Notes under the pieces: generated by a model
The model's input: the letters and a program-made list of their open reading frames with translations, nothing else
What the model was told of the DNA's origin: nothing
Database searches by the model: none
Position numbers and translations under genes: made by a program
Sequence record: MK599315.1
Length of the DNA: 64,000 nt
Direction: 5' to 3' (one strand)
In this document: in pieces, positions 1 to 64,000 of the stretch
Position numbering within the stretch: the stretch's first letter is position 1
How the letters are laid out: each line of letters opens with the position of its first letter

Positions 1-477
1 CGTACGATCATGATGCGCGCCACTATCGAGGCAGTTGCAGATTACATGGGTCGACCAATCAATACCAGCTTATCAGCTGTGCAATGTCACCATAACTACG
101 TCTCCTTCGAGAACCACTTCGGTGCGAAAGTATCCGTAACTCGTAAAGGCGCAGTGCGTGCAGATGAGGGTATGCTGGGCGTTATTCCTGGATCGATGGG
201 CGCGAAGAGCTTCATCGTGAAAGGTAAAGGGAACCGCGAGTCCTTCTGTTCGTGTTCGCACGGAGCAGGACGTGTCATGTCCCGAACCCAAGCCGCTAAG
301 ACTTTCACTCTTGCTGACCACGCTCGTGATACTGCCGGTGTAGAATGCCGGAAAGACATTGACGTGATCGACGAGACTCCAAAGGCTTATAAGAACATTG
401 AAGACGTAATGGCTGCTCAGGATGACCTCATTGAGATCGTCCACACCCTGCGTCAGATTGTTTGCGTCAAGGGCTAA
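1..477 (+). CDS. rtcB: RtcB family RNA ligase (3' part; start lies upstream of window)
   Basis: Motifs CHHNY, VTRKGA, IPGSMG, SCSHGAGR and DETPKAYK of the RtcB C-terminal half; frame open from base 1. Confidence 0.95.
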   Translation, partial: RTIMMRATIEAVADYMGRPINTSLSAVQCHHNYVSFENHFGAKVSVTRKGAVRADEGMLGVIPGSMGAKSFIVKGKGNRESFCSCSHGAGRVMSRTQAAKTFTLADHARDTAGVECRKDIDVIDETPKAYKNIEDVMAAQDDLIEIVHTLRQIVCVKG

Positions 478-484
478 CCCGAAC

Positions 485-500
485 GGGGACTTCGGTCCCC
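485..500 (+). terminator. UUCG hairpin after rtcB
   Basis: GGGGAC-TTCG-GTCCCC. Confidence 0.6.
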
Positions 501-525
501 AACTTCTTCCCTAAAGGAAAAATAA

Positions 526-1413
526 ATGATTCGAATTACTCAGCTTCACGGTAACGGCTTGGCAGATCACTACGATTGTCAACCCTTTAAATTCCCTGGC
601 GGTGAGATCGGTATCAAGATCCCTCTGAAAGATCTCAGAAAGAAAGGCGAACGATTCATAATCAATGCTTGGCTTCGTAATAGTGACGATATCATGGAAC
701 TGTTCCTGGTATTCGACGCTATTCGTCGCCAGCGTATTCGTCCTGAAATACACTTGGTTATTGGTTATCTGCCGTACGCACGACAAGATCGTGTTTGCGA
801 TGAAGGTGAACCTCTGTCGATTAGTGTGATGACTGGTTTGATCAATGCATTGGACGCTACGTCTGTATGCCTGTACGATCCGCACAGTAATGTGTCGCTG
901 CCACTCATCAACAATTGCCGCGAGATTACCCAAGCAGATATCATCAAAAGCTGGGTGTGTGTCGAAGGACAACTTCTGGAAAATCCGAGTGACTGGTGGT
1001 TGGTTGCCCCTGATGAAGGTGCACGTAAAAAGACCGAAGCCATTGCGAAAGAGATCGGTGCTGCTGGCGTACTGTACGCTTGTAAGAACCGTGAACTGTC
1101 AACTGGTAAGATCACTCATACGTCTTTGTTGAATGCCCATGACGTTCCTCGATTGACAAAGCTGTTGGTTATCGATGACATCTGTGATGGTGGCCGCACG
1201 TTCATTGAACTTGCTAAGGTTATCCACGAGCAGTGCATCGTAGATCAATTGGGTCTGTTTGTAACCCATGGTATTTTCTCCAAGGGTTTCGATGAACTGA
1301 ACGAATACTACGATTATATCCAGACCACTAACACCTATCATCCTAACGCTGTAAATGATTATCGGCATGATGGTGTACGTGACCCGAAATTCTTCTCTCA
1401 TTCTGTTTTCTAA
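526..1413 (+). CDS. Ribose-phosphate pyrophosphokinase-like protein, probable NARP1 ADPR-PP synthetase (Adps)
   Basis: Prs motifs FPGGE, YLPYARQDR, DPHS, VAPDEGA, DDICDGGRT, VTHGIFS; directly upstream of a Nampt homolog. Confidence 0.88.
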   Translation: MIRITQLHGNGLADHYDCQPFKFPGGEIGIKIPLKDLRKKGERFIINAWLRNSDDIMELFLVFDAIRRQRIRPEIHLVIGYLPYARQDRVCDEGEPLSISVMTGLINALDATSVCLYDPHSNVSLPLINNCREITQADIIKSWVCVEGQLLENPSDWWLVAPDEGARKKTEAIAKEIGAAGVLYACKNRELSTGKITHTSLLNAHDVPRLTKLLVIDDICDGGRTFIELAKVIHEQCIVDQLGLFVTHGIFSKGFDELNEYYDYIQTTNTYHPNAVNDYRHDGVRDPKFFSHSVF

Positions 1414-1429
1414 TCCGAGGATCAAAAAT

Positions 1430-3196
1430 ATGTCTAATGCTCTCTATGCAGTAACCGCAACTGACTGCTACAAGCCCGGCCATGGCGCTCTGTACCCGCA
1501 AGGTACCGAACGTAAGTATGCAAACTTCACCCCACGTTCTGCTAAGCAGTTCCTGCGGTCGAAGTCTTGCTCTGCGTTCTACGACAACAAAGTCGTTAAC
1601 TTCGGTCTGCAAGGTACCTGGCACGAACTGGTAGAACTGTGGGATCGTACCTTCTTCAATCTGCCTCGTGAAATCGCTGTTAAACGCGCTGCACGTCGTT
1701 TCGACAACATGTGCGGTAAAGGCGTTATCAAACACGAGTGTCTGTACAAGCTGCATGCTCTGGGTTACCTGCCTCTGACTGTGCTGGCTATTGACGAAGG
1801 CGAACGTGTAGATGTTGGCGTACCTACCTTTGTGGTTTACAACAGCCTGGATGACGATGATCACTACTGGCTGGTGAACTACCTGGAAACCATCGTCAGT
1901 GCCTACAACTGGAAGATGATCTGCAACGCAACTATTGCAGCTGAGTATCAGCGTGTACTGAACCACTACGCTGATCGCACCTGCGATAACCGTGAGCACG
2001 TCAAGTTCCAGGCACACGACTTCAGCTTCCGTGGTATGAGTGGTCCTGAAGATGCAATGCGTTCTGGTACAGCTCACCTGACTAGCTTCGCTGGTACCGA
2101 TACCATCCCGGCTCTCGATTACGCTGAGATGTATTACGGTGCTAACAGTGATACTGAATTGTTGGGTGCATCAGTTACTGCAACTGAACACGCTGTCGCC
2201 ACAACCAACATCCTGTACCGTCTGCAAATGAAGATCAACTTCCTCCAAGAGGAAGGTACTGTGATCACTCCGGAGCTGCATGACCAACTGCGACTGGAAG
2301 CTGAACGTGACTATATCCTGGAGATCATTCTTCAGAAAGTCCCGGAAGGCATTATTTCGCTGGTCTGTGATTCCTTCGATTTCTGGGGTGTTATCTCTGA
2401 TGTTCTCCCGAGCATCCGTGCAGAAATCGAAAGTCGTCTGAAGAACGAGCTGGGTCTGGCGAAAGTTGTTGTACGTCCTGACTCTGGTGATCCGGTTAAA
2501 GTCATCACTGGCTACATGGCTTATCCGATTAAATTCGCTGATCGTGTTGATTTCGAGAAACACATTGCCGAATACGGTTCCATTGAGTACGCTGGTTACG
2601 AAGTTGTTAGCGTAGGTGGTAAGTACTACGAGATCAACGACCTCGCTGTCAGTCTGTCTGACTTCCTCTCTGAGACTGAAATCCCTGAGGTGGAAGTACG
2701 TGGTGCAATTGAAGTCCTGTGGGACTCCTTCGGCGGCACTGAGAACAGTAAAGGCTTCAAGTGCCTGAACGAATACGTTGGCCTGATCTATGGTGACTCG
2801 ATCACTGTAGACCGTACCGAGCAGATCATGTCTCGCCTGGAACGTAAAGGCTTCGCTTCTAGCAACGTAGTTCTTGGTATCGGTAGCTTCACCTATCAGT
2901 ACAACACTCGCGATACTTTCGGCATGGCTGTCAAAGCTACTGCTGTTCAGATCGAAGACGAGTTCGTTGAACTGTACAAAGATCCTAAAGCTGCTTCTTC
3001 CAAGAAGTCGGCTAAAGGTTTCCTGCGTGTGGTGAAAACCGAAGATGGTAAGTTCGTTCTGGAACAAGAAGCTGACCTTAGCTGGGCTGCTTTGGAAACC
3101 GAATCGGGTGAACTTAAACTGTTCTTCAAGAATGGTGAGTTCTACAAGCACGACACGATGGCTAAGATCCGGGAACGGATTGCGACCTCTCTGTAA
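1430..3196 (+). CDS. Nicotinamide phosphoribosyltransferase-like protein, probable NARP1 Namat
   Basis: TDCYKPGH, HDFSFRG, ATEHAV, DSFDFW, RPDSGDP, YGDSIT, GIGSFTYQYNTRDTFG, KSAKG; RBS-preceded ATG at 1430. Confidence 0.9.
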   Translation: MSNALYAVTATDCYKPGHGALYPQGTERKYANFTPRSAKQFLRSKSCSAFYDNKVVNFGLQGTWHELVELWDRTFFNLPREIAVKRAARRFDNMCGKGVIKHECLYKLHALGYLPLTVLAIDEGERVDVGVPTFVVYNSLDDDDHYWLVNYLETIVSAYNWKMICNATIAAEYQRVLNHYADRTCDNREHVKFQAHDFSFRGMSGPEDAMRSGTAHLTSFAGTDTIPALDYAEMYYGANSDTELLGASVTATEHAVATTNILYRLQMKINFLQEEGTVITPELHDQLRLEAERDYILEIILQKVPEGIISLVCDSFDFWGVISDVLPSIRAEIESRLKNELGLAKVVVRPDSGDPVKVITGYMAYPIKFADRVDFEKHIAEYGSIEYAGYEVVSVGGKYYEINDLAVSLSDFLSETEIPEVEVRGAIEVLWDSFGGTENSKGFKCLNEYVGLIYGDSITVDRTEQIMSRLERKGFASSNVVLGIGSFTYQYNTRDTFGMAVKATAVQIEDEFVELYKDPKAASSKKSAKGFLRVVKTEDGKFVLEQEADLSWAALETESGELKLFFKNGEFYKHDTMAKIRERIATSL

Positions 3197-3198
3197 TA

Positions 3199-3229
3199 GA
3201 CATGGGGAGCTTCGGCTCCCCTTTATGTC
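3199..3229 (+). terminator. Intrinsic terminator after Nampt-like gene
   Basis: GACAT-GGGGAGC-TTCG-GCTCCCC-TTTATGTC. Confidence 0.75.
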
Positions 3230-3248
3230 ATAAAAAAGATTTCAAATC

Positions 3249-3256
3249 TATATTAC
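3249..3256 (+). promoter_or_regulatory. phiKZ-type early promoter motif TATATTAC
   Basis: Exact TATATTAC between a terminator and a gene start. Confidence 0.6.
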
Positions 3257-3285
3257 TCTCTTGTATCCACAACGAGGTAACTGCA

Positions 3286-3684
3286 ATGTCGAATAAAGAC
3301 CGTTTAGATGAAAAGAAAGAATGGCAAGAATCGAACCCAGTTCTCAATGAGTTCTGCTGGGCTGTAAGTCGTACAATGGGCGACGTAGCACGTACCAGTG
3401 ACGACCGTACTCCCATTGTCGATATCCCTGCTGGAAAGACCTATGAAATCACTACCAACCAGGAGAACGATATTTATAATGTCGGTCTTGAAACTGGTAT
3501 GGTGAACTTCGTTGATCACCTACGCGAGAATGGTTACAAGATCATCTCGCCGGTAAGTGGGCATCCTGTCCCATTTGAGCAAGCTGTAACCTTGGTAAAT
3601 AGCACAGAGCAGGTCGTACAAGAACTACCTGGTAAGTCTTTCGTTGAAACCTTCTATGATTATAACTGGGGTGTGAATACATGA
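3286..3684 (+). CDS. hypothetical protein
   Basis: ORF with GAGG RBS, ATG at 3286. Confidence 0.8.
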   Translation: MSNKDRLDEKKEWQESNPVLNEFCWAVSRTMGDVARTSDDRTPIVDIPAGKTYEITTNQENDIYNVGLETGMVNFVDHLRENGYKIISPVSGHPVPFEQAVTLVNSTEQVVQELPGKSFVETFYDYNWGVNT

Positions 3685-3887
3685 TCGCAGCGCCGCCGGC
3701 ACCGGGTAAAGTAACGATAGATGGTTTACGTCGAACGTTGTCAGATCAGATTGAAGCTGAAATTTCATTGGCTTGTCGTGAAATTGAACTGACAGACATT
3801 CGTTATGTAGATCAAAAAGAAATACTCGAAATAGTGCGGCGGTTCCGTAATGACGTTCGCACAACCATCACTGATAAAGGTAAATAA
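3681..3887 (+). CDS. hypothetical protein
   Basis: ATGA-coupled ORF. Confidence 0.7.
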   Translation: MIAAPPAPGKVTIDGLRRTLSDQIEAEISLACREIELTDIRYVDQKEILEIVRRFRNDVRTTITDKGK

Positions 3888-3888
3888 A

Positions 3889-5244
3889 ATGACGATTGAA
3901 ATGGATGAATTGAAACCGATCCGCGAAGGTTTTGGTGTAGTAGAAGAAACTCGTAAGCTTGCACGCATTGTTGAGATCGATGATGTTGTGAAACACCCTA
4001 ATGCCGATGCTCTGGAATTGGCTATTGTTGGTGGTTGGCAACTTTGTGTAAAGATGGGCGAATATAAGAAAGGTGATCGCGCTATTTACTGCGAGATTGA
4101 TTCTCTTCTTCCTCTGGATAACGTTAAGCTCTTCGGTTTTCTTGAGAGCCGTCGGTCCGACAATCGGCGTGTAGACGGTAAAAACTATCATCGTTTGAAA
4201 ACTATCAAGCTTCGTAAAGAGCTCTCTCAAGGACTACTGGTTCCGATTCCCGATGAGTTCAAAGATGAACCCGTTGATACTAACCTGACCCTGAAGCTGG
4301 GTATCCTTAAGTACGAGTCTGCTCCTCCGATGGTATCGAAGGCTCATGCGGCACGTAACGCTCCGTGGATCGTTAAACTTGGTGCCAAGCTGATTGGTAA
4401 TCTGGGTGGCGCTCTGAAACCGTGGCCTGAGATGCTAACTAAGTCCGATCAAGACCGCATTCAGAATAAGACCGTTGCGTTTTATAACCTGAAAGAAGAC
4501 GGTGATGACATGGAAGTTACCTATAAGCTGGATGGTAGCTCCATGACCGTATTCTGTGTCGATGACAAAGGTATTCGTACTGGCGTTTGTTCGCGGAACT
4601 ACGAACTCGGAATGGGCGGTGAGAAGTGGGGATTCATCCAGCAGCTTCGGTATTGGGTTGGTAACTTCCTTATCCGTAACCGTAATCTGTTCCGTAAGAA
4701 GACCTGGGTTACTCCAGAAGGTAAACTTCGTAATGGTATTATTCTGCCCCTTTGGACGAAAGGTACCGCTATCGAAGACAATAACTTCGTACGTGTAACT
4801 AACCAACAACAGATCATCGAACGTCTTCTCAAGTTCCACAAGAACACCGGTCGCTTCATTTCTGTACAAGGGGAACTGATTGGACCATCTATTCAAGATA
4901 ACTTTGAAGAAGTGGCTGATTACGATTATTACATCTTCAACGTGTATGAGGATGGTAATCGTGAACTCCTGCCGGCCGAAGCACGAGCTGTTGTAAAAGA
5001 CCTTGGTCTGAATTATGTTCCCGTGCTTGACCCGTGCTGGAAACCTTCTAAGGAAATGTCTGTTAAAGATGTTCTCGCTATGGCTGAAGGTCCATCTGCA
5101 TTTAAGAACAAGCGCGGATACCGGGAAGGTCTGGTATTTAAGTCCAACCAACGTGTACTATCTTGGAAGGCTATCAGTAACGCATATCTTCTCAAGAAAG
5201 CAAAAGAAGAAGAGAAAGCAGCTGCTAAAGAAGACGCTGTATAA
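3889..5244 (+). CDS. ATP-dependent RNA ligase, DRB0094/Rnl2-like, with N-terminal OB-like domain
   Basis: N-terminal HPNADALE...YCEIDSLLP; motif I YKLDGSS; QGELIG, YIFNV, REGLVFK, KAISN. Confidence 0.9.
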   Translation: MTIEMDELKPIREGFGVVEETRKLARIVEIDDVVKHPNADALELAIVGGWQLCVKMGEYKKGDRAIYCEIDSLLPLDNVKLFGFLESRRSDNRRVDGKNYHRLKTIKLRKELSQGLLVPIPDEFKDEPVDTNLTLKLGILKYESAPPMVSKAHAARNAPWIVKLGAKLIGNLGGALKPWPEMLTKSDQDRIQNKTVAFYNLKEDGDDMEVTYKLDGSSMTVFCVDDKGIRTGVCSRNYELGMGGEKWGFIQQLRYWVGNFLIRNRNLFRKKTWVTPEGKLRNGIILPLWTKGTAIEDNNFVRVTNQQQIIERLLKFHKNTGRFISVQGELIGPSIQDNFEEVADYDYYIFNVYEDGNRELLPAEARAVVKDLGLNYVPVLDPCWKPSKEMSVKDVLAMAEGPSAFKNKRGYREGLVFKSNQRVLSWKAISNAYLLKKAKEEEKAAAKEDAV

Positions 5245-5301
5245 CGACATAAAAGGGGGTTAGAACCCCCTTTTTTTATTTTTTGTCAAGAAGGTGAATA
5301 T

Positions 5302-5688
5302 ATGTCGCATGCTCTAAAGTACCTGACGCGTAATCTGGATAGTGAAGAACTATACCTGTTGTTGAACTGGAAAACCGATAAGGTTCTCTCACCTATTCTT
5401 CAAAAAGTCGGTATTCTATCCGAAGAAATGGGTGAAGAGGGTCGTCGCGCTTACTACAAGTTTGACAATGCTATTTGGAAACTTTGTCGAATTATCCGGG
5501 CTGAATATAATCTCCCGGATTTTCAAGAAGACCTTATCAGCGTTGTTCGAAATTACTTCAAGTTTACTTGGCGCGATGATAAGTTCAATATTGTTATTTT
5601 CGAAGAACCTGGATATGCTCGTGTAGAGTATAGTACTTCACTTGACGTAATGGACATCTTCCATGAAGGTAAACCTCGTCGGCTCTAA
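5302..5688 (+). CDS. hypothetical protein
   Basis: ORF with AAGGTG RBS. Confidence 0.75.
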   Translation: MSHALKYLTRNLDSEELYLLLNWKTDKVLSPILQKVGILSEEMGEEGRRAYYKFDNAIWKLCRIIRAEYNLPDFQEDLISVVRNYFKFTWRDDKFNIVIFEEPGYARVEYSTSLDVMDIFHEGKPRRL

Positions 5689-5944
5689 GAAAGCTATAAC
5701 TGCACTGTTGTATAACAACAACGTGTATTCATTTGCTTTCTTTGCTGAGACAATCAGGAAAGCTATTGAAGCTTATGATCCCAATCAACGCTTTGTAATT
5801 AGCTATCGTCGTTATATGCCACTATGGCAGAAAATCCGGATGACGATATTCCGCCAATACTCGGATCAGATGTATGTCAATCAAATAAAGATCCAGCTTC
5901 AGACGGATAAAACCTGGGAAACTATTCTTGACGTAGAGGGATAA
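5663..5944 (+). CDS. hypothetical protein
   Basis: Co-directional packed ORF. Confidence 0.7.
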   Translation: MKVNLVGSKKAITALLYNNNVYSFAFFAETIRKAIEAYDPNQRFVISYRRYMPLWQKIRMTIFRQYSDQMYVNQIKIQLQTDKTWETILDVEG

Positions 5945-5946
5945 AC

Positions 5947-6396
5947 ATGTCAATATTTTACCGTTACGCTAGTCAACCTAAAACAGAAATTGTTTGGTGG
6001 AATCCCATTAGTTGGATTAAACGTGGTTGGCAAGAACTCACCACAGCTAATGCATCTGATGGACACACGTTCTTTACAGCGTTATATTTCTGTTCTCTCC
6101 TTCTGTCAATGTGGTTGATCCATATTCTATTCGTGGGTTGGTTCCGTTGTCTGTTTATACCTCGGTGTTGGATTGGTCGAGTTGATCAACTGAAGGAAGG
6201 TTACATTGATGATTGGGGCACTTACACGAAAGAGGCTAGAGAATGTATTCTAGCTAATTCTGATAGCCCTCACGCAATTGTAAAAATCGTTGAACGAGTT
6301 AATCCAATCTTCATGGCAGATGAAGGTTTCTGTAGTATATACTCACCTAACTACAAATGGAAACGAAACTGGTGTGAACTTTTTTCTCGGAATTAG
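5947..6396 (+). CDS. hypothetical membrane protein
   Basis: Hydrophobic segment FFTALYFCSLLLSMWLIHILFVGWF. Confidence 0.75.
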   Translation: MSIFYRYASQPKTEIVWWNPISWIKRGWQELTTANASDGHTFFTALYFCSLLLSMWLIHILFVGWFRCLFIPRCWIGRVDQLKEGYIDDWGTYTKEARECILANSDSPHAIVKIVERVNPIFMADEGFCSIYSPNYKWKRNWCELFSRN

Positions 6397-6442
6397 AAAA
6401 TACCGAGTTAACTGATAATGTGTTATTAACTATAAACAGGAA

Positions 6443-7006
6443 ATGAAAATGTCTCAAGAAATCGATTTGACTGTATCTCCGCTGGAACCTCGTAAAGAGA
6501 CTCCCCTACAACCGACTGACGTTTTTGACATCGTCCGTAAGTGTGGTCTTACTGAAGACTTTAAACGTCTCTGCTATGAAGATGCCACTCCAGAAGAACT
6601 CGATTTTAATCCTGACGTAGTTACTGTCTACCGTCATGATCTCGGATTGAAATTCCTTCGTGGTAAAAATCTGCCGACTACGCTGGAAGATCTGAAGGAT
6701 CGAACTGAAGTTCTGTTTGAAACCATGACTGCTGGTAAGATTGACTATAAAGCCGGTGAAATGATTGTTCTTTTCCCTCGCCCTGTTTATAGTGGTAGCG
6801 ATCTTAAAAATAACATGGTCATTGCCATTGTTAAAGAAGACTTTAAGTTCGAATCGGACGTAGATCTTAACTGTGGTGGCGAAGAGAATTTCGAAATTGC
6901 GATGCGCCCCTATGTAGAAGGTGGACAACTGGAACTGGTTACTAATCCTGGTCTTCGTGTGTATAGCGCGTATGAACGTTGGACTTTCCTGGAACGGTTT
7001 AAATGA
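6443..7006 (+). CDS. hypothetical protein
   Basis: 187-aa ORF with RBS. Confidence 0.8.
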   Translation: MKMSQEIDLTVSPLEPRKETPLQPTDVFDIVRKCGLTEDFKRLCYEDATPEELDFNPDVVTVYRHDLGLKFLRGKNLPTTLEDLKDRTEVLFETMTAGKIDYKAGEMIVLFPRPVYSGSDLKNNMVIAIVKEDFKFESDVDLNCGGEENFEIAMRPYVEGGQLELVTNPGLRVYSAYERWTFLERFK

Positions 7007-7572
7007 AAATTCTTGAACAACTGACACAAAAAGGTCTGCTTGACGAATTCATTTCTGAATTTTGTACGACCTCTGCTCTCGGTCCACAAGTTATTTCAGA
7101 TCGTCTTCCCGATGCCAAGAAATGGTTGGAAAGTCATTCTATCACATTTGAGTCGAAGGGGAGCATCGAAAGAACCCCTCGGCTCATTGCAGAATCTGAT
7201 TTCCGTATTGATCAATGGATGCGTGTTGTAAACAATAAGCTGGACTATCTTGAGACAGCTTATGATAAAGCAATTGAACAAGGGGTTAGTCTAAATAACA
7301 GCTTCTTCAATTACGATATCAGTGTCCTGTATACTCTTGATAAAAAGCGTCTAGATGCTTACCCAATAACTGTCGCTCGGGTTAGAGCCTTTGCAGAGAA
7401 GATCGGTGCGCAACCTTATCGTCTTCTTAATGGCGATATTAATACGAGGATAGCTTATGAGGAAGAATACTACGCCGCGTACGTCAAGGAACCATATAAG
7501 GCGATCATGGGAAACCCCGACTACTACAAGGAAACCATCGACGCCGCGAATGAATGCTACGGACGTCCGTGA
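7003..7572 (+). CDS. hypothetical protein
   Basis: ATGA-coupled 189-aa ORF. Confidence 0.8.
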   Translation: MKILEQLTQKGLLDEFISEFCTTSALGPQVISDRLPDAKKWLESHSITFESKGSIERTPRLIAESDFRIDQWMRVVNNKLDYLETAYDKAIEQGVSLNNSFFNYDISVLYTLDKKRLDAYPITVARVRAFAEKIGAQPYRLLNGDINTRIAYEEEYYAAYVKEPYKAIMGNPDYYKETIDAANECYGRP

Positions 7573-7828
7573 TATTTATCGCGACATCGAATCGTTAGTT
7601 CCTGTCCCACCTCCATTGAAAGAACCAATTCCAGTGAGTGTCGATCCAGTCTATTCGACGATAGACATAGATTGGAATGAGAAGAAATCTGGTGTCAAGT
7701 TTGTACCCAGAGAACGATTCAATCTGTTTGACGGTATATCGCCGTGGACATGGTTCTGCATCGCCTTTCTCTCTGGATGTTGGATTGGTATCGAAATCAT
7801 TAGCGCTTACTTAACGAGGTCATTATGA
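7550..7828 (+). CDS. hypothetical protein with C-terminal TM helix
   Basis: Probable start ATG 7550; WTWFCIAFLSGCWIGIEII. Confidence 0.65.
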   Translation: MNATDVRDIYRDIESLVPVPPPLKEPIPVSVDPVYSTIDIDWNEKKSGVKFVPRERFNLFDGISPWTWFCIAFLSGCWIGIEIISAYLTRSL

Positions 7829-8136
7829 GTCTGCTCCTTTCTGCTTGTCAACGACTGCATGCTATCGCCACTGTTGGTTTCCCCAACTATCTAAAAGATC
7901 GAGCTACTTTTGTTGGAGATAAGGAGTATATTCTCCAGGTAATTGCACATTTCGAAAAGTATCACTGGACCGAACAGTTGAGTGAAGCTATCAATGATTA
8001 TGTACGCAGTCGTAAGAAAGCGCGTACATGGACAGTCACCGTTGTACCTTCGATTCTTCAACCTGGTACAGCTCTGTTTAAGTTCAAAGGTGACGATGGT
8101 AGTACTCTTTCTATTCGCATTAGGAAAGCTCTATGA
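7825..8136 (+). CDS. hypothetical protein
   Basis: ATGA-coupled ORF. Confidence 0.75.
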   Translation: MSLLLSACQRLHAIATVGFPNYLKDRATFVGDKEYILQVIAHFEKYHWTEQLSEAINDYVRSRKKARTWTVTVVPSILQPGTALFKFKGDDGSTLSIRIRKAL

Positions 8137-8238
8137 GAGACGATTATGAAGGTTTCTGATTCTTGGGAAGACTACATCTTCTCTTAACGTCATATAAGCC
8201 CGGCGTTAGCTGGGCTTTATATCGATTAGGGTATTCCG

Positions 8239-8706
8239 ATGTCAGCAAAAAATAAAATCAACATAGATCTATACGAAGTGTATCTCCGCTTCATTTATTT
8301 GAATCAGGCGATAAAACTTCCACGTACTGAATTCGAGCAATTCAAAAAAGAGTTTGTCAGAAAGGTACGCTATTTTTATAAAAACGTAACCAGAGCTCCT
8401 CTCATCTGGAACAATAGTCATTATCTCGTTCAACTTTACAGAGTAATGGTTGAAGAAGATAAAGAAGCTATTCAAAAAGAAATTCAAACCGAACTCGATT
8501 GGCTGTTCGATATTTGTCGTATTTGGATCGACTCTCCTAATTGGAATGGAGTCGGTGTAGATGAGTATGTTTACCGAACAGATCTATTCCATATCGAATC
8601 TTATTACAGATGGGTTTGGAATAGAAGGGCAGAAATTGTTTATCCTCCCTTCTCAGAAATCAAAGAAATCTACATCGCCATCGAAAAAGAACTTGAAGGA
8701 AAATAA
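8239..8706 (+). CDS. hypothetical protein
   Basis: 155-aa ORF after hairpin at 8190-8222. Confidence 0.75.
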   Translation: MSAKNKINIDLYEVYLRFIYLNQAIKLPRTEFEQFKKEFVRKVRYFYKNVTRAPLIWNNSHYLVQLYRVMVEEDKEAIQKEIQTELDWLFDICRIWIDSPNWNGVGVDEYVYRTDLFHIESYYRWVWNRRAEIVYPPFSEIKEIYIAIEKELEGK

Positions 8707-8707
8707 A

Positions 8708-9268
8708 ATGCAATCCAACAGTATCCGTAATCAAATCCTCGTTATGACCGATGACCCTGCTACCAGCCTGGCTATTCGCAATGTGCTTTCTAATGGGTTG
8801 ACATCTCTTGGTCTTAACCACGAAGTAATGCACACCGGTCGTGAAGACTATGATAATCTTGATCCTGCTGTAATCTTGAGTAAGTTCAAAGAAGATGATT
8901 ATCATCTAACTGTCAGTGAGCACGCTATTCATCCATGTGGCACTAAGGTGTCCCCACCTGTGAACAATGCGATCAACCCGCTCTGGAGTAAAGAACTCCG
9001 AATCTCCGTGCTGGGCGGTACCCATCGCGGTAAGTCGATCCTGTGTCAAGTGATTTACCACATTCTGGTACAACACCTGAAACTGATTGATGCTAACAAG
9101 TTCACTCTGCGTGATATCGACGGTCCTCGTTTCGCTTTCGAGAGTCCTCTTGATACAGAGCATTGGCCTGCGGCAGCTGAAGCTATTAGTCGTTGGGGTA
9201 TCGATCTGCGTTCGGTGTTCCTGGAATCTACCCAGAGTCTCGATCCGATCCTGCGTCGGTCCATCTGA
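8708..9268 (+). CDS. hypothetical protein with P-loop-like segment
   Basis: ATG 8708; ISVLGGTHRGKS resembles Walker A. Confidence 0.7.
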   Translation: MQSNSIRNQILVMTDDPATSLAIRNVLSNGLTSLGLNHEVMHTGREDYDNLDPAVILSKFKEDDYHLTVSEHAIHPCGTKVSPPVNNAINPLWSKELRISVLGGTHRGKSILCQVIYHILVQHLKLIDANKFTLRDIDGPRFAFESPLDTEHWPAAAEAISRWGIDLRSVFLESTQSLDPILRRSI

Positions 9269-9410
9269 ATCACGGGGAGCTTCGACTCCCCTTGTTCTTT
9301 ATTTTTTTGTATTTAAACGTTTTAAAAACCTACATTATCAATTTGATATTCGTAGAGATATCATTCAAATACGTAAAGAAGATCATCGATAGTCCATAGA
9401 GGAATGTTCC

Positions 9411-9815
9411 ATGAATACCGAAATCCAAACCAGCGTACATATCACCATTCTGCAACGCATTGCAGAAGCTGTATTCGTTTACTATAATAACGCTTTCCGT
9501 CGTGAAGCTGCTAATGCCCTCCCCACTGTTGAGGTTGGTGACGCTACTGTTACCTTCCATCATCGCTCCGTTGATCGTCGCCTGAGCTATGTCGTTGCTG
9601 AGGTAAAGGTATCTGATCGTCTGTGGAACGTCGTACAGGAATATAGCTATGGCGTCCCTGGTGGCATTGACTTCCAACTAGTTGGAGGTACAGTTTCTGA
9701 TGACATCATTTCGGATATGGAAGAAGTGAACAGTTTGTTTACAGAGGCAGTTGCATATTGTTCCTCTAACTTCGATCAATACGGTAAACCTATCACGGTT
9801 AAAACTAAAGTCTAA
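9411..9815 (+). CDS. hypothetical protein
   Basis: ORF with GAGG RBS downstream of promoter-like TTTAAAAACCTACATTAT. Confidence 0.8.
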   Translation: MNTEIQTSVHITILQRIAEAVFVYYNNAFRREAANALPTVEVGDATVTFHHRSVDRRLSYVVAEVKVSDRLWNVVQEYSYGVPGGIDFQLVGGTVSDDIISDMEEVNSLFTEAVAYCSSNFDQYGKPITVKTKV

Positions 9816-9851
9816 CTGTTTCTTCTAACCCTCATTGCAAGGATTTAATTT

Positions 9852-10190
9852 ATGGATACCGATAAGCGTTATCAAGAGCTGTGGAAGAAAACAATAGTCA
9901 TGGTTGTCACCGATACGGTCATGTCGCATCCAAGTTGCTTGGATAAAGAGCATGTACATTTCTGCGATGGGACGCAGGTGATAATCGGTGATACCAGTTT
10001 TGATCCGGAAGTAAAAACCTGGACAATCGCCGTAGGTACCGGTCCTGGTATCCTTCACTTCGATGTGACCGTTCATGACGGTGGCGTAATAATTAATGAC
10101 TACGCTAGTCGCGGTTGTATCGAATCTGCTGAGCTATACCGTGACTGTGCACAGGTTCTTGTGAAATGGGCCGAGTATGTAACTCGATAA
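9852..10190 (+). CDS. hypothetical protein
   Basis: Co-directional ORF with AGGA RBS. Confidence 0.75.
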   Translation: MDTDKRYQELWKKTIVMVVTDTVMSHPSCLDKEHVHFCDGTQVIIGDTSFDPEVKTWTIAVGTGPGILHFDVTVHDGGVIINDYASRGCIESAELYRDCAQVLVKWAEYVTR

Positions 10191-10200
10191 GGAAAAAGTA

Positions 10201-10593
10201 ATGGATCAAGAATTCCATCGCCTTCGTCGTAATGAACTTTATATCCTTGAACACGATGCAATCTCAATGGCATTGTTCAGGTTCATTCTCGATAAAGTTA
10301 CACCAGAGAAGCTTCCATATATCCTCAACAACATCACTGGTCCAGATAACCACTCGGTTGATGTGAGGATTGATTGGAAATCTGAAGCACCAGAACGTTT
10401 CATCGTCCATATCACGGCAACTCGTGACAAAGAGACATCTTGGATCGAATATGAATTCGACATAGACTGCATGAACCATTTGACGATCTTTAAGAAATAT
10501 CGTCAAGGAAGTCGCTCTGAGGGTTGGATGAGAAGTCTTCTTCATGAAGTGCTTCGCTACGTAGCCCAGAACTGCGATGCATTAAAAGCTTAA
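10201..10593 (+). CDS. hypothetical protein
   Basis: ORF with AAGGA RBS. Confidence 0.8.
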   Translation: MDQEFHRLRRNELYILEHDAISMALFRFILDKVTPEKLPYILNNITGPDNHSVDVRIDWKSEAPERFIVHITATRDKETSWIEYEFDIDCMNHLTIFKKYRQGSRSEGWMRSLLHEVLRYVAQNCDALKA

Positions 10594-10708
10594 GGTGCAT
10601 AAAGCCCTCTCCCGAAGGAGAGGGCACTCTATCTTTTTCTTTACCGTTAAAGATTATCTCAGATCTACATCATGTAGATGATCATGAACTCATTACTAGG
10701 AGGTGTCC

Positions 10709-11188
10709 ATGATAGAACTACATCCTATTTTGGAGTCGGTTGTACTTACAGCCATCCGTTCTTCTACCATGGCATGCGGTAGAGCGGACGAGCTTGAAGA
10801 GGAATATAGGGCATTCTTTGCCGAGCCTCAATTTAAGCGCCGGATTCCAATTAAAGATAAGAAACATTGGTTCACAGTTGAAAGTGGTCAACAATTCCTT
10901 TATCGTGAACACGTGCTTGATTTAATGAGCGGTGTGGACGATGAGGATGATGATGACGAAGACCTCGATGATACCCTAGACGAAGAGGATATGTCCAAAC
11001 TTCGATTCTATCAATTGCAGATTGAAGATGGTCCGATCTATTATGGTTCATTCGATCCGCTTGATCTAATCGATCTTGAAGATGCATATGAAACGGGTAT
11101 TCTCCAAACTAAAACTTGGATGGACGTAATTCTCGTTAATTGTGGATTCTTTGTTGATCCTAACGAGAAGATCCTTTTTCCTCAATAG
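10709..11188 (+). CDS. hypothetical acidic protein
   Basis: GGAGG RBS, ATG 10709; tract DDEDDDDEDLDDTLDEED. Confidence 0.8.
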   Translation: MIELHPILESVVLTAIRSSTMACGRADELEEEYRAFFAEPQFKRRIPIKDKKHWFTVESGQQFLYREHVLDLMSGVDDEDDDDEDLDDTLDEEDMSKLRFYQLQIEDGPIYYGSFDPLDLIDLEDAYETGILQTKTWMDVILVNCGFFVDPNEKILFPQ

Positions 11189-11211
11189 TACTAACGCTTA
11201 ACGTGGAGTAA

Positions 11212-11820
11212 ATGATGGATATTGTAGCAGAAGCATATCAGCAAGTTAAAGCTATCTTGGATACTCGCATCCCGTCGAACGTGCTTCCGCTATGGAAAGG
11301 GCATCACACAGTAGAGTTAGCAGCAGCTATTGGCGTAGGTTATACGGTCGGTTCTGGTGAACGACGTAAAGGTTCTGGGCTACCGGTATGGACGCATTTA
11401 CACAATGCAGCATCCATCGGTAAAATGTTTGGGCTTGGTCCTGGCGAACAGGCTGCCTTGTGGTTACATGACATCGTCGAAGATAGTAGCTGGACTCTCG
11501 ATGACGTTCTAACTCATTTCACGCCGTATATCACCAAACTTGTACAAGGTTTAACGCAGCCGAATTTTGATGCTCCTCGGAAAGTTCGAATCGATGCGTA
11601 TCATCGGCAATTAGAAGAATGTTGTGACGTTACACAGACGTGCAAACTTATTGAATCTCTCACCAACGTGTATGTCATCGTTGATGATGCTCCTAAGTTT
11701 GCGCCCGTCTTCCTCAAAGAGAAATTGGACCTCTATAATCGAATGACTAAAGCTCATCCGGTAGTAAGAGATGTATTCAAGATTTTCTTAGACGAGGCAT
11801 TTGCTAAACTGGAGGCTTAA
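11212..11820 (+). CDS. HD-domain hydrolase, Mesh1/SpoT (small alarmone hydrolase)-like
   Basis: GERRKGSGLPVWTH and AALWLHDIVEDSSWTLDDV resemble the Mesh1 R..PY..H and LHDTVEDT motifs. Confidence 0.8.
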   Translation: MMDIVAEAYQQVKAILDTRIPSNVLPLWKGHHTVELAAAIGVGYTVGSGERRKGSGLPVWTHLHNAASIGKMFGLGPGEQAALWLHDIVEDSSWTLDDVLTHFTPYITKLVQGLTQPNFDAPRKVRIDAYHRQLEECCDVTQTCKLIESLTNVYVIVDDAPKFAPVFLKEKLDLYNRMTKAHPVVRDVFKIFLDEAFAKLEA

Positions 11821-12092
11821 TGTCATACTACCTTGCTTTTATAGTTGGTATAGTAACCGCCTATATCTCTGCTTATCATGAGAGTGTAGCGATAGTTATG
11901 TTCATAGGTACATCCATCTGGTTCTACCTTTATATACAACTGGAAGCACGTGGTATTTGGAAAGATATTTTCAAATGGTCACCCGTGTGGTATAAACGTT
12001 GGGTAATTGGACATAACTTTTTGATGCCATGCGTATTCGCTATATGGATTGGCTATCTGGTTGGTCCAATTGTAGAGTCGTATGCTATCTAA
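11820..12092 (+). CDS. hypothetical membrane protein (2-3 TM)
   Basis: Strongly hydrophobic 90-aa ORF. Confidence 0.7.
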   Translation: MSYYLAFIVGIVTAYISAYHESVAIVMFIGTSIWFYLYIQLEARGIWKDIFKWSPVWYKRWVIGHNFLMPCVFAIWIGYLVGPIVESYAI

Positions 12093-12198
12093 CATAGTCC
12101 TCCCTTCGGGGAGGACTTTATGTTGGATGGATATTACATTTAAAACATTTGAATCACTACATAACAAACTTGACATATACTCAAAAGAGGTTAAGGAG

Positions 12199-12555
12199 AT
12201 GAAACGCTATATAATCGCTTTTCTGATCATGATGTTTACTGGTTGCCAACCATCGTTCGCTGAACGTGATCAACAGATAACCGAAAAATCCTGTAAGATC
12301 GCTGTATCTATGTCCCGCGATGTTATCAAGATCTTTCGGAATGGCGGCGACCAGTTCCAAGCAATGTCTTATTTGAATAAGCGTATGGGTGACACCGATA
12401 ACGATGATATTCGTACTGGGGCCATCTATGCACAAGTTCTTGTAATAGATATTAAACGCAACATAACTAAACGTTTTCCTGATAAAGATATTATCCAGGC
12501 GATAATCGAAAGTTGTGAAGCTAACGTGGGTTACAAATTCGCAGGGAGTAAATGA
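12199..12555 (+). CDS. hypothetical exported/lipoprotein-like protein
   Basis: AAGGAG RBS, ATG 12199; MKRYIIAFLIMMFTGC signal-like N-terminus. Confidence 0.75.
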   Translation: MKRYIIAFLIMMFTGCQPSFAERDQQITEKSCKIAVSMSRDVIKIFRNGGDQFQAMSYLNKRMGDTDNDDIRTGAIYAQVLVIDIKRNITKRFPDKDIIQAIIESCEANVGYKFAGSK

Positions 12556-13007
12556 ATATGTTCGTCCGTCTTATTGTAGGTTTTGTAATGCTGATGGTGT
12601 TGAGTGTAGCCAATGCTGCACCGCCGCCTAAAGGTTTCATGCGGGATACCCGTGTGGTCGATGTAGAGCTTTGTGAAAAAGTTGAGATCATCGCAACTGC
12701 TCTCGCTATTGACAACATGAAAAGTAATGTAAGTGTTCGTGATCTCTCGCAACAGGTCGTTACCGCTCTTTTGAACAACGAAACAAAAGATCCGACCAGT
12801 TGGGCAGTATTCCACTACATTGCAGTTTATTCACCAACCCTGCATAATAACCTTTATAGTAAAACCTACCGCCTTAATTGGCTTAACCTAAAAGGTAATC
12901 TCAGTCAGTATCCTGACTTTATCGGTGGTGCCACTTATCTCGATTGTAAGGAAGCCATCGGTACTAAGTTCGAATACCTTCGTCCCATCAATGGACGCGC
13001 CCTCTAA
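12552..13007 (+). CDS. hypothetical exported protein
   Basis: Signal peptide ending in ANA-A. Confidence 0.75.
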   Translation: MNMFVRLIVGFVMLMVLSVANAAPPPKGFMRDTRVVDVELCEKVEIIATALAIDNMKSNVSVRDLSQQVVTALLNNETKDPTSWAVFHYIAVYSPTLHNNLYSKTYRLNWLNLKGNLSQYPDFIGGATYLDCKEAIGTKFEYLRPINGRAL

Positions 13008-13021
13008 ATTAAGGAGATCCC

Positions 13022-13471
13022 ATGAAATACGTAGCTGCTTTCGTTCTTATGTTCTTCTCTTTCGCTGTTAATGCGAATAATTACCTTGCGTTGAACGATG
13101 ACGTTTGCGCACTGGTATATCAAACCAGTATTGTTGTAGGTAATCAGATCGAAGAGAAAAACGCCAATTCCGATCAGGCTTCTATTGCCGTTCAGAATGC
13201 GTACTGGACTCTCTGGAACAAAGCAAAAGATATGCCTAAAACCATGGAGTACGAAATCACCGCGAATCTTACTGCGCTGTGGTATATCAAAGATAAGATC
13301 GTTAACTTCCATGTCGATATCACTCGGTATAGGAAACAGTTTGGTCCTAACGGCTTTAATGGAATGACCGCTACTGATCGTGCTGCGGAAAGGCTTTTCT
13401 CTGCATGCAGGATGAGTAAGAGTTTTGATCCTAAACCGTTTACTGTACCTAATCCAGCAGATAAGAAATAA
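13022..13471 (+). CDS. hypothetical exported protein
   Basis: AAGGAG RBS; MKYVAAFVLMFFSFAVNA signal peptide. Confidence 0.8.
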   Translation: MKYVAAFVLMFFSFAVNANNYLALNDDVCALVYQTSIVVGNQIEEKNANSDQASIAVQNAYWTLWNKAKDMPKTMEYEITANLTALWYIKDKIVNFHVDITRYRKQFGPNGFNGMTATDRAAERLFSACRMSKSFDPKPFTVPNPADKK

Positions 13472-13528
13472 ATGCATATGCCCTCTCCTTCGGGAGAGGG
13501 CTGTATGTACTAAAATTTTTTTCAGATC

Positions 13529-13536
13529 TATATTAC
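13529..13536 (+). promoter_or_regulatory. phiKZ-type early promoter motif TATATTAC
   Basis: Exact match directly after terminator hairpin. Confidence 0.7.
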
Positions 13537-13566
13537 GTATTTGCTGAATCCATAAGGACTTTACAA

Positions 13567-13737
13567 ATGACGTATAAGAGGAAACAGTCTATCTGGTTAA
13601 TGATAATTGGACTAGTCGTCTTTGTCATTATTGCCTGTATCTACACGAAGAAACACGCTGAACGTCAAGTTGAGCAATGTAAAAAATATCCCCTTTCTTG
13701 TCAAGAGGTAGTTACACATGTCCAGTCGTTCCGCTGA
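13567..13737 (+). CDS. small membrane protein (not in ORF track)
   Basis: 56 aa, MTYKRKQSIWLMIIGLVVFVIIACIYTKK...; AAGGA RBS; first ORF after promoter. Confidence 0.6.
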   Translation: MTYKRKQSIWLMIIGLVVFVIIACIYTKKHAERQVEQCKKYPLSCQEVVTHVQSFR

Positions 13738-13912
13738 TCGTCTTCAAGTACTTGTAAATGGTGGTAAATCGGTTATCGCTACAAACCCAGATATCGCAAA
13801 ACGTATCACCAGTCTTGAGATAGGTTGGGAAGAACGTTCTGGTGAATTACTTCCCACTGTAAAAATTACATTCCGAGATCCAGAACCTTTGAGGGGTGGT
13901 GTAATTGGCTAA
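13718..13912 (+). CDS. hypothetical protein
   Basis: GAGG RBS, packed ORF. Confidence 0.65.
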   Translation: MSSRSADRLQVLVNGGKSVIATNPDIAKRITSLEIGWEERSGELLPTVKITFRDPEPLRGGVIG

Positions 13913-14399
13913 CAAGATCGCAATAATCCACGGTACATGGATGCCTGATCCAGATAATGAGACCGGCTGGGAACTCGCTGTCGTTCCGCTTGTTCAGACG
14001 TATTGCAATTCAAATTGTACTCGTTATATCCCTGGTGGTCAATTCAGTCTGATTAATCTGACTGATGATACTGTTCTCGATAAGGCTATTAATAACTCAA
14101 TGTCATTTACGCATGACATTGAAACCTTTATCAAGGTAACAAATAAACCAGGTATTCATCGAATGACACCTGTTCCTAAAACAGGTAGTATCACCATGCA
14201 TAATCTCGGCCAGTTGGACGATGGAGGTGAAGAGTATGATGTTTACCTGATGATCCCAAGTAATATTAATGCCGCTCTTAAAGACCGGTGTTTTGAATGG
14301 GAAGGGATGTACTTACTGAGAGACATCGAGGTTGAAGAAGATGAGCTGTTGGAATTGGCTACCTTGGAACTTCTCAAGCAAGTCCGCTTCGGTGAATGA
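13905..14399 (+). CDS. hypothetical protein
   Basis: Packed ORF. Confidence 0.75.
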   Translation: MANKIAIIHGTWMPDPDNETGWELAVVPLVQTYCNSNCTRYIPGGQFSLINLTDDTVLDKAINNSMSFTHDIETFIKVTNKPGIHRMTPVPKTGSITMHNLGQLDDGGEEYDVYLMIPSNINAALKDRCFEWEGMYLLRDIEVEEDELLELATLELLKQVRFGE

Positions 14400-14787
14400 C
14401 TCAAATGTCACGTCACTAAATAAAAAAGAGTTATCTTTTATGCTTCGAGATAGAACCATTGTCATAGATTCTAAAGAAGAGTTCTATGACAAATATGTTC
14501 GCTACATGACAACTCAAATTCTTCGGGATATCCGTTCTGAAATGGAATTGGATGATTATGGTGGAAATTACGCGAACGTAAAATATGATTCGTCTGGAGC
14601 AGCCTGGTTCGAAATACATGTATCCCACATACTCACAAAAGAGTTAAAACTCTCTCTAAGAGAAGCAATGGGTAAGCATGGTTGGTTAATTGAAATCATT
14701 GATGAGGCTAGCCCTACTAATGAAACAGGTGAGTCAATTGTGACCCGTATTAAAATCTATCTCACTCATGGAGAGCTTGTCCGATGA
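14392..14787 (+). CDS. hypothetical protein (xGW paralog family); start uncertain (14392 or 14440)
   Basis: LKLSLREAMGKHGWLIEII. Confidence 0.7.
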   Translation: MNDSNVTSLNKKELSFMLRDRTIVIDSKEEFYDKYVRYMTTQILRDIRSEMELDDYGGNYANVKYDSSGAAWFEIHVSHILTKELKLSLREAMGKHGWLIEIIDEASPTNETGESIVTRIKIYLTHGELVR

Positions 14788-15128
14788 CCCTTGGTATTTC
14801 AAAATCGCTTCTGGAAGATGCAATCAAAACTCTCCGGATGGAAACCGACAATTGTTCTATTCCGACAAAAAGTGAAGTTATTGCGATGCTGGTAGAACGC
14901 CAGGCTAATGAAGTCTGTGCAAGCATCCGTAAAAAGATCCTTGAAGATCTACCTGGTTTCAATAACTTCCATTATGTCAGAAACTATGAGATTGTTGTCG
15001 AACATAAAGACGACATTGCTTTGTCTGTAAAGAAAGTTGTTAAAGCGCGGTTGAAAGAAGCAGGATGGACGAAGGTAGAGTTCTGCGAACATAGTTGCGG
15101 TATTACAAAGATCAGGATCAAGCTATGA
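14784..15128 (+). CDS. hypothetical protein (xGW paralog family)
   Basis: VKARLKEAGWTKVEF; ATGA overlap. Confidence 0.75.
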   Translation: MTLGISKSLLEDAIKTLRMETDNCSIPTKSEVIAMLVERQANEVCASIRKKILEDLPGFNNFHYVRNYEIVVEHKDDIALSVKKVVKARLKEAGWTKVEFCEHSCGITKIRIKL

Positions 15129-15547
15129 AAAACACCCGTTTAGTAGAAGTGGCTAAACATGCCTATTGTTTAATCGGTGGTCTGCCTGAGCCAGAAGACC
15201 TTGATGAAAATGAAAAAGAATACTGGGCGACTATACCGAGTGAAGACATCAAACTTGCTTCACATTGGAAACTCGTATCTACCGGTCCTCTTTACGACCT
15301 CCTGATGAAGTTTAGTAAAATAGACCACGATCGAGTTAACCCTTATCCGGGTGGTCCCACTCTTAACACCGATGAACTTGAAACATTCAGGATTCCAGGT
15401 GAAGATGAGGGTGCTTTGATTTGGCGTGATGTCTGTATCACGTGGTACAAACGACCAGGGCGTTGCATGTGTGCTTCAAGGGATCTCACCGATGAAGAAC
15501 TCGTGCAACTAGAACAAGAACTCAACAAAGCGATCGAAAAACCATGA
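15125..15547 (+). CDS. hypothetical protein
   Basis: ATGA overlap at 15125. Confidence 0.75.
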   Translation: MKNTRLVEVAKHAYCLIGGLPEPEDLDENEKEYWATIPSEDIKLASHWKLVSTGPLYDLLMKFSKIDHDRVNPYPGGPTLNTDELETFRIPGEDEGALIWRDVCITWYKRPGRCMCASRDLTDEELVQLEQELNKAIEKP

Positions 15548-15912
15548 CCGTATATTTCGAAGGCACTGGTGAACCGCGCGCAGCCACGTTCAGTGAAGTA
15601 CGTGATCTGTTTATAGACGCGGTGAATAGTAAACGAGATGAAATTCTCGCTGAAGCTGAACAAGGTAAGTATGAGGCATACGTCAATCCGAATGCTGCCA
15701 TGGCGGATGATATTGTCTCCGGTGTACTCGGTGTGATTGAAGGTAACCATCCCGACTGTCCCGGTTTTTCACTCATTCCTAAGGTGGGTGAAGAAGAAAA
15801 AGCCGAAGCTATTGAAGCAGGTGGAAACTGGATTCCATTCGCATCTGAAGATGTGGAAGCAATCGATATTTCCGATGGGGTAGTTGATTATTTCAAATTG
15901 GTAAACAGCTAA
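15544..15912 (+). CDS. hypothetical protein (YFxxVN paralog family)
   Basis: C-terminus DGVVDYFKLVNS. Confidence 0.8.
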   Translation: MTVYFEGTGEPRAATFSEVRDLFIDAVNSKRDEILAEAEQGKYEAYVNPNAAMADDIVSGVLGVIEGNHPDCPGFSLIPKVGEEEKAEAIEAGGNWIPFASEDVEAIDISDGVVDYFKLVNS

Positions 15913-16412
15913 TGAACTACAGTATCATCGAAGCTCCCATTCTTGTGAAGATGTCCCTACGTTCGATCATAGAGAACAAACTTTACGAACAATCCGGTTC
16001 ACTCTGTCGTTATATCAAAACCATTCTGAAAAATGGTACCGTGAGACGTTACCGTGTGGTAATGGCGATCGATGATACTGATGGTGCACTGGTTGGTTAT
16101 ATCTTGCACAATACTGGCCGTCGTAATCTCTGTATGTTCTACGTTAAACCCGAATTCCGGCGAAAAGGCGTCGGTTCAGGTATGGTGAAAGAACTACGAC
16201 GATTGACTGGTTCAAAACTTCTACGTGGTTATTATGGTTTCCATGGATACCAACATTTCTACGAGAAGCATTACATCTACCAAGTCGATGCTGACTTCAC
16301 GACTGAAGAAACTAAACGCATTCTGAGGGGTGAAGTTAAAGCATCATCCATTCTGAAATACCGGCAACACAAACTACGTCTTAAAACCAAACAACTTGTA
16401 GGAGAAGCTTAA
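15912..16412 (+). CDS. GNAT family acetyltransferase
   Basis: Acetyl-CoA motif A: FYVKPEFRRKGVGSGMV. Confidence 0.8.
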   Translation: MNYSIIEAPILVKMSLRSIIENKLYEQSGSLCRYIKTILKNGTVRRYRVVMAIDDTDGALVGYILHNTGRRNLCMFYVKPEFRRKGVGSGMVKELRRLTGSKLLRGYYGFHGYQHFYEKHYIYQVDADFTTEETKRILRGEVKASSILKYRQHKLRLKTKQLVGEA

Positions 16413-16702
16413 TGGCTACTCAACTGATTGGCGCTGCTGTAGAAGTACGTACCGAGGCAATTGAACTGTTCAAGAACAAAGTTCGTGAACTCAGTAAAGA
16501 TGACACCAACGACGGCAATGATGTTCTTTGCGGGGCAGCTGCTGCCGCTATTGACTATGCGGTGGGTGGTGTTCTCGACGCTGTTGAAAACCATTACGAG
16601 GATATCATCACTGGGTCTACCGACCACGATGAAGACCCTGGTGTGAATCTCACTTGTGTCTCCGGGCTCTCGGAAACCTACTTCGAGTCCGTGAATACCT
16701 GA
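16412..16702 (+). CDS. hypothetical protein (YFxxVN paralog family)
   Basis: C-terminus GLSETYFESVNT. Confidence 0.8.
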   Translation: MATQLIGAAVEVRTEAIELFKNKVRELSKDDTNDGNDVLCGAAAAAIDYAVGGVLDAVENHYEDIITGSTDHDEDPGVNLTCVSGLSETYFESVNT

Positions 16703-17043
16703 TGAAGGTTCCTTCGTTAGATTGGAACGATCCAGACCTTGACTCCTTGCTCCGAGTGAGTGGGGAGTTTTCTGCCGTTGTTATCGACCTTGAGAAATCC
16801 ATTATCAATGTCGGTGTTGCAATGTTAAATGATCTTCTGGATAAAGCAACGGTTGACGTGGTTGACAAGACGGGTATAGCTGAAGGACCTGTCCGTGAAT
16901 GGCTCACTGACTTTGCTTACAAGCTCGGTGACATTAACCTCTCCGCTGTGAAAATGGTGGAGAACCATTCTCTGGATACTTCAGCTGCTAGTCACGTTGT
17001 GGGTTCCATCTACTCCTATCACTACGACAGGGTTAACACATGA
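16702..17043 (+). CDS. hypothetical protein
   Basis: TGATG overlap at 16702. Confidence 0.7.
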   Translation: MKVPSLDWNDPDLDSLLRVSGEFSAVVIDLEKSIINVGVAMLNDLLDKATVDVVDKTGIAEGPVREWLTDFAYKLGDINLSAVKMVENHSLDTSAASHVVGSIYSYHYDRVNT

Positions 17044-17235
17044 GTGATCCGGCTAACGCTCTTATCGAGTATTACGCATCTCGTGGTCTTAGTGGCGTAA
17101 TGGCTACACATGAACTACATACACAGATCAATGGCGATCACATCATCTTCGGTGGTGGTTGGACCGAGACAACAGAGAAAGCAGCATCATGCTAAGGCGG
17201 CGAATGAAGCGTAGTTCCATAACCGAGGTGAATGT

Positions 17236-17571
17236 ATGGAAGAAGCGAAAGTAGAATACCCCTACCATGATAACGAATTTCAGAGCGGGAAAACAAAATT
17301 CCTACAAGATGAAATTCGCGAACGGGTAGATGGCATCATCAATGAAGGTTTCGCTGATATTTCATATAACGGCGAAGGACGAATGATGTCTAAACTCTTC
17401 ACTGATACTGCAAGAAAAGCTGCTTTGGCTACTATCGATGCTATTCAGACTCATGGTCAAATCATGATCGTCGGTAGTGATGTGTACGATGAAGAGGGTA
17501 AAATCCGCCTCACTAGTACGCCGTGGTATCCTGATCTCACGCAATCTCTTTTTGAGGGAGTTAACACGTGA
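17236..17571 (+). CDS. hypothetical protein (YFxxVN paralog family)
   Basis: GAGGTG RBS; C-terminus DLTQSLFEGVNT. Confidence 0.8.
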   Translation: MEEAKVEYPYHDNEFQSGKTKFLQDEIRERVDGIINEGFADISYNGEGRMMSKLFTDTARKAALATIDAIQTHGQIMIVGSDVYDEEGKIRLTSTPWYPDLTQSLFEGVNT

Positions 17572-17912
17572 CTGATACGAAAGATGATTGTCCCTTTAAA
17601 CCTACAAAAGAGTGGTTAAGAGCAAATGACTTATTCCTCCAAGAGTTTTCAGAAACTCATGAAACGTTCAGCCGAGAAAATGTGCTCCGTTACACGGACG
17701 CTGCACAACAAGACGCGTTCGATGAAGGAATTAAAGAAGGTATCCTTCTGGCCCTTCGGTTCCTGAGTTCAGGTAACTATCGTTGCTCCAGGGATTATGA
17801 CTCTAAGCTCAAGCGGAGTAAATCTGTAACTGATCGCGCTGTTGGTGTTAGGCTTATTTCTGATAATAACAATACCTTAGCAGATCAATATTTCAAACAC
17901 GTTAATCAATGA
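17568..17912 (+). CDS. hypothetical protein (YFxxVN family-like)
   Basis: GTGA overlap; ends TLADQYFKHVNQ. Confidence 0.75.
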   Translation: MTDTKDDCPFKPTKEWLRANDLFLQEFSETHETFSRENVLRYTDAAQQDAFDEGIKEGILLALRFLSSGNYRCSRDYDSKLKRSKSVTDRAVGVRLISDNNNTLADQYFKHVNQ

Positions 17913-17919
17913 GGTAAGT

Positions 17920-18270
17920 ATGCATAATCTAAACATCGTTATTATTGGTAGTCCATTCCTCTATGGAATCCTCACACTGATTTCGATTGGTCTGGCGGGA
18001 TGGATTCTGTTCTCTAAAAAGAACTGGGTAAAACAACTTGGTTTTGCAAAACGCTTCCTGATCGCTCTGGTTATCGTTATCTTCTTCCAGGCATCTTTGC
18101 TTCAGATCACTACTCCGGTAAAACCTTCAGCTGTGGCTCGTTTCGATGCACCGCTGGTTGATCAATCAACTATCCCGGAAAAAGTTACTAAACCCCAAGA
18201 TAATGTGTCGAAAGCTCAATCTTCTTTTGACGAACAACTCAAGAAATCCAAACAGGAAAACGCGCAATGA
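17920..18270 (+). CDS. two-TM membrane protein, SPFH partner
   Basis: Two hydrophobic helices; translationally coupled to the SPFH gene. Confidence 0.8.
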   Translation: MHNLNIVIIGSPFLYGILTLISIGLAGWILFSKKNWVKQLGFAKRFLIALVIVIFFQASLLQITTPVKPSAVARFDAPLVDQSTIPEKVTKPQDNVSKAQSSFDEQLKKSKQENAQ

Positions 18271-19133
18271 AAAAGTACGTCCAATTTGTTTTTGCAATTC
18301 TGATCGCTCTCGTAGTCACCGGTTGTTCGTTTGAGGTTATTCCTCCTGCGCACAAAGGTAAGCTACTCACTGTTAACGGCTATTCCCCGGAAGTTCTCGA
18401 ACCCGGTAAACTCACTGTCTATGGACGTGATCAACTCATCCTGCTGGATGGTTCGGTTCAGACCAAAAACGAACAACTGACTGTAAAGATGGCAGATAAA
18501 CTCGATCTGACTTTTACTGTTAGTTTCCGTACTCGCGTTGCTGGTAACGAACAAGTTATCAACGCCATGTTCAACTCGATCACCGTTGTTGACAACATCG
18601 TTACCCTGGATCAAGTTTACAGTATCTACGGGCGTGATGTAGTTAGCTCGGTTTCTCGTTCTGTGCTCGGCAAATATAAAGTCGAAGAAGTTCCTGCAAA
18701 CTTCGATAAGATCACTGCTGATCTTCTGGCCAAACTCCAAGAAGCAATGAAAAATTCTCCGCTTGAAGTATCTAACGTTACTCTCGGTAGTCTGAAGTAT
18801 CCGAGTGTTATTACTGAAGCTATTGAGAAACAAGCTGAGCGTGAACTTGCTATTCAGACCGAGAATAACCAGCAAGCGATTGAAATGACCAAACGCACTA
18901 ACGCCTTGAAACTGGCCGAAGCTGATCGTGAGGTTGAGCTGACTAAAGCACGTACCCTGCGTGATCAGAACCAAATCGTTGCTGCGGGTATTAGCGAGAA
19001 GCTTCTGCAATATCGTGCTCTGGAAGTTCAAGAAAAAATGGCTAACAGTCTGGGTAACTCCGGCTCGTCCATCTTCGTTCCATATGAAGCACTGAACAGC
19101 ACTGGCATGAGCAATCGTGTATTCAGCAAGTAA
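18267..19133 (+). CDS. SPFH/Band-7 (prohibitin-like) lipoprotein
   Basis: Lipobox LVVTGC; VIPPAHKG; SPFH core; C-terminal coiled coil. Confidence 0.85.
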   Translation: MKKYVQFVFAILIALVVTGCSFEVIPPAHKGKLLTVNGYSPEVLEPGKLTVYGRDQLILLDGSVQTKNEQLTVKMADKLDLTFTVSFRTRVAGNEQVINAMFNSITVVDNIVTLDQVYSIYGRDVVSSVSRSVLGKYKVEEVPANFDKITADLLAKLQEAMKNSPLEVSNVTLGSLKYPSVITEAIEKQAERELAIQTENNQQAIEMTKRTNALKLAEADREVELTKARTLRDQNQIVAAGISEKLLQYRALEVQEKMANSLGNSGSSIFVPYEALNSTGMSNRVFSK

Positions 19134-19192
19134 TTTAATCTGCGTCTCCTAAGAGACGCAGCTATACCTTCTCTCTAATTAAGGATACGAAA

Positions 19193-19504
19193 ATGGAACA
19201 TGTAGAAAACGTAATTGAACAACATTCGGCTCTGACCAACGCTGGTGCTTCTGTACTGAAATACTGCGAAGATCTCAAAAGCGATCTTCTTAAAGGTCTC
19301 GATGTTGAAGCCGAAGCAGTCAAAGTACATTCGGCATTTATCGATCGTGCTATCGCTGGTACCATGGCCGGTATCCAGAATGATTTCCATCTGGTACCGA
19401 AGTTCATTGTTAATGAGAGTGGTGAATCTCAGACGGTTGAAGTCGCTCCGAATACTCTGGAGATTGACCTGGCTGCTTCCTATTGGGCAACTGTTAATAA
19501 CTGA
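19193..19504 (+). CDS. hypothetical protein (YFxxVN paralog family)
   Basis: FHLVPK and DLAASYWATVNN. Confidence 0.8.
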   Translation: MEHVENVIEQHSALTNAGASVLKYCEDLKSDLLKGLDVEAEAVKVHSAFIDRAIAGTMAGIQNDFHLVPKFIVNESGESQTVEVAPNTLEIDLAASYWATVNN

Positions 19505-19557
19505 TCCGACATAAGGCTGTCCCCGCGGGGACAGCTTTTTTACCGTTTAATTTTTAG

Positions 19558-19989
19558 GTGGAAAGTATGCCATTTACTATTCCGACATCGGCTATTATTC
19601 TTTTAATTCTGGCCGGTTTAATTTGGTTAACACTACCAACAGAATCAAAAAAGAAAGAAAAGCCAAAAAAGAAAGAAAAGCGTCGTGTTATTATCGGTAG
19701 TATGACACACTACGTCGGTAGTAACCTTATTGCTTATTCAGACTTCCGTCGAATGTATCTAGACTTTCCAGATACCCAGGGCACTGTGTTTCTTTGCTGT
19801 CAGGATAGAACAATTGAAGTATACCAATCTCTTGAATCGGCATACCGAATGGCAGGGGAAGATACGCATTCTATTCTAGAAGTTACTTTGGTTGGCGATC
19901 CTGAATGGAGTGTTAAAGTAGAGCAGGTTACAGAGGGGCAAACCGGTGTACGGACTGAACTTGGCTTTGGTATTATCGCTATGAAGTGA
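19558..19989 (+). CDS. hypothetical membrane-anchored protein
   Basis: N-terminal TM helix followed by a Lys-rich linker. Confidence 0.75.
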   Translation: MESMPFTIPTSAIILLILAGLIWLTLPTESKKKEKPKKKEKRRVIIGSMTHYVGSNLIAYSDFRRMYLDFPDTQGTVFLCCQDRTIEVYQSLESAYRMAGEDTHSILEVTLVGDPEWSVKVEQVTEGQTGVRTELGFGIIAMK

Positions 19990-20040
19990 CCGATGTTATG
20001 TACAGCAATACCGCTGTTCATGACTATGGAGAATCACCCA

Positions 20041-20448
20041 ATGGCGATTTATTCCCTGGACGAAGCCGGCAAGGCTATGTCCGATGCTGAGATTGCTCAG
20101 TATGAAGATGCTATCAACGAATATCTGTCTCTTCCTGGGACTGTTGATTTCCTTAACGATCCAGAACAAGCTGTCCATTTCGTTCACCGTCATTTCCGTA
20201 ATGTCACCATTGCTGAAACTTCCGTTGCTGCTCTAAAGAAAGCGATTGAAGATGCCGGTTGGAAATCCGTTTCCGTTGAAATCAAGAATGGAAATGAGAT
20301 GTTCGTTAGCTTCTATGTTGAAGAACAACCGGAAGCTCCGGTAGAACCTGAACCGGGTGAAGGTGGCGATAACGAAGGTGAGAATGGTGGCACTGGCGGT
20401 ACTCCTCCGGAGACTGGCGGCGAAACCGAACCCGACGTTGGTGAGTAA
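20041..20448 (+). CDS. hypothetical protein with acidic Gly/Pro-rich tail (xGW family)
   Basis: GGAG RBS, ATG 20041; LKKAIEDAGWKSVSVEI; tail EPEPGEGGDNEGENGGTGG. Confidence 0.8.
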   Translation: MAIYSLDEAGKAMSDAEIAQYEDAINEYLSLPGTVDFLNDPEQAVHFVHRHFRNVTIAETSVAALKKAIEDAGWKSVSVEIKNGNEMFVSFYVEEQPEAPVEPEPGEGGDNEGENGGTGGTPPETGGETEPDVGE

Positions 20449-20521
20449 ACATAATTGCCTCTCCTTCGGGAGAGGCGTTATGTCCTTTTTTTTTCTTTTA
20501 TATTTAAACGCATTAAAAGCC

Positions 20522-20579
20522 TATATTACAACTGTGATAATAGAAGGTTATATTTAAACCTTTTAAATCCCTATATTAC
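20522..20579 (+). promoter_or_regulatory. tandem phiKZ-type early promoters
   Basis: TATATTAC at 20522-20529 and 20572-20579, each preceded by TTAAA and followed by A. Confidence 0.75.
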
Positions 20580-20615
20580 AAATGTGATATTCCACCATGT
20601 AAAAAGGATAGTACA

Positions 20616-21221
20616 ATGAAACAATTGCGAAAAGAAATTCTGAGTAATACCATCGACGGTATTCCGTCTGCATGTGAGCTTCACCTGTACGTTGATTTCA
20701 TTTTTAACGTACCTGTGTTCATCGTCCATAATCAACTAGCTAAAGATTTCGATGTAGACGATGTTCGTCGTTACGGTGCTGTGTTCGTGGATTTCTATTC
20801 CGCGATGAATTTCATGCAACTCGCTAAAGCTACCTGGTATGGTAACACCGAGATCGAACTCGGGCGGGTACAAGGGTGCATCAAATACCATGAGCTTTAT
20901 GAGCTACTGGAAGACAAAAACGGTGATGATGAACTTATCATCGAGATCTCGACTGGGAACAAATTTGTGTTTCTCACTGTTGGAGATGATCCCAATTCTC
21001 TTCACTTCACATCGGATATCAGCAAGGCATGTAACTTCAATAATCTTGGACATGCTGACATGATTATCGCTCGCCTTGGACTCGCGTGCGAGATGGCGTC
21101 CGTAACCGAAATCATCAAAACTGGAGTTTTCAACGATCATGATGTCGTTAACTTCAGTGTTCTCCGAAAAACCGCAGAGCGTACACATAGTGTCGTTCGC
21201 CACTACACCACTAATATTTAA
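20616..21221 (+). CDS. hypothetical protein
   Basis: AAGGA RBS, first ORF after tandem promoters. Confidence 0.8.
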   Translation: MKQLRKEILSNTIDGIPSACELHLYVDFIFNVPVFIVHNQLAKDFDVDDVRRYGAVFVDFYSAMNFMQLAKATWYGNTEIELGRVQGCIKYHELYELLEDKNGDDELIIEISTGNKFVFLTVGDDPNSLHFTSDISKACNFNNLGHADMIIARLGLACEMASVTEIIKTGVFNDHDVVNFSVLRKTAERTHSVVRHYTTNI

Positions 21222-21235
21222 AAGGAAAATTCAAA

Positions 21236-21472
21236 ATGCTGACTTACAACATCCTGAACGATATGGTTACCATCATCCATCTGGATCCGGTTACCATGTC
21301 TCCCGAGCGCTTCCAGGCTTACAACATGCATGTGGCTGGTAAACTCGGACATGATGCACGTGCTTTCATGAAGAAAGATGGGCACGGCTACGACGTGATC
21401 GAATGCTGGGGTTCCAGCGTAGAAGCCAAAGAAAAACTGATTCAAGCACTGCGCGAGGTTGATTCCAAATGA
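21236..21472 (+). CDS. hypothetical protein
   Basis: AAGGA RBS. Confidence 0.75.
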   Translation: MLTYNILNDMVTIIHLDPVTMSPERFQAYNMHVAGKLGHDARAFMKKDGHGYDVIECWGSSVEAKEKLIQALREVDSK

Positions 21473-21861
21473 GTATCGTATCTGTAAAGGTTACTCGTAA
21501 GCGTAAAGGCGTTATCCATGTTCCTCGTGGTGTTGGGTGTGCCGTTAATCCCGGTACCAATCTGATCAGTATCGAATACAACCGTGCTGATAATTACGGT
21601 ATCGCTGACGGTGTCAATGTCTTCGAGATTGATGGATTCGATAATCCCATCAATAGCCGTAATGCAGAGCTCGTCGAATGGGTGAAAGCCTGTAATGGCG
21701 AAAATATCGTTGTCCATTGTGAAATGGGCATGAAGCGTTCCAAGCAAGTAGCTCTGTGGATCATCGAACACTTCGGTTACCACATGATGGATACCATTGA
21801 ATTCCAGCGGCCGGGTGATGGAAACTGGGTTCGTTACAACCGCTATCGCTCGGGAGAATAA
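21469..21861 (+). CDS. protein tyrosine/dual-specificity phosphatase-like (CX5R) protein
   Basis: VVHCEMGMKRS matches the HC-x2-G-x2-RS signature. Confidence 0.75.
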   Translation: MSIVSVKVTRKRKGVIHVPRGVGCAVNPGTNLISIEYNRADNYGIADGVNVFEIDGFDNPINSRNAELVEWVKACNGENIVVHCEMGMKRSKQVALWIIEHFGYHMMDTIEFQRPGDGNWVRYNRYRSGE

Positions 21862-21862
21862 C

Positions 21863-22393
21863 ATGTTCGAACTCAAATTCGCTGAAAAGGAAAGTTTCCC
21901 TGGTCGTGGCCCATGCATTGAACTCTATGGTGACTATGTCACCGAGCGTGTATGGGAAGCTGTTCATCGGGTTGTTACATGTAACCTGATGTCCTCTCCG
22001 TTCTATCAAGCAAAACAAGGTTTCAGTGTATTCTTCCAAGGCGGTCATAATGACCCACGTGGAAAATGGATCCTTCTGGAATTCTGGGTTGATGACATCG
22101 AGAAAACCAACGAATTCGTCCGACTCTTGTCGATTGAAGTTGATAAGGTTCTGATGAAGCGTAATACCCAGATCTGCGTTAACCCGTACAAAATGGGTTA
22201 CGATGATGGCAGTGGTTCTTATACCGCTCTCAGTGAAATCCATAAAGAAACTGGCTGTCGTGTTGACTGGGGTTGTTCGATGAGCCCCATCACATTCCAT
22301 CCAGAAAATAACCTGGAACATCGTGCAGTAACTAAACTCTGTGAGATGTTCCAACTTCCTGTAACTCGCTGGAAAGACACCTGGGAAGTCTAA
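21863..22393 (+). CDS. hypothetical protein
   Basis: GGAG RBS, ATG 21863. Confidence 0.75.
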   Translation: MFELKFAEKESFPGRGPCIELYGDYVTERVWEAVHRVVTCNLMSSPFYQAKQGFSVFFQGGHNDPRGKWILLEFWVDDIEKTNEFVRLLSIEVDKVLMKRNTQICVNPYKMGYDDGSGSYTALSEIHKETGCRVDWGCSMSPITFHPENNLEHRAVTKLCEMFQLPVTRWKDTWEV

Positions 22394-22435
22394 CCCGGAA
22401 TCCCAATCTACTGATTAACTAAAAAGGAAAATGTA

Positions 22436-22909
22436 ATGTTCGGTTCTAATAATACTGCTGATCGCCGCCTCGCTTCCACTCTGGCTCAAGAAAACAAAAT
22501 CGAGATCGTGGGTGGTAATATCGTCCTGTCGGATCTGTATCGTGCAACTCCTCTGATGGACGACAAGCTGTTGTTCAACGTGGAGGCTCTTCCGGAATTC
22601 ATGCCCCACCTACTGACCTTCGCTCCGGTGGAAGTCGAACGCAAAAATCTGATCCTGGGCGATGAGCGGGTGTTCCAGCTGATCGAGAACTACATCGAAA
22701 ATATGACCGATGAGGAAGCGCTGGTTATTCGTAACCAAATCGATCGCATCAATGTCGTTTATGGCATTCGTTCCATCGAGTGTTACAAAGACAGCTTCAT
22801 CGTGCACTTCAACATGGGCAAGAAACCCATGAGCGCGATCATCGCTGTGTTCAACATGGTTGATGGTGTCGATACCTTCGAGTACGCTCATCGCACTTCT
22901 CTGAACTAA
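22436..22909 (+). CDS. hypothetical protein
   Basis: AAGGA RBS; followed by hairpin at 22914. Confidence 0.8.
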   Translation: MFGSNNTADRRLASTLAQENKIEIVGGNIVLSDLYRATPLMDDKLLFNVEALPEFMPHLLTFAPVEVERKNLILGDERVFQLIENYIENMTDEEALVIRNQIDRINVVYGIRSIECYKDSFIVHFNMGKKPMSAIIAVFNMVDGVDTFEYAHRTSLN

Positions 22910-22963
22910 TGACAGGGGACCTTCGGGTCCCCTTTCTATACATTTTTCTTTAGGGTCTTGAAA

Positions 22964-23314
22964 ATGCAAGTTAAACAAGGTTGGGGTTCACTCCCCGAGT
23001 CGTTGTCTCTCTTCGACAACACGAGTAAGGCTTCTGAAGCATTCCGTAAGGTACGCGAAGCTAATCCAGAAATGTTCAATGTCGTTGATCAAACGCGCAT
23101 TATTATTCGGTCTGGTGTATTGGAACCGGAGAACTGGAAACTCGATGACCACACTAAAGGTCTGGTCTATCGCGTCAGTATGGGTAGTCTGCCGTGGAAC
23201 ACGGCAGACTATCAAGAACTCCGGCAATGGCTTTTCCGTTTGGGTTATGTCAACCCCTACATCGAATACAACCCTGAAAAATCTATGGTCACCGTTCAAT
23301 TTGAGATGCCATAA
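22964..23314 (+). CDS. hypothetical protein
   Basis: Packed ORF; LRQWLFRLGYVNPYIEY. Confidence 0.75.
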   Translation: MQVKQGWGSLPESLSLFDNTSKASEAFRKVREANPEMFNVVDQTRIIIRSGVLEPENWKLDDHTKGLVYRVSMGSLPWNTADYQELRQWLFRLGYVNPYIEYNPEKSMVTVQFEMP

Positions 23315-23730
23315 TGACTGAACTCGACGAAAAGATAAAGAAGCTATTGGACTGGAGTTGGCGTGTAGAGATAGAGCCTCGCCATTATAATGGAAAGGCC
23401 ACTCTGACACAAATGCTATGTGGCCGTAGTTGCTATTATGGATCCTTCATCGATGCCAATAAACTCTTGGTGTCTGATGAAGACCAGAAGACTATGTTTG
23501 AATCCGCTAAGGCTACGAAGCAATTCGTATCACTTAGCATCGAGCTTACCTACAAAGAACCTAAAAAGTACTCGTGGGAAAAACAAACATATCGAACTAA
23601 AACCTTGTGCATCTGGGCCGATACCATTAGCAAAGCTGTGCAGATAGCTTATCTCTATTTAGATGAACATACGACTAATGAGACACATGACAATGGTCAG
23701 TCTGTTTATAAGGTCGTAAAATTACCCTGA
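23314..23730 (+). CDS. hypothetical protein
   Basis: TAATG overlap. Confidence 0.75.
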   Translation: MTELDEKIKKLLDWSWRVEIEPRHYNGKATLTQMLCGRSCYYGSFIDANKLLVSDEDQKTMFESAKATKQFVSLSIELTYKEPKKYSWEKQTYRTKTLCIWADTISKAVQIAYLYLDEHTTNETHDNGQSVYKVVKLP

Positions 23731-23738
23731 GAATAGAC

Positions 23739-23999
23739 ATGAATTCTAACATCAAACTGGTAAAAAACGAAGGCGAATGGCTGGTACAGAAAATGGAAAC
23801 TCAAAACAAGTTTACGTTTTCGCTGGATGATGATACCAGTTGGGTGTCACTAGGAATTCATCCTGACTCGGGTCTTCGTTTCGAATGTAATATGAGTGGT
23901 GTTCTAGAACGGGTTTATCGAGTGAAAGACAACATTGATCTTGATGTGGTTGAAATCCCATCTAACCATGGTCTTGCACGCCAACTTAATATTCAATGA
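23739..23999 (+). CDS. hypothetical protein
   Basis: Packed ORF. Confidence 0.7.
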   Translation: MNSNIKLVKNEGEWLVQKMETQNKFTFSLDDDTSWVSLGIHPDSGLRFECNMSGVLERVYRVKDNIDLDVVEIPSNHGLARQLNIQ

Positions 24000-24399
24000 G
24001 GTTATCAATGTTTATTGAAACACTGGTTAACTTATGCATCATAGTTGCGGTAATTGCACTTGCTTATACAGTCGTTCGTTTTGTATTTAGGATCAGGAAA
24101 CATTTCGTCGTAAATGTACTACATGTCCGAGGTGCAGTGAGTCGCAAAATACCAATTAAAAATAAAGGTAATTGCTATGGGCTGCGTGATGGTAGGAACC
24201 AGTTCTATGTTGTAGTTAGAAATGGTGAAGTGACCTACCACAAAACCTTACCAATCTGGAGATAGATTTAATCTCCAACGATGCTGATACCCTGTACTTC
24301 AAATATCACCAAGTCTGGTTAAGAGGCGGTGGTGCTTATAAATTCGAGGAATTCGATTTGAAGGGTAACAATAACGTTATTGATTGGAGGACAATCTAA
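23996..24399 (+). CDS. hypothetical membrane protein with apparent 1-bp frameshift near 24243
   Basis: One extra A in CAC-AAA-A(A)C continues as NLTNLEIDLISNDADTLYFKY...WRTI* to 24399, filling an otherwise empty gap. Confidence 0.6.
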
Positions 24400-24413
24400 C
24401 ACGGAGATTCCGT

Positions 24414-24791
24414 ATGGATAAAACTCTCATTGAGTTATCTTTTCTATTATTCATGACTGCATTACTACTAACTTGGGTAATGATTATTATTCATCGTCCT
24501 CTTGTAGTGAATAATAAGCGCGTGAATATAGAAGTAGTAGGATACTCACATGACGGTATAAAAACGACTCCGGTCTGTTCGAATCCTGTTGTGGTCGATA
24601 GCTTAGATTCGACATTTTATGTCTATCTTTCTAATGACATGGTTATACTAGATCAACGCTATAGGGAAGATTTGATATATCAGTCCTCGTTCTATTATGT
24701 CATTGAAACTTCATTGAATGAATTTGTTCGAGTCATTAGAACGCGATCTGATAAACCCATTAGCTTCAATTTCAAATTTGGAGAATACTGA
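24414..24791 (+). CDS. hypothetical membrane-anchored protein
   Basis: GGAG RBS, ATG 24414; N-terminal TM helix. Confidence 0.7.
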   Translation: MDKTLIELSFLLFMTALLLTWVMIIIHRPLVVNNKRVNIEVVGYSHDGIKTTPVCSNPVVVDSLDSTFYVYLSNDMVILDQRYREDLIYQSSFYYVIETSLNEFVRVIRTRSDKPISFNFKFGEY

Positions 24792-25231
24792 TGACTGAGA
24801 AAGTCTCTAGTTCTATCCGTGTACCGCTTTACCAAATGGGTAAGAGCGATAAGCACTTCGCACAACATCTACGTATGCCTGTTTATCGGGTTGATATAGA
24901 AGGTGTTGGTTCGGTTCTGTCTAGTTATGTGAAGGTGGATTCCACGTTCAATATCTTTGCACTCTGCGGTGGTGATGAAGACATTCGTAAACTGAAGATT
25001 GAAGAAGTCGCCTACGTTGATTCGGGTGATAATATTCTATTCCACAAAGTCACCGAACACGATCCTATCGAAATTCGTCGCGATGGTCTTTTCCGTTTTG
25101 GTATGGTATCCAAGATGGATGGACTGCGGTGGGGAACTACCTTCGAAGTCGATGGTGTTACTGGTCATGCTGTGATCAAGATCGATCGGGAATCTCCGAT
25201 TATCGGAGTTAAGTTCTCTCTGGTAGCTTAA
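24791..25231 (+). CDS. hypothetical protein
   Basis: TGATG overlap. Confidence 0.75.
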   Translation: MTEKVSSSIRVPLYQMGKSDKHFAQHLRMPVYRVDIEGVGSVLSSYVKVDSTFNIFALCGGDEDIRKLKIEEVAYVDSGDNILFHKVTEHDPIEIRRDGLFRFGMVSKMDGLRWGTTFEVDGVTGHAVIKIDRESPIIGVKFSLVA

Positions 25232-25290
25232 CATAGAGCTCTCCCTTCGGGGAGAGCATTATGTCGTTACATTCAATTGTTTTAAAAGCC

Positions 25291-25298
25291 TATATTAC
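25291..25298 (+). promoter_or_regulatory. phiKZ-type early promoter motif
   Basis: TTTAAAAGCC-TATATTAC after terminator hairpin. Confidence 0.75.
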
Positions 25299-25324
25299 AA
25301 GCTTGGTCAACCGGGGAACATGTA

Positions 25325-25681
25325 ATGAAAGATATACTGATCCGTGAATCACGTAATGCGGCTGTAACTAGCGTCATGCGTATTTATTACGATCAACAAC
25401 ATAAGGCTGGTGTAACGACTGAAGCTGCAACGAATGCTATTGTTGATGCTTTCAACAATCGTTTCGACTTCAAAGCTGAACTGAGGGATAACGCAAACGA
25501 TGAACGTCTGTTTGTTGTAAACTGTATCTTCGAGGGACGGGATCGCCGTTACCTCACTGTTTGGGTTGATCGTTCCACGGGTGAGATCAATGCACATGCA
25601 AATCACACTCTGAAATGGCCCGATGCAAATCGTTTCCAACGTGAACTAATCTCTGTCGCTGTAATTGCTTCAACGGTGTAA
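25325..25681 (+). CDS. hypothetical protein
   Basis: First ORF after promoter. Confidence 0.75.
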   Translation: MKDILIRESRNAAVTSVMRIYYDQQHKAGVTTEAATNAIVDAFNNRFDFKAELRDNANDERLFVVNCIFEGRDRRYLTVWVDRSTGEINAHANHTLKWPDANRFQRELISVAVIASTV

Positions 25682-25792
25682 AATGCAACAAGTTACAACA
25701 AGTAAACAAAAATATATCATCAACACGATACTCGACCAAAAATGGAGAGAGCGTAAAGATGTAGTGACAGATAAAGCGAAAGGTAAAAAGAA

Positions 25793-26092
25793 ATGAACTT
25801 CAGTACTCTCATTAGTGATACAATGAAACTTAGTGCTAACCTGGCAAAGAACGATGTCGTTAAAGGCATGGTATTGCAGGCGGCCAGGGATATCTTTATT
25901 ACCCGTACTGATAGAGAAAAAGGTTATACCGAAACAAAGTATGCCAATGAAGGTGATGACCTTGAAATCATTTGCGAGGATGTAGATAATCCAGCTGGTG
26001 GTTTCCGGGTAATCAACCATGATAATTTCAATCAGATTGAAACCATCCCATTTAGTGAGATGGAAGATACATTCAACGACTATGGCAAATAA
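25793..26092 (+). CDS. hypothetical protein (small beta-barrel paralog family)
   Basis: VLQAARDIF...YANEGDDLEII. Confidence 0.7.
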   Translation: MNFSTLISDTMKLSANLAKNDVVKGMVLQAARDIFITRTDREKGYTETKYANEGDDLEIICEDVDNPAGGFRVINHDNFNQIETIPFSEMEDTFNDYGK

Positions 26093-26123
26093 ACATAGTT
26101 ATCTCGATCAAGAGGAATAAACC

Positions 26124-26321
26124 ATGAGTGTTAAAGCTACTGCTCTGGAAAACATCACTGCCAACGTTAGTGATAGTGGGCCTGGTTTAATAATGGCAAA
26201 TAAAGGTGATGAACTCAAGATCATTCGTAAGGTAAGCGGGGACACTTACGAGGTTGTTCTATCGAGTGATCCTGAAGCTGTATCGTTCTATGCCTCCCGT
26301 AGTCAGATTGTCATTCATTAA
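26124..26321 (+). CDS. hypothetical protein (small beta-barrel paralog family)
   Basis: GAGG RBS; ATALENIT...MANKGDELKII. Confidence 0.75.
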   Translation: MSVKATALENITANVSDSGPGLIMANKGDELKIIRKVSGDTYEVVLSSDPEAVSFYASRSQIVIH

Positions 26322-26335
26322 TAGAGGATTCGAAA

Positions 26336-26860
26336 ATGAAAGTAGGTGATCAGTTCTATACAACCACCACACTGCGCACGCAGGATAATCCGAATGTAAC
26401 CTATCATCCTGGCTGGGTACTTACCCTCGAAAAAGAAATGGAAGGCACTACACTGTTTATCGGTGTAGATAGCTGCGGACGTCGATTCGTGGTCGGACCT
26501 CATAATGGGGTAGCTACTGATATCCCAGTCGATCCTGAACTTTTCCGCCGTGCTGTTGCACGAGGATATGATGGTAGCCCCGAGTTCTTCCGCAAAGGTT
26601 ACAACCGTATCCTCGAAATGCAATTGAAGGTGGCGATGGAAGGTCGTCAGATCTTTATGATTTCTGACGAGGCATTGGACAAAGCCATTCAACTAGACTC
26701 CGAAATGGAATCGATTGGTGTATTCGATCCTATGTATGAACAACATAAAGCTAGCCGCGATGCGTATCTCAACATGGCTGAGATTCTCAGTAAGCTGGAA
26801 TCGCTTGTTGTTACATACCGAGAAGAATCCCGTCTTCTCTTCCCAGAATACCACAAGTAA
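26336..26860 (+). CDS. hypothetical protein
   Basis: GAGG RBS. Confidence 0.8.
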   Translation: MKVGDQFYTTTTLRTQDNPNVTYHPGWVLTLEKEMEGTTLFIGVDSCGRRFVVGPHNGVATDIPVDPELFRRAVARGYDGSPEFFRKGYNRILEMQLKVAMEGRQIFMISDEALDKAIQLDSEMESIGVFDPMYEQHKASRDAYLNMAEILSKLESLVVTYREESRLLFPEYHK

Positions 26861-26904
26861 TACTGGGCTGCTAAATGTAATAGTCATTTAGCAAGGATTT
26901 TGAA

Positions 26905-27264
26905 ATGCAACAGGCATTCCATGGTGAAACCCAATACAACAAATGGTCTTCGACTATCTGGGGTAGGGGGAAACGTAAAGATGTTGTAACGAATGGGTTG
27001 TACTGCATTGTCCATCTTGGGACCGGTAAGTTCGTCATGGGGCGAAGTAAAACAGTCTCTAAAGATGTAGACCAATTGATCACACGCATTAAAGGACAAG
27101 CTAGCCCTTGGCCTAAGATGAATCGATTGATGGAAGGTGATCCAGAAAACAGCGATCTGGAATTGTTGGAGTTTCCTGCAAGTCAAGCAGAAGCCAAACA
27201 AATCGAAGGTCGCATTCGGATCACCCTAAAAGAAACGCAGTATAGCTATCTGTTACTCAATTGA
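26905..27264 (+). CDS. GIY-YIG-like domain protein (degenerate)
   Basis: GLYCIVHLGTGKFVMGRS follows the GIY-x10-YIG spacing. Confidence 0.55.
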   Translation: MQQAFHGETQYNKWSSTIWGRGKRKDVVTNGLYCIVHLGTGKFVMGRSKTVSKDVDQLITRIKGQASPWPKMNRLMEGDPENSDLELLEFPASQAEAKQIEGRIRITLKETQYSYLLLN

Positions 27265-27301
27265 GGACCTTCGGGTCCTCTTTATTCCCTTAGGAGCGAA
27301 C

Positions 27302-27946
27302 ATGTCTAATGTAGTTGATGTTGCAGGAACTGTATCTGGTATGGCCATTCAACCGAACAACCCTGTATTCGAGATGTCGCATGTACTCGAACAAAAGGTA
27401 GCAGATATCCAGAAGGCGATTGTTAATCAATTCGAAGGTAATGACTACGTTATTTATACGCGTCGTGCTGACGAACTGCCGCAAGCACGTTTCACCATTG
27501 GTCTTGGTCGAACCGGGTTACCTGAATTTGTTACCATGGGTCTTACTGAAAAAGACTACGTGCGTGACATTTTCCGTGCAGCTGCTGTAGCCGCAGATAC
27601 TGTTGATATTGAGGAACGGGATCTGTACAACGCTGGAGACTGGGCAGACTATCTGAACGAAAAGCTGTTGTCGACCAAAAATCTTCGCTACTACTATCGG
27701 TTCATTCCTATTGACTCCGAACAGTTCATGCATGGAGTTGGTTTGAACTGCGGCCGTTTTTATGGACCGAACTCCGACCGTGTACGTGTAGTGCAATTGA
27801 TTTACTCCTTGGATGGGTATTTCCCTGATGAAGAAGGTTATCCTTCTAATCTCATCGATCAACCTATCCTCCCGCAAATCCCTTACGGTTACCCGCATCG
27901 TGCATCTGCACGTTTCGCTGATACCGATAACCGTTGGTTGAATTGA
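27302..27946 (+). CDS. DUF4262-like protein
   Basis: FTIGLGRTGLPEFVTMGL and VQLIYSLDGYFPDEEGY...QPIL. Confidence 0.6.
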   Translation: MSNVVDVAGTVSGMAIQPNNPVFEMSHVLEQKVADIQKAIVNQFEGNDYVIYTRRADELPQARFTIGLGRTGLPEFVTMGLTEKDYVRDIFRAAAVAADTVDIEERDLYNAGDWADYLNEKLLSTKNLRYYYRFIPIDSEQFMHGVGLNCGRFYGPNSDRVRVVQLIYSLDGYFPDEEGYPSNLIDQPILPQIPYGYPHRASARFADTDNRWLN

Positions 27947-27953
27947 GGTAAAC

Positions 27954-28184
27954 ATGGAAAAGAAATTCAAATGTGGTACGTTCATTCTCACCAATAATCA
28001 GGTAAAGAATGCCAAAGGTGAGATCTATATGGAAGCAGATCAACCGGGTCGAATCATGGTAGTCGATCCGGCAAAAGCTCCATTGATGTATGGTATTCGT
28101 CGAGATGAAACCACCATCAATTACGTGTATGTCACTGAAACTGATATCCGTGTAAATCCGGCGTTCCCTCTACCAAGTCTGTGA
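27954..28184 (+). CDS. hypothetical protein
   Basis: GAGGT RBS. Confidence 0.75.
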   Translation: MEKKFKCGTFILTNNQVKNAKGEIYMEADQPGRIMVVDPAKAPLMYGIRRDETTINYVYVTETDIRVNPAFPLPSL

Positions 28185-28191
28185 GGTAAGC

Positions 28192-28551
28192 ATGGTATTT
28201 AACTGGGATACATCGGGAGCGAATAATATTCGTAACCTGATGCTCCCCGTTCAATCGCCGTACTACATGAAGGTCTCGACCGAAGATGGTCGGGATCTTT
28301 TGTGGTTCGTTCGAAAGCGCGGTGAGAAGATCGCTGAATGGGTCACTTCTTATGTTAATGAGGAGTTGGTCCGGTGGAAAGACTTCAAAACAGCTCAGCT
28401 TATGCTGGCACATGTAACCACTCAACCTGACCTACCTAAGTTGATCCTGACAATGGGTGAAACTCCGGGTAATTACAAAGTTAAACTTGTGTATCTCCGC
28501 GATCATGAGATTGCGGCAAGTACAACTATTTCAATCACTAAAGAGGAATAA
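28192..28551 (+). CDS. hypothetical protein
   Basis: GAGGT RBS. Confidence 0.75.
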   Translation: MVFNWDTSGANNIRNLMLPVQSPYYMKVSTEDGRDLLWFVRKRGEKIAEWVTSYVNEELVRWKDFKTAQLMLAHVTTQPDLPKLILTMGETPGNYKVKLVYLRDHEIAASTTISITKEE

Positions 28552-28554
28552 GTC

Positions 28555-29034
28555 ATGGCCTATAGCCTGGGTATCGCTGTACGTGATAGTTCGGTATTGA
28601 TCGTCACCAACGATTTCAAATACGAGAACATTGTTCTGTTTAAACCTATCAATGGCATGAAGATCGAAGGTGCTTCTGTTCATCTGGTATGCATCTGCTT
28701 CGGTGACAAAGAGAAGCGTTCTCTGGTTCACGAGATCATGACCAACAACGAACGGACCGACTACAGTCGTGAAGACATTCTGGCCATGATGACCGAGCAT
28801 GGTGTGGAACTTCGCGTTATCGCCGACAAAGTGGTCCATGTATTCCAGAACATCCGGGATGTGGCTACACACGGGATCATCGATTCCAATACCACTACCT
28901 TCTGGTTTGGCGATACGGAGCATCGTAAACTGTTCTTCCCGTATTGTGGTAAAGAAGGTAAACCTTTCCGTCAAGCTTACCGTGACGAAGAACTCTGTCG
29001 TGTATTCGAGTTCGTAACCGTTATCAACCTGTAA
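28555..29034 (+). CDS. hypothetical protein
   Basis: GAGG RBS. Confidence 0.8.
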   Translation: MAYSLGIAVRDSSVLIVTNDFKYENIVLFKPINGMKIEGASVHLVCICFGDKEKRSLVHEIMTNNERTDYSREDILAMMTEHGVELRVIADKVVHVFQNIRDVATHGIIDSNTTTFWFGDTEHRKLFFPYCGKEGKPFRQAYRDEELCRVFEFVTVINL

Positions 29035-29090
29035 CAACATAATTGCCCTCCTTCGGGAGGGCTTCTATTTCGTAAAGAGGAAAATCAAAA

Positions 29091-29471
29091 ATGAAACGTA
29101 AACTCGTAGATGTACAAGGTCTTCCCCGGCTTATCGTCGAACGTATCTCCAAACATCGCATGCATCACCATAAGGATCGTGGTTGCAGTCCGCTGATTGT
29201 ATTCGAACTGAATACCGCCCTCACTCGCATGGAAGTTCTTCTAGAGGCATTGTCTAAGATTGATTTCTATGACATGTCTCTTGTTCATGATCAGATCTTG
29301 TTTGACACAGAAGACGGCGATAACATCATCGCTATCTTCACTTCTTTCCAACGTCAGTTTATTGGACGCAATCCAACGACTGTTCTGCTTTTCGATGCAA
29401 TCATCGACCTGTGCACTACTCTCCACATTCGCGACGAAGAATGGTGGGTTGAATATAGCCGTTTCAATTAA
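29091..29471 (+). CDS. hypothetical protein
   Basis: GAGG RBS. Confidence 0.8.
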   Translation: MKRKLVDVQGLPRLIVERISKHRMHHHKDRGCSPLIVFELNTALTRMEVLLEALSKIDFYDMSLVHDQILFDTEDGDNIIAIFTSFQRQFIGRNPTTVLLFDAIIDLCTTLHIRDEEWWVEYSRFN

Positions 29472-29488
29472 CCAAAAGGAATATACAA

Positions 29489-30004
29489 ATGAAACATATC
29501 GTAGTTTATGGTAAACAGGGTGTAATCATCGCACGTGATAAAACCAATGAAGATACGGACATCCGTTTCGATTGGGGCTTGCGTCGAGAAGGTGACGAAG
29601 ATCTTGTAACCTATCGAGGTGAAACCGCGAAGCTTTTGGTTATCCAGTCTGGCGATTGGGCAGCAAATGAACTTGTCCGTAATCGTCTAAAAATTCTTGA
29701 CTTTGGTGGAAATATCATCGATGTCGATATCGTCGATGCTCTTACCGATGGACTGGGGAATCATAAAGGCGATATCTGTGTCGCTCTTTTTACTGACCAT
29801 TCGGTAACCACATTCACCCGTGATTACTCTGACAACAGTACTAGGGTCATCACAGATATCTATCCCGAAACTGGTATGAGTTTCGTTAAGTCTCCTGACG
29901 TTGATCTCGATGGACTGGAGGACGCCGATACCTTCGATGAATTCTCCCAGTTGTTCTGGAAGGATCTTGATCTGATCATTAACGGATGGTACGAATTCAA
30001 ATGA
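29489..30004 (+). CDS. hypothetical protein
   Basis: AAGGA RBS. Confidence 0.8.
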   Translation: MKHIVVYGKQGVIIARDKTNEDTDIRFDWGLRREGDEDLVTYRGETAKLLVIQSGDWAANELVRNRLKILDFGGNIIDVDIVDALTDGLGNHKGDICVALFTDHSVTTFTRDYSDNSTRVITDIYPETGMSFVKSPDVDLDGLEDADTFDEFSQLFWKDLDLIINGWYEFK

Positions 30005-30444
30005 GTGCTTTCATTCCTCAATGGCGTCGTGACACCAATAACATCGACCATAAATACGGCTTCGAACTGGCTGCATACGGTAACACCAACGGTTCCGGTA
30101 TCTATGCTTTCATCGAACGTCACGTCAAATACGTAAACAAGAAAAAGAAACAGGAACATGATGAAGTTATTCAAGTAATTCATCTTGGTAAACCGTATAT
30201 CCGTAACTGGGTACATTACCCGGTAATCAATTCTACTGATCTCGGTTTGTTGTTCGGTCATGATGATGACATGCTTGACGATGCTTACAACCGTATTCAA
30301 ACTGCGGAGTACGTATCGGTAGAGTTGATGGAATCTATTTCAAAAGAATATCAGGTCTATATCACAGCTGTGATTGACGATATCAAATACGTGTTCAGTC
30401 CTGAACGCACATTCAAGTCTGATGAGGGTTATGAAAATGGCTAA
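30001..30444 (+). CDS. hypothetical protein
   Basis: ATGA overlap at 30001. Confidence 0.75.
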   Translation: MSAFIPQWRRDTNNIDHKYGFELAAYGNTNGSGIYAFIERHVKYVNKKKKQEHDEVIQVIHLGKPYIRNWVHYPVINSTDLGLLFGHDDDMLDDAYNRIQTAEYVSVELMESISKEYQVYITAVIDDIKYVFSPERTFKSDEGYENG

Positions 30445-30760
30445 GTCTAAGGAACAGAAGAAAGCAGAAGCATTGGAACGTGGTCGTCATGCGTATCTGC
30501 GTGACAATCTTTACACCTTCTGCGGTTATATGCCTGGCGGTTCTCACTGGATTATTGACGGTGATCCGAACGAACAACTTGAAGGGATGTTGGTCCAATG
30601 CAAATTGGTGATGGATAAGGTGAAAGAGCTCAAGCTCAAAAATCTGACTGCCAACAAATCCATGTGGACCACCATGACAAGTTGGGATCCGCTACATGTA
30701 TTTACGTTCCTGATTGGACGTAAAAGAAAATTTGTTGGAGTTGATCCGACAAATGCATGA
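30437..30760 (+). CDS. hypothetical protein
   Basis: GAGG RBS; MAKSKEQKKAEA start similar to ORF 32934. Confidence 0.7.
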   Translation: MAKSKEQKKAEALERGRHAYLRDNLYTFCGYMPGGSHWIIDGDPNEQLEGMLVQCKLVMDKVKELKLKNLTANKSMWTTMTSWDPLHVFTFLIGRKRKFVGVDPTNA

Positions 30761-30982
30761 TGCCCACTGCGCTGAAATGCCCAAGGGTGATCCGTGCCGC
30801 CGTGATCTTTACGGTAATGGTTTCGTTCGGGAAGAAGAACTGAATAAGTTCGTTAAATGGTTGAAAGTAAGTCATCCGAAGTTCTTCACCACCTAAAACT
30901 GGATGTCCTATAACGAAATTATCAAACCCGTCCAACCTAAAGTTACAACTGCTTAATTCCATCAAGCCCTGAGGAAATAGAA

Positions 30983-31438
30983 ATGCCTAAAGTTAATTCC
31001 ATGCTCGAAAACAAACTCCGTGATCTGGCCAAGGACGAGCGTTACTACGCTGTGCTGACCGAACTGTTCCCGGCCATGATGCGTACCATGCCGTCTGGTC
31101 TGAACTACAAACCTGGTCGTGAAGGTGTTGTCGAGTTCCATCATCGCCTGGCTGAACTGAATGACATCGTTCGTGAGATTGATGTCAGTTGGGGTGGTAT
31201 GCCGATTGAAGACGAACCTTTCGTTAAATTGGCTACCATCGATTCTCTGGTGGTTCTTTCCACTCCGGTTGGTGTCCGTAAGTATGTTCACCAATGGCGT
31301 GATATCTGTAAAGCGCTGGAACTACCGGCAGACTCTGATGTATGGCGTGCACGTCAACCTGAAGGGGTTGATATGAAATCTGTCTGGGCTGAGTTCCAGG
31401 AGGAACTCATTGCTTATCTACGCGAGGTAGTAGTCTAA
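30983..31438 (+). CDS. hypothetical protein (tandem paralog A1)
   Basis: GAGG RBS; similar to 31438-31899. Confidence 0.8.
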   Translation: MPKVNSMLENKLRDLAKDERYYAVLTELFPAMMRTMPSGLNYKPGREGVVEFHHRLAELNDIVREIDVSWGGMPIEDEPFVKLATIDSLVVLSTPVGVRKYVHQWRDICKALELPADSDVWRARQPEGVDMKSVWAEFQEELIAYLREVVV

Positions 31439-31899
31439 TGGCTAAAGCAACCACCAACCCCATTATCCAGGAAAAACTGAACGAACTGCGATACGATAGC
31501 GACTGGCTTTACTACATGTCTATCCAATTTCCGAGTTGGATGTCCATGACGCCCGGAGCATCGAACTATAAAAACAGCATGACTCCAGATGAGTATTACG
31601 CACATATCCAAGCCTGGCGTTCGATGACGGATGATCTGATTCGTGTTCGTGAGGTTCTTGGTATCAGCATGAGCGGAATGACCAGTGAAACTCTGGTTCA
31701 TTTGGATGTTAATGAAGTTATGCGTGAGTTCAGTCTGTCGGCTACACTGCGTAACCATCGGAACCAATGGAAAGCTAATATGCTTTACCTAGGTCTTGAT
31801 TGCGGCGACCACCTCTGGCGTCCAAAAGAAAGAGAGCTGGTAGTTGGTCAAACTGAGTGGGCTCGTTTCCGCGAGGCCATCATCAATGGCGTTTACTAA
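31438..31899 (+). CDS. hypothetical protein (tandem paralog A2)
   Basis: TAATG overlap; similar to 30983-31438. Confidence 0.8.
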   Translation: MAKATTNPIIQEKLNELRYDSDWLYYMSIQFPSWMSMTPGASNYKNSMTPDEYYAHIQAWRSMTDDLIRVREVLGISMSGMTSETLVHLDVNEVMREFSLSATLRNHRNQWKANMLYLGLDCGDHLWRPKERELVVGQTEWARFREAIINGVY

Positions 31900-31908
31900 G
31901 GAACTAAA

Positions 31909-32502
31909 ATGAAAAAGCTTACTCTGGAAGCCCTCCGAGGCAAACTACATGCAATGGCTTTTCTGCGGGTCAACTATCATGGTTGGATCATTCAACGTAA
32001 TCGTGCAGCTGGCTACGATTTGATTAATATCGTTTATGACGATACCACTATCCTGGTAGGTACAGACGATCCCAAGCGGATTGGTTCTTTCAACAAATGG
32101 ATGTCGGGTGTAGAGAAAGGTTATCTCGAACCGGTTAATGCCACCATTCGAAAGATGTATTTGTCTCCTGAAGCTTTAGTCATGAATGGTGATTCCGAGG
32201 GTATGGATCTGGATGATCACCTCGGTTTCATCGGAGACGTACTTGGTAAGAATATCCAGGTCATAAAAGATGCTCGTCGTGAAAACAGTTTTGGTCATTA
32301 TGTTCTAAAAGATGACAAGCTGTGGTACGTACACTACATGCCAAGTATCTACAAAGTCAATACGGGTGAAATGTTGTTCACCTGTTTTGAAGGTGAATAC
32401 AAAAGTATTCCAGAATATCCGCAAACTTACGCTCCGGTAAGAATGCAGTTCAAGGTCGAATATAACCTTTCTGGTCGAGTGGAGCATCATGATGGAGACT
32501 AA
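31909..32502 (+). CDS. hypothetical protein
   Basis: AAGGA RBS. Confidence 0.8.
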   Translation: MKKLTLEALRGKLHAMAFLRVNYHGWIIQRNRAAGYDLINIVYDDTTILVGTDDPKRIGSFNKWMSGVEKGYLEPVNATIRKMYLSPEALVMNGDSEGMDLDDHLGFIGDVLGKNIQVIKDARRENSFGHYVLKDDKLWYVHYMPSIYKVNTGEMLFTCFEGEYKSIPEYPQTYAPVRMQFKVEYNLSGRVEHHDGD

Positions 32503-33001
32503 GAAATCAACGAAGACGCGTCGGCAGACTGCTGCATTTAAAAGAGCATTCGAGGCCTGGATGGTAATGGTTCGTAAGTTCCATTCTTATTCTGGTAAAG
32601 GCATACCAGACGTAGATGTGATGACTGACCTTCTCCATTGTCACAGGAATCTTCTGTGCGTGGCGAAAGAAAACGGCATCTACATGGATGTGATGGGTGT
32701 AGACCCTGCTAACCACACTGTCTATGAACATGCGAGCTGGTTGCTTTCGTATTCCTATTGGGACACGATCGTACATCTGAACTTTCAACTACCAAAGAAC
32801 AAGTTTAAAATCTGGTCAGAATATCCCGTCAGTGAACGACGCGCTTTCGGGAAGGCACTTAATGTGCTTGCACTGGCTTTTAAACATTACGATGAACACA
32901 AAGAATTCCTTCGTGAATTTAGGGATATTAAAAATGGCAAAAACGCAAAAGCAGAAAGCGCTGGAAGCAGCGACCCGGAAGCTGATCAAGTTCTACAGTG
33001 A
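32489..33001 (+). CDS. hypothetical protein (tandem paralog B1)
   Basis: WDTIVHLN...WSE...F motif shared with 32934-33380. Confidence 0.75.
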   Translation: MMETKKSTKTRRQTAAFKRAFEAWMVMVRKFHSYSGKGIPDVDVMTDLLHCHRNLLCVAKENGIYMDVMGVDPANHTVYEHASWLLSYSYWDTIVHLNFQLPKNKFKIWSEYPVSERRAFGKALNVLALAFKHYDEHKEFLREFRDIKNGKNAKAESAGSSDPEADQVLQ

Positions 33002-33380
33002 TACGTTTCCGATGTTGATCGTAGCTATCGAAATGTGCGAGGGTGATGGTTTCGACCATCGCCTTCGTGCGGTATTCGATGCCTATAAAAAGACCTGTAA
33101 GATGGCAGAAGAAGCAGGAGTTGATCTTAGCCTCTATGGGGTCAAGCTAACTGACGTGGATACGTTCACTGGTCTCCGCTGGTTCATTGAAGGTGACTAT
33201 ATCTGGGACATGATCAAGAAGCTCAATAAGGCGAAATATGATCAGGTTTCAGATCTTCCTCGCTTGACCGAATGGAGCGAGTTGGACAGTCATCAAAAAC
33301 TTCAGTTCACTCAAGGTCGTAATTACATTATCGATCGGCTTAAAGAAAAAGTCACTTACGATCGATTCAGAAACTATTAA
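32934..33380 (+). CDS. hypothetical protein (tandem paralog B2)
   Basis: AGGGA RBS, ATG 32934; WDMIKKLN...WSE...F. Confidence 0.75.
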   Translation: MAKTQKQKALEAATRKLIKFYSDTFPMLIVAIEMCEGDGFDHRLRAVFDAYKKTCKMAEEAGVDLSLYGVKLTDVDTFTGLRWFIEGDYIWDMIKKLNKAKYDQVSDLPRLTEWSELDSHQKLQFTQGRNYIIDRLKEKVTYDRFRNY

Positions 33381-33393
33381 AAGGAGATTGAAA

Positions 33394-33909
33394 ATGACTA
33401 AGACTCTTCATGTCGTACGTGTCCGGGACGGTATCGTCGATAGCCTCAATAACGAGGGTTTGTGGATCGACAAACATGTAAACTGTCTTGAAGACAAATG
33501 GGAAGCTTACAAGCAGACCGTTCAGTTTCAAAGCATGAACTGGGGTACTCTGTATTTCGTTAACGAGGTCGATCCGAGCACTGGTGGTGACCTTACTCCT
33601 TATCGTTATCATGAAGTATGGATCTGCCAGCGGGGCGTTGTACAGAAGCTGGATCTTGTCGGTGATCTCGAAACTGGTATGATTGGTCCTGACCATGTCG
33701 TTGCGATTGTAACTACAAACGACGGCATGGAATATGGTTTCGTAAACAGTGTCTGGGGTGATCGTCTGGATCACAGTCATTACTACGGGGATGCTATTAT
33801 GCTCCCTTGTGAGAACGCCCAAGAGGCTGCTGCTGTAAACCGCATCCTGGAGAAACTGTCGAATGGGATTACTTTGTCTGTCCCTCTTGTAATGAAGCGG
33901 ATCAAATAA
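33394..33909 (+). CDS. hypothetical protein
   Basis: AAGGAG RBS. Confidence 0.8.
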   Translation: MTKTLHVVRVRDGIVDSLNNEGLWIDKHVNCLEDKWEAYKQTVQFQSMNWGTLYFVNEVDPSTGGDLTPYRYHEVWICQRGVVQKLDLVGDLETGMIGPDHVVAIVTTNDGMEYGFVNSVWGDRLDHSHYYGDAIMLPCENAQEAAAVNRILEKLSNGITLSVPLVMKRIK

Positions 33910-33922
33910 AGGAGTACTTCAC

Positions 33923-34281
33923 ATGGACTACAAATGGCACGGTAAGTTCGTTGTAGAGATTCATGGTAATGGCTGTAGGAATGGATCTGGCACGAGTTAC
34001 CTGGTACGTGAAGGTTCTAAAAACACGATCAGCGTGACTATGCTATTATCTCCCGTATCGGTTTCCAGGATACTCTGTTACTCGAAGAGCATGAGGTTGA
34101 AGACTACCTGAATAACGTAGCTCCTTCGATCGCACATGCCATTTGGGAGTCCGAAGGGCGGCCGAGTGATAACCGCATGAATATCCGTGCTCTACGTATA
34201 GACATGGACAGTCTGTTCAATAGGTTCCAGATTTATTCTGGAAGTCCTATCGATATGGACGATAGCTACAAGGCCGTGTAA
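33923..34281 (+). CDS. hypothetical protein with apparent 1-bp frameshift at the A-run 34019-34023
   Basis: One extra A gives SKKHDQRDYAIISRIGFQDTLLLEEHEVEDYLNN...YKAV* ending at 34281. Confidence 0.65.
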
Positions 34282-34345
34282 GGCTCATAGACGATGGATG
34301 TTGTAAAAGGCATCCATCGTATGAGTTTATCAAGAGAAACGCATC

Positions 34346-34861
34346 ATGGACAAACCAGAGCTGTTGTATCATGGCTCTCTCTACAAACAGAAGGAACTCA
34401 TGCCGGGCTTTAAAAGGTCCGGTAAGTTAACAGTGTGGGATGGGGTTGAGTCTAACCTAAATCTTTATGCTACCTCTGTCAAACGAGAAGCTGAACTACT
34501 TGGAATAGGTAGTGCTGTAGAAAAAGAGTTTAACTCTGATCGCTTCGTTGAGATCAATGGTGATATATGGATCTTCTCCGATCGATTAATCACACTTGAA
34601 GAATTCCTCAAGTTGACGATTTATGTTTACACTATTCCCTTCCGCGATTCAGATGGATGGCAGAAGAATAATAATCCGTATAACAACATTGATACGGAAT
34701 GGACCACTCGGAATACTATCCACAATGTCACAGTTGAAGAGGTAGACCTTCGTGAAGTTATGAAGGGTAAAGTTGTTACTTCGACCACTGCACCCATGGA
34801 TACCGATTTCAAGGTTCTTCTGCGTCGATATCCGAAAGACGTATTGATGTATAAATTCTGA
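34346..34861 (+). CDS. putative ADP-ribosyltransferase-fold protein
   Basis: N-terminal LLYHGS and downstream LYATS as in H-Y-type ART folds. Confidence 0.5.
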   Translation: MDKPELLYHGSLYKQKELMPGFKRSGKLTVWDGVESNLNLYATSVKREAELLGIGSAVEKEFNSDRFVEINGDIWIFSDRLITLEEFLKLTIYVYTIPFRDSDGWQKNNNPYNNIDTEWTTRNTIHNVTVEEVDLREVMKGKVVTSTTAPMDTDFKVLLRRYPKDVLMYKF

Positions 34862-34902
34862 GAGCTCTTCGGAGCTCTCTTTATTCCGTCACGAGGTTTG
34901 AT

Positions 34903-35139
34903 ATGCTGACAGTTATCTTTAAGAGACATGACAAGCGTCATGAGCTCTGTATTGGCAATCCTGAAGATCTTATCGCTCTGTTGATTGTATTGCAGAATAG
35001 CGATGAGGTCAGTGAATATAAAGTTATTAACTCCGATTCAGGTGTAGTTAAAGACTTTAAGATTTCTTTTGGTTGGGGTAATGAGTTCTTTAGTAAGAAT
35101 GCTCCTGATGGTTTCACCTGGAGCAATAACCTTATCTAA
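34903..35139 (+). CDS. hypothetical protein
   Basis: GAGGT RBS. Confidence 0.7.
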   Translation: MLTVIFKRHDKRHELCIGNPEDLIALLIVLQNSDEVSEYKVINSDSGVVKDFKISFGWGNEFFSKNAPDGFTWSNNLI

Positions 35140-35381
35140 AAAAAGATAAGGAATTTTATACTGGATCACCTTGATCTAATGAGGGGGAGATTACCCCTCT
35201 TTATTCTTCTTTTAATATACACTGCCTTTAGGTACATCCGAAATGAGTATTAAACTCCCAATACAATCCAGCATAATAGTTCCTCGGATAGCAGCTACCT
35301 CAAGAGTAGCTGTACCGAGTAAGAATACACTCCCCACCCCCGTTGTATGTAATTACTTTAACCAAAAGAGGAAAATGCGAC

Positions 35382-36179
35382 ATGGCTAAATTCATTGGTA
35401 TCTACGACCGTTTCGATATGGAGAAGGTCAAACAGGTTTTCAAGCTAACTGAACTCGACGATCTGGAAATCATTCCCTGTAATGGAGAGAACTTGCTGAC
35501 TGGTGTAGTCGCTTACACTGGTGGTAACATCAGTCGTTATATGGAAGAGCAGCTTCATCAGGCTAAACTGATTCTGAATGGCCTCGGTATCTATTGCGAA
35601 CACAATGAAGTCGACGTAGAAGATTCCAGCGCCACTAAGGTATACCTTGGACCGCATGGTGATCTGTATCTGCTTTGTAAGAGCCATGTAGACTTCTTCG
35701 GAATGTCCCGTGAAGAAACCTGTTCACTGGGTATTGGTGATGGGTTCGCTCGTCCTGTTCAAATCCGTACCGACAACAACGAACACCTGTTCATTCGTGA
35801 GTTCTACTTCATGGGTGAACATAACGCACTGCGAAATGCTCGCCGCTATTTGCAACACATCGTTCGCCGGAGCCGGCTCCTGAAAGAATCGGATATGGAG
35901 GAGATTTCTCGTCGAGCTGCTGGTAAGGTTACCATCATCGGTATTACCAGCCATGGTGTTGTCTACGATCTGGTTTCTCCGAAAGCGATCAAACAAATCC
36001 GCGATACTCAATGGCGTCTGGATCCGATTGCTGAGCGTGTGGCTGGCTACACGATCTATCAGGTTACCAGTAAATGCCGTGAACTTCCGGTAGCAACTAA
36101 ATGGTCTCTGTTGGCTCTGGCTGATCGAGACTATCGTGATGCTGTTAACCAATTCCTCCCGGAACAAGGTACCGAATAA
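35382..36179 (+). CDS. hypothetical protein
   Basis: GAGG RBS, ATG 35382. Confidence 0.8.
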   Translation: MAKFIGIYDRFDMEKVKQVFKLTELDDLEIIPCNGENLLTGVVAYTGGNISRYMEEQLHQAKLILNGLGIYCEHNEVDVEDSSATKVYLGPHGDLYLLCKSHVDFFGMSREETCSLGIGDGFARPVQIRTDNNEHLFIREFYFMGEHNALRNARRYLQHIVRRSRLLKESDMEEISRRAAGKVTIIGITSHGVVYDLVSPKAIKQIRDTQWRLDPIAERVAGYTIYQVTSKCRELPVATKWSLLALADRDYRDAVNQFLPEQGTE

Positions 36180-36383
36180 TGTACTCTATCGCCTGGAATC
36201 AACTCGTTGATGATATTCTCAGTAAAGGCGTACTGCCTGTAACCATGAAGCTGAAGCTGAGATGCCCACTCGGGCAAGACCACAGGTGATAACAGTATAC
36301 GCGGACGGGATCTTCCCCGTCCGTGATATGTCGTGTCTTCCACATTCTCGTAAATCAGTTTATTACAAACAAGGAAATGAAGT

Positions 36384-36725
36384 ATGAACGCTATCGAACA
36401 AGTAAACGCTGTTGAACATGATGAGTACGTCGATCTGGTTTTCCCGTACATGATCGAGGATTTGGCTAACGCTGTCGATGGTGTTAACATCGCTGCATTG
36501 GAAGGTTTGGATTATCACATCGATAAGGCCCGCCAATACAAGGAAGAATGGGAACAGGCTGGTCTGAGTTTCAACCGTGCTTCTCTGATCTACCTTCTAA
36601 CCTTTATGCGTGTATTCATTCAGGATACCCCGAAGCACGAATCCTGTCAGTGGGTCATCAACAACTACGAGACTTATCTGCCGTTCTTGGAACGCGGTGA
36701 AGCCATCCATATTTTGGAGGAGTGA
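36384..36725 (+). CDS. hypothetical protein
   Basis: AAGGA RBS. Confidence 0.8.
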   Translation: MNAIEQVNAVEHDEYVDLVFPYMIEDLANAVDGVNIAALEGLDYHIDKARQYKEEWEQAGLSFNRASLIYLLTFMRVFIQDTPKHESCQWVINNYETYLPFLERGEAIHILEE

Positions 36726-37288
36726 ATATGAAAGGACAAATGCATTTCGCCCAGGCAGTTTTTGCCGATCAGGTTGTTTTCTTCGGTCGTAAGGATTGCG
36801 GTTTCAATACCCATGTCGTTCGCTTCCATGAAAATAACGACAACACTTACCATCCCCCGCAGGAAGAACGCAAACAGAAAATCAAGTGTATCATCATTGG
36901 TGGTGAAGATACTCTGGTTCGTCGTATTCGTGATCTGCTTTGGGATGATGATGTTGGCCGGTTTTACGATAGCTTTACTTCCGGCCATCTGAGTGAGATC
37001 CGCGCGTTGATCCAAGAAACTCATCACGATAACGGCGCTCAAGGTAACTGCCTGTTCATTAATGAACATCATCACGTTTATGATGTGTTCTGCGGTTATA
37101 CCTATAATACTTCGATTCCGTTGACGCAGTGGTATCCGGACACTGCTATTGCGAAATCGTTGTATCATGGGATGGAAACCGGAGAATTGAAGACCGTCAA
37201 ACTGTCGGGCTATGTGCCTGCAATGGAGCGTGTCGGTTTGCTCGCTGCGTGCGGGTATGATCGTTGGCGTGTAATTGACTTTGAGTGA
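36722..37288 (+). CDS. hypothetical protein
   Basis: GGAGG RBS, overlap with upstream stop. Confidence 0.8.
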   Translation: MNMKGQMHFAQAVFADQVVFFGRKDCGFNTHVVRFHENNDNTYHPPQEERKQKIKCIIIGGEDTLVRRIRDLLWDDDVGRFYDSFTSGHLSEIRALIQETHHDNGAQGNCLFINEHHHVYDVFCGYTYNTSIPLTQWYPDTAIAKSLYHGMETGELKTVKLSGYVPAMERVGLLAACGYDRWRVIDFE

Positions 37289-37497
37289 ATGAAATGACTT
37301 ATCGTGTTACTGTTCGTGCTAGTGAGCGAATTGAAGCTTCAGCCTTGAAAGGGCGGACTTCTTATCTCTGTGCAGAAAAGGATGAACCCCTAACTCTGCT
37401 CGGTCAGATTCCTGGGACTGATCAATTTGTGGTCAGTGTTCAGGATCGTGCACGTCCTCTGGTATTCAAAGCCAGGGAACATGAACTGAAGTTCTAG
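37285..37497 (+). CDS. hypothetical protein (small beta-barrel paralog family)
   Basis: VRASERIEA...LCAEKDEPLTLL. Confidence 0.7.
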   Translation: MNEMTYRVTVRASERIEASALKGRTSYLCAEKDEPLTLLGQIPGTDQFVVSVQDRARPLVFKAREHELKF

Positions 37498-37531
37498 AAA
37501 AAGTAGACCTCTATTCTAACCGTTTAGAGTC

Positions 37532-37539
37532 TATATTAC
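37532..37539 (+). promoter_or_regulatory. phiKZ-type early promoter motif TATATTAC
   Basis: Exact intergenic match. Confidence 0.7.
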
Positions 37540-37575
37540 TTTTATGCCGTTAAGCTTAACCAAAAGGAAAATGCA

Positions 37576-38403
37576 ATGAACTTCAATGAAAGTGTCACAG
37601 CTGTCATGAACATTTACGTTAATGATGGTGAAAATAAATATGCGAAATATGTAGCGCGAGCTGCGCGTGAGGAAATTAAGTCATTCAATCTGAGTGAACT
37701 CACCAAGAACCATCGGATGCGTATTTCCGATAACGTGGAACCACATCTTCTTCGTTTTCATTTGCCGGGAGAACAAACGCAAAAGCTTTACCCGTATCAT
37801 CAACTGATGCGTCGTCTGGCATATATCGAAGATTTCACCCTTAACGGCGACGTTAAGGTGGATGTAAAAATCGCACGTAATGTGTATCGTCCACCACACG
37901 TCGTGAACTTCAATGAAGGATTCTGGTTCGGTCCTGAAGTTCATTCGTACAAAATTTACAAGAACGCCCGAGGGAGAAAGGCTGAGTTCCGTCCCGGTTA
38001 CGACGATTTGATCGAAGACATCTATGTCGTCGGTGAAGGATCCTGGGCACAGAAATGTGCAGGTGAGATTCGTCGTATTTCCCGTGAAGGTAGCAAAGAA
38101 TATCGGTTCCCTATTGAGAAGATTAAAAAGCGGGAGTGGAGATATAAGTTCCTCCGTGGTCAATGCTTTATCATCTTCAAGTGTTATACCGGTCTGTTCA
38201 TTGTGACTTACGAACAACCTCTGCTTCAACGTTACATTGGAGATGAAGAAAGGAAGAACCTCGGTTACATGATCGGTGGGGAATATATTCCCGCACTCAC
38301 TGAAAACATGCTTTCGATGGCCAATCATGAGATTATCGAGAAGCATCCGATCCAAAATACCTACACACGTGGAAACTTCAGCTATGTGAGGGAAAAGAAA
38401 TGA
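37576..38403 (+). CDS. hypothetical protein
   Basis: AAGGA RBS, 275 aa. Confidence 0.8.
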   Translation: MNFNESVTAVMNIYVNDGENKYAKYVARAAREEIKSFNLSELTKNHRMRISDNVEPHLLRFHLPGEQTQKLYPYHQLMRRLAYIEDFTLNGDVKVDVKIARNVYRPPHVVNFNEGFWFGPEVHSYKIYKNARGRKAEFRPGYDDLIEDIYVVGEGSWAQKCAGEIRRISREGSKEYRFPIEKIKKREWRYKFLRGQCFIIFKCYTGLFIVTYEQPLLQRYIGDEERKNLGYMIGGEYIPALTENMLSMANHEIIEKHPIQNTYTRGNFSYVREKK

Positions 38404-39914
38404 TTCAGGAGTTTATGTCCTGGTACAAAGAGATCATGTCGATCAATCCGACATTCGCATCTTTAGTCGGTGTTGGTTTGGGTGGCTGGGTGCTTATGAT
38501 GGCGCGAAGTTTACCTAAGAAAATGTTCAACGCAATTCGGAATCAGGTTGTCACATCCCTGATAATGAACAATGGTGGTCATGGCCCTAATGAAGAACAA
38601 TGTATCGCCTTCATGAAGTGGTTCAAACAACAACCTATCGCCAGGTTCAGTCGGAAGCTATCGTTGAACTCTATGTGGAATGGTAGTCCCTCTCCTAGCA
38701 CCGATATCGGTGCTGGTTTTGGTACCCATTTCTTCTTCTACAAAGGGCGCTTCTTCTGGTTCAATCGCTCTAAGCTGGATAGCTCTGGTACTCATATGGA
38801 AAAATTCCAGATTGAGATCCACGGCTTGACTAGGAACACTCAACTACTGTTAGATCTTGTAGAGGAATTCCGTGTTAAGGGAGATGATAAAGAAGTCTGC
38901 GTCATTCCATGGGAAGGCTTGCGTTGGGGTGATTCTATCCCGATTACTAAACGCGCGCTGAACACAGTTATCATGAACCGCAAACAAAAAGCGGAGATCA
39001 TTGGTAAGATTGAAGAGTTCTTCTCTGGACGGGAGTGGTATGAGTCCCGTGGCATGCCGTACAAAATGTGCGCTATGCTTTCAGGTCCCCCTGGCACTGG
39101 TAAGACATCTATCGGTAAGGCAATCGCTTCGGCTTTTAATAAGAATATTTATTGGTTGTCTTTAGCCAGTATCTCCGATGAACTGCTTCGTAAAGCTGTT
39201 ACGTCTATGCCTTCTGGTAGTGTTCTGATGATCGAGGACTTCGATACCAATAAGGCAGTCCAGAATCGTTCGCTTAAGAAACTGACAGCTGGCGAGGAAG
39301 ATGAGTTGGATAGCCTTATCACTCAGATGGGGTTGACTAACTATCGAGTGATAGATAATGGCGGCGGACCCATGTGTATATGGGATATACCCGGTGAAGA
39401 TTTCAGTGTTGGGTATCAGCAACACAACCCAACTGAATCGCGTCAATACCGAGATGTCATTGGAAACAGCTTTGATGCACCGGTGCCGGAAGAACCCCTT
39501 TCTAAATACATTGCCGATGACCCAATTATGCTTCGCATATGGGAACTTCATAACCGTCGTGCTAATGGAGGTGAAGAAGATACTCGCATGGGTGGCCTAA
39601 CACTCTCTGGCCTGTTGAATGCCCTTGATGGTGTTGTTCCGTTGGATGGATCGCTGATTCTTCTAACTACCAACCATCCAGAGCACCTTGATCCAGCATT
39701 GGTTCGTAAGGGCCGTGTTGATCATCAATGGGAGATCGGTTTGCTGGAGGATGCAGAAGTTCGTGATTATATCGAGCTGATGTTCCCGTCTACTCAAGTA
39801 GATAAAGGTATTGTGTTCCGTTCAATTGCCGGTTGTGATCTGCAAGCTCTGTTTGCAGAAAACCGCAATGACGTTAAAGCCTTCATCGAGTCTATCCCGA
39901 AAGATATCGTTTGA
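38400..39914 (+). CDS. BCS1-like membrane-anchored AAA+ ATPase
   Basis: N-terminal TM helix; BCS1_N-like GFGTHFFFYKGRFFWFNR; Walker A GPPGTGKT; Walker B LMIED; GLTLSGLLNALDGV; TTNHPEHLDPALVRKGRVD. Confidence 0.88.
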   Translation: MIQEFMSWYKEIMSINPTFASLVGVGLGGWVLMMARSLPKKMFNAIRNQVVTSLIMNNGGHGPNEEQCIAFMKWFKQQPIARFSRKLSLNSMWNGSPSPSTDIGAGFGTHFFFYKGRFFWFNRSKLDSSGTHMEKFQIEIHGLTRNTQLLLDLVEEFRVKGDDKEVCVIPWEGLRWGDSIPITKRALNTVIMNRKQKAEIIGKIEEFFSGREWYESRGMPYKMCAMLSGPPGTGKTSIGKAIASAFNKNIYWLSLASISDELLRKAVTSMPSGSVLMIEDFDTNKAVQNRSLKKLTAGEEDELDSLITQMGLTNYRVIDNGGGPMCIWDIPGEDFSVGYQQHNPTESRQYRDVIGNSFDAPVPEEPLSKYIADDPIMLRIWELHNRRANGGEEDTRMGGLTLSGLLNALDGVVPLDGSLILLTTNHPEHLDPALVRKGRVDHQWEIGLLEDAEVRDYIELMFPSTQVDKGIVFRSIAGCDLQALFAENRNDVKAFIESIPKDIV

Positions 39915-39989
39915 CGATATATTGCGGTGGGGAAAACCCACCGCTTTTCTCAATTAAATAGAAAATACAAATTCTAAGAGGAGTACCTG

Positions 39990-40679
39990 ATGTACACTAA
40001 TGATTCCAAGACCGCAGCGTACGAGAATACTCGCCGCCTGATCATGAAATACATGGCTGACTTCACCAATACCTCAACCCCACCTAAAGTTAAAAAGGGT
40101 TGGTATGCTTTGGTCACCCGCGATACTGGGGACGTATGGCTTGCGGAGTCTCCGTCATTTTCTGCTGTAATGCAACGCTTCCGTTCTGGAAGTATGGCAA
40201 ACATGCCGGTTGCTATTGATGAAGCAGTAAAGGCTGGCCAAAAACTGGATCTTTGGTTCTGTACTAAACCGGAGATCAATGTGGAACAACTGCGAGAAGA
40301 GTTGGATCAAAGGGATCAACTTCTGCAACGAACTGCGCCACGTAAATCTTCCAATGGTAGGGTGTTCGTCATCCGCCATGATAAGTCGGCGGATTATTTC
40401 CTGACGAAAACCCGTAATAATAATACCACGGAATATGAAGTACTGACCAAGTTCATGTACTACATTGGTAAGATCGAACACTCTCACCATTTCCGTTCGA
40501 ACAAGCTTCTTCAGAGCTTCGTTACTGAACAAGCTGAAGATATCCTGAAATGTCGGGGTTTCACTATCACCGAGGTAGCTGAGTTCAAGTCGATTGATGA
40601 AGCAATCGAGATCATGGAAAACTTCACCATCGATTCCCCTATGGGTCGATGCTTGAATCAAAGCTTCACTCGTCATTAA
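39990..40679 (+). CDS. hypothetical protein with two degenerate GIY-YIG-like repeats
   Basis: GWYALVTRDTGDVWLAES and GRVFVIRHDKSADYFLTKT. Confidence 0.55.
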   Translation: MYTNDSKTAAYENTRRLIMKYMADFTNTSTPPKVKKGWYALVTRDTGDVWLAESPSFSAVMQRFRSGSMANMPVAIDEAVKAGQKLDLWFCTKPEINVEQLREELDQRDQLLQRTAPRKSSNGRVFVIRHDKSADYFLTKTRNNNTTEYEVLTKFMYYIGKIEHSHHFRSNKLLQSFVTEQAEDILKCRGFTITEVAEFKSIDEAIEIMENFTIDSPMGRCLNQSFTRH

Positions 40680-40756
40680 AATGTACTGAGGCTACATAAT
40701 CTAGTGAGTGCTTATGTAGCCTCTAATCTCTTTTAAGAATTAATAGGAATAGCTCC

Positions 40757-41458
40757 ATGTCGACAAAGATCATCAATCTTCCCTTCGTACAACTGGTCCT
40801 GAAACGCATCAGTGATTATACGTTGAATCATCAGTCTGGTTTGGATGATGTACCGCATCTGTGCGTAAAGGTAAAACATAACAACGGTTATGCCTGGTTT
40901 GGCGTTAACATTCTCAACCACGAAACTCGGGCATGGTCTAGTTTCGAGGTCGATGAAATGAAAGCTCGTTTCCTCGAAGCAATCAACAAACTGTGCGATG
41001 TAATCGAGATCGTTACAGACGTATCACGACTGATGGAATCTATCCAAGATGTTGTAACTGGTCGTAAGCGTCCCACCTTCTTTGGTGGTCATGGAAACGA
41101 CATGATCCAAATGCACACGATCAATAACGTGCAGTTGGATGTATATCGCGAAGACATCAATTCAGACACCATGTCTTACGGAGGCTTCGCAGCTGAAGTT
41201 CGAATCAATGGTCAGGACTATCCTCTGTTCCTGTATCATCGTGGCGTTATTCTCTATCACTACATCAATGAGGTAGATGCCAAACGACTGATCGTAGATT
41301 CGTTGACCAACAACTTTGGTGAACTGTTTGAGAATTATGAAGTTGATGAACAACATGTAAATGTATTCCGTGTAGTTGAACGCACGCGGAATAAAAATCG
41401 TAATGAGGCGGACAGTAGAACCATCCGTTCTCTGACCGATAGCCGACGGAGCGCATAA
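40757..41458 (+). CDS. hypothetical protein
   Basis: AGGA RBS. Confidence 0.8.
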   Translation: MSTKIINLPFVQLVLKRISDYTLNHQSGLDDVPHLCVKVKHNNGYAWFGVNILNHETRAWSSFEVDEMKARFLEAINKLCDVIEIVTDVSRLMESIQDVVTGRKRPTFFGGHGNDMIQMHTINNVQLDVYREDINSDTMSYGGFAAEVRINGQDYPLFLYHRGVILYHYINEVDAKRLIVDSLTNNFGELFENYEVDEQHVNVFRVVERTRNKNRNEADSRTIRSLTDSRRSA

Positions 41459-41880
41459 TGGCTTCTCAACTCATTGTTGTCGATCTCACTAAAGGTGGGC
41501 AAAAAGTCGACTTCAGTGAGTTGACTAGAGAGCCCACTGATAGTCTAATGTTCTATGTTGGAGAGGAACATGAGGCGGCCCATCTACATCAATTCTCCTA
41601 TAACCCAGAATTCAGTAACTGGCAGAAACTAGAGTTCTGTATTTTCTGGGATCATCAACATCGTTCTACAGCGGAAGATCCTCGTGTTGAAACTGACACT
41701 GAGTTATACATCCGTAAATTATGTAGACAATACGAAGTTGCCATCGATGGGTACATGTTAGGTGTTAAGCACTTTGGACAACGTACTATCGTTGAGTTCA
41801 AAATGAAGGAAGAGATAGCTACTCCTCTAACTTTAGATTGGACAAAGGTCGAACCTCCACCTAGGGAGGTAATCGTTTAG
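41458..41880 (+). CDS. hypothetical protein
   Basis: TAATG overlap. Confidence 0.8.
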   Translation: MASQLIVVDLTKGGQKVDFSELTREPTDSLMFYVGEEHEAAHLHQFSYNPEFSNWQKLEFCIFWDHQHRSTAEDPRVETDTELYIRKLCRQYEVAIDGYMLGVKHFGQRTIVEFKMKEEIATPLTLDWTKVEPPPREVIV

Positions 41881-41900
41881 TTAAAGGTTACGCACTATCA

Positions 41901-42085
41901 TATGCGTTTCCTGATCCTTTACGATAGCTCTTTTACAATTTGGTTAAGCTGGGCTGAAATCCAGCGATCGACACGATGGGTTAGAGTCCCATCACCTTTA
42001 GGGGTCTTCCATCGGCTGATCCCTGTGACTAGTGTCACAACCAACCTTGAGCTCCCTCCCCTTGATCGGGGGAGGGGTTTATTTT
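41901..42085 (+). ncRNA. candidate structured ncRNA with terminator
   Basis: TATG at 41901; four hairpins enclosed by TTGGT/ACCAA; terminator at 42054-42085. Confidence 0.45.
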
Positions 42086-42110
42086 GTCTCTCGTCAATAG
42101 GAACCTTCAA

Positions 42111-42578
42111 ATGGCAGTAACTCTTAAATTCCCTTTTATGCCGTCTCTTGAGCCAGCTGAGCTTACGGCTGTCATTCGCGATATCTATCTTGATCAATGC
42201 GCGGAGAAAGGCACGACTCCTCATCCCGAAGCATTTGAGCATCAGCCGGTTGTCCATGTAACGAATATGGTACATGGCGAGGGAGAAGATGTTCACTGGG
42301 CAGAAGATAGCGATAGCGAGAATCTACATATCTGCTTTACCTGCCCGCTGACTGGCGCACTTGCTAAGGTCGTCCAGCCTCTCAATTACACTGCCCCTAT
42401 GAACAAGGTGTGTGTACGTCTCTGGATTGAGCATATGCTGCTCACCATGTTGGAACTTTTGCTGTTTACTCAAATGCAAGAACAAATTACAATAATGTCC
42501 AATGCAGCAAGCGAACGACGTACTATCATAACTAAATCCATCCATGCAAAGAAGGAGCAACTCGATGCAGCTCAGTGA
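42111..42578 (+). CDS. hypothetical protein
   Basis: AGGA RBS, ATG 42111. Confidence 0.8.
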   Translation: MAVTLKFPFMPSLEPAELTAVIRDIYLDQCAEKGTTPHPEAFEHQPVVHVTNMVHGEGEDVHWAEDSDSENLHICFTCPLTGALAKVVQPLNYTAPMNKVCVRLWIEHMLLTMLELLLFTQMQEQITIMSNAASERRTIITKSIHAKKEQLDAAQ

Positions 42579-43095
42579 TCTACGTATCCCCACTGAGATC
42601 ATTCCTATTGGTCTGTGCTGTCTTTGGGCGCGCGAACAATACGTTGATCCAAATGGTAATTATCTATTCACTGCCAAAGAGGTTATTAGAGGTATCCATC
42701 TGGATAAGATGATGGAAGAGTTTAATAAAGCTATGCGTGAACATTTCTATCATAGCAACCACATCGAGATTACTCTCCATGGTATCGAAATCAAAGATAA
42801 CAAAGTCCATTACTTTCATCAAGAACCTGTTGTTGAGTTCTATGATGAAGTGAAAGCACAGTATTGCAACGTTGAGCTGGCTCGTTATGATGCTGATGTA
42901 ATGGACAAAGACCTGTTCTTTGATATGGTGTCGAAAGAAATCGCTGACCTGAGTAAGATGATCATGCAGCATATCTACTTTAAGTTTGACCGAGTACAAG
43001 CGGAGACCTGGTCTCGTTACCTGCTAGCACGTGGATCTAATAAAAGAAACGGGGCTGGTCTTGAGTCAGTTGACGTAGAAGTTAAACTCTCGTAA
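42565..43095 (+). CDS. hypothetical protein
   Basis: AAGGAG RBS, ATG 42565. Confidence 0.8.
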   Translation: MQLSDLRIPTEIIPIGLCCLWAREQYVDPNGNYLFTAKEVIRGIHLDKMMEEFNKAMREHFYHSNHIEITLHGIEIKDNKVHYFHQEPVVEFYDEVKAQYCNVELARYDADVMDKDLFFDMVSKEIADLSKMIMQHIYFKFDRVQAETWSRYLLARGSNKRNGAGLESVDVEVKLS

Positions 43096-43119
43096 AAGAA
43101 TACTTGAGTTGTAATGATA

Positions 43120-43490
43120 TACGAAGACTAATGTCCCAACAGAACAGAGGTCACCCGGATCATCTCCCCTAAGGCTCCCCGTCGCCATATTAGGGTGCCG
43201 CAGTGACCTCACCTTATTCCCACTAGCTTTCGGTGTAAGTGGGCTCTCTCCGCATAAGATCGGAGAGACTAACAGCGATCCATGCCAAAGGATCAAGCCG
43301 AAGCAGGTATATTGACTTGGCCGTCTTTATATCTGAAGTTACGACGGTTACTACCTCCAGTTGAGAGGGGTATCCCCGAGTGGCGTTACCTAACCAGATG
43401 GGTGCCGACCCGTAATCGGTGCCTTAGCTGGCCAGCTTTCTGGTAAGGTAATTTAACGAATAGCCCGCTCCGTTGAGGAGCGGGTTTTAT
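43120..43490 (+). ncRNA. candidate large structured ncRNA (about 340-370 nt)
   Basis: At least 8 helices in an ORF-free, GC-richer gap; promoter-like GTAATGATAT at 43111; terminator at 43463-43490. Confidence 0.6.
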
Positions 43491-43524
43491 TCCGCCTTAG
43501 ACCGCAAACAGGAGAATTTAAATA

Positions 43525-44202
43525 ATGACTATTGTCATATGGGATGGTAACGATCTTTTGGTTGATCGCATTACTACGATCACTCAGAGCGACATCACCG
43601 GAGCTGATGGTAAACCTCGGCCATACTACGTAGAACTTGATAACTCCAAGATCTATCTTGCCTCTGACCATAAGTGGGAAGCTAAGGTTTGGGGTAGGAA
43701 TATAAAAGCATTTACGATGGTTGGAGATACCGAGCATCGTCATTGCTGGCTTAATTTCCTGGAGACGGGTGACGATGTACACAGCTTAGCAGAGACAGCT
43801 AAGAATTTCCAGCACTTGCTGTCACCTAATGCGGAATACATCGTTATCGATGAAGACAATGTTCTTCATGTATTCGAAGCCACCCATGTAGAATTTAGGA
43901 GCAATTATTATTCCACTCCTGCACGTAAACCAATTATTTTTGGTTGCGCTGAAGCAGTTGAACTATTGAATAATGTATTCACCTCGGCTGAGAACAAACT
44001 GAGTCCGTTGGAATGTATGGTTATAGCTCAAGCGCACTATCCTGTACTTGGTCGTCGATTCGATCACTGGAATGCTGAATCGAATATACTCACACGTGAC
44101 AATGATCTTAGTGATCGGGCACGTCATTGGGTAGCAAGTCGGGCAGTGAAAAAGATATCGGTTAACTCTAAACCCCGTCCTGTCAATATCGTAAATAGGT
44201 AA
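43525..44202 (+). CDS. Ntn-hydrolase (HslV/proteasome-beta-like) family protein, possibly degenerate
   Basis: N-terminus MTIVIWDGNDLLVD resembles the phage MT(T/V)IAWDG..LAAD family; GGAG RBS. Confidence 0.5.
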   Translation: MTIVIWDGNDLLVDRITTITQSDITGADGKPRPYYVELDNSKIYLASDHKWEAKVWGRNIKAFTMVGDTEHRHCWLNFLETGDDVHSLAETAKNFQHLLSPNAEYIVIDEDNVLHVFEATHVEFRSNYYSTPARKPIIFGCAEAVELLNNVFTSAENKLSPLECMVIAQAHYPVLGRRFDHWNAESNILTRDNDLSDRARHWVASRAVKKISVNSKPRPVNIVNR

Positions 44203-44348
44203 ATAAAATGCGCAACCTCCCTGAAGAACGGCTTAAACGTCGTCAACGTGATATGCGTAAAGATAAGCTACAACGTGGATTGATGTGGTCGTTCATCAGT
44301 GTCGTTGTCATCATTTCTGTTATCCAACTTTTTTAAAAGGAAATTAAA

Positions 44349-44882
44349 ATGTCTCAACATGAAATCGCTATTGCAAAAGAACTCTTCACTTTCAAAACCT
44401 TTGTTGAAAGGATGGTTCACGCTACAAAACTGCTCGGTATGACCTGGCGTGTACAAATGCGTGATGATAACGGTAATATCATTCACACCGAAGTAACCGG
44501 TAATAAAGGTGGTCTCGCATTCGTAAAGGATTATGAAGTTGCTATACCGATCTATGGTGAGCAGCTCCTTCTGAATGAAGGTGAAACACCATGGTTGATC
44601 GATGAAAAAGATCCTACATTCATTGAGGTCAATCGCATCCTGACGGAATATAACCGTGCTATCACCGCACCGCTGTATAAGTCGATGCGCGACATTCTCC
44701 CATTTTCCAAACTTCTTATCGATCGTTTTCCAGTCTATAACGACCATCCCCAATTCGCTACCTATCTGGCTGTGAATCCTCTGACCGAAAGAGATGGTTA
44801 TCGGATCAACAAGGACGGTAAATTTGCCTGGTGGACCGGTAAAGGTAAACATCACAATTACGATGTAGTCGAGTTGGTATAA
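44349..44882 (+). CDS. hypothetical protein
   Basis: AAGGA RBS. Confidence 0.8.
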   Translation: MSQHEIAIAKELFTFKTFVERMVHATKLLGMTWRVQMRDDNGNIIHTEVTGNKGGLAFVKDYEVAIPIYGEQLLLNEGETPWLIDEKDPTFIEVNRILTEYNRAITAPLYKSMRDILPFSKLLIDRFPVYNDHPQFATYLAVNPLTERDGYRINKDGKFAWWTGKGKHHNYDVVELV

Positions 44883-44885
44883 GAC

Positions 44886-44932
44886 GACATATAGCCCTCT
44901 CCTTCGGGAGAGGGCTTATGCCTTATTTTTTT
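44886..44932. terminator. bidirectional terminator at the strand switch
   Basis: GCCCTCTCC-TTCG-GGAGAGGGC with T-run between convergent genes. Confidence 0.8.
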
Positions 44933-45817
44933 TTATTCCATCAGCTTCCAGCAGATATCAATATTAGACAATAGCCAGTGGTCGTACCAAAGAATAGTTG
45001 CCCCGACTGTATTTTGCCTAACGTATTTAGATGCCTTGTTATTAGAAAGCGCAACTGCTGTATAAGCATCCTTCTTACTTATTGTATCATATTTAACTTG
45101 TAAGTTAGATGCTGTCCGTAACTGTTTATTATTGTTCATCGGAGTGAACAGATTATCAAACATCCACTGATCCATAATGAATGGTCGGTAGGTATGTCCT
45201 TGATAGATAATATCGCGTCCTTGTTCAACTAGACCTTTAAATCGACTGTCACTTTTTATCTGCGGAGTTATATAAGTACCGTCAAGTGTTCCCTCGACAG
45301 CTGCAAACCCAGCTGCATATACTTCATTTGGATACAACCAGTTATGTACGCTGGATGGAATGAAATATACCTCATTGTTAACCATAAACTTTCCATAAGG
45401 AGGTTTAGTAGTACCCTTGAGGTCAGCACTCCTGAGAGAGCTATATGCTGCTACGAGTTCTGTTAGTCCAGGTAAGTCTTCCATAGGGACTGTACCGAAA
45501 TAGCCCAATGTAGAATCACCCCTTTGTAGCCTGTCTACACCCATGTCGGCATTATTAGACAAGGCACCAGTATTACGTTCTATACAGGTAGTATGACCGG
45601 TATCTAAGAATAAACCTTCTTCTAATACCTGCCTAATAACAACATAGTGCTGAACGTTCTTTATGGCATTGAAATCAACTTCATGATAGTTACGGTAAGG
45701 CGGAGTAGCTGGAATGGTTGCAATTGGCGTTAGTATATTAAGATCAGTGATTTCGGCTGATGCATAAACACGATATTCCTTACAAGCAACTCCAGTCCCA
45801 TAAAACGTAATCTTCAT
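44933..45817 (-). CDS. putative virion structural protein (phiKZ-type paralog family)
   Basis: GDSTLGYFG motif shared with 47868-49436; family assignment from recall of phiKZ-like proteins. Confidence 0.6.
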   Translation of the reverse strand: MKITFYGTGVACKEYRVYASAEITDLNILTPIATIPATPPYRNYHEVDFNAIKNVQHYVVIRQVLEEGLFLDTGHTTCIERNTGALSNNADMGVDRLQRGDSTLGYFGTVPMEDLPGLTELVAAYSSLRSADLKGTTKPPYGKFMVNNEVYFIPSSVHNWLYPNEVYAAGFAAVEGTLDGTYITPQIKSDSRFKGLVEQGRDIIYQGHTYRPFIMDQWMFDNLFTPMNNNKQLRTASNLQVKYDTISKKDAYTAVALSNNKASKYVRQNTVGATILWYDHWLLSNIDICWKLME

Positions 45818-45997
45818 TAAACTCGCCCTCTATATTTAAACAGTGGCCACAACACTCTATTTGTTGTATCGGTAGCAACTGTCTTTGTCATAACACCACG
45901 AGCAAGACGAGCGTAATCGGGGTTGTTCAGTGCAGTGGGAGTTCTAACGATCTCTAATGACGAAACAAAGCCTTCATCAGTGGGGAAGGCTTTTATG

Positions 45998-46180
45998 TTA
46001 TCTATTTCGGCGAGTTATACGGTAGCCAAGTGCACCTAAGTCTACTCTAAAAAACCCTTTACCTTTATTGAAACCACCACCAACACGAACCATACGATCA
46101 CCCTTATCCATCTTGATTTCAGTGAGTTTAAAAGTTCGCGTGAACGCAACGTATTTATGTACCAGTGTACTCATAATCAC
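45998..46180 (-). CDS. hypothetical protein
   Basis: GAGGT RBS. Confidence 0.65.
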   Translation of the reverse strand: MIMSTLVHKYVAFTRTFKLTEIKMDKGDRMVRVGGGFNKGKGFFRVDLGALGYRITRRNR

Positions 46181-46181
46181 C

Positions 46182-46442
46182 TCAATGTAAAACGTTCAAA
46201 CCGTCATGCTTATGACAATCACAGGTACAGAGTTCTTGCTCAATTCCACCTATGATTACAAACGTAGCCTTAGCTACAGGTACGTCATGTTTCTTAGCAT
46301 GCCATACAGCTAACTCATCTGTACGTTCTTTCTGAATGATATCGTCTACAACGCCAAATATCTTTCTTAATACATCGATGTTAAAACTACCATCACGATT
46401 GATGTAGTTCATATAGACGGCATTACAACATGCGAAAGCCAT
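46182..46442 (-). CDS. hypothetical protein
   Basis: Packed ORF. Confidence 0.65.
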   Translation of the reverse strand: MAFACCNAVYMNYINRDGSFNIDVLRKIFGVVDDIIQKERTDELAVWHAKKHDVPVAKATFVIIGGIEQELCTCDCHKHDGLNVLH

Positions 46443-46741
46443 TACTGTTTACTCCCTGTATAGAACAATGGACGCAAATCAGTTTGATAATACTCGTCCT
46501 TCATGTGTGTAAAGTTCTTATCAAAGCTTTCTGTTTTATAAGAAGTTCTCAATCCGTTAGGCCATACAACGAGCATATTGCCAACTTCAAAGTCAGTGAT
46601 CAGAGACTCGAATTCATTAGGGGTAATGGTATCACCGCCCGTCTTAACGAACCGACTAGCTATAAATCCACTCCCCCAATCAGAAGACATCCAGGTACCA
46701 GCTTCTGTGATAAGTTTTGCACGAACTAGAGTTTTACTCAT
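46442..46741 (-). CDS. hypothetical protein
   Basis: Packed ORF, TAATG overlap. Confidence 0.7.
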   Translation of the reverse strand: MSKTLVRAKLITEAGTWMSSDWGSGFIASRFVKTGGDTITPNEFESLITDFEVGNMLVVWPNGLRTSYKTESFDKNFTHMKDEYYQTDLRPLFYTGSKQ

Positions 46742-46891
46742 ATTTGTTTCCCCAGTTTACTGTTTTGTCACCATAATCAACACAGGAGAAGGGATTGAAG
46801 TTATGACACCCAATCCCTACACGAGCAATCTCATTACCTTAACATTAGTAATAGCGAGAAATACGTTACGTGTTTCTTTTTTATTCAACAT
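46734..46891 (-). CDS. small hypothetical protein with apparent 1-bp frameshift at 46839-46840
   Basis: AAGGA RBS; MLNKKETRNVFLAITNV then (with one extra A) KGNEIARVGIGCHNFNPFSCVDYGDKTVNWGNKYE*. Confidence 0.5.
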
Positions 46892-46902
46892 TGTATTTTC
46901 CT

Positions 46903-47403
46903 TTAGTTAACGAGAATTACATAAACATCTTTAGCAAACCATTTAGCAACCCAGTTGTAAAATGATTTCTTCTTGATGGTACCGTAAGTAAACACGTTGC
47001 TAGCATTCTGCAAGATCACGTATTTGATGTGTTCTTGTTTACTAGAGAACTCGATAGTATCGGCAGGTCGAACCGAGAGCGAACGGATATGATCGAAGTT
47101 CCTTTGTGGGTTTACTTCTGGTATACGTCGCGCTACTTCCAAAGTGATTTTAGCTCCATCTTCGGAACTATACGGAATCACCAATGTTGAGTCTGCATTA
47201 GCTACGTACCAATCAATAATGAATTGATCAGGGTTCAACAAAGGACCCGTGTGGAATCCTACGGTTTGATGTTCACGGATCATTACCGCATCTTGTTTAA
47301 TACGAAGTAGTCCACGATTAATTGCGATTGCATTAATCTGACGAGAATCCTCGATTAACATATTGATGTAGTTAATGTGTGCGTTAACGATATTGTCATT
47401 CAT
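46903..47403 (-). CDS. hypothetical protein
   Basis: 166-aa ORF. Confidence 0.75.
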   Translation of the reverse strand: MNDNIVNAHINYINMLIEDSRQINAIAINRGLLRIKQDAVMIREHQTVGFHTGPLLNPDQFIIDWYVANADSTLVIPYSSEDGAKITLEVARRIPEVNPQRNFDHIRSLSVRPADTIEFSSKQEHIKYVILQNASNVFTYGTIKKKSFYNWVAKWFAKDVYVILVN

Positions 47404-47636
47404 AGTGAAGCCCTTGAGTAAATTACATTTGTAGTTGACGGAATAAAGGTAGCCTTTCGGCTACCTTTACGGCTGTATCTGTGCTCACTCTTTTAGCTAG
47501 GTGTACTTAAACAGTACATTTACCAGAGCACATTTAGGAGGAGGGATAGATGAGAGGTTTAGTTCCTCTGGAGACTATACCTCCAATTGGAATAGACCTA
47601 AGTCTATTTAATGTTTCATAGACTTGTCCTTTCGAA

Positions 47637-47713
47637 TGGCGACTCCAGCCGGACTCGAACCGGCGACCTTCCGCGTGACAGGCGGATGTTCTAACCAACT
47701 GAACTATGGAGCC
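47637..47713 (-). tRNA. tRNA-Asp(GTC)
   Basis: Cloverleaf; anticodon arm TCCGC-CTGTCAC-GCGGA; encoded CCA. Confidence 0.97.
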
Positions 47714-47725
47714 TAATTTTTAAAC

Positions 47726-47801
<76 letters not shown>

Positions 47802-47867
47802 GAAATTTGAATTGAGTACTGGAATCTACATCACTGAATACTCTCGTATACTATTAGACACGAAGTA

Positions 47868-49436
47868 TTATTTTATTTCGTATTCGACTACGGGTGTTGT
47901 TTTGGATACATCACCACCAAATCGATAGACTCCATCGGATACAACTAACATCTCTTCATACGAAGAAATAGCTGGGAAAGTATCTCCGATTAGTTCTGGC
48001 TCTTTATTAAGTTGCACCAAAGCTAATCGTGTTCCGGAGTTATTCGTCACATAGATGTTATTACCGAATATGATTCCTCTATACGTCGAATATTTGTTGG
48101 CAGGCGCATTCAAAGGAATGACTTCAGTTGTACTAAAATCAGAACTAATCTTTACGTAGTCCGTTGGCGAGATGTTTGTCCCACCTATTGTTAATCTACC
48201 TTGAGATGCAACGATAACTAATTCACCATTATCGTTAAATCCTAAATTATGATGCCATAATTCAATTGGTAGAACATCAGCAATCATGCCGATTTCATAT
48301 GTCGTAAGGTTAACTGTTATAATGTTCTTATGGATTTTATCACTGCGCCCAGAGAAACCACCAACAATGTACAGTATATCGTCTTTAACTATACTAGCTG
48401 TACGTTCGATGTAATATGCATCGACTAAACCTGGAATAGCAGCTAGCTTTTTAGTTTCCCATGTGTCTGTAGCTATCGTGTAAATATAAATAGTCGGACC
48501 AGTAGACAATGGGTTACCATGCAAAATCAACTTACCATTATTGTAAACCATATTGGTTGTAGTTGTCTCGCCTTGGAACGGAACTGTAGATGGTAACTTG
48601 GTCCATGTTTTAGTATCTCGGTCTAACCGATGTAAGTCGGACATGAAAGTAGTAGGTCCTGTTGTATATCCACAGGCCATGTAAATATCGTTGTTATCCA
48701 AATCATACGCGAGTACTGGCATCCCACGTTGCGGCGGTGGATTTACAGTCGACAATACAGAGGTAATACCTTTAAGTTCCTTTGGCGGAATATATTCAAG
48801 TACCGGTCGCCATCCACGATAACTAGTAGCTTCTGTTGGCGGATGACCATCGTAAATATAAAGGCCATTCTTTGCCTGAGGATGAGTTGTCGATGGTGAA
48901 AACTGTAGGTAATTACCATTGGTATTTCTATTAGCCGCCCAGTTATAACTTCCGTTTCCGGCGCCTATAAGTTGTTCATCTGTGTACTTTGCCCAACTTC
49001 CTTTAGTTGTAACATTGCCAAAAATATCCCACAATTCAGAACCTTCATTACCTTGAGTAGTGATATCCGAATAAGGATTTACTCCAGCATTCATTAGACG
49101 AACTTTAAACATATTCCCATCGATTACAATAACTTTACTACCATCTATTAAACCAGCCTCGTCAAGTTGGTTTGGACTAATGGAATGGAGAATAGCTGTC
49201 TTCGAATAATAAAGAATAACATTATTTCTAGATACTTTAATCCAACCAGCATCTGTATTTATAGTACCAATGGAGTCAAGCTCAACAAGTGTTCTTAACT
49301 GAGGGTAAGTTATAAACTTGTCGCTTGTCAACTCACCATACAGACCAAGTGTCGAATCACCTTGTTCAAAGGTAGATGGACCCGGTAGTTTATTTCCTGT
49401 AGCCTTAATGAGCGCAGACAATAATGATTCGAACAT
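47868..49436 (-). CDS. virion-family N-terminal domain fused to a kelch beta-propeller
   Basis: Starts MFESLL; GDSTLGLYG domain; C-terminal repeats (IYMACG, LYIVGG, VYRFGG). Confidence 0.75.
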   Translation of the reverse strand: MFESLLSALIKATGNKLPGPSTFEQGDSTLGLYGELTSDKFITYPQLRTLVELDSIGTINTDAGWIKVSRNNVILYYSKTAILHSISPNQLDEAGLIDGSKVIVIDGNMFKVRLMNAGVNPYSDITTQGNEGSELWDIFGNVTTKGSWAKYTDEQLIGAGNGSYNWAANRNTNGNYLQFSPSTTHPQAKNGLYIYDGHPPTEATSYRGWRPVLEYIPPKELKGITSVLSTVNPPPQRGMPVLAYDLDNNDIYMACGYTTGPTTFMSDLHRLDRDTKTWTKLPSTVPFQGETTTTNMVYNNGKLILHGNPLSTGPTIYIYTIATDTWETKKLAAIPGLVDAYYIERTASIVKDDILYIVGGFSGRSDKIHKNIITVNLTTYEIGMIADVLPIELWHHNLGFNDNGELVIVASQGRLTIGGTNISPTDYVKISSDFSTTEVIPLNAPANKYSTYRGIIFGNNIYVTNNSGTRLALVQLNKEPELIGDTFPAISSYEEMLVVSDGVYRFGGDVSKTTPVVEYEIK

Positions 49437-49600
49437 AATTTTATCCATTGAAAAGTGACTGTTTACAGAGGGGTGGCTGTATAGAACTTCACGTTCCTAC
49501 TCCCTTTCCGTCTAAGGCCTCCCCATTATAGGTACTTACCAAAAGACTAAATCATACAATTTGCAACATAAAGCCCGCCTTTCGGCAGGCCTTATTAAAA

Positions 49601-49686
49601 TGGTAGGAGCAGAGGGACTCGAACCCACAGTGCCTTACGACGGCTGGACCTAAACCAGCTGGCTATACCAATTCGCCTATGCTCCC
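49601..49686 (-). tRNA. tRNA-Leu(TAG)
   Basis: GCTGG-TTTAGGT-CCAGC, long variable arm, CCA. Confidence 0.96.
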
Positions 49687-49744
49687 ATGTAAAATAGCGC
49701 TTAACGCTAATTCTTACATATAATCACTATACCAGTATTTCTTT

Positions 49745-50683
49745 TCACGGGTTTTCTGGATCGTAAACCCACAGGTCATTATGATAGACACCATTTGTAT
49801 AACCGCCAGATAAATAAATCTTACCGTTATAAACTTCCATATTGGCGTAGAACCGAGTAGGCGGCATCTTACCAGGAGGAAGAATTATATTTGACCATGT
49901 GTCAGTTTCAATATCGTAAACACTGAAAATATGATCGTTATTAATAGTGTTAGGAGTAGAACTTGTACCAGATTGCCCACCGAATACATAGATCTTATTA
50001 TTAAGAGCTACGGCTGAATGTCTGTTCCTATTTACAAGACCATTCTTGTGGGCAGTCCATGTGTTGTTGTCGACATTATAACTTCTGAATGACGTAACTG
50101 ACGTATTAGCTGTTTCATAGCCACCTAACGTGTAGAGGCGTCGACCATGACTTGTTAAAGTCGCATAACGAATTTGATAAGGTGGTGTCAAGTTAGCTAC
50201 TGTGAAGTTATCGGTATTATAGCTCTTAAATTCATACATAATACCTTGTGCACCGTTACCACCAAATAGGTACACCTTATTATCAATAGCTGACATGCAA
50301 TGACTGTTACGTACGGCCAATCCACCATTAGAGCGTGTTACAGGTGTAATTGTCTCACCATCAATCGTAAACTCAATCATCGTGTTTGTATCAGCAGAAC
50401 CAGTGTATCCACCGAATACATAAAACTTGTTATCAACTAAACCACCAGCTGCACGTAAATTAACGTTTGCTCCTGCCGGTAGTTCTTTCCATTCGTCTGT
50501 TAAGAAATCATAGACGGATACAGTATTGAACGCGTTAGTGGTAGCACGTCTACCACCGAAGATATAAAGTTTGTCTCCTACGACAACAGAGGTTGACTGG
50601 TTTCTTCCGACGTCGGGTCCCTGTAGCTGAACCCAACCTTGCTTACTTTTATATTCCCCAATTCCTAACAATGCTTCAAACAT
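49745..50683 (-). CDS. kelch-repeat beta-propeller protein
   Basis: Six repeats: KLYIFGG, KFYVFGG, KVYLFGG, RLYTLGG, KIYVFGG, KIYLSGG; starts MFEALL. Confidence 0.92.
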   Translation of the reverse strand: MFEALLGIGEYKSKQGWVQLQGPDVGRNQSTSVVVGDKLYIFGGRRATTNAFNTVSVYDFLTDEWKELPAGANVNLRAAGGLVDNKFYVFGGYTGSADTNTMIEFTIDGETITPVTRSNGGLAVRNSHCMSAIDNKVYLFGGNGAQGIMYEFKSYNTDNFTVANLTPPYQIRYATLTSHGRRLYTLGGYETANTSVTSFRSYNVDNNTWTAHKNGLVNRNRHSAVALNNKIYVFGGQSGTSSTPNTINNDHIFSVYDIETDTWSNIILPPGKMPPTRFYANMEVYNGKIYLSGGYTNGVYHNDLWVYDPENP

Positions 50684-50743
50684 AACGATTACCTTTCGTC
50701 AAAATCATAACATATAACCTCCCCGAAGGGAGGCTTTATGTTT

Positions 50744-50959
50744 TTAATCTTGATTAGCTAACCATTCTTTAAGAAGAGCAACGAAATTGACAGGCTCTTT
50801 TACAATTTGACCATTTCGACAAACTGGTACTTTTTCAATATTCGGGTCATCCATAATTGGTCGATACCATTCCTGGAATTTCTTATTCAGGTCCCGACTA
50901 AAAATTTCCGTAATGAGTGCGCCAAGTCCATCGTCTTGGAACGGAGCGGTTTCGTACAT
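50744..50959 (-). CDS. hypothetical protein
   Basis: GAGG RBS, ATG 50959. Confidence 0.65.
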   Translation of the reverse strand: MYETAPFQDDGLGALITEIFSRDLNKKFQEWYRPIMDDPNIEKVPVCRNGQIVKEPVNFVALLKEWLANQD

Positions 50960-51246
50960 TTTTGTTCCTCTGTAGTTATAGCAAGTTTTACAAGGGCTAG
51001 CCGGTTGGTTACCCAAGCTGTAATGAAATCTCCACGTGTAGTACAATCGTAGCTTACATGTGCTTGATATTCAGGATGGTTAATATTGAATTTATCTATG
51101 ACCTTAGACCGTAGATAGTCTTCTGCTGCTTTTGTTGACATCCCTTCTGTATTTGGGAATTCTTCTATAAGTAGCTCTGACAACATTTTATTTCTTGAAG
51201 CTAGGTCTATATCAGCCTCAGTATGACATGGCATGAAAGCTGTCAT
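50887..51246 (-). CDS. hypothetical protein (3' end uncertain)
   Basis: GAGGT RBS; overlaps the next gene by 73 bp. Confidence 0.6.
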   Translation of the reverse strand: MTAFMPCHTEADIDLASRNKMLSELLIEEFPNTEGMSTKAAEDYLRSKVIDKFNINHPEYQAHVSYDCTTRGDFITAWVTNRLALVKLAITTEEQKCTKPLRSKTMDLAHSLRKFLVGT

Positions 51247-51594
51247 GATTACCTCTTTACATCCTTTGACATACTGTTATATAGCCCAGTATAAAACGAC
51301 ATAAAACTCTCCTTATCGGAGAGTCGTATATCGGACATTAAAACCAGTCTCTTTTTGATCGTAATGTCCATCGTGAGGTGACAGTTAGTGGAACTGAAGA
51401 GACACCTTTCGGTATGGGCGGCCCATTCGACTTCCCTCAATCATCGGCTTGCCACTATTAGCCTTTGGTTTCCGGGTGCTATAAATGGTCACATCGAAAT
51501 ACTACAGTCTGCTGGACCTAATGTGAGATGTTTCTACAGGTAGCTTTCGATGAAGTAACTTTGTTCGTTACATATTGTAATCAACTGGGTATTA

Positions 51595-51741
51595 TTTTAA
51601 TCAAGCGTACAGAGTACACCGATTAAACGGAACGGGCAGGTCAAGACCCACCAAATAGCTTCGAACACAGCACCAATGATTTCACCAACTACATTGAGGG
51701 CTTGTCGCCCTTTATGCTGTTTTTCTTTTTTGTCATCAGTC
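51595..51741 (-). CDS. small membrane protein (not in ORF track); coordinates approximate
   Basis: MTDDKKEKQHKGRQALNVVGEIIGAVFEAIWWVLTCPFRLIGVLCTLD. Confidence 0.5.
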
Positions 51742-51745
51742 ATTA

Positions 51746-51916
51746 TTAACAAACCATAATTGGTACTTCAAGTCCATTGCGTTTGCAATGCTCTTCAAGT
51801 TTACGTTGAGCCTGGTTGAACTTAGCCAGTGTCTCAAGAGTTTTCTCTCGGTTGCCAGCAAGTTGTTCTGGAGTTTGATGAGCATGAATTGCTTTTATAT
51901 AAAGATTAGGAACCAT
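51746..51916 (-). CDS. small hypothetical protein (not in ORF track)
   Basis: MVPNLYIKAIHAHQTPEQLAGNREKTL...; packed between neighbouring genes. Confidence 0.55.
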   Translation of the reverse strand: MVPNLYIKAIHAHQTPEQLAGNREKTLETLAKFNQAQRKLEEHCKRNGLEVPIMVC

Positions 51917-51919
51917 AAG

Positions 51920-52456
51920 TCACCCGAAAGATTTACGTGCGTCGGCTTCATTGTCAAACAAACGACAACCCCAAATATAAGCTGCGTCTAGTTCAGCACG
52001 GAAACATTTCTTAACTTCCTCACTAGCTGTCTTCATGTAGTTGTCTACAGCATCTAAGAAAGAATAACCTTCAGCTTTACCTACAAAGCTGGCTATACTA
52101 GATTCGCCAGTAGCGCGATGTCCTTCTTGCCAAATTTCATATTCTTTCTTCTTAAGTACAGAATCACGCTGTTCTTCTAAGACTTTCATTACTTGATCAA
52201 AGTCTTCATAACCCATGCGACTGAGTCGAGCAATGAGACTTTGCTGTGCTTTACCATCTAACAAAGTCTCATGCATCTCTTTGGTAGCTTCTAGGTACAC
52301 GCCGTTTTGAAGGAGGATCAAGAAGTCATTAAACTTCATATATTCACCACCCTCGTTATCTAAGACCATCTTAGTCTCATTGACAGTGTCCTGTGGACTC
52401 AATAGAATCTTAGGCACTGCGGGCGACCAACGTTTAATCAAACTTAATGCTGACAT
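51920..52456 (-). CDS. hypothetical protein
   Basis: AAGGA RBS, ATG 52456; C-terminal WGCRLFDNEADARKSFG. Confidence 0.8.
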   Translation of the reverse strand: MSALSLIKRWSPAVPKILLSPQDTVNETKMVLDNEGGEYMKFNDFLILLQNGVYLEATKEMHETLLDGKAQQSLIARLSRMGYEDFDQVMKVLEEQRDSVLKKKEYEIWQEGHRATGESSIASFVGKAEGYSFLDAVDNYMKTASEEVKKCFRAELDAAYIWGCRLFDNEADARKSFG

Positions 52457-52518
52457 GTTATTTCCTTTTGTAATAGTTGACATAAAGCTCTCCCCGAAGG
52501 GAGAGCACTATGACGCAT

Positions 52519-52607
52519 TGGTGGAGAGGACTGGACTCGAACCAGTAATGCCCGATACGGACGGCTGATTTACAGTCAGCTGGGGTTACCAATTTTCCTA
52601 TCTCTCC
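52519..52607 (-). tRNA. tRNA-Tyr(GTA)
   Basis: GCTGA-CTGTAAA-TCAGC, long variable arm, CCA. Confidence 0.96.
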
Positions 52608-52653
52608 GAAATCTGGTATAGTCTTACATAGTATTACCATACCAGTATTTCTT

Positions 52654-54510
52654 TTATGGCCTATATGCGTAGAGCTCATTACCTTTCACACCGTTTGGTC
52701 TATTACCGCCAGCGATATATAAGGTATCAGCACATGCAGCCATCATAGCAGCATCGCCGTTTATAGGAATGTCGGGGAGTCTTGTCCACGCACCACTGAC
52801 TGTATCATATTCCCAGAAATCATTCAATCCAGTGCTTGGACTAGCGCCGCCACCTATATAAAGTTTATTATCAATCGCAGCTAATAGACAACCTACACGA
52901 GCAACAAAGCTGGCGGGTACGTTAGATATGGTAGACCATGTACCAGCGACCAAATCAAGAACACGAATGGTTTTAGTCATGGTGTTAGAACTAATCCAAC
53001 CACAGGCAATGTAAAGTTTATTATTCACAATAACCATTGCCGCTCTAGCCAATCCTTCTGGAGCAAGTTGGGGTAATTTATACCATTTGCTTCCAGCCGC
53101 AGCATCTAAACTATAACGATAAATAGCTCTATCGGTGCGTCCATCATCACCAAAAAGATAGGCATATCTACCAAAAGATGTCATGCAGTGGTTTGTTCGC
53201 CATGTGGGTGCGTTTGGTTCAGATATACTGTCACTCCACTTGTCTTCTAGATGGTTATAAGAATACAGATCTGGAGAATAGTTACTACCAGAGAAAATAA
53301 GAATCTGGTCAGCGACAGTTGTGGCTGCCGATTGATAACGTGCAGGAGGTTTAACTGGTCCTTCTTTCCACGTATCTGTAAATACATCGTAAATCAAGTT
53401 TGTATTCTTTACTGCACCATCACTACCAAACATAACAAACAGTTCTGAATAAGTACTTGCTACGGCTGCTTGTACCCTACCGCCAGGCATGTCTGCTTTT
53501 CTTACCCATGTTTTCTCTGGGACAGGTTCCCAGTTTTCGGGAGCACGTGATACCTTGTAGATTTCTTTTATTTTATTTGTTGTGCTAGTCCAGTTAGTAG
53601 AGAATGGTTCAGATGTACCACCGACAATATAAATATCATCTTTTAGTCCAATAACACCCGACATGTTTCGATATGATAATCCGGTATCCGATGAGCGTGC
53701 CCAAGATTTTTTGACTGGATTATAACGATGGAGGTATATTTTGTTACCTTGACCGAGGTTACCCCAGCCTGTATAGTTATAGTAACCTTCATCATCAATA
53801 AAACCACCATGCCATACATGGTGATATGCAGGGTCCATTGTCTGCCATAATTCCCATTGTTTGGAAATAAGATTAAATCGATGTATTCTTAGGTTCTGAT
53901 TATTTGCCCATCCACCCAAACAATAGATATAATCACCATGTCCAAAAATTGACATACCTGCTAATATCCCACCACCGACATCATCAAAACTTGGTAATCC
54001 TGGATAATTTTCAAGAGTCGCGCCAGTAAGTGGATTTAATTTATAGAATCCGGCTTTATAACTGGGTAAAACATATATGTCCCCTCTATGTTGACATACA
54101 GCATTCCCATACGACGTCTGTGGTAAACGTCCTGTTAACTCAACTGCACTAGTTAACCCAGGTAAATTCAATGCACCTGTCGTTGATAAAAGACCAGCTA
54201 AATTAGTAGAAAATTGGCCGCCTGGTATTAGCATTCTATTATTATAAATAGTTGCTCCATTGATGGAAATAGTTCTAGCATGGTTTCCACCAACAGTCAT
54301 CGACATATCGGACAGTTTAAATATTTCAGTTGCAGAGCGGATAGCCCCAGTAGAATCTTGACCACCAACTACATATAAGTTATCGTTATCCATCGCAACG
54401 ATTGGACCTGCAATACCCACTGGAAGGTCAGCTACCTTCTTGGTTCGCATATAAAAGGGTACATAAGGAGTCCTCTCCCTTGCACCAGTACTGAGTAATA
54501 TCTCGAACAT
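52654..54510 (-). CDS. double kelch beta-propeller protein (about 12 repeats)
   Basis: Repeats LYVVGG, IYCLGG, IYIVGG, LFVMFG, ILIFSG, AYLFG, LYIACG, LYIGGG, LYIAGG; starts MFEILL. Confidence 0.92.
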   Translation of the reverse strand: MFEILLSTGARERTPYVPFYMRTKKVADLPVGIAGPIVAMDNDNLYVVGGQDSTGAIRSATEIFKLSDMSMTVGGNHARTISINGATIYNNRMLIPGGQFSTNLAGLLSTTGALNLPGLTSAVELTGRLPQTSYGNAVCQHRGDIYVLPSYKAGFYKLNPLTGATLENYPGLPSFDDVGGGILAGMSIFGHGDYIYCLGGWANNQNLRIHRFNLISKQWELWQTMDPAYHHVWHGGFIDDEGYYNYTGWGNLGQGNKIYLHRYNPVKKSWARSSDTGLSYRNMSGVIGLKDDIYIVGGTSEPFSTNWTSTTNKIKEIYKVSRAPENWEPVPEKTWVRKADMPGGRVQAAVASTYSELFVMFGSDGAVKNTNLIYDVFTDTWKEGPVKPPARYQSAATTVADQILIFSGSNYSPDLYSYNHLEDKWSDSISEPNAPTWRTNHCMTSFGRYAYLFGDDGRTDRAIYRYSLDAAAGSKWYKLPQLAPEGLARAAMVIVNNKLYIACGWISSNTMTKTIRVLDLVAGTWSTISNVPASFVARVGCLLAAIDNKLYIGGGASPSTGLNDFWEYDTVSGAWTRLPDIPINGDAAMMAACADTLYIAGGNRPNGVKGNELYAYRP

Positions 54511-54576
54511 GTGCGTGCTCTCAGTCAGTATTATTGATTCATAAGATAACTGTAGTCTATAAATGACAACTACTCA

Positions 54577-55233
54577 TTACTTAGTTATTGTCAAATCAAT
54601 ATTCACTAAAGAGCCTTGTAGTTGAGGTTCATCTTTCTCTACAATATGAAAAGATGCTTTATTACCGTAAATACCTTTAAGAGCTTCTTCAAAGGCATAT
54701 ATCGATACATACGCCACATCCATATAAAAATTATATTTTATAATTTGTGGATTAGCTGTATATCCGGGTAATGCAGCTTGATCATTATTAACTGTGAACC
54801 ATAGCCCCTCACATACAACATGATTAATTCTTTCTAGCACTTTATTTAATTCGATAAGATCTGTTAATCGACCCACGTTTTTATCATCCCGAATTACTCT
54901 AGTAGCTTCTTCCTCAGTCAGAGGTAATACGATAACATGTTTACCTACATATTCTTGAAAATATGGCGTGGATGTTTCTATTGAAAATACGTTAGCGAAG
55001 CCAAAACCATCGTAATATGTATCTGGTGTTTCCCGATTCACGCCAATCGAGTCTAATAAGCTACCATACAAATACCCTTCGGCTATTACCTCATAGGACA
55101 CCAAAGTCCTAAAATATTTCTTACCCTCTTCGGGGAGGGGTCCCGCATGTGTTTTATGCCAAACGGTATCTATAACCTGGACTTTCATCAAATCAGGTAA
55201 TCCCAAAAACAGGCCTTTTGATCTATTCAACAT
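54577..55233 (-). CDS. hypothetical protein
   Basis: GGAG RBS, 218 aa. Confidence 0.75.
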   Translation of the reverse strand: MLNRSKGLFLGLPDLMKVQVIDTVWHKTHAGPLPEEGKKYFRTLVSYEVIAEGYLYGSLLDSIGVNRETPDTYYDGFGFANVFSIETSTPYFQEYVGKHVIVLPLTEEEATRVIRDDKNVGRLTDLIELNKVLERINHVVCEGLWFTVNNDQAALPGYTANPQIIKYNFYMDVAYVSIYAFEEALKGIYGNKASFHIVEKDEPQLQGSLVNIDLTITK

Positions 55234-55281
55234 TTTCAGTATCTCCTATAACTCCGATATTGGAGTATAACATCACGGCAT

Positions 55282-55308
55282 AAAAGAGTAGCCATTGGCT
55301 ACTCTTTT
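55282..55308 (-). terminator. terminator after the tRNA-Asn 3' fragment
   Basis: AAAAGAGTAGCC-ATT-GGCTACTCTTTT; near-duplicate at 55970-55993. Confidence 0.8.
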
Positions 55309-55313
55309 GAATT

Positions 55314-55348
55314 TGGCTCCGCGACCTGGACTCGAACCAGGGACCCAG
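55314..55348 (-). pseudogene. 3' half (positions about 42-76) of a disrupted tRNA-Asn
   Basis: CTGGGTC-CCTGG-TTCGAGT-CCAGG-TCGCGGA-G-CCA. Confidence 0.9.
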
Positions 55349-55359
55349 TATATTTTTTT

Positions 55360-55917
55360 TTATTGTGTGGGGACCAAGGTGCTAATACCCCCATTAGCAC
55401 CGACCCTAATAAACCTAGCCGGAATATTGATCTTGTATGCTCGGCACCATTTACGAATAGCGTTATCGGATACTCCATACTTCTCTCCTATATTTACAAG
55501 AGATAGCAATGTAACATCGAGGGCAAGTTGTTCTTTGGATGGTCGATCCACCTTACGACGACCTTTGGCAGAACACTCGGGGCTACAGAATGTTATCAGT
55601 CGGTGACTAATGACAATACCACAGCCAGCACAAAGCTTAGTTGGATAGTTCCTAGGATCAATACCGAGCCGTTTCATCCAACCATGTAACTTCATGTGTT
55701 GTGACTGAGGGAGAATCAATAAGTTCTCTGGATGGTTGTTAAGCTTATTCTCATCCAGATGATGAACTTCCTCGTCATCGTAAAGTGGTCTACCTAATGT
55801 GTCTTCTCCAACCACTCGATGTTCGTAAACCCATCCAAACATTTTAGGGTTAGCTATGGCTTGACGATGTTCGGGTAAATATAATGCCCTATAGCCGTTA
55901 ATTATTTTCTCTTTCAT
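55360..55917 (-). CDS. HNH homing endonuclease (HNH + CxxC/CSxxC zinc finger + HTH)
   Basis: YEHRVV...EVHHLDENKLNNHPENL...HMKLH; CAGC...CSPEC; IGEKYGVSDNAIRKW. Confidence 0.93.
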   Translation of the reverse strand: MKEKIINGYRALYLPEHRQAIANPKMFGWVYEHRVVGEDTLGRPLYDDEEVHHLDENKLNNHPENLLILPQSQHMKLHGWMKRLGIDPRNYPTKLCAGCGIVISHRLITFCSPECSAKGRRKVDRPSKEQLALDVTLLSLVNIGEKYGVSDNAIRKWCRAYKINIPARFIRVGANGGISTLVPTQ

Positions 55918-55969
55918 ATCGAACCTAGGATATATAAATAGATCGCTAGTTCGATCTATGTAACGGAAT

Positions 55970-55993
55970 AAAGAGTAGCCGGAGCTACTCTTT
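55970..55993 (-). terminator. terminator after the cassette-borne tRNA-Asn
   Basis: AAAGAGTAGC-CGGA-GCTACTCTTT. Confidence 0.75.
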
Positions 55994-55998
55994 GAAAT

Positions 55999-56085
55999 TG
56001 GCTGGTAAGGTAGGATTCGAACCTACGATGGGCTTTCGCCAACGGATTAACAGTCCGCCCCCTGCTACCGCTCGGGTACTTACCA
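55999..56085 (-). tRNA. tRNA-Asn(GTT) with long variable arm (class II-like body)
   Basis: TGGTAAG/CTTACCA acceptor stem, G73, GCGGA-CTGTTAA-TCCGT, variable stem GGC-GAAA-GCC, CCA. Confidence 0.93.
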
Positions 56086-56096
56086 AGAAAACTATC

Positions 56097-56130
56097 CAGT
56101 CGCTTGCTCTACCGACTGAGCTATCGCGGA
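56097..56130 (-). pseudogene. 5' half (positions 1-34) of a disrupted tRNA-Asn
   Basis: TCCGCGA-TA-GCTC-AGTCGGTA-GAGC-A-AGCGA-CTG; acceptor TCCGCGA pairs perfectly with TCGCGGA of the 55314-55348 fragment. Confidence 0.9.
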
Positions 56131-56492
56131 AGAATTATTAACAACTTCTTTCTTGTGGAAAAACCACAGGTAACTGAATTACAGTATTTCACTACATATT
56201 ATTACAATCTGAGTATTATTATTATTTCTTGTCATAACAAGAATGTAAATAACGTGTAGTTAACCTTATTATAAGTTATCGAAGTTACTAATTCTAACTA
56301 AAACGAACCACTATTACATCCGTACCAAAAGTATCTTCAACCCACTGGTTAAATTCTTTATCAGTGATACCACGTAGGTTCAAATTAAATAAAGAATTGT
56401 CAACAAGAATATATCGAACAGCTGAATTATAGTACTCTTAGATACCATAATCGTGTTAGATAATTATCTAAATAGTTATAAATATTATCATT

Positions 56493-57500
56493 TTAATCAA
56501 TGGCTAATGGTGCTAGTTTTACCTGATATATACCTGATAACAATTGGCTTTTTAACATATATGCTCCACCACCAACTGGCATTTTAGATCCACCTGCAAT
56601 GATCATGCTATTATCTGGACCTTTGGCTATAGATGAAATATTAAGGAATCCAATACCTAGTTCAAATGGTTCAGCCCATTTCCGGCGTCTAATATTAAAA
56701 CGCTGTGCAAACATTTTAGTTACACCACCGACATCAACTGCATTAAGGTAATTAAAATATTCCCCATCTACATAACCATTACCTTGCCATATTGTTGCTT
56801 TGTCAATAGGTATTATTAGCCATGGTGTTAGTTCCCATACAAGTGTAGTAACATTGTATCTATAGACTTCTAAGTTTGGTATGTTCTTAGTATTATCCCA
56901 GCCACCAAAATGATAGAAATAACCATTATAATAAAATAATTGTTGACCTGACCTAGGTCCACCGCTATAGTCTTGACCGCCGAGCCAGTTCTTACTCGAT
57001 GGTTTTAATCGCATGGCGTTTGCACCAACTGGATTAACACACATAATAAGATCATTGCCATCAGACGCTGACGCAGTTCCCCATAATGCACCAGGGCCAC
57101 TATAACGCTCAACGCGACTACCTGTGCTTATATCAAAATGTTGTATAAAGTTAGAAGTACCTGTACCCCCATCACCTGCTGCGTTCCATCCAGTAATACC
57201 ACCATAAACAATAAAGTTATTTTTATGTAATGTACCAAATCCAAGTGATACACCCGGTAAAAATGTACCAGATGCTGTCGCGCTTATCTCTGCAAATGGG
57301 TTTATAGTGAACTGTCTGAAAACAGTTGCCGCTGATTGTCCTTCCGTATGATGTCCGGATCCAACATATAACGTATTTCCATCTACGTACGACATCGTAC
57401 CTGCCAATGCTACTGGTAGGTCACCTAATTTTACAATTTCATTGAATCCAACCAAGGGTGTTTCGTTGTCTAAACCTGATGATAATAGTAATTCAAACAT
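56493..57500 (-). CDS. kelch-repeat beta-propeller protein
   Basis: Repeats LYVGSG, FIVYGG, FYHFGG, MIIAGG; starts MFELLL; similar to the N-terminal propeller of 52654-54510. Confidence 0.85.
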   Translation of the reverse strand: MFELLLSSGLDNETPLVGFNEIVKLGDLPVALAGTMSYVDGNTLYVGSGHHTEGQSAATVFRQFTINPFAEISATASGTFLPGVSLGFGTLHKNNFIVYGGITGWNAAGDGGTGTSNFIQHFDISTGSRVERYSGPGALWGTASASDGNDLIMCVNPVGANAMRLKPSSKNWLGGQDYSGGPRSGQQLFYYNGYFYHFGGWDNTKNIPNLEVYRYNVTTLVWELTPWLIIPIDKATIWQGNGYVDGEYFNYLNAVDVGGVTKMFAQRFNIRRRKWAEPFELGIGFLNISSIAKGPDNSMIIAGGSKMPVGGGAYMLKSQLLSGIYQVKLAPLAID

Positions 57501-57623
57501 GAGTATGCTCTCAAGTAAACCATTTTAGATCATAGGATAACCTTTGCGGTTCAGATATTTATTTTATTGTCATAGACAGCATAATGCTCCCCTATTTAAG
57601 GGAGGCATTATGCTTTATTAATT

Positions 57624-57700
57624 TGGTGGGCCCAGCAGGACTTGAACCTGCGACCAAGCGATTATGAGTCGCCTGCTCTAACCAACTGAGCTATAGACCC
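57624..57700 (-). tRNA. tRNA-Ile2(CAT) (lysidine type; would be auto-called Met)
   Basis: GGCGA-CTCATAA-TCGCT and overall body match the enterobacterial ileX-type tRNA; CCA. Confidence 0.85.
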
Positions 57701-57744
57701 TAATTCATTACCTACATATTAGTATACATAGGGTATTCTTAATA

Positions 57745-58092
57745 TCATGGACGATCTGTCCAATGTTTAAAATAGTTACTGTCACTAGGGCGGCCATGCT
57801 TGGCGAGAATGTTTTTAAGTTCTTCGCCAGACAACTTAATTCTATCGCCTACTGGACTATCCAGTTCGGGACAGGGTTCGGTCTTACGTGTGATGATTAG
57901 ATTGTCAGTTCCATCTTTGAAGATAAAGATAAACTGTGTTTCATTATCACTAATCTTTTTCTTAACGCAGTGTTTTACTTCCGGATGTTTCTTGTGAATA
58001 GCTGTAAAAGATTCAACAAGAGTTAGATTCATAAACTCGGGGCTAACAAAAGTGAAATATACAGCGTTTTGTGTTGGGGTTAGATGATTCAT
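57745..58092 (-). CDS. hypothetical protein
   Basis: GGAG RBS. Confidence 0.75.
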   Translation of the reverse strand: MNHLTPTQNAVYFTFVSPEFMNLTLVESFTAIHKKHPEVKHCVKKKISDNETQFIFIFKDGTDNLIITRKTEPCPELDSPVGDRIKLSGEELKNILAKHGRPSDSNYFKHWTDRP

Positions 58093-58094
58093 AT

Positions 58095-58400
58095 TTACTC
58101 CGTATGTTTGAGGTAGGACTCAATCGCTTTAAGACCTTTATTAAAGAACATGACTTCAACGTAAGTAATGTTACTTATACTCTCTTCGATAAGTTCCCAT
58201 TTGATACAACGTGTAATAGCGTTGATTGTAATATCTAATCCATTTGGGAATAGGGTTACTTCATCAGTCAGGCGAATCCAATCGGGAGCTTTCGCTCCAT
58301 CACGTAAGCGGGGACTAAACGTAAGATCGTAGAGTTTCTGCAATGGTTCTTTTAGTAGCGCTTTTTGTTCTTGATGTTCCATAATTTCTCTTAAAGACAT
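58095..58400 (-). CDS. hypothetical protein
   Basis: Packed ORF. Confidence 0.75.
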   Translation of the reverse strand: MSLREIMEHQEQKALLKEPLQKLYDLTFSPRLRDGAKAPDWIRLTDEVTLFPNGLDITINAITRCIKWELIEESISNITYVEVMFFNKGLKAIESYLKHTE

Positions 58401-58612
58401 TTGAAAATAAAAATAGAATACTCGTCAGGATTAGTAACTTTCAACGTATTCTCCGTTCGTAGTATCTCGTATCCACGGTACTTGTTTTCTAAAATATCTA
58501 GACGCGAAATACACTGCGCTTTATTTTCAAACTGGATAGTCGATTCTTCTGTGGATGTAATTCCAAACAACCCCACGTGAATCGCTAAAACAAACATTGT
58601 CGCGATGTTCAT
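58391..58612 (-). CDS. hypothetical exported/membrane protein
   Basis: ATG 58612; hydrophobic N-terminus. Confidence 0.6.
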   Translation of the reverse strand: MNIATMFVLAIHVGLFGITSTEESTIQFENKAQCISRLDILENKYRGYEILRTENTLKVTNPDEYSIFIFKCL

Positions 58613-58667
58613 GTTTATTATCCCGATGCAATATAATACCCTCCATAACGGAGGGCTTATATTTAAA

Positions 58668-58743
58668 TGGTCGGAGTGGAGAGACTCGAACTCCCGACAT
58701 CCTGCTCCCAAAGCAGGCGCGCTACCAACTGCGCTACACTCCG
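58668..58743 (-). tRNA. tRNA-Pro(TGG)
   Basis: CCTGC-TTTGGGA-GCAGG; C1-G72; CCA. Confidence 0.97.
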
Positions 58744-58749
58744 TAAATT

Positions 58750-58835
58750 TGGTACCCGGTGTCGGACTCGAACCGACACGGCTTTCGCCGAGAGATTTTA
58801 AGTCTCTTGTGTACTACCAATTTCACCAACCGGGC
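58750..58835 (-). tRNA. tRNA-Leu(TAA)
   Basis: AGAGA-CTTAAAA-TCTCT, long variable arm, CCA. Confidence 0.97.
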
Positions 58836-58875
58836 ATTTCTTCTCTATAAATAGAGGCTCCTCAGTATTATTCAA

Positions 58876-59052
58876 CATAAAGCCTCCCAGTGGGAGGCGA
58901 TATGCTCATCAACACAACAAGGAGAAAGATACAACTTACCAACTGAAAGGAGGGGATCACAACAGGGAGTCTTACTTCCTAGAAGCCAGCTGGAAGGGTT
59001 GCTGGCTCCGGCGCGCTGTGATCCTAGTAAAGATGAGGAGTGACATCTCTAC
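58876..59052 (-). ncRNA. candidate structured small RNA
   Basis: GTAATGATATGTA promoter-like motif at 59050-59062; three-way junction at 58954-59024; family hairpin at 58876-58904. Confidence 0.45.
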
Positions 59053-59074
59053 ATATCATTACATAGCTGGTAAG

Positions 59075-59827
59075 TTATTCTTCTTCGCTAACGAAAGCAA
59101 TACGCTCTTCGATATTTTCCAGAGTTATTACTTCATCGAAGTTCTCAGTAGAAACACTTGTGAAATTATGTTCTTTATCAATTTGCGCTAGTCCAATCTG
59201 CATCACTTTGCGAGCGTCTGGGCTAAGTCCATCAATACCTGCTGCTTCAATAGCAGCTTTATATCCAGTGAGGGTAGTAAGAGAAGACATGTTCTTTTCC
59301 TCTTTTTTGTTTCTTACATGAATGAAAATTATAGGTCCTTCAGATTTATACATTTCAAAACCTGGAGTTAGGATAATCTCATTATTAATATTTTTAGCTA
59401 CATAACCACCACGGATAACCTTGCTGATATAACTGTTCAAACCAGCACCACCATCAGCGAAGTATTTCATGTCCTGTAGTTGTATTTCAGTGATACTTTT
59501 TAATGTATAAAGATAAAACACCTCTCCACCGAATTCTACAAGCATCCAATCAGGACCATATTTGTAGCTCTTTACATTAGATCTACCGGAACGATTGTAA
59601 TATGTCCACATGTCGTCCGTATTATTAATAAGCTCGGTTATGGTGGGTGGCTGTATACCTTTATCAGAATCTGGTTCGACCCATACATCGTAAGGGCGAT
59701 CAGCGCGCGGGTTATTGACCTCATCAAATAACTGATTGATTAGATCATCCATTTCCGCTTCGAGAGATATCGCATATCGCAGCAAAAGGTTAATGTTAGG
59801 CATGGTTGTTACCTTTAGAATTGACAT
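59075..59827 (-). CDS. hypothetical protein with KTSC-like central segment
   Basis: SNVKSYKYGPDWMLVEF...YLYT...MKYFADGGAGLNSYIS. Confidence 0.7.
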   Translation of the reverse strand: MSILKVTTMPNINLLLRYAISLEAEMDDLINQLFDEVNNPRADRPYDVWVEPDSDKGIQPPTITELINNTDDMWTYYNRSGRSNVKSYKYGPDWMLVEFGGEVFYLYTLKSITEIQLQDMKYFADGGAGLNSYISKVIRGGYVAKNINNEIILTPGFEMYKSEGPIIFIHVRNKKEEKNMSSLTTLTGYKAAIEAAGIDGLSPDARKVMQIGLAQIDKEHNFTSVSTENFDEVITLENIEERIAFVSEEE

Positions 59828-59860
59828 AACATAAAGCCCTCCCGAAGGAGGGCAGTATGA

Positions 59861-60274
59861 TTACATGACTTCACGGGTACCATCTACCATTTCAAGAACA
59901 GTGATCGTTTTACCAACCTCTGGTTTCTTGTTAACGATAGTTTGCATTAGATGTTGCTTACCATCAGATTCGATAATCATCTTGCATTGGAATGTCTCTG
60001 TGGCACCCATTTCGTTTCCAACGGTGCCGCCAGCAGCACCTCCAACGAGACCACCGATCCAACCACCAGATTTACCAAAGATAGCACGACCGAGCATTGC
60101 ACCACCAACTGCGCCAGCTGTGCCACCGACAGTCGCACCAACGATGCTATTATCTTTAGCAATCAGTTGACATTCAGATTGCCTTACGATACCAGTTGTA
60201 GAAGACTTGATCTCCCCCGCTGCGATCGTGGTAAGAGGGAACATCAGAGTTACAGCGAGAGCGATCTTTTTCAT
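59861..60274 (-). CDS. exported glycine-zipper (2TM) protein
   Basis: Signal peptide; GATVGGTAGAVGGAMLG...GGLVGGAAGGTVG. Confidence 0.8.
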   Translation of the reverse strand: MKKIALAVTLMFPLTTIAAGEIKSSTTGIVRQSECQLIAKDNSIVGATVGGTAGAVGGAMLGRAIFGKSGGWIGGLVGGAAGGTVGNEMGATETFQCKMIIESDGKQHLMQTIVNKKPEVGKTITVLEMVDGTREVM

Positions 60275-61437
60275 TACAGGAAGTCCACATCAAACTCATC
60301 TTTCTCGCCACGAGTGTCAAGAAGGTTAACCATGTAGTCACCTTTCTCGGCTTCTTGCGGGGAGGCTTGGGTTGCAGAGATATCGAGATATTCAACCATG
60401 AATGGCAGAGGGTTATCTTCCGGGAATTCCAGAGGAACACCAGTCAGCTCCAGATATTCTGCCGAATGTTTCTCTAGGGTATCCGGAATGATGTTCAGGA
60501 AAGTACCGGCAGCATTACCGTTAAACAGTACCCACTGGAAAAGTTTCTGTGCGTTAACACCAGCAAGGCTACGACCTTCAGAGAACAGGTATTTAACCCA
60601 GGTAACTTCAGTACGGATGATTTCCCAGAACAGTTCGATGATCTGAGGTTTGCACTGCTCGTACGCAGTCATACCACGTTCGGTCTTCAACAGTGCCTTA
60701 ATTACTTCTTGGCCATATTGTGCATGGATCTCGAATTCATCCTGGGCGATCTTCTTAACCGCTTCACCAATCTGCTGGAACAGGCCAGTTTTACAAATAG
60801 CGAAAGTCACTGCAAACGATGCCATGAACTGAATACGTTCCAGCATATAAAGAGCAATGAAGAACATGAAGATCTTATTGTAAGTCTCCTGGTTATTCGG
60901 TACTTGCTTCAATGCATATGCGTGAGACGTGTCATGTGCTTCACCCATTACACGGGCAACAGCGACCATACGTTCTTGTGCTTCTTCAACACGCAGGATC
61001 TCATCGAGGATAACGCGAGGATTCTTAAACGAACCCCTCACAATCTCGGAATAAGTAAGAGCATGAACGTCTTCGTTATCGTTGATTCGAACGTAACCTG
61101 TCCAGATCCTAGAGTCGGTCATCACCGGACCAAGAATATTCACAATCGCTCGACTAGCTACAGAGTCAGCTTCCCATTGCCATGCAAGGGTCTTGATCAT
61201 CATGTCGTAAGTCGATTTATTACATGTTTCAAATTCGATAAGACATTGTTGGAAATCGAATTCCAATTCGTCCCAGTCAAGCTTACGTAGACGTTTGTAG
61301 AGAGACCATGGTACAGGGAAGTGGGTATGAATAGAATCTAGGAGTCCAGGTTCTTGACCAAGGATAATTTCGGGTACGTCATAGTCAGTCTTTTCTACGT
61401 TAAAAATTTTCTTGGGGAGCTTGTCAGTCATTTTCAT
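60274..61437 (-). CDS. nrdB: class Ia ribonucleotide reductase beta subunit
   Basis: WEADS, NEDVHALTY, LERIQFMASF, IAQDEFEIH di-iron motifs. Confidence 0.95.
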   Translation of the reverse strand: MKMTDKLPKKIFNVEKTDYDVPEIILGQEPGLLDSIHTHFPVPWSLYKRLRKLDWDELEFDFQQCLIEFETCNKSTYDMMIKTLAWQWEADSVASRAIVNILGPVMTDSRIWTGYVRINDNEDVHALTYSEIVRGSFKNPRVILDEILRVEEAQERMVAVARVMGEAHDTSHAYALKQVPNNQETYNKIFMFFIALYMLERIQFMASFAVTFAICKTGLFQQIGEAVKKIAQDEFEIHAQYGQEVIKALLKTERGMTAYEQCKPQIIELFWEIIRTEVTWVKYLFSEGRSLAGVNAQKLFQWVLFNGNAAGTFLNIIPDTLEKHSAEYLELTGVPLEFPEDNPLPFMVEYLDISATQASPQEAEKGDYMVNLLDTRGEKDEFDVDFL

Positions 61438-61560
61438 TTCCTTGTTAATATCAAGATTACTTACACTTGATATAGAACGTTAGTAATTCTTCTAATTAAT
61501 AAAGTGATGTTAATGTTTGTTATCATAAAGCCCTCTCCTAAAGGGGAGGGCGATATGTCG

Positions 61561-63845
61561 TTACAGAGTACAAGCTCCACCAGCGCAACCTTTGGAACCA
61601 TCGTTATTTTCAAACGCGGATTCTAATGCAGCAAGCGACAGATTAGCGGAAGTCTCGGTGTTCATGTAGTATCGAGTCTTCATACCAAGCTTAACCTGCA
61701 AGAAGTAGTCGCGAAGCATTTCGTTAGAGCTAATCTTCTCGTCGCCGATAATCCGACGATACAGGTCAGCAGAAATACCTTGGTCAGTCCACTTCTGGAA
61801 GATAGCGTAAGCTTCGATCATATCCTTAGTTGGAATATCGTAAGCAAGTTCATACTTGTACGCTTTATCATCACCAAACGGTGCAGCCCAGTTAATCAGG
61901 TTGTTATTGTCCGACTTGTTAATAACAAGACGACGAACCGGATAGATCGAGTTAGCACCGCCTACTGCTTTAGAGGATGCTTCACCAGGCATATATGCAA
62001 CGAGCACCGAGTGACCGATACCACCGTTAGCAATAATTTCCTTACGGAGTTTCTCCCAGTTATAAATGTTCTCAAACCCACCAGGTACGATTTCATCTAC
62101 ATTTCGCTTGTAGGTATCAAGAGGCAGCCAACCTTCAGGCCACAGAGTCTTATGCATCCATGGAGCAAGACCACGTTCTTTAGAGATACGCAGGGAAGCC
62201 TCGATCAGGTGATACATATGCCGTTCTGCAACAAAGTGCATTTCACGCTTACCAGCTTCGGAAGAATATGCCAGACCTGCACGGGCCATATGGGTAGCAA
62301 GACCCATGATACCGACACCAGCGCTCATACGCTGCTTAGCAGTGAAACCCAGGTGAGGGAAGGCGTATTCTGCATTGAGAATACAGTAGTCAATCATCTT
62401 CAGCGCATAATAAGCAGCTTTACGATAAGTTGCTGCATCTGGGATATTGTCAACAACAATAGCCGCCAGTGAACAGGTAGCAATCTCACCTCGACCATGG
62501 TCTTCCTCAGAATAGAGGTCACGCATGTCATAGTAAGGTTTTGTCGGTTCAGCAATTTCCATACAGAGGTTCGAACTATGAATCGGTTCTTTGAACGGGG
62601 TATGGCGATTCATTTCATCGATTTGAGCAGTATACGCAACACCAGTTTCATAGGCTTCGTTAAGAACCGTTTTTAGAAGATCCCGTGCATCGATGTAGGT
62701 CTTAGCAAAGTTCGGATCGGCTTCATACTTTTCATAGAGCTCTTTGAACTTAGCTTGGTCTTTACCGTAGAATGCTTCGAACAGGTCAGGTGCAGTATAC
62801 GGGTTAAATACGAAGACCTTTTCATTCTTAGCTGCTTTAGCTGCGAACAGAACGTTACCCATTGCTGCATAGTGAAGATCACGATTCTTACGGTCTTCAG
62901 TAGAGCGAGGGTTACGGAGTTGGGAGATCATATCCGCTTCTGGGTCAAAGAGACTATAGAAGCTAGTTACAGCACCGCCACGACCATTTTGCAGGTTAGC
63001 TCGAACAGCCTTACCCATTACATCGATGTAAGGTTTCTTACCTTGGTGAACGATGAGACCATTACGTACAGGATCCCCAACAGAACGGGACATGATGTTT
63101 ACACCAATACCAGCCGAAGACTGGGTCATGATGTTCGCGATGTAGTCTCCGATAGCCAACGAAGTACCGTTGTCGCCAGAAGCGAAGAGGCAGCAAGAAG
63201 CAAAGCCCCGCAGTACAGTACCAAGGTTAACGTAGTTAGGAGTCGCGCCGACAATTGTTTTTGAGAGAACAATTCATAATAGTTCTTCACATGTTCCAGC
63301 CGCTCAGCTTTAGGTTCTTTCTCAGAAAGAGCCATTGCCATCCGCATGTATGTAAACTGCTGAGTTTCATACTCTTTCCCAGACACGCGATTACGAAGGG
63401 AATACTTACCACGGATATGGTGGAGAGCGAAATGAGGGGAATTGAAATCAAGATCATGATCAATCATCTCCTGGATAGCCTGATATTCATCATCGCTATA
63501 ATCCAGTTTGATCATTACTCCATCTTCATGCATTTTGGCATGAAGTTGTTTTACTGTCGGAATACCGTCCAGTCCATAGATTTTCTTACGCAGAAATACT
63601 GCGTACAGACGACCAGCCATTAGGTAATACGACCAGGTCTTACGATTAAGACATTCTTCGATCAGCCAACCCTGGAACTCCTGAGATGTAACCTTTTTGG
63701 GCTTACCGCTTACAGCACCTAGTACGATACTACCCCAGTCAACTTTGTTGCCCAGACGTGCCGCTGCCCACTCGCCCCAGCCATTTGCTTTCTCGTTATC
63801 GAAGGGTTGTTCAGTGCCATCCAGTTTGATAATAGTTTCAATCAT
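61561..63845 (-). CDS. nrdA: class Ia ribonucleotide reductase alpha subunit, split by a 1-bp deletion at 63244-63245
   Basis: N-terminal cone-like region; restoring one base gives LSAPTPNYVNLG...FASCCLF; SSNLCMEI, TCSLAA, YMPGEASS, QGISADLY, KTRYY. Confidence 0.93.
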
Positions 63846-64000
63846 CTCTATTTTTCCAGTTGTTTATTGCGTAAAACGTAAGTTGATGAATTCTAACATA
63901 ACTAAAACCACGCAAGTATTTTTACGATCATTTAGTTTTAAATAAGTTAAAATCTTCTAACAGCATACCATACAACACCTAAAAAGAAGAACTACTCAGA

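Follow-up and report, generated by a model that had tools for sequence, protein, structure and literature searches.

The window analyzed here is a 64,000-nt stretch of the genome of Pseudomonas phage PA1C (MK599315.1), and within it lies a gap (43096-43524) that is GC-rich, devoid of any conserved ORF, and unannotated in the record. The gap is flanked by two ORFs on the + strand (42544-43095 and 43525-44202). We find that it holds a real gene which has its own promoter and terminator and specifies a folded noncoding RNA (ncRNA) of ca. 365 nt on the + strand, and that the structured RNA is functional seems to us highly probable. When positions 43111-43490 were folded, the + strand gave a minimum free energy of -139.4 kcal/mol (z = -4.44), with 0 of 100 shuffled sequences folding equally well, and the - strand gave z = -2.82; only the + strand fits the G-U pairs, the T-run, and the orientation of the promoter. 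The GC content of the element is 0.54, versus ca. 0.40 to 0.44 in its flanks. A preliminary description had presented the region as a highly structured RNA gene candidate that is GC-richer than its flanks and ends in a terminator (43463-90); the folding score, the base composition, the covarying homologs described below, and a T-run found on the + strand alone bear it out on each of these points.

That description had also regarded the region as free of ORFs. This holds insofar as no ORF is conserved and reading frames shift between homologs, but mechanically called ORFs of 41, 54, and 76 aa do overlap the region. A six-frame comparison of six lineages found no conserved in-frame ORF; similarity tracked nucleotide conservation and jumped from frame to frame. 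The HPP-Temi, HHBS36_1, and Viktualia records annotate ORFs of 30 to 90 aa at the element, and the "hypothetical proteins" that several GenBank records place inside the RNA are, in our reading, spurious annotations. The RNA is the most conserved feature of its locus: PA1C and HPP-Temi are 90.7% identical over the RNA versus 81.1% over the surrounding 7 kb, and PhiPA3 aligns with the RNA over its full length, while its downstream protein is just 34% identical and its upstream genes are unrelated.

Directly upstream of the element is a motif resembling the middle promoters of phiKZ, and it holds this position although the genes upstream differ from lineage to lineage and are unrelated. The arrangement recurs ahead of the element in 201phi2-1, Viktualia, Psa21, RVTF4, D6, phiKZ, L137, and L143. 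Wicke 2021 (PMC8244752) described a TACT motif centered ca. 22 nt upstream of the start, with an A-rich repeat before TACT. The pattern TACT-N4-8-TRYAAT-N2-4-TAT occurs twice in the window versus 0.25 times expected, and the second copy sits before tRNA-Asn. The RNA had earlier been taken to begin with GTAATGATAT, a motif also seen in front of the tRNAs. The motif is indeed present, and a second exact copy (59053-62, - strand) lies upstream of tRNA-Leu; however, as a 10-mer with one mismatch allowed it is not enriched (9 matches versus 7.6 expected), and it belongs to the promoter DNA rather than to the RNA. Given that GTAATGATAT is part of the longer promoter pattern, transcription probably starts near 43123 and not at 43111.

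Table 1. Features of the PA1C element and its downstream gene (positions in the window)
Feature	Position	Strand	Details
phiKZ-type middle-promoter-like motif	43094..43122	+	A-rich run, TACT (43101-04), spacer, TGTAATGATATAC (43110-22)
S0, small 5' hairpin	43125..43136	+	GAC/GUC in PA1C; GGAC/GUCC in close relatives
S1 core, 85-nt four-tier hairpin	43137..43221	+	Stems a to d
S1 stem a	43147-54/43203-10	+	
S1 stem b	43156-58/43198-200	+	
S1 stem c	43167-72/43190-95	+	
S1 stem d	43173-75/43184-86	+	
S1 5' internal loop, A-N-N-AUCUC	43159-66	+	Conserved, unpaired
S1 3' internal loop, UG	43196-97	+	Conserved, unpaired
S1 apical loop, U-N-CCCGUC	43176-83	+	Conserved, unpaired
S1 3' linker, ACCUUAUU	43211-18	+	Conserved, unpaired
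H2 hairpin, CCCACU/AGUGGG	43219..43243	+	Conserved loop strand CUUUCGG (43227-33)
H3 hairpin, UCUCUCCG/CGGAGAGA	43245..43268	+	93% of cells paired, 7/8 pairs compensatory, 10 long forms
H4 hairpin, GAUCC/GGAUC	43277..43294	+	CCAA(A)G-type loop; 95.7% paired, 5/5 pairs compensatory
Conserved strand CCGAAGC	43298..43304	+	Candidate pseudoknot partner of CUUUCGG (43227-33), one bulged U
H5 two-tier hairpin	43305..43334	+	AGGUAUA/UAUAUCU; GAC/GUC closing loop UUGGCC
Conserved GAAGUUAC, then H6	43335..43385	+	Outer stem GUUAC 43338-42 / GUGGC 43380-84, variable interior
H7 three-way element	43386..43451	+	Outer stem UUACCU.ACCAGA / UCUGGU.AGGUAA, hairpins 7a and 7b
H7 hairpin 7a	43400-24	+	
H7 hairpin 7b	43426-37	+	AGCU-GGCC-AGCU
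Intrinsic terminator	43463..43490	+	GCCCGCUCC-GUUGA-GGAGCGGG, then UUUUAUU
PHIKZ289-family gene, 225 aa	43525..44202	+	Downstream of terminator

The fold is well supported in the core hairpin S1, where in an alignment of 11 sequences (A5) 96.5% of cells are paired and 17 of the 20 pairs have changed on both sides, versus at most 6 compensatory pairs in slid controls. A model built on this hairpin (R1) scores PA1C S1 at 94.3 bits, and its matches in lineages left out of training have E values of 1e-10 to 1e-21. The helices originally picked out here from the PA1C sequence (GAGGTCAC/GTGACCTC, CCCTAA/TTAGGG, and GGC/GCC) all carry compensatory changes in relatives. The small hairpin S0 in front of S1 reads GGAA/UUCC in PhiPA3, a compensatory change from C-G to A-U.

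In the 3' domain, helices H2 to H5 have 90.8% of cells paired, with compensatory changes in 27 of 29 pairs and at most 10 in slid controls. Six of the nine helices proposed in the preliminary description hold, and the other three give way to pairings that covariation supports. Among the former, TCTCTCCG/CGGAGAGA (H3), GATCC/GGATC (H4), and GCCGA/TCGGT are kept with compensatory changes in relatives. CCCACT/AGTGGG (H2) is a more qualified case; it is confirmed for Pawinskivirus and PhiPA3 alone (CCCUC/GAGGG in the latter), but across all long forms just 70 to 75% of cells pair, and for this reason we regard H2 as weak or lineage specific. Its loop strand, CUUUCGG, is found in every long form. 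In H5, the outer stem is 94.3% paired (7/7 pairs compensatory) and the inner stem 100% (3/3). It is within H5 that the GTC of a supposed CCGTC/GACGG helix finds its partner, pairing locally with GAC at 43314-16. Likewise, CCAG/CTGG is replaced by AGCU-GGCC-AGCU (43426-37), with CUGGU pairing instead with ACCAG at 43394-98, and TAAGGT, for which CCTTA or ACCTTA had been considered, pairs with UUACCU (43386-91).

The outer stem of H6 is GUUAC/GUGGC in PA1C, 201phi2-1, and L154, GUUAC/GUAGC in PhiPA3 and L155, and GUUAU/AUAGC in Viktualia, L157, and L160, where the closing pair has changed from C-G to U-A. For H7, compensatory changes occur in the outer stem and 7a of HPP-Temi, the outer stem covaries in L160, and a hairpin with a GGCC loop is present in 9/9 long forms. 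PhiPA3 aligns weakly with the model of H6 and H7 (R3; E = 0.056); its three helices all differ in sequence but still pair. R3 missed Serwervirus-like forms, and thus the domain is less uniform toward its 3' end. Matches of R3 on the - strand are palindrome artifacts. Beyond the helices, CUUUCGG and CCGAAGC are a candidate pseudoknot; both are invariant in PA1C, PhiPA3, 201phi2-1, and Viktualia, and covariation cannot test the pairing because neither strand varies. Two pairings between S1 and the 3' domain were considered and rejected: 201phi2-1 does not preserve that of the loop CCCGUC with GACGG, and neither 201phi2-1 nor L132 preserves that of AGGUG with the CACCU linker. A hairpin equivalent to the PA1C terminator, plus UUUAU(G/U)CCG, is found in every homolog.

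S1 was found in 17 lineages of phiKZ-like jumbo phages (chimalliviruses), including phiKZ, PhiPA3, and 201phi2-1, and it is an ancient module common to PA1C, phiKZ, Psa21, and others. In seven lineages, including phiKZ and Psa21, S1 and the terminator make up the whole element. The multi-helix 3' domain of ca. 230 nt is present in nine lineages (the long forms, among them Pawinskivirus, PhiPA3, and Serwervirus) and always adjoins S1; none of the loci found has this domain without S1. The family comes as a series, namely, the hairpin alone, the hairpin with an AT-rich spacer, and the hairpin with the 230-nt domain, and S1 and the terminator lie ca. 10 to ca. 250 nt apart. In every collection searched, the RNA family is confined to Pseudomonas chimalliviruses. 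In bacterial genomes, 8 sequences fitted a strict S1 pattern, all of them GC-rich chance matches and none a full R1 match, and the matches listed in IMG/VR for a loose DNA pattern (ATCTCNC..CCCGTC..TGCC) were chance matches, none of which was found by nhmmer. A partial match of model R2 in phiKZ (L004:2787-2847; E = 0.58) was judged spurious. Loci were also sought through the downstream protein; with the PA1C protein as lone query no homolog was found in IMG/VR, and the search that worked used a four-sequence alignment.

The downstream gene belongs to the PHIKZ289 family. In 13 of the 17 lineages such a gene follows S1, which itself sits between promoter motif and terminator; every locus fetched via the protein has S1. 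The terminator and the start codon are separated by just 34 nt. Judging from this layout, the gene in PA1C would have no room for a promoter of its own and would be reachable from the element's promoter solely by terminator read-through. Neither Pfam nor PHROGs was informative on the flanking proteins, and the downstream protein has no sequence match in Pfam or PDB. Its AlphaFold2 model (pLDDT 79.5; pTM 0.78) matched 20S proteasome subunits and Anbu in Foldseek (probability 1.0; TM 0.4 to 0.5). The hallmarks of a proteasome-like Ntn hydrolase are an alpha-beta-beta-alpha sandwich and an N-terminal Thr/Ser nucleophile with Asp/Lys partners, and the predicted model agrees with these; M1, T2, D14, and K42 are invariant in alignment A12 (position 2 being Ser in PhiPA3). 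The PHIKZ289 family is thus a probable phage-encoded proteasome-like threonine peptidase, a character of which we found no mention in the literature on PHIKZ289/gp289 or in a comparative review of jumbo phages (PMC7824862). In 201phi2-1, L155, L157, and L160, the full RNA is kept and the PHIKZ289-family gene is absent downstream.

None of this corresponds to a catalogued RNA family. With Rfam 15 at gathering thresholds, the whole window yielded only 8 tRNAs, and at E values up to 10, PA1C, 201phi2-1, and PhiPA3 gave weak matches far below the gathering score, almost all on the terminator hairpin. This covers RNase P, tmRNA, 6S, group I and II introns, ROOL, GOLLD, HEARO, riboswitches, and small ribozymes, and it agrees with the earlier remark that hallmarks of RNase P and tmRNA, and complete hallmarks of group I introns, are lacking. 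We likewise found no description of the family in the literature searched. The proposal of a novel large phage ncRNA was therefore right in its essentials (a conserved, structured ncRNA gene on the + strand, absent from Rfam 15) and needs correcting in its extent (ca. 365 nt from ca. 43123) and in the three pairings replaced above. The roles suggested along with it (an ornate-RNA-like scaffold, a ribozyme, or a sponge against defence) are hypothetical. Several specific identities were rejected. A group I or other intron is discounted because the flanking ORFs are separate genes with their own stop or Shine-Dalgarno sequence and start, and because a terminator and a Shine-Dalgarno sequence precede the downstream ORF; nor is there an Intron_gpI match. 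Likeness to a T-box or RNase P rested on short strings such as UAGGGUGCC and ACAGAAC, which are not conserved in PhiPA3 or are misplaced. A recombinase-guide RNA was suggested by PhiPA3 gp354, whose "putative phage integrase" label has no Pfam support and of which no homolog lies upstream in PA1C.

What might such an RNA do? We envisage an autonomous unit (ca. 43123-43490, + strand) that would be transcribed by a phage RNA polymerase from the middle-type promoter, giving in order S0, the universal S1, in some lineages the ca. 230-nt domain with about six further helices, and a strong intrinsic terminator. Most transcripts would end there, releasing a discrete and presumably stable RNA; in those that read through, this RNA would form the 5' leader of the message for the proteasome-like Ntn hydrolase. 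Within S1, conservation is highest at unpaired, C/U-rich positions, namely, AUCUC (internal loop), CCCGUC (apical loop), and ACCU (3' linker), which are the likely contact surface for a trans-acting partner. This partner could be a protein or an RNA rich in purines, for example, a Shine-Dalgarno region. Thermodynamic prediction for the seven short forms has S1 and the terminator folding separately, without any antiterminator/terminator alternative pairing; when the RNA is cut off before the 3' half of the terminator, the 5' half finds no partner. This would not be a conventional alternative-pairing riboswitch. Furthermore, since the RNA is kept in four lineages that lack the gene, it appears to be more than a leader. 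To this combined reading, a discrete structured ncRNA that doubles as the leader of the downstream gene, mechanism included, we give about even credence. A more ambitious version, which we consider unlikely, is that S1 is a new sensor coupling some signal or partner to protease expression and that in Pawinskivirus, PhiPA3, and Serwervirus it has been enlarged into an RNA that acts in its own right. If so, the partner might be a host factor, the phage's non-canonical RNA polymerase, or a metabolite, and the extended RNA might be a self-associating scaffold or decoy (via the palindromic GGCC loop) or a catalytic RNA, in either case a large functional RNA of a new class peculiar to the nucleus-forming jumbo phages.

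Alternatively, the element may be purely a cis-acting leader, in which S1 serves as an operator or aptamer (for a protein, the phage RNA polymerase, or a small ligand) that sets read-through or translation, the released RNA being a by-product. The position of the element between promoter and terminator, directly before a gene, would be expected of such a leader, and it would account equally well for the close linkage to a single gene family in most lineages; a protease gene plausibly needs tight control, and premature termination is described for many phiKZ 5' leaders (PMC10914365). However, the missing alternative pairing in the seven short forms and an S1-to-terminator spacing that varies from ca. 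10 to ca. 250 nt sit poorly with this, the four lineages without the gene preserve the whole RNA together with its conserved S1 loops, and a by-product would not readily explain an additional 230-nt domain with strong covariation. We regard a pure leader as possible but somewhat doubtful.

The long form could instead be a ROOL- or GOLLD-like RNA that self-assembles into a scaffold or decoy, multimerizing via its palindromic loop and sequestering a host or phage factor. The self-complementary GGCC loop is invariant in all nine long forms, H5 has a second loop of the UGGCC type, and a tRNA cluster lies a few kilobases away, as it does for many ornate phage RNAs; but at ca. 365 nt the RNA is smaller than the known cage-forming RNAs, kissing is sterically poor for a 4-nt loop, and similarity to the ROOL and GOLLD families is lacking, so that we judge this very unlikely. 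A further idea is that the long form has catalytic activity, as a self-cleaving or other ribozyme, or serves as the RNA component of a ribonucleoprotein enzyme. Size, multi-helix architecture, the candidate pseudoknot, and the invariant single-stranded CUUUCGG, CCGAAGC, GAAGUUA, and GGCC loop would suit an enzyme, yet no Rfam 15 ribozyme matches PA1C, PhiPA3, or 201phi2-1 at E values up to 10, the universal core is a simple hairpin, seven lineages do without the 3' domain, and the flanks offer no exon, intron, or mobile-element context; we would give it a very slim chance. Finally, that there is no RNA gene at all, only a chance-stable 3' untranslated region or spacer, a DNA-level element, or small ORFs such as those called mechanically (41 to 76 aa) or in some GenBank records (30 to 90 aa), is barely credible given more than 40 base pairs with compensatory changes across lineages, G-U pairs that would be mismatches on the opposite strand, the lack of a conserved ORF amid frameshifting indels, and a promoter motif directly upstream despite unrelated upstream genes.

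Nucleus-forming jumbo phages such as phiKZ, PhiPA3, and 201phi2-1 serve as leading models in phage cell biology and in therapy against Pseudomonas aeruginosa, and their RNA biology is almost unexplored. All three of these phages carry this covariation-supported family, with defined boundaries and a testable fold whose support is about equal to that of many accepted bacterial RNA classes. The natural series of forms, with and without the protease gene, means that function can be approached by simple swaps and deletions. The probable recognition of PHIKZ289 proteins as proteasome-like threonine peptidases, based on structure prediction, is a by-product of the RNA analysis.

The closest known parallels come from the same phage family: the 5'UTR-derived ncRNA candidates of phiKZ (Putzeys et al. 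2024, PMC10914365) and the sRNAs of 201phi2-1 (PMC11512511) are short RNAs made via termination in 5' leaders and share the layout of phage promoter, structured RNA, terminator, and gene. At the PA1C element, the promoter motif and terminator expected of a leader-derived ncRNA are both present as sequence signals, and the phiKZ short form (ca. 263,179-263,300, + strand, ca. 115 nt, upstream of PHIKZ289) could be among the 17 phiKZ candidates of PMC10914365. The transcripts in these reports are from single phages, and the lone cross-phage family, upstream of the gp182/gp277 tail gene, is at another locus; the main texts report no covariation-supported family, 3' domain, or link to PHIKZ289. The 201phi2-1 screen (PMC11512511) retained only units under 250 bp, and the ca. 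480-nt RNA of that phage (ca. 287,060-287,531, + strand) would thus be filtered out.

Riboswitch and attenuator leaders resemble the element in placing a structured domain, with conserved bases concentrated in loops, between a promoter and an intrinsic terminator ahead of one gene family. Unlike these, the PA1C-type RNA has no predicted mutually exclusive antiterminator/terminator pairing, varies in spacing from 10 to 250 nt, matches no Rfam riboswitch, and is retained where the gene is absent. ROOL, GOLLD, raiA, OLE, and HEARO are likewise multi-helix covarying ncRNAs, and phage encoding, nearby tRNA genes, and invariant loops are points in common; the PA1C RNA is smaller, has no Rfam 15 match, and is built on a simple hairpin that also stands alone. 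The put RNA of HK022 is a cis-acting antiterminator that binds RNA polymerase. Like S1, it is a stem-loop of ca. 70 to 85 nt with conserved internal-loop bases, just after a promoter and ahead of a terminator, although the two share no sequence or detailed structural similarity and polymerase binding by S1 is hypothetical; moreover, transcripts from upstream would carry S1 too, and promoter-specific antitermination therefore does not follow. In Staphylococcus aureus, RNAIII and the Rsa RNAs use C-rich loops to pair with Shine-Dalgarno regions. There is no homology with these, and sRNAs that act by base pairing are typically far smaller than the long form, but the short form likewise has a structured 5' domain followed by a Rho-independent terminator, and its unpaired AUCUC, CCCGUC, and CACCU are similarly C/U-rich.

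In the current study, we found that nucleus-forming jumbo phages possess a real family of structured RNAs that had not been catalogued before; one member is encoded by Pseudomonas phage PA1C, which is a chimallivirus (phiKZ-like jumbo phage). The region is 100% identical to MK599315, and seven Pawinskivirus-like relatives carry it at 90.7 to 97.9% identity. GC content in the gap is 0.54, versus ca. 0.40 to 0.44 in the flanks. Positions 43111-43490 fold on the plus strand with a minimum free energy of -139.4 kcal/mol (z = -4.44; 0 of 100 shuffles as stable); the minus strand gave z = -2.82. Mechanical ORFs of 41 to 76 aa overlap the region, and a six-frame comparison of six lineages found no conserved protein: similarity tracks nucleotides and hops between frames, and thus nothing is conserved as protein. 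The structured RNA gene of the preliminary description is therefore confirmed by its fold, its terminator, and the lack of a conserved protein, and it is very improbable that this is not an RNA gene at all. Rfam 15, the check which that description had proposed, returned eight tRNAs and nothing else across the window at gathering thresholds, and only terminator-driven noise at E values up to 10 for the RNA region of PA1C and, again, for the PhiPA3 and 201phi2-1 homologs; it yielded no relevant family for these three phages. GenBank records of HPP-Temi (L003:2144-2361), HHBS36_1 (L005:444-569), and Viktualia (L130:2498-2948) annotate short "hypothetical proteins" within the RNA; these ORFs, unconserved between lineages, are probably miscalls.

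Features of the PA1C RNA locus and of a second candidate (window positions)
Feature	Position	Strand	Description
Gap	43096-43524 (429 nt)		Between plus-strand ORFs 42544-43095 and 43525-44202; unannotated in the PA1C record
S1	43137-43221	+	Four-tier hairpin; covariance model
S1 invariant bases	Central internal loop, 5′ side		A-N-N-AUCUC
S1 invariant bases	Central internal loop, opposite AUCUC side		UG
S1 invariant bases	Apical loop		U-N-CCCGUC
S1 invariant bases	3′ linker		(C)ACCUAUU-like
3′ domain	43219-43451	+	Helix series after S1
Intrinsic terminator	3′ end of RNA region	+	GCCCGCUCC-GUUGA-GGAGCGGG, then UUUUAUU; T-run on plus strand only
Promoter-like motif	59080-59050	-	GAAGAATAACT...TGTAATGATATGTA, then ca. 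170 nt and terminator GCCUCCCACUGGGAGGCUUUAU
Candidate ncRNA	59048-58872	-	Just upstream of tRNA-Leu; folding z = -3.0

All members have a common motif directly 5′ of the RNA: an A-rich run, (A)TACT, 5 to 7 nt, TGTAAT or TGCAAT, 2 to 3 nt, and TAT. In the phiKZ middle promoter, TACT is centred 22 nt 5′ of the start, with an A-rich repeat before it (Wicke et al. 2021, PMC8244752), a spacing that would place the PA1C start near 43123. From this motif we infer an RNA of roughly 365 nt with its ends near 43123 and 43490. What had been taken for its opening motif is instead promoter DNA, shared 5′ of every member; the 10-mer noted there has a second exact copy upstream of tRNA-Leu. By chance, 0.25 occurrences of the strict promoter pattern would be expected in the window, which has two; besides the one at this RNA, there is TACTCAGATTGTAATAATAT at 56196-56215 on the minus strand, ca. 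110 nt upstream of tRNA-Asn (55999-56085). This copy suggests that middle promoters drive the tRNAs, as has been reported for tRNA-Leu of 201phi2-1. At the other end, chimallivirus terminators (window 43484-43494; phiKZ, L004:10859-10906; all homologs) share the tail UUUAU(G/U)CCG(U/C), with CU(C/U)AAGGAG often coming next, and conservation therefore reaches past the hairpin and T-run.

BLAST reached only close relatives and, in PhiPA3, the first 160 nt, although the PhiPA3 intergenic region is alignable to PA1C over its whole extent. Searching with a profile built from this alignment revealed homologs in syntenic gaps of phiKZ (E = 2e-8), 201phi2-1 (E = 1e-6), and Psa21 (E = 0.015), and BLAST added Viktualia, D6, and RVTF4. 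One locus (L132) was reached through a protein search leading to a public read-set assembly (SRR8512233); the L135 group, L137, and L143 came from metagenomes and IMG/VR, where relatives of the downstream protein were retrieved, and L154, L155, L157, and L160 from an IMG/VR scan with 3′-domain anchor sequences. The 17 lineages are all Pseudomonas phages or uncultured relatives with contigs of at least 300 kb.

What these loci share is S1. In an 11-sequence alignment, which was fitted to the covariance model and so favors the structure, 96.5% of cells are paired; both sides change in 17 of 20 pairs, versus at most 6 when partners are slid by 1 to 3 columns. Seven lineages outside the training set match the model at E values of 1e-10 to 1e-21. 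The invariant bases are unpaired. The 3′ domain, by comparison, is a lineage-specific elaboration. Segments between conserved anchors, folded independently, give the same helix series in PA1C, PhiPA3, 201phi2-1, and Viktualia. A model of helices H2 to H5 seeded with the PA1C group only matches PhiPA3 (E = 7e-12), 201phi2-1 (E of ca. 1e-4), and four IMG/VR phages (E = 4e-5 to 1e-3), Viktualia being borderline. Across ten long forms, 90.8% of H2-H5 cells are paired, with compensatory changes in 27 of 29 pairs (at most 10 in slid controls); H3, H4, and both tiers of H5 are 93 to 100% paired, and H2 is weak (70 to 75%). The H6 outer stem takes the forms GUUAC/GUGGC, GUUAC/GUAGC, and GUUAU/AUAGC. 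For H7, covariation in the outer stem and the hairpins is seen in HPP-Temi, PhiPA3, and L160, and every long form has a GGCC-loop hairpin. The pairings set out here replace the earlier CCGTC/GACGG, CCAG/CTGG, and TAAGGT with CCTTA or ACCTTA. A pseudoknot with one bulged U could be formed by CUUUCGG and CCGAAGC, two strands that are both invariant.

Upstream genes vary from lineage to lineage. PhiPA3 gp354 (L001:2600-3004), annotated "putative phage integrase," has its stop codon within the promoter motif GTAATG; it had no Pfam or PHROG match, and a homolog is absent upstream of the PA1C RNA. Downstream, a PHIKZ289-family gene is present in 13 of 17 lineages, immediately next in PA1C, PhiPA3, phiKZ, and L132, and S1 is present at every locus retrieved via this protein. 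Two ORFs precede the gene in Viktualia and L154; in Psa21-like phages, the S1 terminator and the gene are separated by a small hydrophobic ORF of 56 to 77 aa, probably a membrane peptide (L011:10438-10608, L012:10499-10732, L135-L143 at ca. 2290-2500). For the PA1C protein (43525-44202, plus strand, "hypothetical protein"), neither Pfam nor PDB gave a sequence match. Its AlphaFold2 model (pLDDT 79.5) gives a Foldseek probability of 1.0 to 20S proteasome subunits and Anbu, and Met1-Thr2, Asp14, and Lys42 never vary, as in threonine peptidases with an N-terminal nucleophile; the protein thus models as a proteasome-like Ntn hydrolase, a likeness that our literature search found nowhere mentioned. 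In L132, two tandem diverged proteasome-like paralogs (5317-6675; 23% identity) follow one S1, with an AT-rich spacer of ca. 200 nt in place of the 3′ domain. The full-length RNA is kept in 201phi2-1, L155, L157, and L160, which have no PHIKZ289-family gene downstream (within 5.7 kb for L160 and up to ca. 29 kb for 201phi2-1). Viktualia carries the gene (L130:3913-4611) between its homologs of gp427 and gp428; in 201phi2-1 (L013:18735-18909), it is missing at exactly that place.

The terminator lies 34 nt from the downstream start codon, too short for a promoter; expression from the RNA's promoter therefore needs read-through, making the RNA a leader by position. A purely cis-acting operator is the most serious rival, albeit an unlikely one. 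In seven short forms, S1 and terminator are predicted to fold independently, with no alternative partner predicted for the terminator 5′ half, and their spacing ranges from ca. 10 to ca. 250 nt; as modeled, the RNA is not a conventional switch. Because of this, and because the RNA is kept without the protease gene, we favor a discrete, terminated, stable structured RNA. Transcription would end at the terminator to release it, and the conserved unpaired C/U-rich bases of S1 would bind a trans-acting partner, either a protein or a purine-rich RNA; upon read-through, the same RNA would form the protease gene's 5′ leader. The preliminary interpretation holds in part, insofar as this is an uncatalogued structured RNA family; of the roles proposed there, the scaffold or decoy is improbable, and the ribozyme slightly more so. 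The molecular function is now directly testable.

The element upstream of tRNA-Leu is a possible further ncRNA. Its conservation among phiKZ-like phages is ca. 72% across 120 nt, several records annotate proteins across it, and it resembles a 201phi2-1 sRNA reported upstream of a tRNA in PMC11512511. For the PA1C family, its fold, 3′ domain, and gene linkage, no description was found in Rfam or in our literature search, and the main texts of PMC10914365 and PMC11512511 make no mention of such a locus; the conserved sRNA discussed there precedes the gp182/gp277 tail gene, and the 201phi2-1 screen left out units of >250 bp (PMC11512511). Among described RNAs, those closest to the family are phiKZ's leader-derived ncRNA candidates (PMC10914365) and the sRNAs of 201phi2-1 (PMC11512511), and it is possible that the short phiKZ form has been recorded as a transcript before.

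Follow-up and report, generated by a model that had tools for sequence, protein, structure and literature searches.

Does a run of kelch β-propeller genes set between tRNA genes make up an exchangeable set of phage adsorption modules, and do the tRNAs take part in the exchange? A preliminary description of this locus had proposed both, reading the genes as an array of virion receptor-binding or glycan-binding propellers with the tRNAs and their promoters acting as conserved recombination anchors. The window, meaning the whole 64-kb stretch of DNA that was analyzed (64,000 nucleotides), matches Pseudomonas phage PA1C (MK599315.1) at 100% identity; this is a phiKZ-like nucleus-forming Pseudomonas jumbo phage. 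The region is best explained as the hyperplastic tRNA/accessory region of such a phage. tRNAs were called with ARAGORN, protein and RNA families were searched in Pfam, PHROG and Rfam, and structures were predicted with AF2 and compared using Foldseek (PDB) and BFVD. The locus was compared with that of six close relatives, phiKZ, another Phikzvirus and PhiPA3 (close-genome sample, n=7). The features discussed below, including the four kelch genes K1–K4, are as follows.

44933..45817, minus: ORF294, a ~70-aa N-terminus followed by a GDSTLG-containing domain (PHROG 1062)
47637..47801, minus: tRNA-Asp(gtc) (47637-47713) and tRNA-Thr(tgt) (47726-47801), downstream of K1
47802..47867, minus: K1 3' junction, stop codon to tRNA-Thr
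47868-49436, minus: K1, 522 aa with MFESLL taken as the start (ORF extends to 49448)
49565..49686, minus: tRNA-Leu(tag) (49601-49686) with downstream hairpin and TTAT terminator-like element
49687..49744, minus: K2 3' junction, holding the repeated block 49713-49745
49745-50683, minus: K2, 312 aa, propeller only, start MFEALL
50684..50743, minus: K2 5' region, 5' UTR preceded by a putative terminator hairpin that overlaps a TATG motif
52479..52607, minus: tRNA-Tyr(gta) (52519-52607) with hairpin and putative TTAT terminator (52479-52506)
52608..52653, minus: K3 3' junction, promoter-like, with the other copy of the repeated block
52654-54510, minus: K3, 618 aa, allele class A of three
54491..54552, minus: K3 5' junction, TATG late-promoter-like motif, 5' UTR, start codon and first ~7 codons (MFEILLS)
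54577..55233, minus: ORF218, no family assignment
55314..56141, minus: tRNA-Asn gene, canonical, interrupted once by an insertion that includes a putative terminator and the next two features
55360-55917, minus: within that insertion, HNH endonuclease gene, phiKZ gp296-like
55999-56085, minus: within the same insertion, 87-nt tRNA with long variable arm and GTT anticodon
56142..56492, minus: spacer separating K4 from the tRNA-Asn region, still residually similar to the region of gp297 in phiKZ
56493-57500, minus: K4, 335 aa, divergent kelch/NanM-like propeller
57481..57543, minus: K4 5' junction, second copy in the window of the promoter-like/5' UTR/start block
57564..57700, minus: tRNA-Met (57624-57700) and terminator-like hairpin, upstream of K4

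Eight tRNAs were identified by ARAGORN in the interval 47637–58835, none of them on the plus strand. Together with the ORF positions, these bear out the earlier observation that each of the four minus-strand kelch genes is followed by a tRNA. The distance from stop codon to tRNA is 66 nt for K1 (tRNA-Thr/Asp), 58 nt for K2 (tRNA-Leu(tag)), 46 nt for K3 (tRNA-Tyr) and about 400 nt for K4 (tRNA-Asn). Six of the 18 CDS annotated in the PA1C block directly precede a tRNA group, including 4/4 kelch genes and only 2/14 of the others (hypergeometric probability 15/3060 = 0.005).

The kelch genes come in three architectures: a propeller alone, a gp298-like domain joined to a propeller, and a virion-family domain joined to a propeller. 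Pfam Kelch matches range from strong in K2 (Kelch_1, E 9e-46) and K3 through moderate in K1 to weak in K4 (Kelch_6, 24.6 bits, below the cut-off of 25.3), and weak NanM matches were seen for proteins of the locus. K4 matches PHROG 19623, the family of phiKZ gp298, with an E-value of 2e-202; with 90% amino acid identity, 85% nucleotide identity and the same length, it is on sequence grounds the orthologue of gp298. Residues 1–324 of K3 are likewise gp298-like (PHROG 19623) and represent a paralogue of that protein, followed by a kelch propeller (residues ~330–618) that AF2 modeled confidently (pLDDT ~90), whereas the N-terminal half was of low confidence. In K1, the N-terminal ~220 aa are a jumbo-phage 'virion structural protein' domain and the C-terminal part is the propeller. 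The model of residues 1–235 (pLDDT 88) found no significant match in the PDB by Foldseek, while BFVD returned virion structural proteins of Noxifer, PhiPA3, 201phi2-1, EL, RSL2 and Erwinia jumbo phages. The GDSTLG domain had been described as common to this half of K1 and the ORF at 44933–45817, and both PHROG 1062 (E 2e-31 and 2e-16) and pairwise BLASTP (E-value 0.004) agree. The ORF294 slot is itself variable, with two genes of this domain family in BRkr and three to four in HPP-Temi. All four kelch proteins begin with MFE-x-LL, a feature that the preliminary description had passed over.

The similarities described at the gene boundaries were confirmed by direct reading, for the 3' junctions at 49713–49745 and 52623–52655 as well as the 5' junctions at 54505–54552 and 57497–57543. 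An 18-nt core pattern of the 3' repeat occurs at these two sites only in 64 kb, against 0.24 expected. The K2 3' junction contains a TATG start-site motif, placed about 28 nt upstream of tRNA-Leu(tag), and we read it as a putative phiKZ-type promoter for that tRNA. Such promoter and terminator assignments in PA1C are made by motif resemblance to phiKZ, in which TATG late promoters, a middle-promoter motif and hairpin + TTAT terminators have been described (PMC4666361; bioRxiv 10.1101/2023.10.13.562163). The 5' junction is kept in every K3 allele, in K4, in phiKZ gp298 and in PhiPA3 gp360. Because it is kept even in PhiPA3, a different genus, this conservation is at least partly functional.

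Comparison of the locus across relatives, the check that had been named beforehand, showed kelch number and identity to vary, contrary to an invariant locus. Three allele classes of the same architecture occupy the K3 slot, sharing 22–30% amino acid identity, while the flanks are 90–100% identical in DNA and the adjacent small ORFs 94–99%. Between divergent alleles, near-identity resumes within a few nucleotides of the stop codon and, at the 5' side, runs from the putative promoter to about +20 nt of the ORF. Allele A is nearer PhiPA3 gp360 (33%) than the alleles of its sister phages, and the N-terminal half of K3 from PS119XW has a standalone Phikzvirus counterpart gene with 94% amino acid identity. 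K1 and K2 are absent from one relative, HPP-Temi, although fragments of the K1 3' junction are retained there; K4 is absent from three relatives together with its HNH gene and tRNA. In phiHQ, PS119XW and HHBS36_1, K1 and K2 are 83% and 88% identical to PA1C, and the intervening spacers, tRNAs and small ORFs are 94–100% identical, except for the K1 3' junction (58%) and the tRNA-Thr, tRNA-Asp and K2 3' junction (88%). The phiHQ K4 is 97.6% identical to phiKZ in nucleotides and 85.6% to PA1C, and its upstream region is PA1C-like, placing the crossover inside the shared 5' junction. K3 allele C with its 3' junction and tRNA-Tyr is 98–100% identical between HPP-Temi and BRkr/HHBS36_1, in a downstream flank of about 60–88% identity and an upstream flank that is lower or unalignable, the signature of a recent transfer. 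K1 classes a and b occur with K3 classes A and C in all four combinations. The K4-HNH block is 83–85% identical to phiKZ, and the neighboring nrdB 66%. As judged from these alignments, kelch cassettes have been gained, lost and replaced, in keeping with the exchangeable array originally proposed: K3 alleles differ within near-identical flanks, K1, K2 and K4 come and go as units, and combinations reassort.

Could the kelch genes instead have evolved fast in place, with junctions and tRNAs held constant by purifying selection and no cassette exchanged? Conservation of the 5' junction and MFE-x-LL start across genera indicates functional constraint, the tRNA-Tyr is 100% identical to PA1C in 6/6 close relatives, and K1 and K2 differ by only 3–12% in protein between classes, all of which would fit. 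Divergence in place, however, sits poorly with the contrast between K3 and its adjacent small ORFs, the affinity of allele A to PhiPA3, the phiKZ-like K4 of phiHQ, the near-identical allele C between dissimilar downstream flanks, the presence or absence of entire genes and the four K1 × K3 combinations, and we consider it very improbable. For K3 and K4 it is already contradicted by the evidence of exchange. A second possibility is that HNH homing endonucleases target tRNA genes and co-convert their neighbors, the kelch genes being passengers. HNH genes occupy three different positions of the locus across phages. One lies inside the tRNA-Asn gene, an arrangement that is the same in phiKZ, and in Phikzvirus pPA-N1803-4At.2 the tRNA-Asn is uninterrupted at the corresponding place, representing the empty-site allele; an Rfam search of the insertion gave no intron match. 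In HPP-Temi, a truncated piece of tRNA-Thr adjoins a gene annotated as HNH, an ORF without a Pfam match. There are precedents in T4 SegB, encoded in a tRNA cluster (PMC2330249), and in nucleases at exchange boundaries (PMC10448857), which share with PA1C endonuclease genes whose presence or absence goes with an empty-site allele, and for which co-conversion of flanking markers is expected in mixed infection. Unlike SegB, the enzymes at this locus are HNH rather than GIY-YIG, and one HNH gene interrupts a tRNA gene in company with an additional tRNA. Presence among relatives also varies for ORFs outside the kelch family (ORF166, ORF218, small ORFs). ORF218, which matched no family in our searches, is present in PA1C, BRkr and HPP-Temi and absent from phiHQ, phiLBG22, PS119XW and HHBS36_1, its indel in phiHQ and phiLBG22 ending at the upstream edge of the K3 5' junction; the gp297 homologue was lost in PA1C by one deletion relative to phiKZ. 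Against a purely passenger role, a number of boundaries coincide with the promoter/start block rather than with a tRNA, PS119XW and HHBS36_1 have no HNH gene at the locus yet carry different K3 alleles, kelch genes precede tRNAs far more consistently than other CDS, and the gp298-family/tRNA neighborhood is retained in PhiPA3. We therefore regard hitch-hiking alone as distinctly unlikely.

The claim of conserved recombination anchors holds for the junctions, where boundaries fall, as in the phiHQ crossover. Boundaries at conserved elements are expected under any recombination mechanism. The tRNAs form islands of 97–100% identity where homology resumes in close relatives, and tRNA-Leu(tag) is 98.9% identical in HPP-Temi with both its flanks replaced. 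Their own role as anchors is not established, because purifying selection would give the same islands; they may serve as anchors or as homing-endonuclease targets, and HNH endonucleases inserting at tRNAs may be the real driver of exchange.

A virion role for the propellers is best documented for the orthologue of K4. In phiKZ, gp298 is a low-abundance, kelch/NanM-like virion protein, and an orf298 transposon mutant does not adsorb to two wild strains, with a defect within 15 min (bioRxiv 10.1101/2025.11.23.690004; PMC12676376, a 2025 preprint). This conditionally essential adsorption factor shares with K4 its 5' junction, neighboring HNH gene and tRNA-Asn, and resembles K3 and K4 in lying in the tRNA region away from tail genes; phiKZ has one such gene, unlike the four of PA1C, and inter-phage variation and junction structure are not described in that work. 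PhiPA3 gp360 has the K3 architecture and an MFEILLS start, lies between tRNAs and is annotated as a virion structural protein. The receptor-binding claim is supported in part, through gp298 for K4 and through the matches of the K1 N-terminal domain to annotated virion structural proteins; K1–K3 themselves are candidate low-copy, virion-associated accessory adsorption factors of the gp298 family. Alternatively, the genes could be exchangeable and act off the virion, as intracellular or cell-surface scaffolds against host factors or defenses, or as NanM-like sugar mutarotases, in an arms race. The gp298 locus is among non-essential accessory genes far from tail genes, and its neighbor gp302 is called a defense inhibitor (PMC12676376); the phiKZ cryo-EM atlas (PMC13250141) places 40 proteins, none of which is gp298, and the weak NanM matches point the same way. 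The detection of gp298 in virions and its early adsorption defect, the 'virion structural protein' annotations of homologues in PhiPA3, Noxifer and 201phi2-1, and the TATG late-type promoter motifs upstream of the genes weigh against this alternative, which we think unlikely. The paralogous phiKZ tail-fiber proteins gp131/133/134/135 also carry β-propellers proposed to contact the cell surface, that of gp131 being C-terminal and seven-bladed (PMC13250141); K1–K4 differ in being kelch-type and encoded outside the tail module, and no sequence match was found between them and the solved phiKZ proteins.

On balance, we think it probable that the locus holds adsorption-module cassettes swapped at short shared junctions and tRNAs, with HNH breaks as a likely trigger. 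The unit is directly visible in PA1C, its promoter and terminator signals being putative: a TATG late-type promoter and conserved 5' UTR would lead into an MFE-x-LL kelch ORF and its stop codon, after which come another phage promoter and a tRNA with a hairpin-TTAT terminator behind it. The propeller proteins would extend adsorption to particular host strains, with K1 and ORF294 adding a second ligand-binding-type domain common in jumbo-phage virion proteins. In mixed infections, ORFs would be exchanged, gained or lost as entire cassettes by homologous recombination at sites common to the units and to related phages, namely the block of promoter, UTR and first codons on the 5' side, the stop/promoter block on the 3' side and the tRNA genes. 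HNH homing endonucleases, at least one of which interrupts a tRNA gene while a second adjoins a truncated tRNA piece, are the probable source of the double-strand breaks with which many exchanges begin. Phages that are otherwise near-identical would thereby come to carry different combinations of adsorption modules. Among known systems, the nearest parallel is PeSL (promoter-early stem-loop) shuffling of modules in T4-like phages (PMC2839356, PMC4122927), in which short composite promoter/terminator sequences flank variable genes in hyperplastic regions, mark exchange points between close relatives and are proposed to aid adaptation to new hosts. PA1C differs in its phiKZ RNA polymerase-type signals (TATG, hairpin-TTAT) rather than sigma-70 early promoters, in a 5' junction that extends into the first ~7 codons, and in carrying tRNA genes within the repeated unit and a single protein family as cargo. 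The mosaic adhesins gp37/gp38 of the T4 superfamily (PMC3157838) similarly combine a conserved gene start with a variable remainder, assort independently and determine host range, whereas in PA1C the conserved part is a heptapeptide plus upstream non-coding DNA and entire ORFs are replaced.

Finally, the kelch genes are AT-richer than the nrd and Nampt-like genes, as had been noted, with a GC content of 38.9–41.2% compared to 44.8–45.8% for nrdB and nrdA and 49.1% for the Nampt-like gene (1355-3196). This low GC extends beyond the kelch genes to the entire minus-strand block at 44.9–59.8 kb.

The kelch and tRNA genes considered here belong to Pseudomonas phage PA1C (MK599315.1, 304,671 bp), to which positions 44900-57600 are 100% identical. 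PA1C is a phiKZ-like nucleus-forming jumbo phage whose nearest relatives are PS119XW (the type species of Pawinskivirus), phiLBG22, phiHQ, BRkr, HHBS36_1 and HPP-Temi; matches to Phikzvirus genomes cover this interval only in part. Phages of the phiKZ-like jumbo group are therapy candidates against Pseudomonas aeruginosa and models for the phage nucleus, and to our knowledge the determinants of their strain range are still poorly known. We compared the locus across the PA1C-group relatives together with phiKZ, PhiPA3 and the Phikzvirus pPA-N1803-4At.2. No description of an array of kelch/tRNA cassettes was found in papers on PA1C-group phages. The genes concerned are as follows.

Kelch genes and associated features of the PA1C locus
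44933-45817, minus strand: ORF294, with a GDSTLG domain
47637 to 58835, minus strand: interval between whose ends the eight tRNA genes lie
47868-49436, minus strand: K1, kelch gene above the Pfam kelch threshold
49745-50683, minus strand: K2, kelch gene above the Pfam kelch threshold
52654-54510, minus strand: K3, kelch gene above the Pfam kelch threshold
56493-57500, minus strand: K4, borderline in Pfam, full-length match to the phiKZ gp298 family

The preliminary description of the locus, made from the sequence by eye, proved accurate in its anatomy. Every kelch gene is followed by a tRNA, namely Thr and Asp behind K1, Leu(tag) behind K2, Tyr behind K3 and, after a gap of about 400 nt, Asn behind K4. 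In the PA1C annotation a tRNA group directly follows 6 of the 18 CDS of the block, and all four kelch genes are among these six (hypergeometric probability 15/3060 = 0.005). The two copies of the 3' junction (stop codon to tRNA) and the two copies of the 5' junction (promoter-like TATG, 5' UTR and first codons) have the sequences originally quoted, and the 18-nt core of the 3' block is found at just two sites in the 64 kb, both of them at these 3' junctions. The GDSTLG domain reported in both ORF294 and the N-terminal half of K1 is indeed common to them, as both match PHROG 1062 and align with each other at a pairwise E of 0.004. The kelch genes are also AT-richer, as had been stated, with 38.9-41.2% GC versus 44.8-45.8% for nrdB/nrdA and 49.1% for the Nampt-like gene (1355-3196), and low GC extends beyond them over the entire minus-strand block from 44.9 to 59.8 kb.

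Codon usage follows a similar pattern. Minus-strand genes between 44900 and 59900 favor A/T-ending codons more than genes elsewhere in the window do, the kelch genes most strongly and the others less so. Relative to the remaining window, enrichment within the codon family is 6.5x for TTA, 5.5x for AGA, 3.3x for ATA, 2.9x for ACA and 2.4x for CCA. Cognate tRNAs are encoded in the same locus for TTA (Leu-taa), ACA (Thr-tgt) and CCA (Pro-tgg), and none for AGA or ATA. This shift is consistent with descent from phiKZ-type phages of lower GC, and perhaps also with a translational link to the tRNAs of the locus.

A further tRNA group, Leu-taa and Pro, directly follows ORF250 (59075-59827, minus strand), in the same arrangement as with the kelch genes. 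ORF250 matches families of 'virion structural protein' and internal head protein (PHROG 17428, 24656 and 6807) and, weakly, Pfam phiKZ_IP. Counting ORF250, five tRNA groups out of six come after a putative virion-protein gene or one resembling such a gene.

Kelch membership was judged by profile-detectable repeats of ~45-50 aa forming a multi-bladed propeller (Pfam clan Beta_propeller, Kelch_1-6). K2 (Kelch_1, E 9e-46, four stretches), K3 (Kelch_6, E 4e-32) and K1 (Kelch_6, 33 bits with a cut-off of 25.3) are kelch beta-propeller proteins on this basis. Only K4 is borderline, at 24.6 bits against the same Kelch_6 cut-off of 25.3, and it matches designed kelch proteins in the PDB down to E 1.5e-12. 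Sequence comparison of K1, K3 and K4 with solved phage virion structures gave no match; the hits were cellular or designed kelch proteins.

The four proteins differ in architecture. K4 aligns with PHROG 19623, the gp298 family, over 335 of 335 positions (E 2e-202), and K2 is a propeller without any other domain. In K3, a gp298-like region (residues 1-324, E 5e-27 to PHROG 19623; E ~1e-12 for the K3 alleles of BRkr and PS119XW) precedes a C-terminal kelch propeller. An AlphaFold2 model renders K3 residues 330-618 as an all-beta propeller with a pLDDT of ~90. Word-based protein searches with K1 and K3 returned almost only the phages' own clusters, so the K3 alignment is shallow, and because of this the N-terminal half of K3 was modelled poorly. 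K1 consists of an N-terminal domain of ~200 aa followed by a propeller. In a representative library 758 relatives of the domain were found at E <= 0.001, and in these it is often C-terminal or occurs in several copies within giant proteins. Its model is confident (pLDDT 88), and its BFVD matches include many jumbo-phage proteins annotated as virion structural, in Noxifer, PhiPA3, 201phi2-1, RSL2, Phabio and Erwinia phages; among the BFVD matches, a phage EL protein shares the domain-plus-kelch layout of K1. Whether this domain resembles the C-type-lectin/FGE-like (Mtd-like) variable ligand-binding domains was asked by a fold search of the PDB, which returned nothing significant, the best hits being PvdO, EgtB, CarF and FGE (E >= 0.47, TM 0.2-0.3). 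An Mtd_N domain, scoring below the cut-off, is present in one distant homologue, and a PDB profile search matched only the Mtd_N piece of that protein.

All four proteins start with MFE-x-LL, including K1, whose next domain is unrelated to gp298. Among the other window ORFs of at least 80 aa, a single one starts with MFE, and its continuation is different. Across three genera, the heptapeptide MFE-x-LL-(S/A/G) opens every member of the family, at overall identities of 22-54%; outside the window it is found at position 7011 of the PhiPA3 region (L009) and at 5412 and 6578 of the pPA-N1803-4At.2 region (L012). The peptide could act as a docking or sorting signal. Alternatively, it may be retained through nucleotide-level conservation of the 5' junction in which it is encoded.

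The content of the locus varies between close relatives. K1 and K2 of PA1C share 83% and 88% DNA identity, respectively, with their counterparts in phiHQ, PS119XW and HHBS36_1, while most of the surrounding spacers, tRNAs and small ORFs are 94-100% identical in the same phages; the exceptions are the K1 3' junction (58%) and tRNA-Thr, tRNA-Asp and the K2 3' junction (88%). HPP-Temi lacks both K1 and K2 and retains the intervening tRNA-Leu at 98.9%, and the edges of its losses fall at tRNA ends, around the stop of K1 and within the portion of the K2 3' junction that contains TATG. K4, the HNH gene and tRNA-Asn are all missing from PS119XW, HHBS36_1 and HPP-Temi. The ORF294 slot is likewise variable, with two genes of the same domain family in BRkr and three to four in HPP-Temi. 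The K3 slot holds three allele classes of the same architecture and 22-30% amino acid identity, distributed as follows.

Allele classes in the K3 slot
Class A: PA1C, phiLBG22, phiHQ
Class B: PS119XW
Class C: BRkr, HHBS36_1, HPP-Temi

Class A is closer to PhiPA3 gp360 (33%) than to classes B or C. In alignments, the K3 classes become alignable only within a few bases of the stop codon, and beyond that point they are near-identical; at the 5' end, near-identity runs from the promoter motif to ~20 nt inside the ORF and then gives way to divergence. Indel and replacement breakpoints between close relatives coincide with the repeated junction sequence.

Several comparisons point to recent exchange. 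K4 of phiHQ is 97.6% identical in DNA to phiKZ gp298 versus 85.6% to K4 of PA1C, while the sequence upstream of it (tRNA-Met with its terminator, and the initial part of the 5' junction) is PA1C-like, and this switch of parentage falls inside the shared 5' block. For class C of K3, HPP-Temi and BRkr/HHBS36_1 are 98-100% identical over the ORF, 3' junction and tRNA-Tyr, versus ~60-88% just past tRNA-Tyr and lower or unalignable sequence upstream of the 5' junction. The Phikzvirus pPA-N1803-4At.2 carries two tandem gp298-family genes, each with a 5' junction copy before it, and the extra gene has 94% protein identity to the N-terminal 337 residues of PS119XW K3. Between PA1C and phiKZ, identity is 83-85% in the K4-HNH block, compared with 66% for the adjoining core gene nrdB. 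Finally, all four combinations of K1 class and K3 class are found (PA1C a-A, BRkr a-C, phiHQ b-A, HHBS36_1 b-C), which with such divergent alleles requires recombination between the slots. In alleles, presence and absence, crossover and reassortment, sequence comparison supports the proposal of an exchangeable cassette array: slot occupancy and K3 alleles differ among the relatives compared, and the 5' and 3' blocks mark boundaries, at which the homology edges and the phiHQ crossover lie.

Identity between K4 and phiKZ gp298 (10737-11744 of the phiKZ region, L005) is uneven, at 77-84% over the first ~700 nt and 93-96% over the last ~300 nt. Therefore, either K4 is itself mosaic or its C-terminal third is far more constrained.

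The junctions resemble known regulatory elements of phiKZ. Its late promoters carry a TATG motif with the start site at the G, and its middle promoters an A/T-rich motif centered near -24 (PMC4666361); its terminators consist of a hairpin followed by TTAT (bioRxiv 10.1101/2023.10.13.562163). In the 5' junction TATG lies ~30 nt before the ATG, and in the 3' junction it lies ~28 nt before the tRNA, with an A-rich element farther upstream. Hairpin-TTAT elements are located downstream of tRNAs. We infer from these motifs that the junctions are predicted promoters and terminators of the phiKZ type, in which case a unit would run promoter, kelch ORF, promoter, tRNA, terminator. The 3' block, present twice in the window, is found in all relatives, and looser versions precede tRNA-Met, the tRNA-Asn region and the tRNA pair of pPA-N1803-4At.2. 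The 5' block, also present twice in the window, occurs in all K3 alleles, in phiKZ and PhiPA3, and twice in pPA-N1803-4At.2; a scan of IMG/VR with its pattern returned one contig only, a Phikzvirus.

This arrangement recalls the promoter-early stem-loop (PeSL) shuffling of T4-like phages, in which short promoter/terminator composites border variable genes and are the crossover points (PMC2839356, PMC4122927). As with PeSLs, the variable genes of PA1C are bordered by copies of a short, conserved regulatory sequence, with which breakpoints coincide. However, where PeSLs combine a sigma-70 early promoter with a stem-loop, the PA1C junctions carry TATG of the phiKZ-polymerase type and hairpin-TTAT, and so the resemblance is one of function and not of membership. 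Also unlike in PeSLs, the 5' block enters coding sequence and tRNAs belong to the unit. A conserved start with a variable remainder is, in addition, a feature of host-range genes generally.

HNH genes occupy three sites in the locus, which differ by phage.

HNH sites in the locus
Site 1, adjoining tRNA-Asn: PA1C, phiHQ, phiLBG22, BRkr, phiKZ
Site 2, replacing tRNA-Asp: BRkr, phiLBG22
Site 3, replacing K1: HPP-Temi (annotated HNH, without a Pfam match)

The PA1C gene (ORF 55360-55917) matches HNH_3 at E 1e-10 and PHROG 15471 at E 4e-52, and the BRkr paralogue matches HNH_3 at E 6.5e-11. In PA1C and phiKZ the canonical tRNA-Asn gene is broken once by an insertion, in which the HNH gene is accompanied by a terminator and by an unusual tRNA, 87-89 nt long and with the anticodon GTT. 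In contrast, pPA-N1803-4At.2 has an intact 76-nt tRNA-Asn and no HNH gene between its gp297 and gp295.1 homologues. The HNH gene is present in some phages and absent from others at a site that is intact when empty, as expected of a homing endonuclease. The annotated HNH gene of HPP-Temi has a piece of tRNA-Thr immediately upstream of it. By analogy with T4 SegB, a freestanding homing endonuclease with tRNA-gene targets (PMC2330249), the HNH genes would fit freestanding homing endonucleases that target tRNA genes. Nuclease genes are known to mark exchange boundaries in phages (PMC10448857).

Of note, the inner tRNA (55999-56085, minus strand, 87 nt; 9645-9733 in the phiKZ region L005) combines a class II shape, with a long variable arm, and an anticodon (GTT) for Asn. 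Its score with the Rfam tRNA model is 54 bits, and it is 95-100% conserved between the PA1C group and phiKZ. It may take over the function of the tRNA-Asn gene that was interrupted.

Other sources of this variation and conservation were considered. A diversity-generating retroelement is not supported, as the locus holds no reverse transcriptase and the alleles differ over their full length. Conservation of the junctions through a structured 5' UTR RNA is likewise not supported, RNAalifold giving only a hairpin of -2.8 kcal/mol with no compensatory changes. For a self-splicing intron of group I or II enclosing the HNH gene, no Rfam match was obtained in the 951-nt stretch even at E <= 10, although a degenerate intron is possible. 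The tRNAs and their promoters had been proposed as recombination anchors; the tRNAs may have such a causal role in exchange, with HNH targeting and plain functional conservation as alternatives. In a broader reading that we consider improbable as a whole, kelch gene and tRNA would together move as one self-contained unit among nucleus-forming jumbo phages. HNH enzymes recognizing tRNA genes would start gene conversion between co-infecting species, or even genera, the conversion tract would end in the conserved promoter/start block, the travelling tRNA would aid translation of A/T-ending codons in a GC-rich host, and MFE-x-LL would act as a signal for docking or sorting, by which any newly acquired propeller could be mounted on the virion.

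A function is reported for phiKZ gp298, a low-abundance virion protein that is dispensable on PAO1 and needed for adsorption to one clinical and one soil isolate (PMC12676376). K4 is its orthologue, and one domain of K3 is paralogous to it. The architecture of K3 recurs in PhiPA3 gp360, which has a 'virion structural protein' annotation, an MFEILLS start, the 5' junction and a position between tRNAs. A cryo-EM atlas of phiKZ covering 40 proteins does not include gp298 (PMC13250141), which speaks against placing it firmly in the particle. Receptor- or glycan-binding propellers of the virion had been suggested for the whole array. A role of this kind in adsorption is supported for gp298, the orthologue of K4 (PMC12676376), and is plausible for the others. 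A gp298-type protein was tied to wild-strain adsorption only recently, and close phiKZ relatives carry one to four such genes each, in defined slots. Slot content is the chief difference among otherwise near-identical genomes, with alleles that cross species and genera, and the locus thereby offers a marker, readable from sequence, with which to predict how strain range differs. Module shuffling at regulatory junctions in very large virulent phages is also clearly illustrated here by a natural example.

Two further observations are of separate note. The gene for the large subunit of ribonucleotide reductase (61561-63845, minus strand) reads as two ORFs of 522 and 239 aa versus a single 762-aa gene in phiKZ; the difference amounts to one frame change and may reflect a genuine split, programmed frameshifting or an error in sequencing. 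The PS119XW homologue of tRNA-Leu(tag) (7065-7147 of the PS119XW region, L004) is a pseudo-tRNA in RefSeq and is 97% identical to the PA1C gene, which both ARAGORN and Rfam accept.

Follow-up and report, generated by a model that had tools for sequence, protein, structure and literature searches.

A split tRNA-Asn gene in Pseudomonas phage PA1C holds a candidate homing-endonuclease cassette with a long-arm replacement tRNA-Asn

Homing endonucleases hitch-hike beside or inside genes, and are usually made harmless by a self-splicing intron, an intein or an adjoining resistant allele. The phage T4 endonuclease SegB recognises a T-psi-C stem-loop motif of tRNA genes, and its own gene and the neighbouring tRNA genes are preferentially inherited in mixed infection (PMC2330249). 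The locus analysed here, from Pseudomonas phage PA1C, a giant phage related to phiKZ, likewise contains a free-standing, intronless endonuclease gene among phage tRNA genes, and a tRNA gene moves along with it. However, SegB is a GIY-YIG enzyme and the PA1C protein an HNH_3 enzyme; the SegB gene lies between tRNA genes, whereas the PA1C element lies inside one and splits its anticodon loop; and, unlike SegB, the PA1C element carries a structurally different tRNA with the same anticodon as compensation. The activity of SegB has been demonstrated, whereas that of the PA1C protein is predicted. Group I introns in the anticodon loops of bacterial tRNA genes share the insertion point, and the phiKZ copy of the element is formally an 'intron' at position 37; in contrast to such introns, the PA1C insert has no ribozyme, its exons are incomplete, and it contains an entire tRNA gene followed by a terminator of its own, at which transcription would end before reaching the 3' half. 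I-HmuI-type endonucleases of phage group I introns belong to the same HNH_3 family by profile, are of the same size and share the modular plan of an N-terminal HNH domain and a C-terminal helix-turn-helix, but the PA1C gene has no intron ribozyme around it, and its product has no detectable sequence or fold match to solved structures and is predicted to target a tRNA gene instead of a protein-coding one.

Two further groups of tRNAs are relevant to the comparison. T5 tRNAs act against PARIS, retron-Eco7 and PrrC as phage tRNAs that bypass tRNA-cleaving defences (PMC12409363, PMC11555353). The PA1C replacement tRNA is, like these, a phage-encoded variant of a host nuclease target, tRNA-Asn(GUU) being one such target (PMC12409363; PMC11555353), but T5-type escape variants are point changes in the anticodon stem-loop, whereas the PA1C replacement is a change of tRNA class. 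Class II architecture has been described solely for Leu, Ser and Tyr (and Sec) tRNAs (PMC9976931). The replacement shares with class II tRNAs (Leu, Ser, bacterial Tyr) a 3-bp D stem, an enlarged D loop and a 15-nt variable stem-loop, but its arm has 3 bp only and it bears the asparagine features GUU, G73 and U1-A72; its GUU anticodon places it outside the class II isotypes (Leu/Ser/Tyr/Sec). In our literature search, neither the split tRNA-Asn nor a long-arm tRNA-Asn turned up, and no paper presented gp296 of phiKZ as a tRNA-targeting enzyme. With a probability of roughly 0.7, we read the locus as a free-standing homing-endonuclease cassette (spacer, long-arm tRNA-Asn(GUU), terminator and HNH gene) in the anticodon loop of a class I tRNA-Asn gene; so read, it is intronless homing in a form that is new for carrying a compensating tRNA. 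This reading draws on the anatomy of the locus, its polymorphism, the occupation of a second site, the association of the HNH family with tRNAs and the conserved structure of the replacement tRNA, all of which can be followed in the sequences themselves.

The window comprised 64,000 nt of the PA1C sequence (MK599315.1). The earlier note had described on the minus strand, in this order, a tRNA 5' half, a spacer, a second tRNA-Asn, a terminator, an HNH gene and the matching 3' half, and direct reading of the PA1C sequence found every element in place. Upstream of the interrupted tRNA-Asn gene is a promoter-like AT-rich motif, ATTGTAATAATATGTAG (56192-56208, minus strand, as are all features below), which has the same letters in BRkr and at site A of phiKZ; TGTAATA-N-TATGTAG-like motifs also precede other tRNA units, namely site B (a second tRNA-Asn gene, 2 kb from site A and next to a tRNA-Asp gene), a stand-alone long-arm gene in the IMG/VR sequence L024, and HPP-Temi. 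The motif ATTGTAATAATATGTAG would be the promoter of a transcript containing the 5' half, the spacer and the replacement tRNA. The 5' remnant, TCCGCGATAGCTCAGTCGGTAGAGCAAGCGACTG (56097-56130), corresponds to nt 1-34 of a host-type (class I) tRNA-Asn, ends with G34 of the anticodon and shares 32 of its 34 letters with the Pseudomonas chromosomal tRNA-Asn; its D-arm motif (56106-56123) is the sole match in the window that is not within a called tRNA. The left end of the inserted cassette, read from the sequence, is the 11-nt spacer GATAGTTTTCT (56086-56096), which is homologous to GATACGTTTTAAAAT of Psa21 and (G)TTACGATTTCAT of phiKZ and moves with the cassette across differing tRNA contexts. 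The replacement tRNA-Asn(GUU), of 87 nt with a long variable arm, comes next (55999-56085; ARAGORN; Rfam tRNA 54.2 bits). On its 3' side, as part of the cassette, is a terminator-like hairpin, AAAGAGTAGC-TCCG-GCTACTCTTT (hairpin 1; 55970-55993; MFE -15.0 kcal/mol), homologues of which lie 3' of the long-arm tRNA in phiKZ, Psa21 and L024, and also 3' of class I tRNA-Asn at site B and in HPP-Temi. Directly upstream of the HNH start is an 8-bp inverted repeat, ATAGATCG....CGATCTAT (55938-55959; MFE -8.8 kcal/mol), which was terminator-like in a simple terminator scan and is kept in phiKZ. The HNH endonuclease gene, an ORF of 185 aa with Pfam HNH_3 (55360-55917), is followed by the 3' remnant, CTGGGTCCCTGGTTCGAGTCCAGGTCGCGGAGCCA (55314-55348), read from the sequence as nt 42-76 of the interrupted class I tRNA-Asn and identical to the host tRNA-Asn letter for letter from GGGTCC through CCA. 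A near-duplicate of hairpin 1 (hairpin 2; 55282-55308; MFE -16.5 kcal/mol) is the resident terminator of the interrupted gene; this hairpin and the sequence beyond it are also found 3' of the uninterrupted tRNA-Asn in HPP-Temi. The two GAGTAGC hairpins (1 and 2) received no call in the simple terminator scan, and they are therefore labelled terminator-like from folding energy alone.

The acceptor strands of the two halves (TCCGCGA and TCGCGGA) pair perfectly and only nt 35-41 are missing, as had been claimed and as we re-read from the sequence. The claimed resemblance of the rebuilt gene to Pseudomonas tRNA-Asn was also borne out, since, apart from the anticodon-stem pairs, joining the halves gives the chromosomal tRNA-Asn found in at least 120 Pseudomonas-group genomes, P. 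paraeruginosa among them. The window has 8 copies of the T-arm motif GGTTCRANYCC against 0.43 expected, 7 of them in called tRNAs and one in the 3' half; the split-tRNA halves are not a chance resemblance.

The inserted tRNA had been described as a complete divergent tRNA-Asn(GTT), a call that ARAGORN and Rfam upheld; what had been missed is that it is class II-like, because its 15-nt variable region forms a stem of 3 bp capped by a GAAA loop. It has the GUU anticodon, G73, U1-A72 and an encoded CCA, and the ARAGORN drawing gives it a 3-bp D stem and a D loop enlarged to 11 nt, which could hold extra position-20 nucleotides. On the Pseudomonas transamidation route to Asn-tRNA, U20a, a supernumerary D-loop nucleotide, is an antideterminant. 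The anticodon stem-loop (GCGGACUGUUAAUCCGU) is of the ordinary type and the same as in an Erwinia phage copy, and the sole stretch shared between the replacement and the target tRNA gene is an 11-nt GACTGTTAATC core. Alignment of nine members of the long-arm family revealed that 99.5% of cells pair and that 18 of 23 pairs have a compensatory change (3 of 3 in the variable arm, where 100% of scored cells pair), and the observed level of covariation was reached in 0 of 500 shuffles. The replacement tRNA, which is 95-100% conserved across 22 phiKZ-like records, is under structural selection. The family spans Pseudomonas, T4-like and some T5-like phages, with U1-A72 in 5 of 5 Pseudomonas-phage members and G1-C72 in three enterobacterial-phage members, and it occurs as a stand-alone gene in L024, Y1-MI and enterobacterial phages. 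The tRNA-Asn of T5 was ruled out as a long-arm relative, as this copy is a 78-nt class I-like tRNA. The GUU anticodon and the G73 discriminator, which are among the tRNA-Asn identity rules (PMC9976931), are both present in the replacement tRNA, as is the U1-A72 pair required by GatCAB (PMC1635274); the route to Asn-tRNA in P. aeruginosa is through ND-AspRS and GatCAB (PMC2330236). The replacement tRNA is predicted to be expressed and charged with Asn, and mischarging by SerRS would be formally possible from its G73 and long arm.

The PA1C HNH protein matched Pfam HNH_3 (PF13392) over residues 31-75 with 41.2 bits (cut-off 24.8; E = 1.3e-10) and phrog_15471 with E = 4e-52. It is encoded by a separate ORF with its own start codon, and its layout runs from the N-terminal HNH_3 nuclease through a Cys4 motif to a C-terminal helix-turn-helix (GVSDNAIRKWC); H52, H53, N60, N61, N65, H74, H78 and the four Cys are invariant in an alignment of six homologues. 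Searches against the PDB gave no phmmer match at E up to 1, and Foldseek with the AF2 model (pLDDT 82.9) returned none below E = 0.79, just weak helix-turn-helix likenesses; I-HmuI was not among the matches, and the family is therefore assigned from Pfam and PHROG. The Psa21 HNH protein is 65% identical to that of PA1C, and relatives are also present in SPO1-like Bacillus phages. Among 80 IMG/VR loci with an HNH relative, 75 had a tRNA within 1.5 kb (351 tRNAs, 343 co-oriented), and in 15 the relative was inside a tRNA anticodon loop (two checked by eye), the occupied genes being those of Trp, Thr, Pro, Arg, Gln, Ile, Leu and Gly tRNAs. Distant relatives of the HNH are thus residents of phage tRNA arrays. 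From sequence comparison we infer both a cleavage specificity of the PA1C HNH protein for the tRNA-Asn gene and homing itself.

Empty-site alleles, which the earlier note had suggested seeking in relatives, were present in three lineages. Ten phiKZ-group records carry the cassette. In phiKZ, the same cassette lies between two complete tRNA halves, and ARAGORN in intron mode called at its site A a tRNA-Asn with a 774-nt insert at position 37. Site A spans 850 nt in phiKZ versus 76 nt in PA7, PhiPizzaParty, PA02 and Churi, in which the tRNA-Asn is uninterrupted and the flanks are 98-100% identical to those of phiKZ over 400 nt per side; fMGyn-Pae01 also has 76 nt at site A, with flanks matching phiKZ at 99.8% upstream and 94.1% downstream. 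Beyond the phiKZ group, empty sites were found in HPP-Temi (PA1C lineage) and D6 (Psa21 lineage). Presence and absence of the cassette thus differ between close relatives with conserved flanks, and within lineages, loss through gene conversion could explain this polymorphism just as gain could.

The right junction of phiKZ has 31 nt more than that of PA1C, nt 38-41 included, and the PA1C junction carries a secondary 31-nt deletion relative to phiKZ. An insertion in phiKZ at exactly 37/38 was considered and dropped: comparison of the PA1C, phiKZ and Psa21 spacers bounds the left junction only to nt 33-37, because the first bases of the spacer (GATA or GTTA) mimic the anticodon. The phiKZ halves have one stem mismatch and a U57 T-loop; the TTCTAAC T-loop of the 3' half was rejected as a sign of post-insertion decay, since the uninterrupted PA02 allele carries TTCTAAC too. 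In phiKZ, the HNH start is frameshifted and a class I tRNA-Asn is intact at site B; PA1C, BRkr and Psa21 have an intact HNH ORF and no other host-like tRNA-Asn. This correlation between an intact HNH and the lack of a remaining target has two or three lineages as its basis. The coexistence of the HNH gene and an intact site B in phiKZ would fit a homing cassette only on condition that the frameshifted HNH lacks activity or is expressed at a low level, or that recognition involves sequence outside the tRNA. The cassettes of PA1C and phiKZ are 83-95% identical, against 85.7% for a neighbouring conserved gene; the two divergences are similar and so do not point to a recent transfer between PA1C and phiKZ. 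The long-arm family, the 31-nt deletion at the PA1C right junction, and the frameshifted HNH start of phiKZ with its intact target copy go beyond what had been noticed before.

At site B of fMGyn-Pae01, Churi and T2P, a 5' half is joined through CGATTTCAT to the long-arm tRNA, which runs straight into the site-B terminator, and the HNH gene is absent. The left junction is the same, so that the element entered two different tRNA-Asn genes; no other tRNA-Asn was found in T2P within the 6-kb stretch examined, and the long-arm tRNA is intact in eight genomes after HNH loss. Psa21 has kept the pair of tRNA and HNH genes behind a different 5' tRNA fragment. IMG/VR contig L034 shows a second-generation overwrite event, in which a further long-arm tRNA-Asn and an unrelated HNH gene come after a 23-nt stub of a long-arm tRNA of the Psa21 type. 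The reading as a selfish homing element, already proposed in the earlier note, gains support from the occupation of two tRNA-Asn genes with an identical left junction and from the residence of HNH relatives in tRNA arrays.

An assembly or annotation artefact is practically inconceivable: nothing was found in its favour, a check for mis-assembly found the architecture in 14 independently sequenced genomes, BRkr has the same architecture as PA1C when its sequence is read, phiHQ and phiLBG22 carry an identical 87-nt tRNA and an HNH protein 99% identical to that of PA1C (99-100% for both elements), and the ten phiKZ-group genomes with the cassette come from various laboratories and platforms. A spliced intron, in which the halves are exons joined by a ribozyme or by proteins and the resident tRNA is not destroyed, is highly improbable, even with the complete phiKZ halves around an insert at ~37/38, the canonical tRNA intron position, the IMG/VR relatives in which both halves are intact, and the complementary insert ends of one of these (L165). 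PA1C lacks nt 35-41, two anticodon bases among them, so that no splicing could restore a tRNA; exons that join to a complete tRNA are present in phiKZ only. The non-coding parts of the L165 insert measure ~45 and 21 nt, too short for a ribozyme core, and the phiKZ halves bear the stem mismatch and the U57 T-loop. Rfam searches of the PA1C, phiKZ, Psa21 and L034 loci and those of 13 relatives gave tRNA matches only, with no group I intron or other non-tRNA family (E-value mode; RF00028 and related families absent at E up to 1 for PA1C and up to 0.1 for phiKZ, Psa21 and L034). A group I or other intron at the locus was rejected on this lack of a ribozyme core and the incomplete PA1C exons, in line with the previous statement that the insert is not a spliceable intron.

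It is also unlikely, to a lesser degree, that the locus is a passive scar, left when an HNH gene, its product without specificity for tRNA-Asn genes, and a neighbouring tRNA gene landed there once by illegitimate recombination and were inherited vertically, the polymorphism then being losses by gene conversion from the second copy. The equal divergence of the PA1C/phiKZ cassette and its flanking gene, the degraded right junction of PA1C and the tolerance of phiKZ for an intact tRNA-Asn beside its HNH gene all suit such a scar, but two different tRNA-Asn genes are occupied with the same junction, a homologous cassette lies behind a different tRNA fragment in Psa21, L034 shows an analogous overwrite by an unrelated HNH, and HNH relatives lie inside the anticodon loops of eight other tRNA isotypes; together, these argue for targeted insertion. 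More probable than a scar, although still doubtful, is counter-defence, in which the long-arm tRNA-Asn is kept for escaping a host tRNA nuclease or serving AAU-rich phage codons and the HNH just spreads the allele; it complements the homing cassette and does not exclude it, with SegB on T-even tRNA genes as a parallel. The PARIS effector AriB has been documented to act on host tRNA-Asn(GUU) as a secondary target, and full rescue needs T5 tRNA variants, tRNA-Asn included (PMC12409363); moreover, eight genomes keep the long-arm tRNA after HNH loss, and stand-alone copies exist in L024, Y1-MI and enterobacterial phages. However, the T5 tRNA-Asn is class I-like, so that the PARIS result does not bear on the long-arm tRNA, the anticodon stem-loop of the PA1C replacement is ordinary and identical to the Erwinia phage copy, no Pseudomonas nuclease against tRNA-Asn was identified in this analysis, and the present data hold no link between the long arm and nuclease resistance.

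In the homing-cassette reading, the HNH protein would recognise, in mixed infection, the uninterrupted class I tRNA-Asn gene of a related phage, probably binding through its C-terminal zinc/HTH module, and would nick or cut close to the anticodon. Recombinational repair would then copy the donor cassette, with homology supplied by the two tRNA halves and by the flanking genome sequence. Destruction of the target gene would also make the carrier immune to re-cutting, and the cassette's own tRNA, expressed from the captured resident promoter, would make up the lost decoding. The replacement gene may itself withstand cutting by the HNH, and its tRNA may withstand host anticodon nucleases, as the earlier note had proposed. 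Decay follows: 31 nt are gone from the right junction in PA1C, the HNH start is frameshifted in the phiKZ group, and the fMGyn/T2P group is without the HNH gene and the 3' half, with the long-arm tRNA left as a permanent replacement. A broader proposal, which we regard as speculative and rather unlikely, is that the HNH family, with its shared C-terminal zinc/helix-turn-helix module, is specialised for entry into the anticodon loop of phage tRNA genes, that tRNA-Asn escapes by a new architecture, and that the endonuclease and the escape allele act as a gene drive. In that case, the ~10 bp added in the variable arm would alter how far the T-arm box (contacted by the DNA-binding module) lies from the anticodon (the site of the cut), and the long-arm gene would be uncuttable yet its tRNA still functional; L034 would be the next round of the race, and the drive would swap one tRNA class for another. 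As a corollary, HNH-split tRNA genes of uncultivated phages that have intact halves and no ribozyme may depend on an unknown protein-dependent maturation.

Breaking the target outright and compensating with a cargo gene that has the same function but another architecture would be a third route to tolerance, and the locus offers a mechanism for overwriting and diversifying phage tRNA repertoires. All stages are represented in cultured phages of one host, from naive (PA7, PhiPizzaParty) and invaded (PA1C, BRkr) to attenuated (phiKZ) and HNH-lost (fMGyn-Pae01, OMKO1, T2P), so that the phiKZ model system is directly open to tests of homing, of target specificity and of effects on fitness. The class II-like tRNA-Asn family in phages bears on tRNA identity rules, because Pseudomonas Asn-tRNA is made via ND-AspRS and GatCAB, and on the reasons for which phages carry tRNAs, a current question. 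In a metagenome scan with the 16-mer CCTTACCAGCCAATTT, all 120 matches listed were due to chance after filtering. An IMG/VR scan with TGGTAAGTASCCGAG gave 28 matches, 25 of them unrelated; the three useful ones were L024, L026 (Psa21) and L034.

Every piece of the element was re-read on the minus strand of PA1C (MK599315, 304,671 bp), a phiKZ-like jumbo phage infecting P. aeruginosa, to which megablast matched 54800–56600 at 100% and whose final 64 kb make up the window, and the layout was as the earlier note had given it, with ARAGORN, Rfam and Pfam in agreement. Sequence reading placed a 5' piece of tRNA-Asn (nt 1–34, ending ...GCGACTG) at 56130–56097 and an 11-nt spacer at 56096–56086, followed by an 87-nt tRNA(GUU) at 56085–55999 (ARAGORN; Rfam, 54.2 bits), a hairpin (−15.0 kcal/mol), a 185-aa HNH ORF at 55917–55360 (Pfam HNH_3 above the curated cut-off; PHROG 15471, 'HNH endonuclease'), the 3' piece (nt 42–76 of the interrupted gene) at 55348–55314, again by sequence reading, and a near-duplicate hairpin (−16.5 kcal/mol), all on the minus strand. 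The two tRNA pieces were the sole D-arm and T-arm motifs outside called tRNAs in the 64-kb window, where 0.01 and 0.43 are expected by chance, respectively. When joined, and with anticodon-stem pairs left free, they give exactly the tRNA-Asn that at least 120 Pseudomonas-group genomes, P. paraeruginosa among them (TCCGCGATAGCTCAGTCGGTAGAGCAAATGACTGTTAATCATTGGGTCCCTGGTTCGAGTCCAGGTCGCGGAGCCA), carry on the chromosome, which bears out the proposed resemblance to Pseudomonas tRNA-Asn. Mis-assembly was ruled out, because the same architecture was read in the sequence of BRkr, and phiHQ and phiLBG22 have the tRNA and HNH 99–100% in common with PA1C. A membership test for group I introns was negative, in line with the claim that this is not a spliceable intron. 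The genes flanking the locus (window 52654–54510 and 56493–57500, minus strand) are paralogues of each other. The annotation of each names similarity to the virion structural protein PHIKZ298, which has Kelch/NanM-like repeats.

Relatives carrying the uninterrupted gene, on which the homing interpretation had been made to depend, were present in Phikzvirus, the PA1C lineage and the Psa21 lineage. The tRNA-Asn gene that carries the cassette in phiKZ (site A), downstream of PHIKZ297, is 850 nt long, vs an uninterrupted 76 nt in PA7, PhiPizzaParty, PA02, fMGyn-Pae01 and Churi; 400-nt flanks were 98–100% identical to those of phiKZ in four of the five, and 99.8% upstream and 94.1% downstream in fMGyn-Pae01. 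HPP-Temi, of the PA1C lineage, contains an intact, diverged class I (ordinary) tRNA-Asn with a PA1C-type terminator and a 218-aa gene directly downstream; the corresponding 218-aa ORF of PA1C (window 54577–55233), which had no Pfam or PHROG match, is thus placed outside the cassette. D6, of the Psa21 lineage, carries two class I tRNA-Asn genes in tandem and no HNH.

In phiKZ, site A consists of tRNA-Asn nt 1–37, CGATTTCAT, the 87-nt tRNA(GUU), a hairpin, PHIKZ296 (HNH), about 50 nt and tRNA-Asn nt 38–76, in which ARAGORN, run in intron mode, saw one tRNA-Asn interrupted at position 37 by an insert of 774 nt. Relative to phiKZ, the right junction of PA1C has a 31-nt deletion between two ACT triplets, and nt 38–41 are therefore absent, while the left junction is bounded no finer than nt 33–37 because the spacer starts with GATA or GTTA depending on lineage. 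As the cassette (83–95%) and the flanking gene (85.7%) are equally diverged between PA1C and phiKZ, the presence/absence polymorphism could reflect losses through gene conversion in addition to gains. The T loop of the site-A tRNA-Asn varies among phiKZ-like phages (TTCGAGT, TTCGAAC and TTCTAAC, e.g. in PA02 and phiKZ), and because the U57 variant was found in an uninterrupted allele too, selection on this second copy may already be relaxed.

A second tRNA-Asn gene (site B), which adjoins tRNA-Asp about 2.1 kb from site A, is intact in phiKZ and the naive phages. Its counterpart in fMGyn-Pae01, Churi and T2P is composed of the 5' half (with T in place of G34), a spacer identical to the CGATTTCAT of phiKZ, the long-arm tRNA and directly the site-B terminator, without HNH or 3' half; no further tRNA-Asn was found within the 6-kb stretch of T2P examined. 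One element has therefore entered two different tRNA-Asn genes with unrelated outer flanks. The terminators of the cassette and of site B are homologous, and recombination between them would delete precisely the HNH gene and the 3' half.

The pairing of tRNA and HNH is conserved in another genus: Psa21 (Tepukevirus) has homologues of the spacer, the long-arm tRNA, the hairpin and the HNH (65% identical), and a different 5' tRNA fragment stands before them. In one IMG/VR uncultivated-phage sequence (L024), the Psa21-type long-arm tRNA is an ordinary stand-alone gene with a promoter-like motif and a hairpin. In another, a 310-kb contig (L034, pos. 2557–3146), the Psa21-type long-arm tRNA-Asn is reduced to its first 23 nt, followed by a different long-arm tRNA-Asn (U1-A72, G73) and an unrelated 138-aa HNH of another PHROG family; this locus has been overwritten a second time. 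Three Psa21-like phages also have a conserved element of ~120–200 nt between tRNA genes (…CTCAACAGAAGGCACTT.GGTGCAGAA.TAAAACGAGGCG…GACCTG.CGCGCAGGGTAATCAG…), at ~1210–1330 in the Psa21 locus (L005), ~2300–2430 in L034 and ~1515–1640 in the D6 locus (L246); Rfam gave no match for it, and it may be a structured RNA. An orphan tRNA fragment beside the tRNA-Asn gene of HPP-Temi (L164, 2577–2665; e.g. GCGGGTAGCTCAGT…) and T-arm and D-arm pieces 3' of the long-arm tRNA in Y1-MI (L006, 1590–1760) look like scars of earlier events.

In the replacement tRNA, the D stem is 3 bp, the D loop 11 nt and the variable region 15 nt (3-bp stem, GAAA loop). Class II architecture has been described solely for Leu, Ser and bacterial Tyr (PMC9976931). 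A covariation test on nine long-arm members revealed that the cloverleaf including the variable-arm helix had 99.5% of cells paired and compensatory change in 18 of 23 pairs, and neither any of 500 shuffles nor any slid register came near this support; the predicted fold is thus very well supported. BLAST found this type annotated as tRNA-Asn in 22 phiKZ-like records, Psa21 and the 93-kb P. fluorescens phage Y1-MI, as well as in Proteus T5-like phages, many Tequintavirus genomes and a T4-like Erwinia phage. T5 itself has a class I-like tRNA-Asn of 78 nt (L245, 6953–7030) preceded by an extra overlapping ORF (T5.069), and GEC_vB_N3 (L041, 780–862), like many other Tequintavirus genomes, carries a long-arm tRNA-Asn of 83 nt; the locus is polymorphic among T5-like phages too. 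Caulobacter phages contain a similar 'tRNA-Lys(CUU)', which in CcrColossus (L042, 800–889; 90 nt, anticodon CTT) is ~80% similar to the long-arm tRNA-Asn and has the same GAAA variable-arm loop, and phages may more widely carry class II-like tRNAs for the AAN codon box.

All five Pseudomonas-phage members carry U1-A72 and G73, and all three enterobacterial-phage members carry G1-C72. The route to Asn-tRNA in P. aeruginosa runs through ND-AspRS and GatCAB (PMC2330236), and because GatCAB requires U1-A72 (PMC1635274), these identities fit a working, host-adapted tRNA-Asn. Mischarging by SerRS, from G73 and the long arm, is formally possible, and the D loop, being enlarged, could act as an antideterminant. 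The long-arm tRNA was intact in all eight genomes that have lost the HNH.

With tblastn, close HNH copies were found only in the PA1C-, phiKZ- and Psa21-type phages described above, and more distant relatives (32–42% identical) in large phages, SPO1-like Bacillus phages among them; no solved structure matched by sequence or by fold (pLDDT-83 model). A pattern-based search of IMG/VR gathered 80 loci, 75 of which had at least one tRNA within 1.5 kb, and 343 of the 351 tRNAs in these 253 kb lie on the HNH strand. Many matches have in common only a C-terminal Cys4 plus helix-turn-helix module (...GVSDNAIRKWC...), which is fused to either of two HNH subtypes and is likely a tRNA-gene reader. After removal of halves overlapping ordinary tRNAs, ARAGORN in intron mode gave 15 loci whose HNH interrupts a tRNA gene at its anticodon loop (L165, 465–1142; L167, 1418–2095; L191 and L199, 1011–1821; and L188, L189, L190, L193, L195, L200, L210, L227–229 and L232), which involve Trp, Thr, Pro, Arg, Gln, Ile, Leu and Gly tRNA genes with both halves intact. 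In the two loci checked by eye, tRNA-Trp in L165 (HNH 43% identical to that of PA1C) and tRNA-Thr in L191, the halves pair perfectly, and the ends of the L165 insert are mutually complementary (ATGTAATT / AATTACAT). Anticodon-loop insertion is thus a habit of the HNH family. Rfam matched no ribozyme in the 13 relatives' loci scanned, and none of the split loci contained a replacement tRNA, so the substitute tRNA as cargo is special to the phiKZ/PA1C/Psa21 element. The tRNAs of the split genes may be dead or may mature by some other route. L200 also contains a full-length ROOL RNA (2379–2968; RF03087, 320.6 bits) in a phage tRNA array, adjoining an HNH relative.

Judged from sequence comparison, the HNH most likely recognises uninterrupted class I tRNA-Asn genes and cleaves near the anticodon; repair would copy the cassette with the tRNA halves and flanks as arms, and the split target would be immune to re-cutting. 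The cargo tRNA would be transcribed from the captured resident promoter-like motif, with its own hairpin ending the transcript, and would restore AAY decoding. Genomes with an intact HNH ORF (PA1C, BRkr and Psa21) contain no other host-like tRNA-Asn. The phiKZ group, which retains an intact copy at site B, has in all 10 records one extra A in the A-run just after the HNH ATG (atgaaagaaaaaaata vs atgaaagagaaaata in PA1C; L003, the phiKZ locus, 2050–2062, minus strand). The ATG is consequently out of frame, and protein can arise only via an internal Met26 start or slippage; PHIKZ296 would be either a crippled gene or one yielding full-length protein via slippage. This relationship between HNH intactness and remaining target, seen in two or three lineages only, is consistent with the homing model. 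All stages of a homing-endonuclease life cycle are thus represented among the phages compared: naive (PA7, PhiPizzaParty, PA02, HPP-Temi and D6), invaded (PA1C and BRkr), attenuated (phiKZ group) and endonuclease-lost (fMGyn-Pae01, Churi and T2P).

Our literature search found no description of a tRNA-splitting cassette of the PA1C type. The closest known system is T4 SegB, a free-standing endonuclease encoded within a tRNA cluster; it reads a motif in tRNA genes and drives the inheritance of those around it (PMC2330249). Whereas SegB is a GIY-YIG enzyme, the PA1C element encodes an HNH_3 protein, lies inside the target gene, which it destroys, and brings a tRNA of the same anticodon and a different structural class. 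AriB of PARIS cleaves tRNA-Asn (PMC12409363) and Septu cleaves a variable loop (PMC13096335); the suggested resistance of the replacement tRNA to host anticodon nucleases would be plausible by comparison with such systems.
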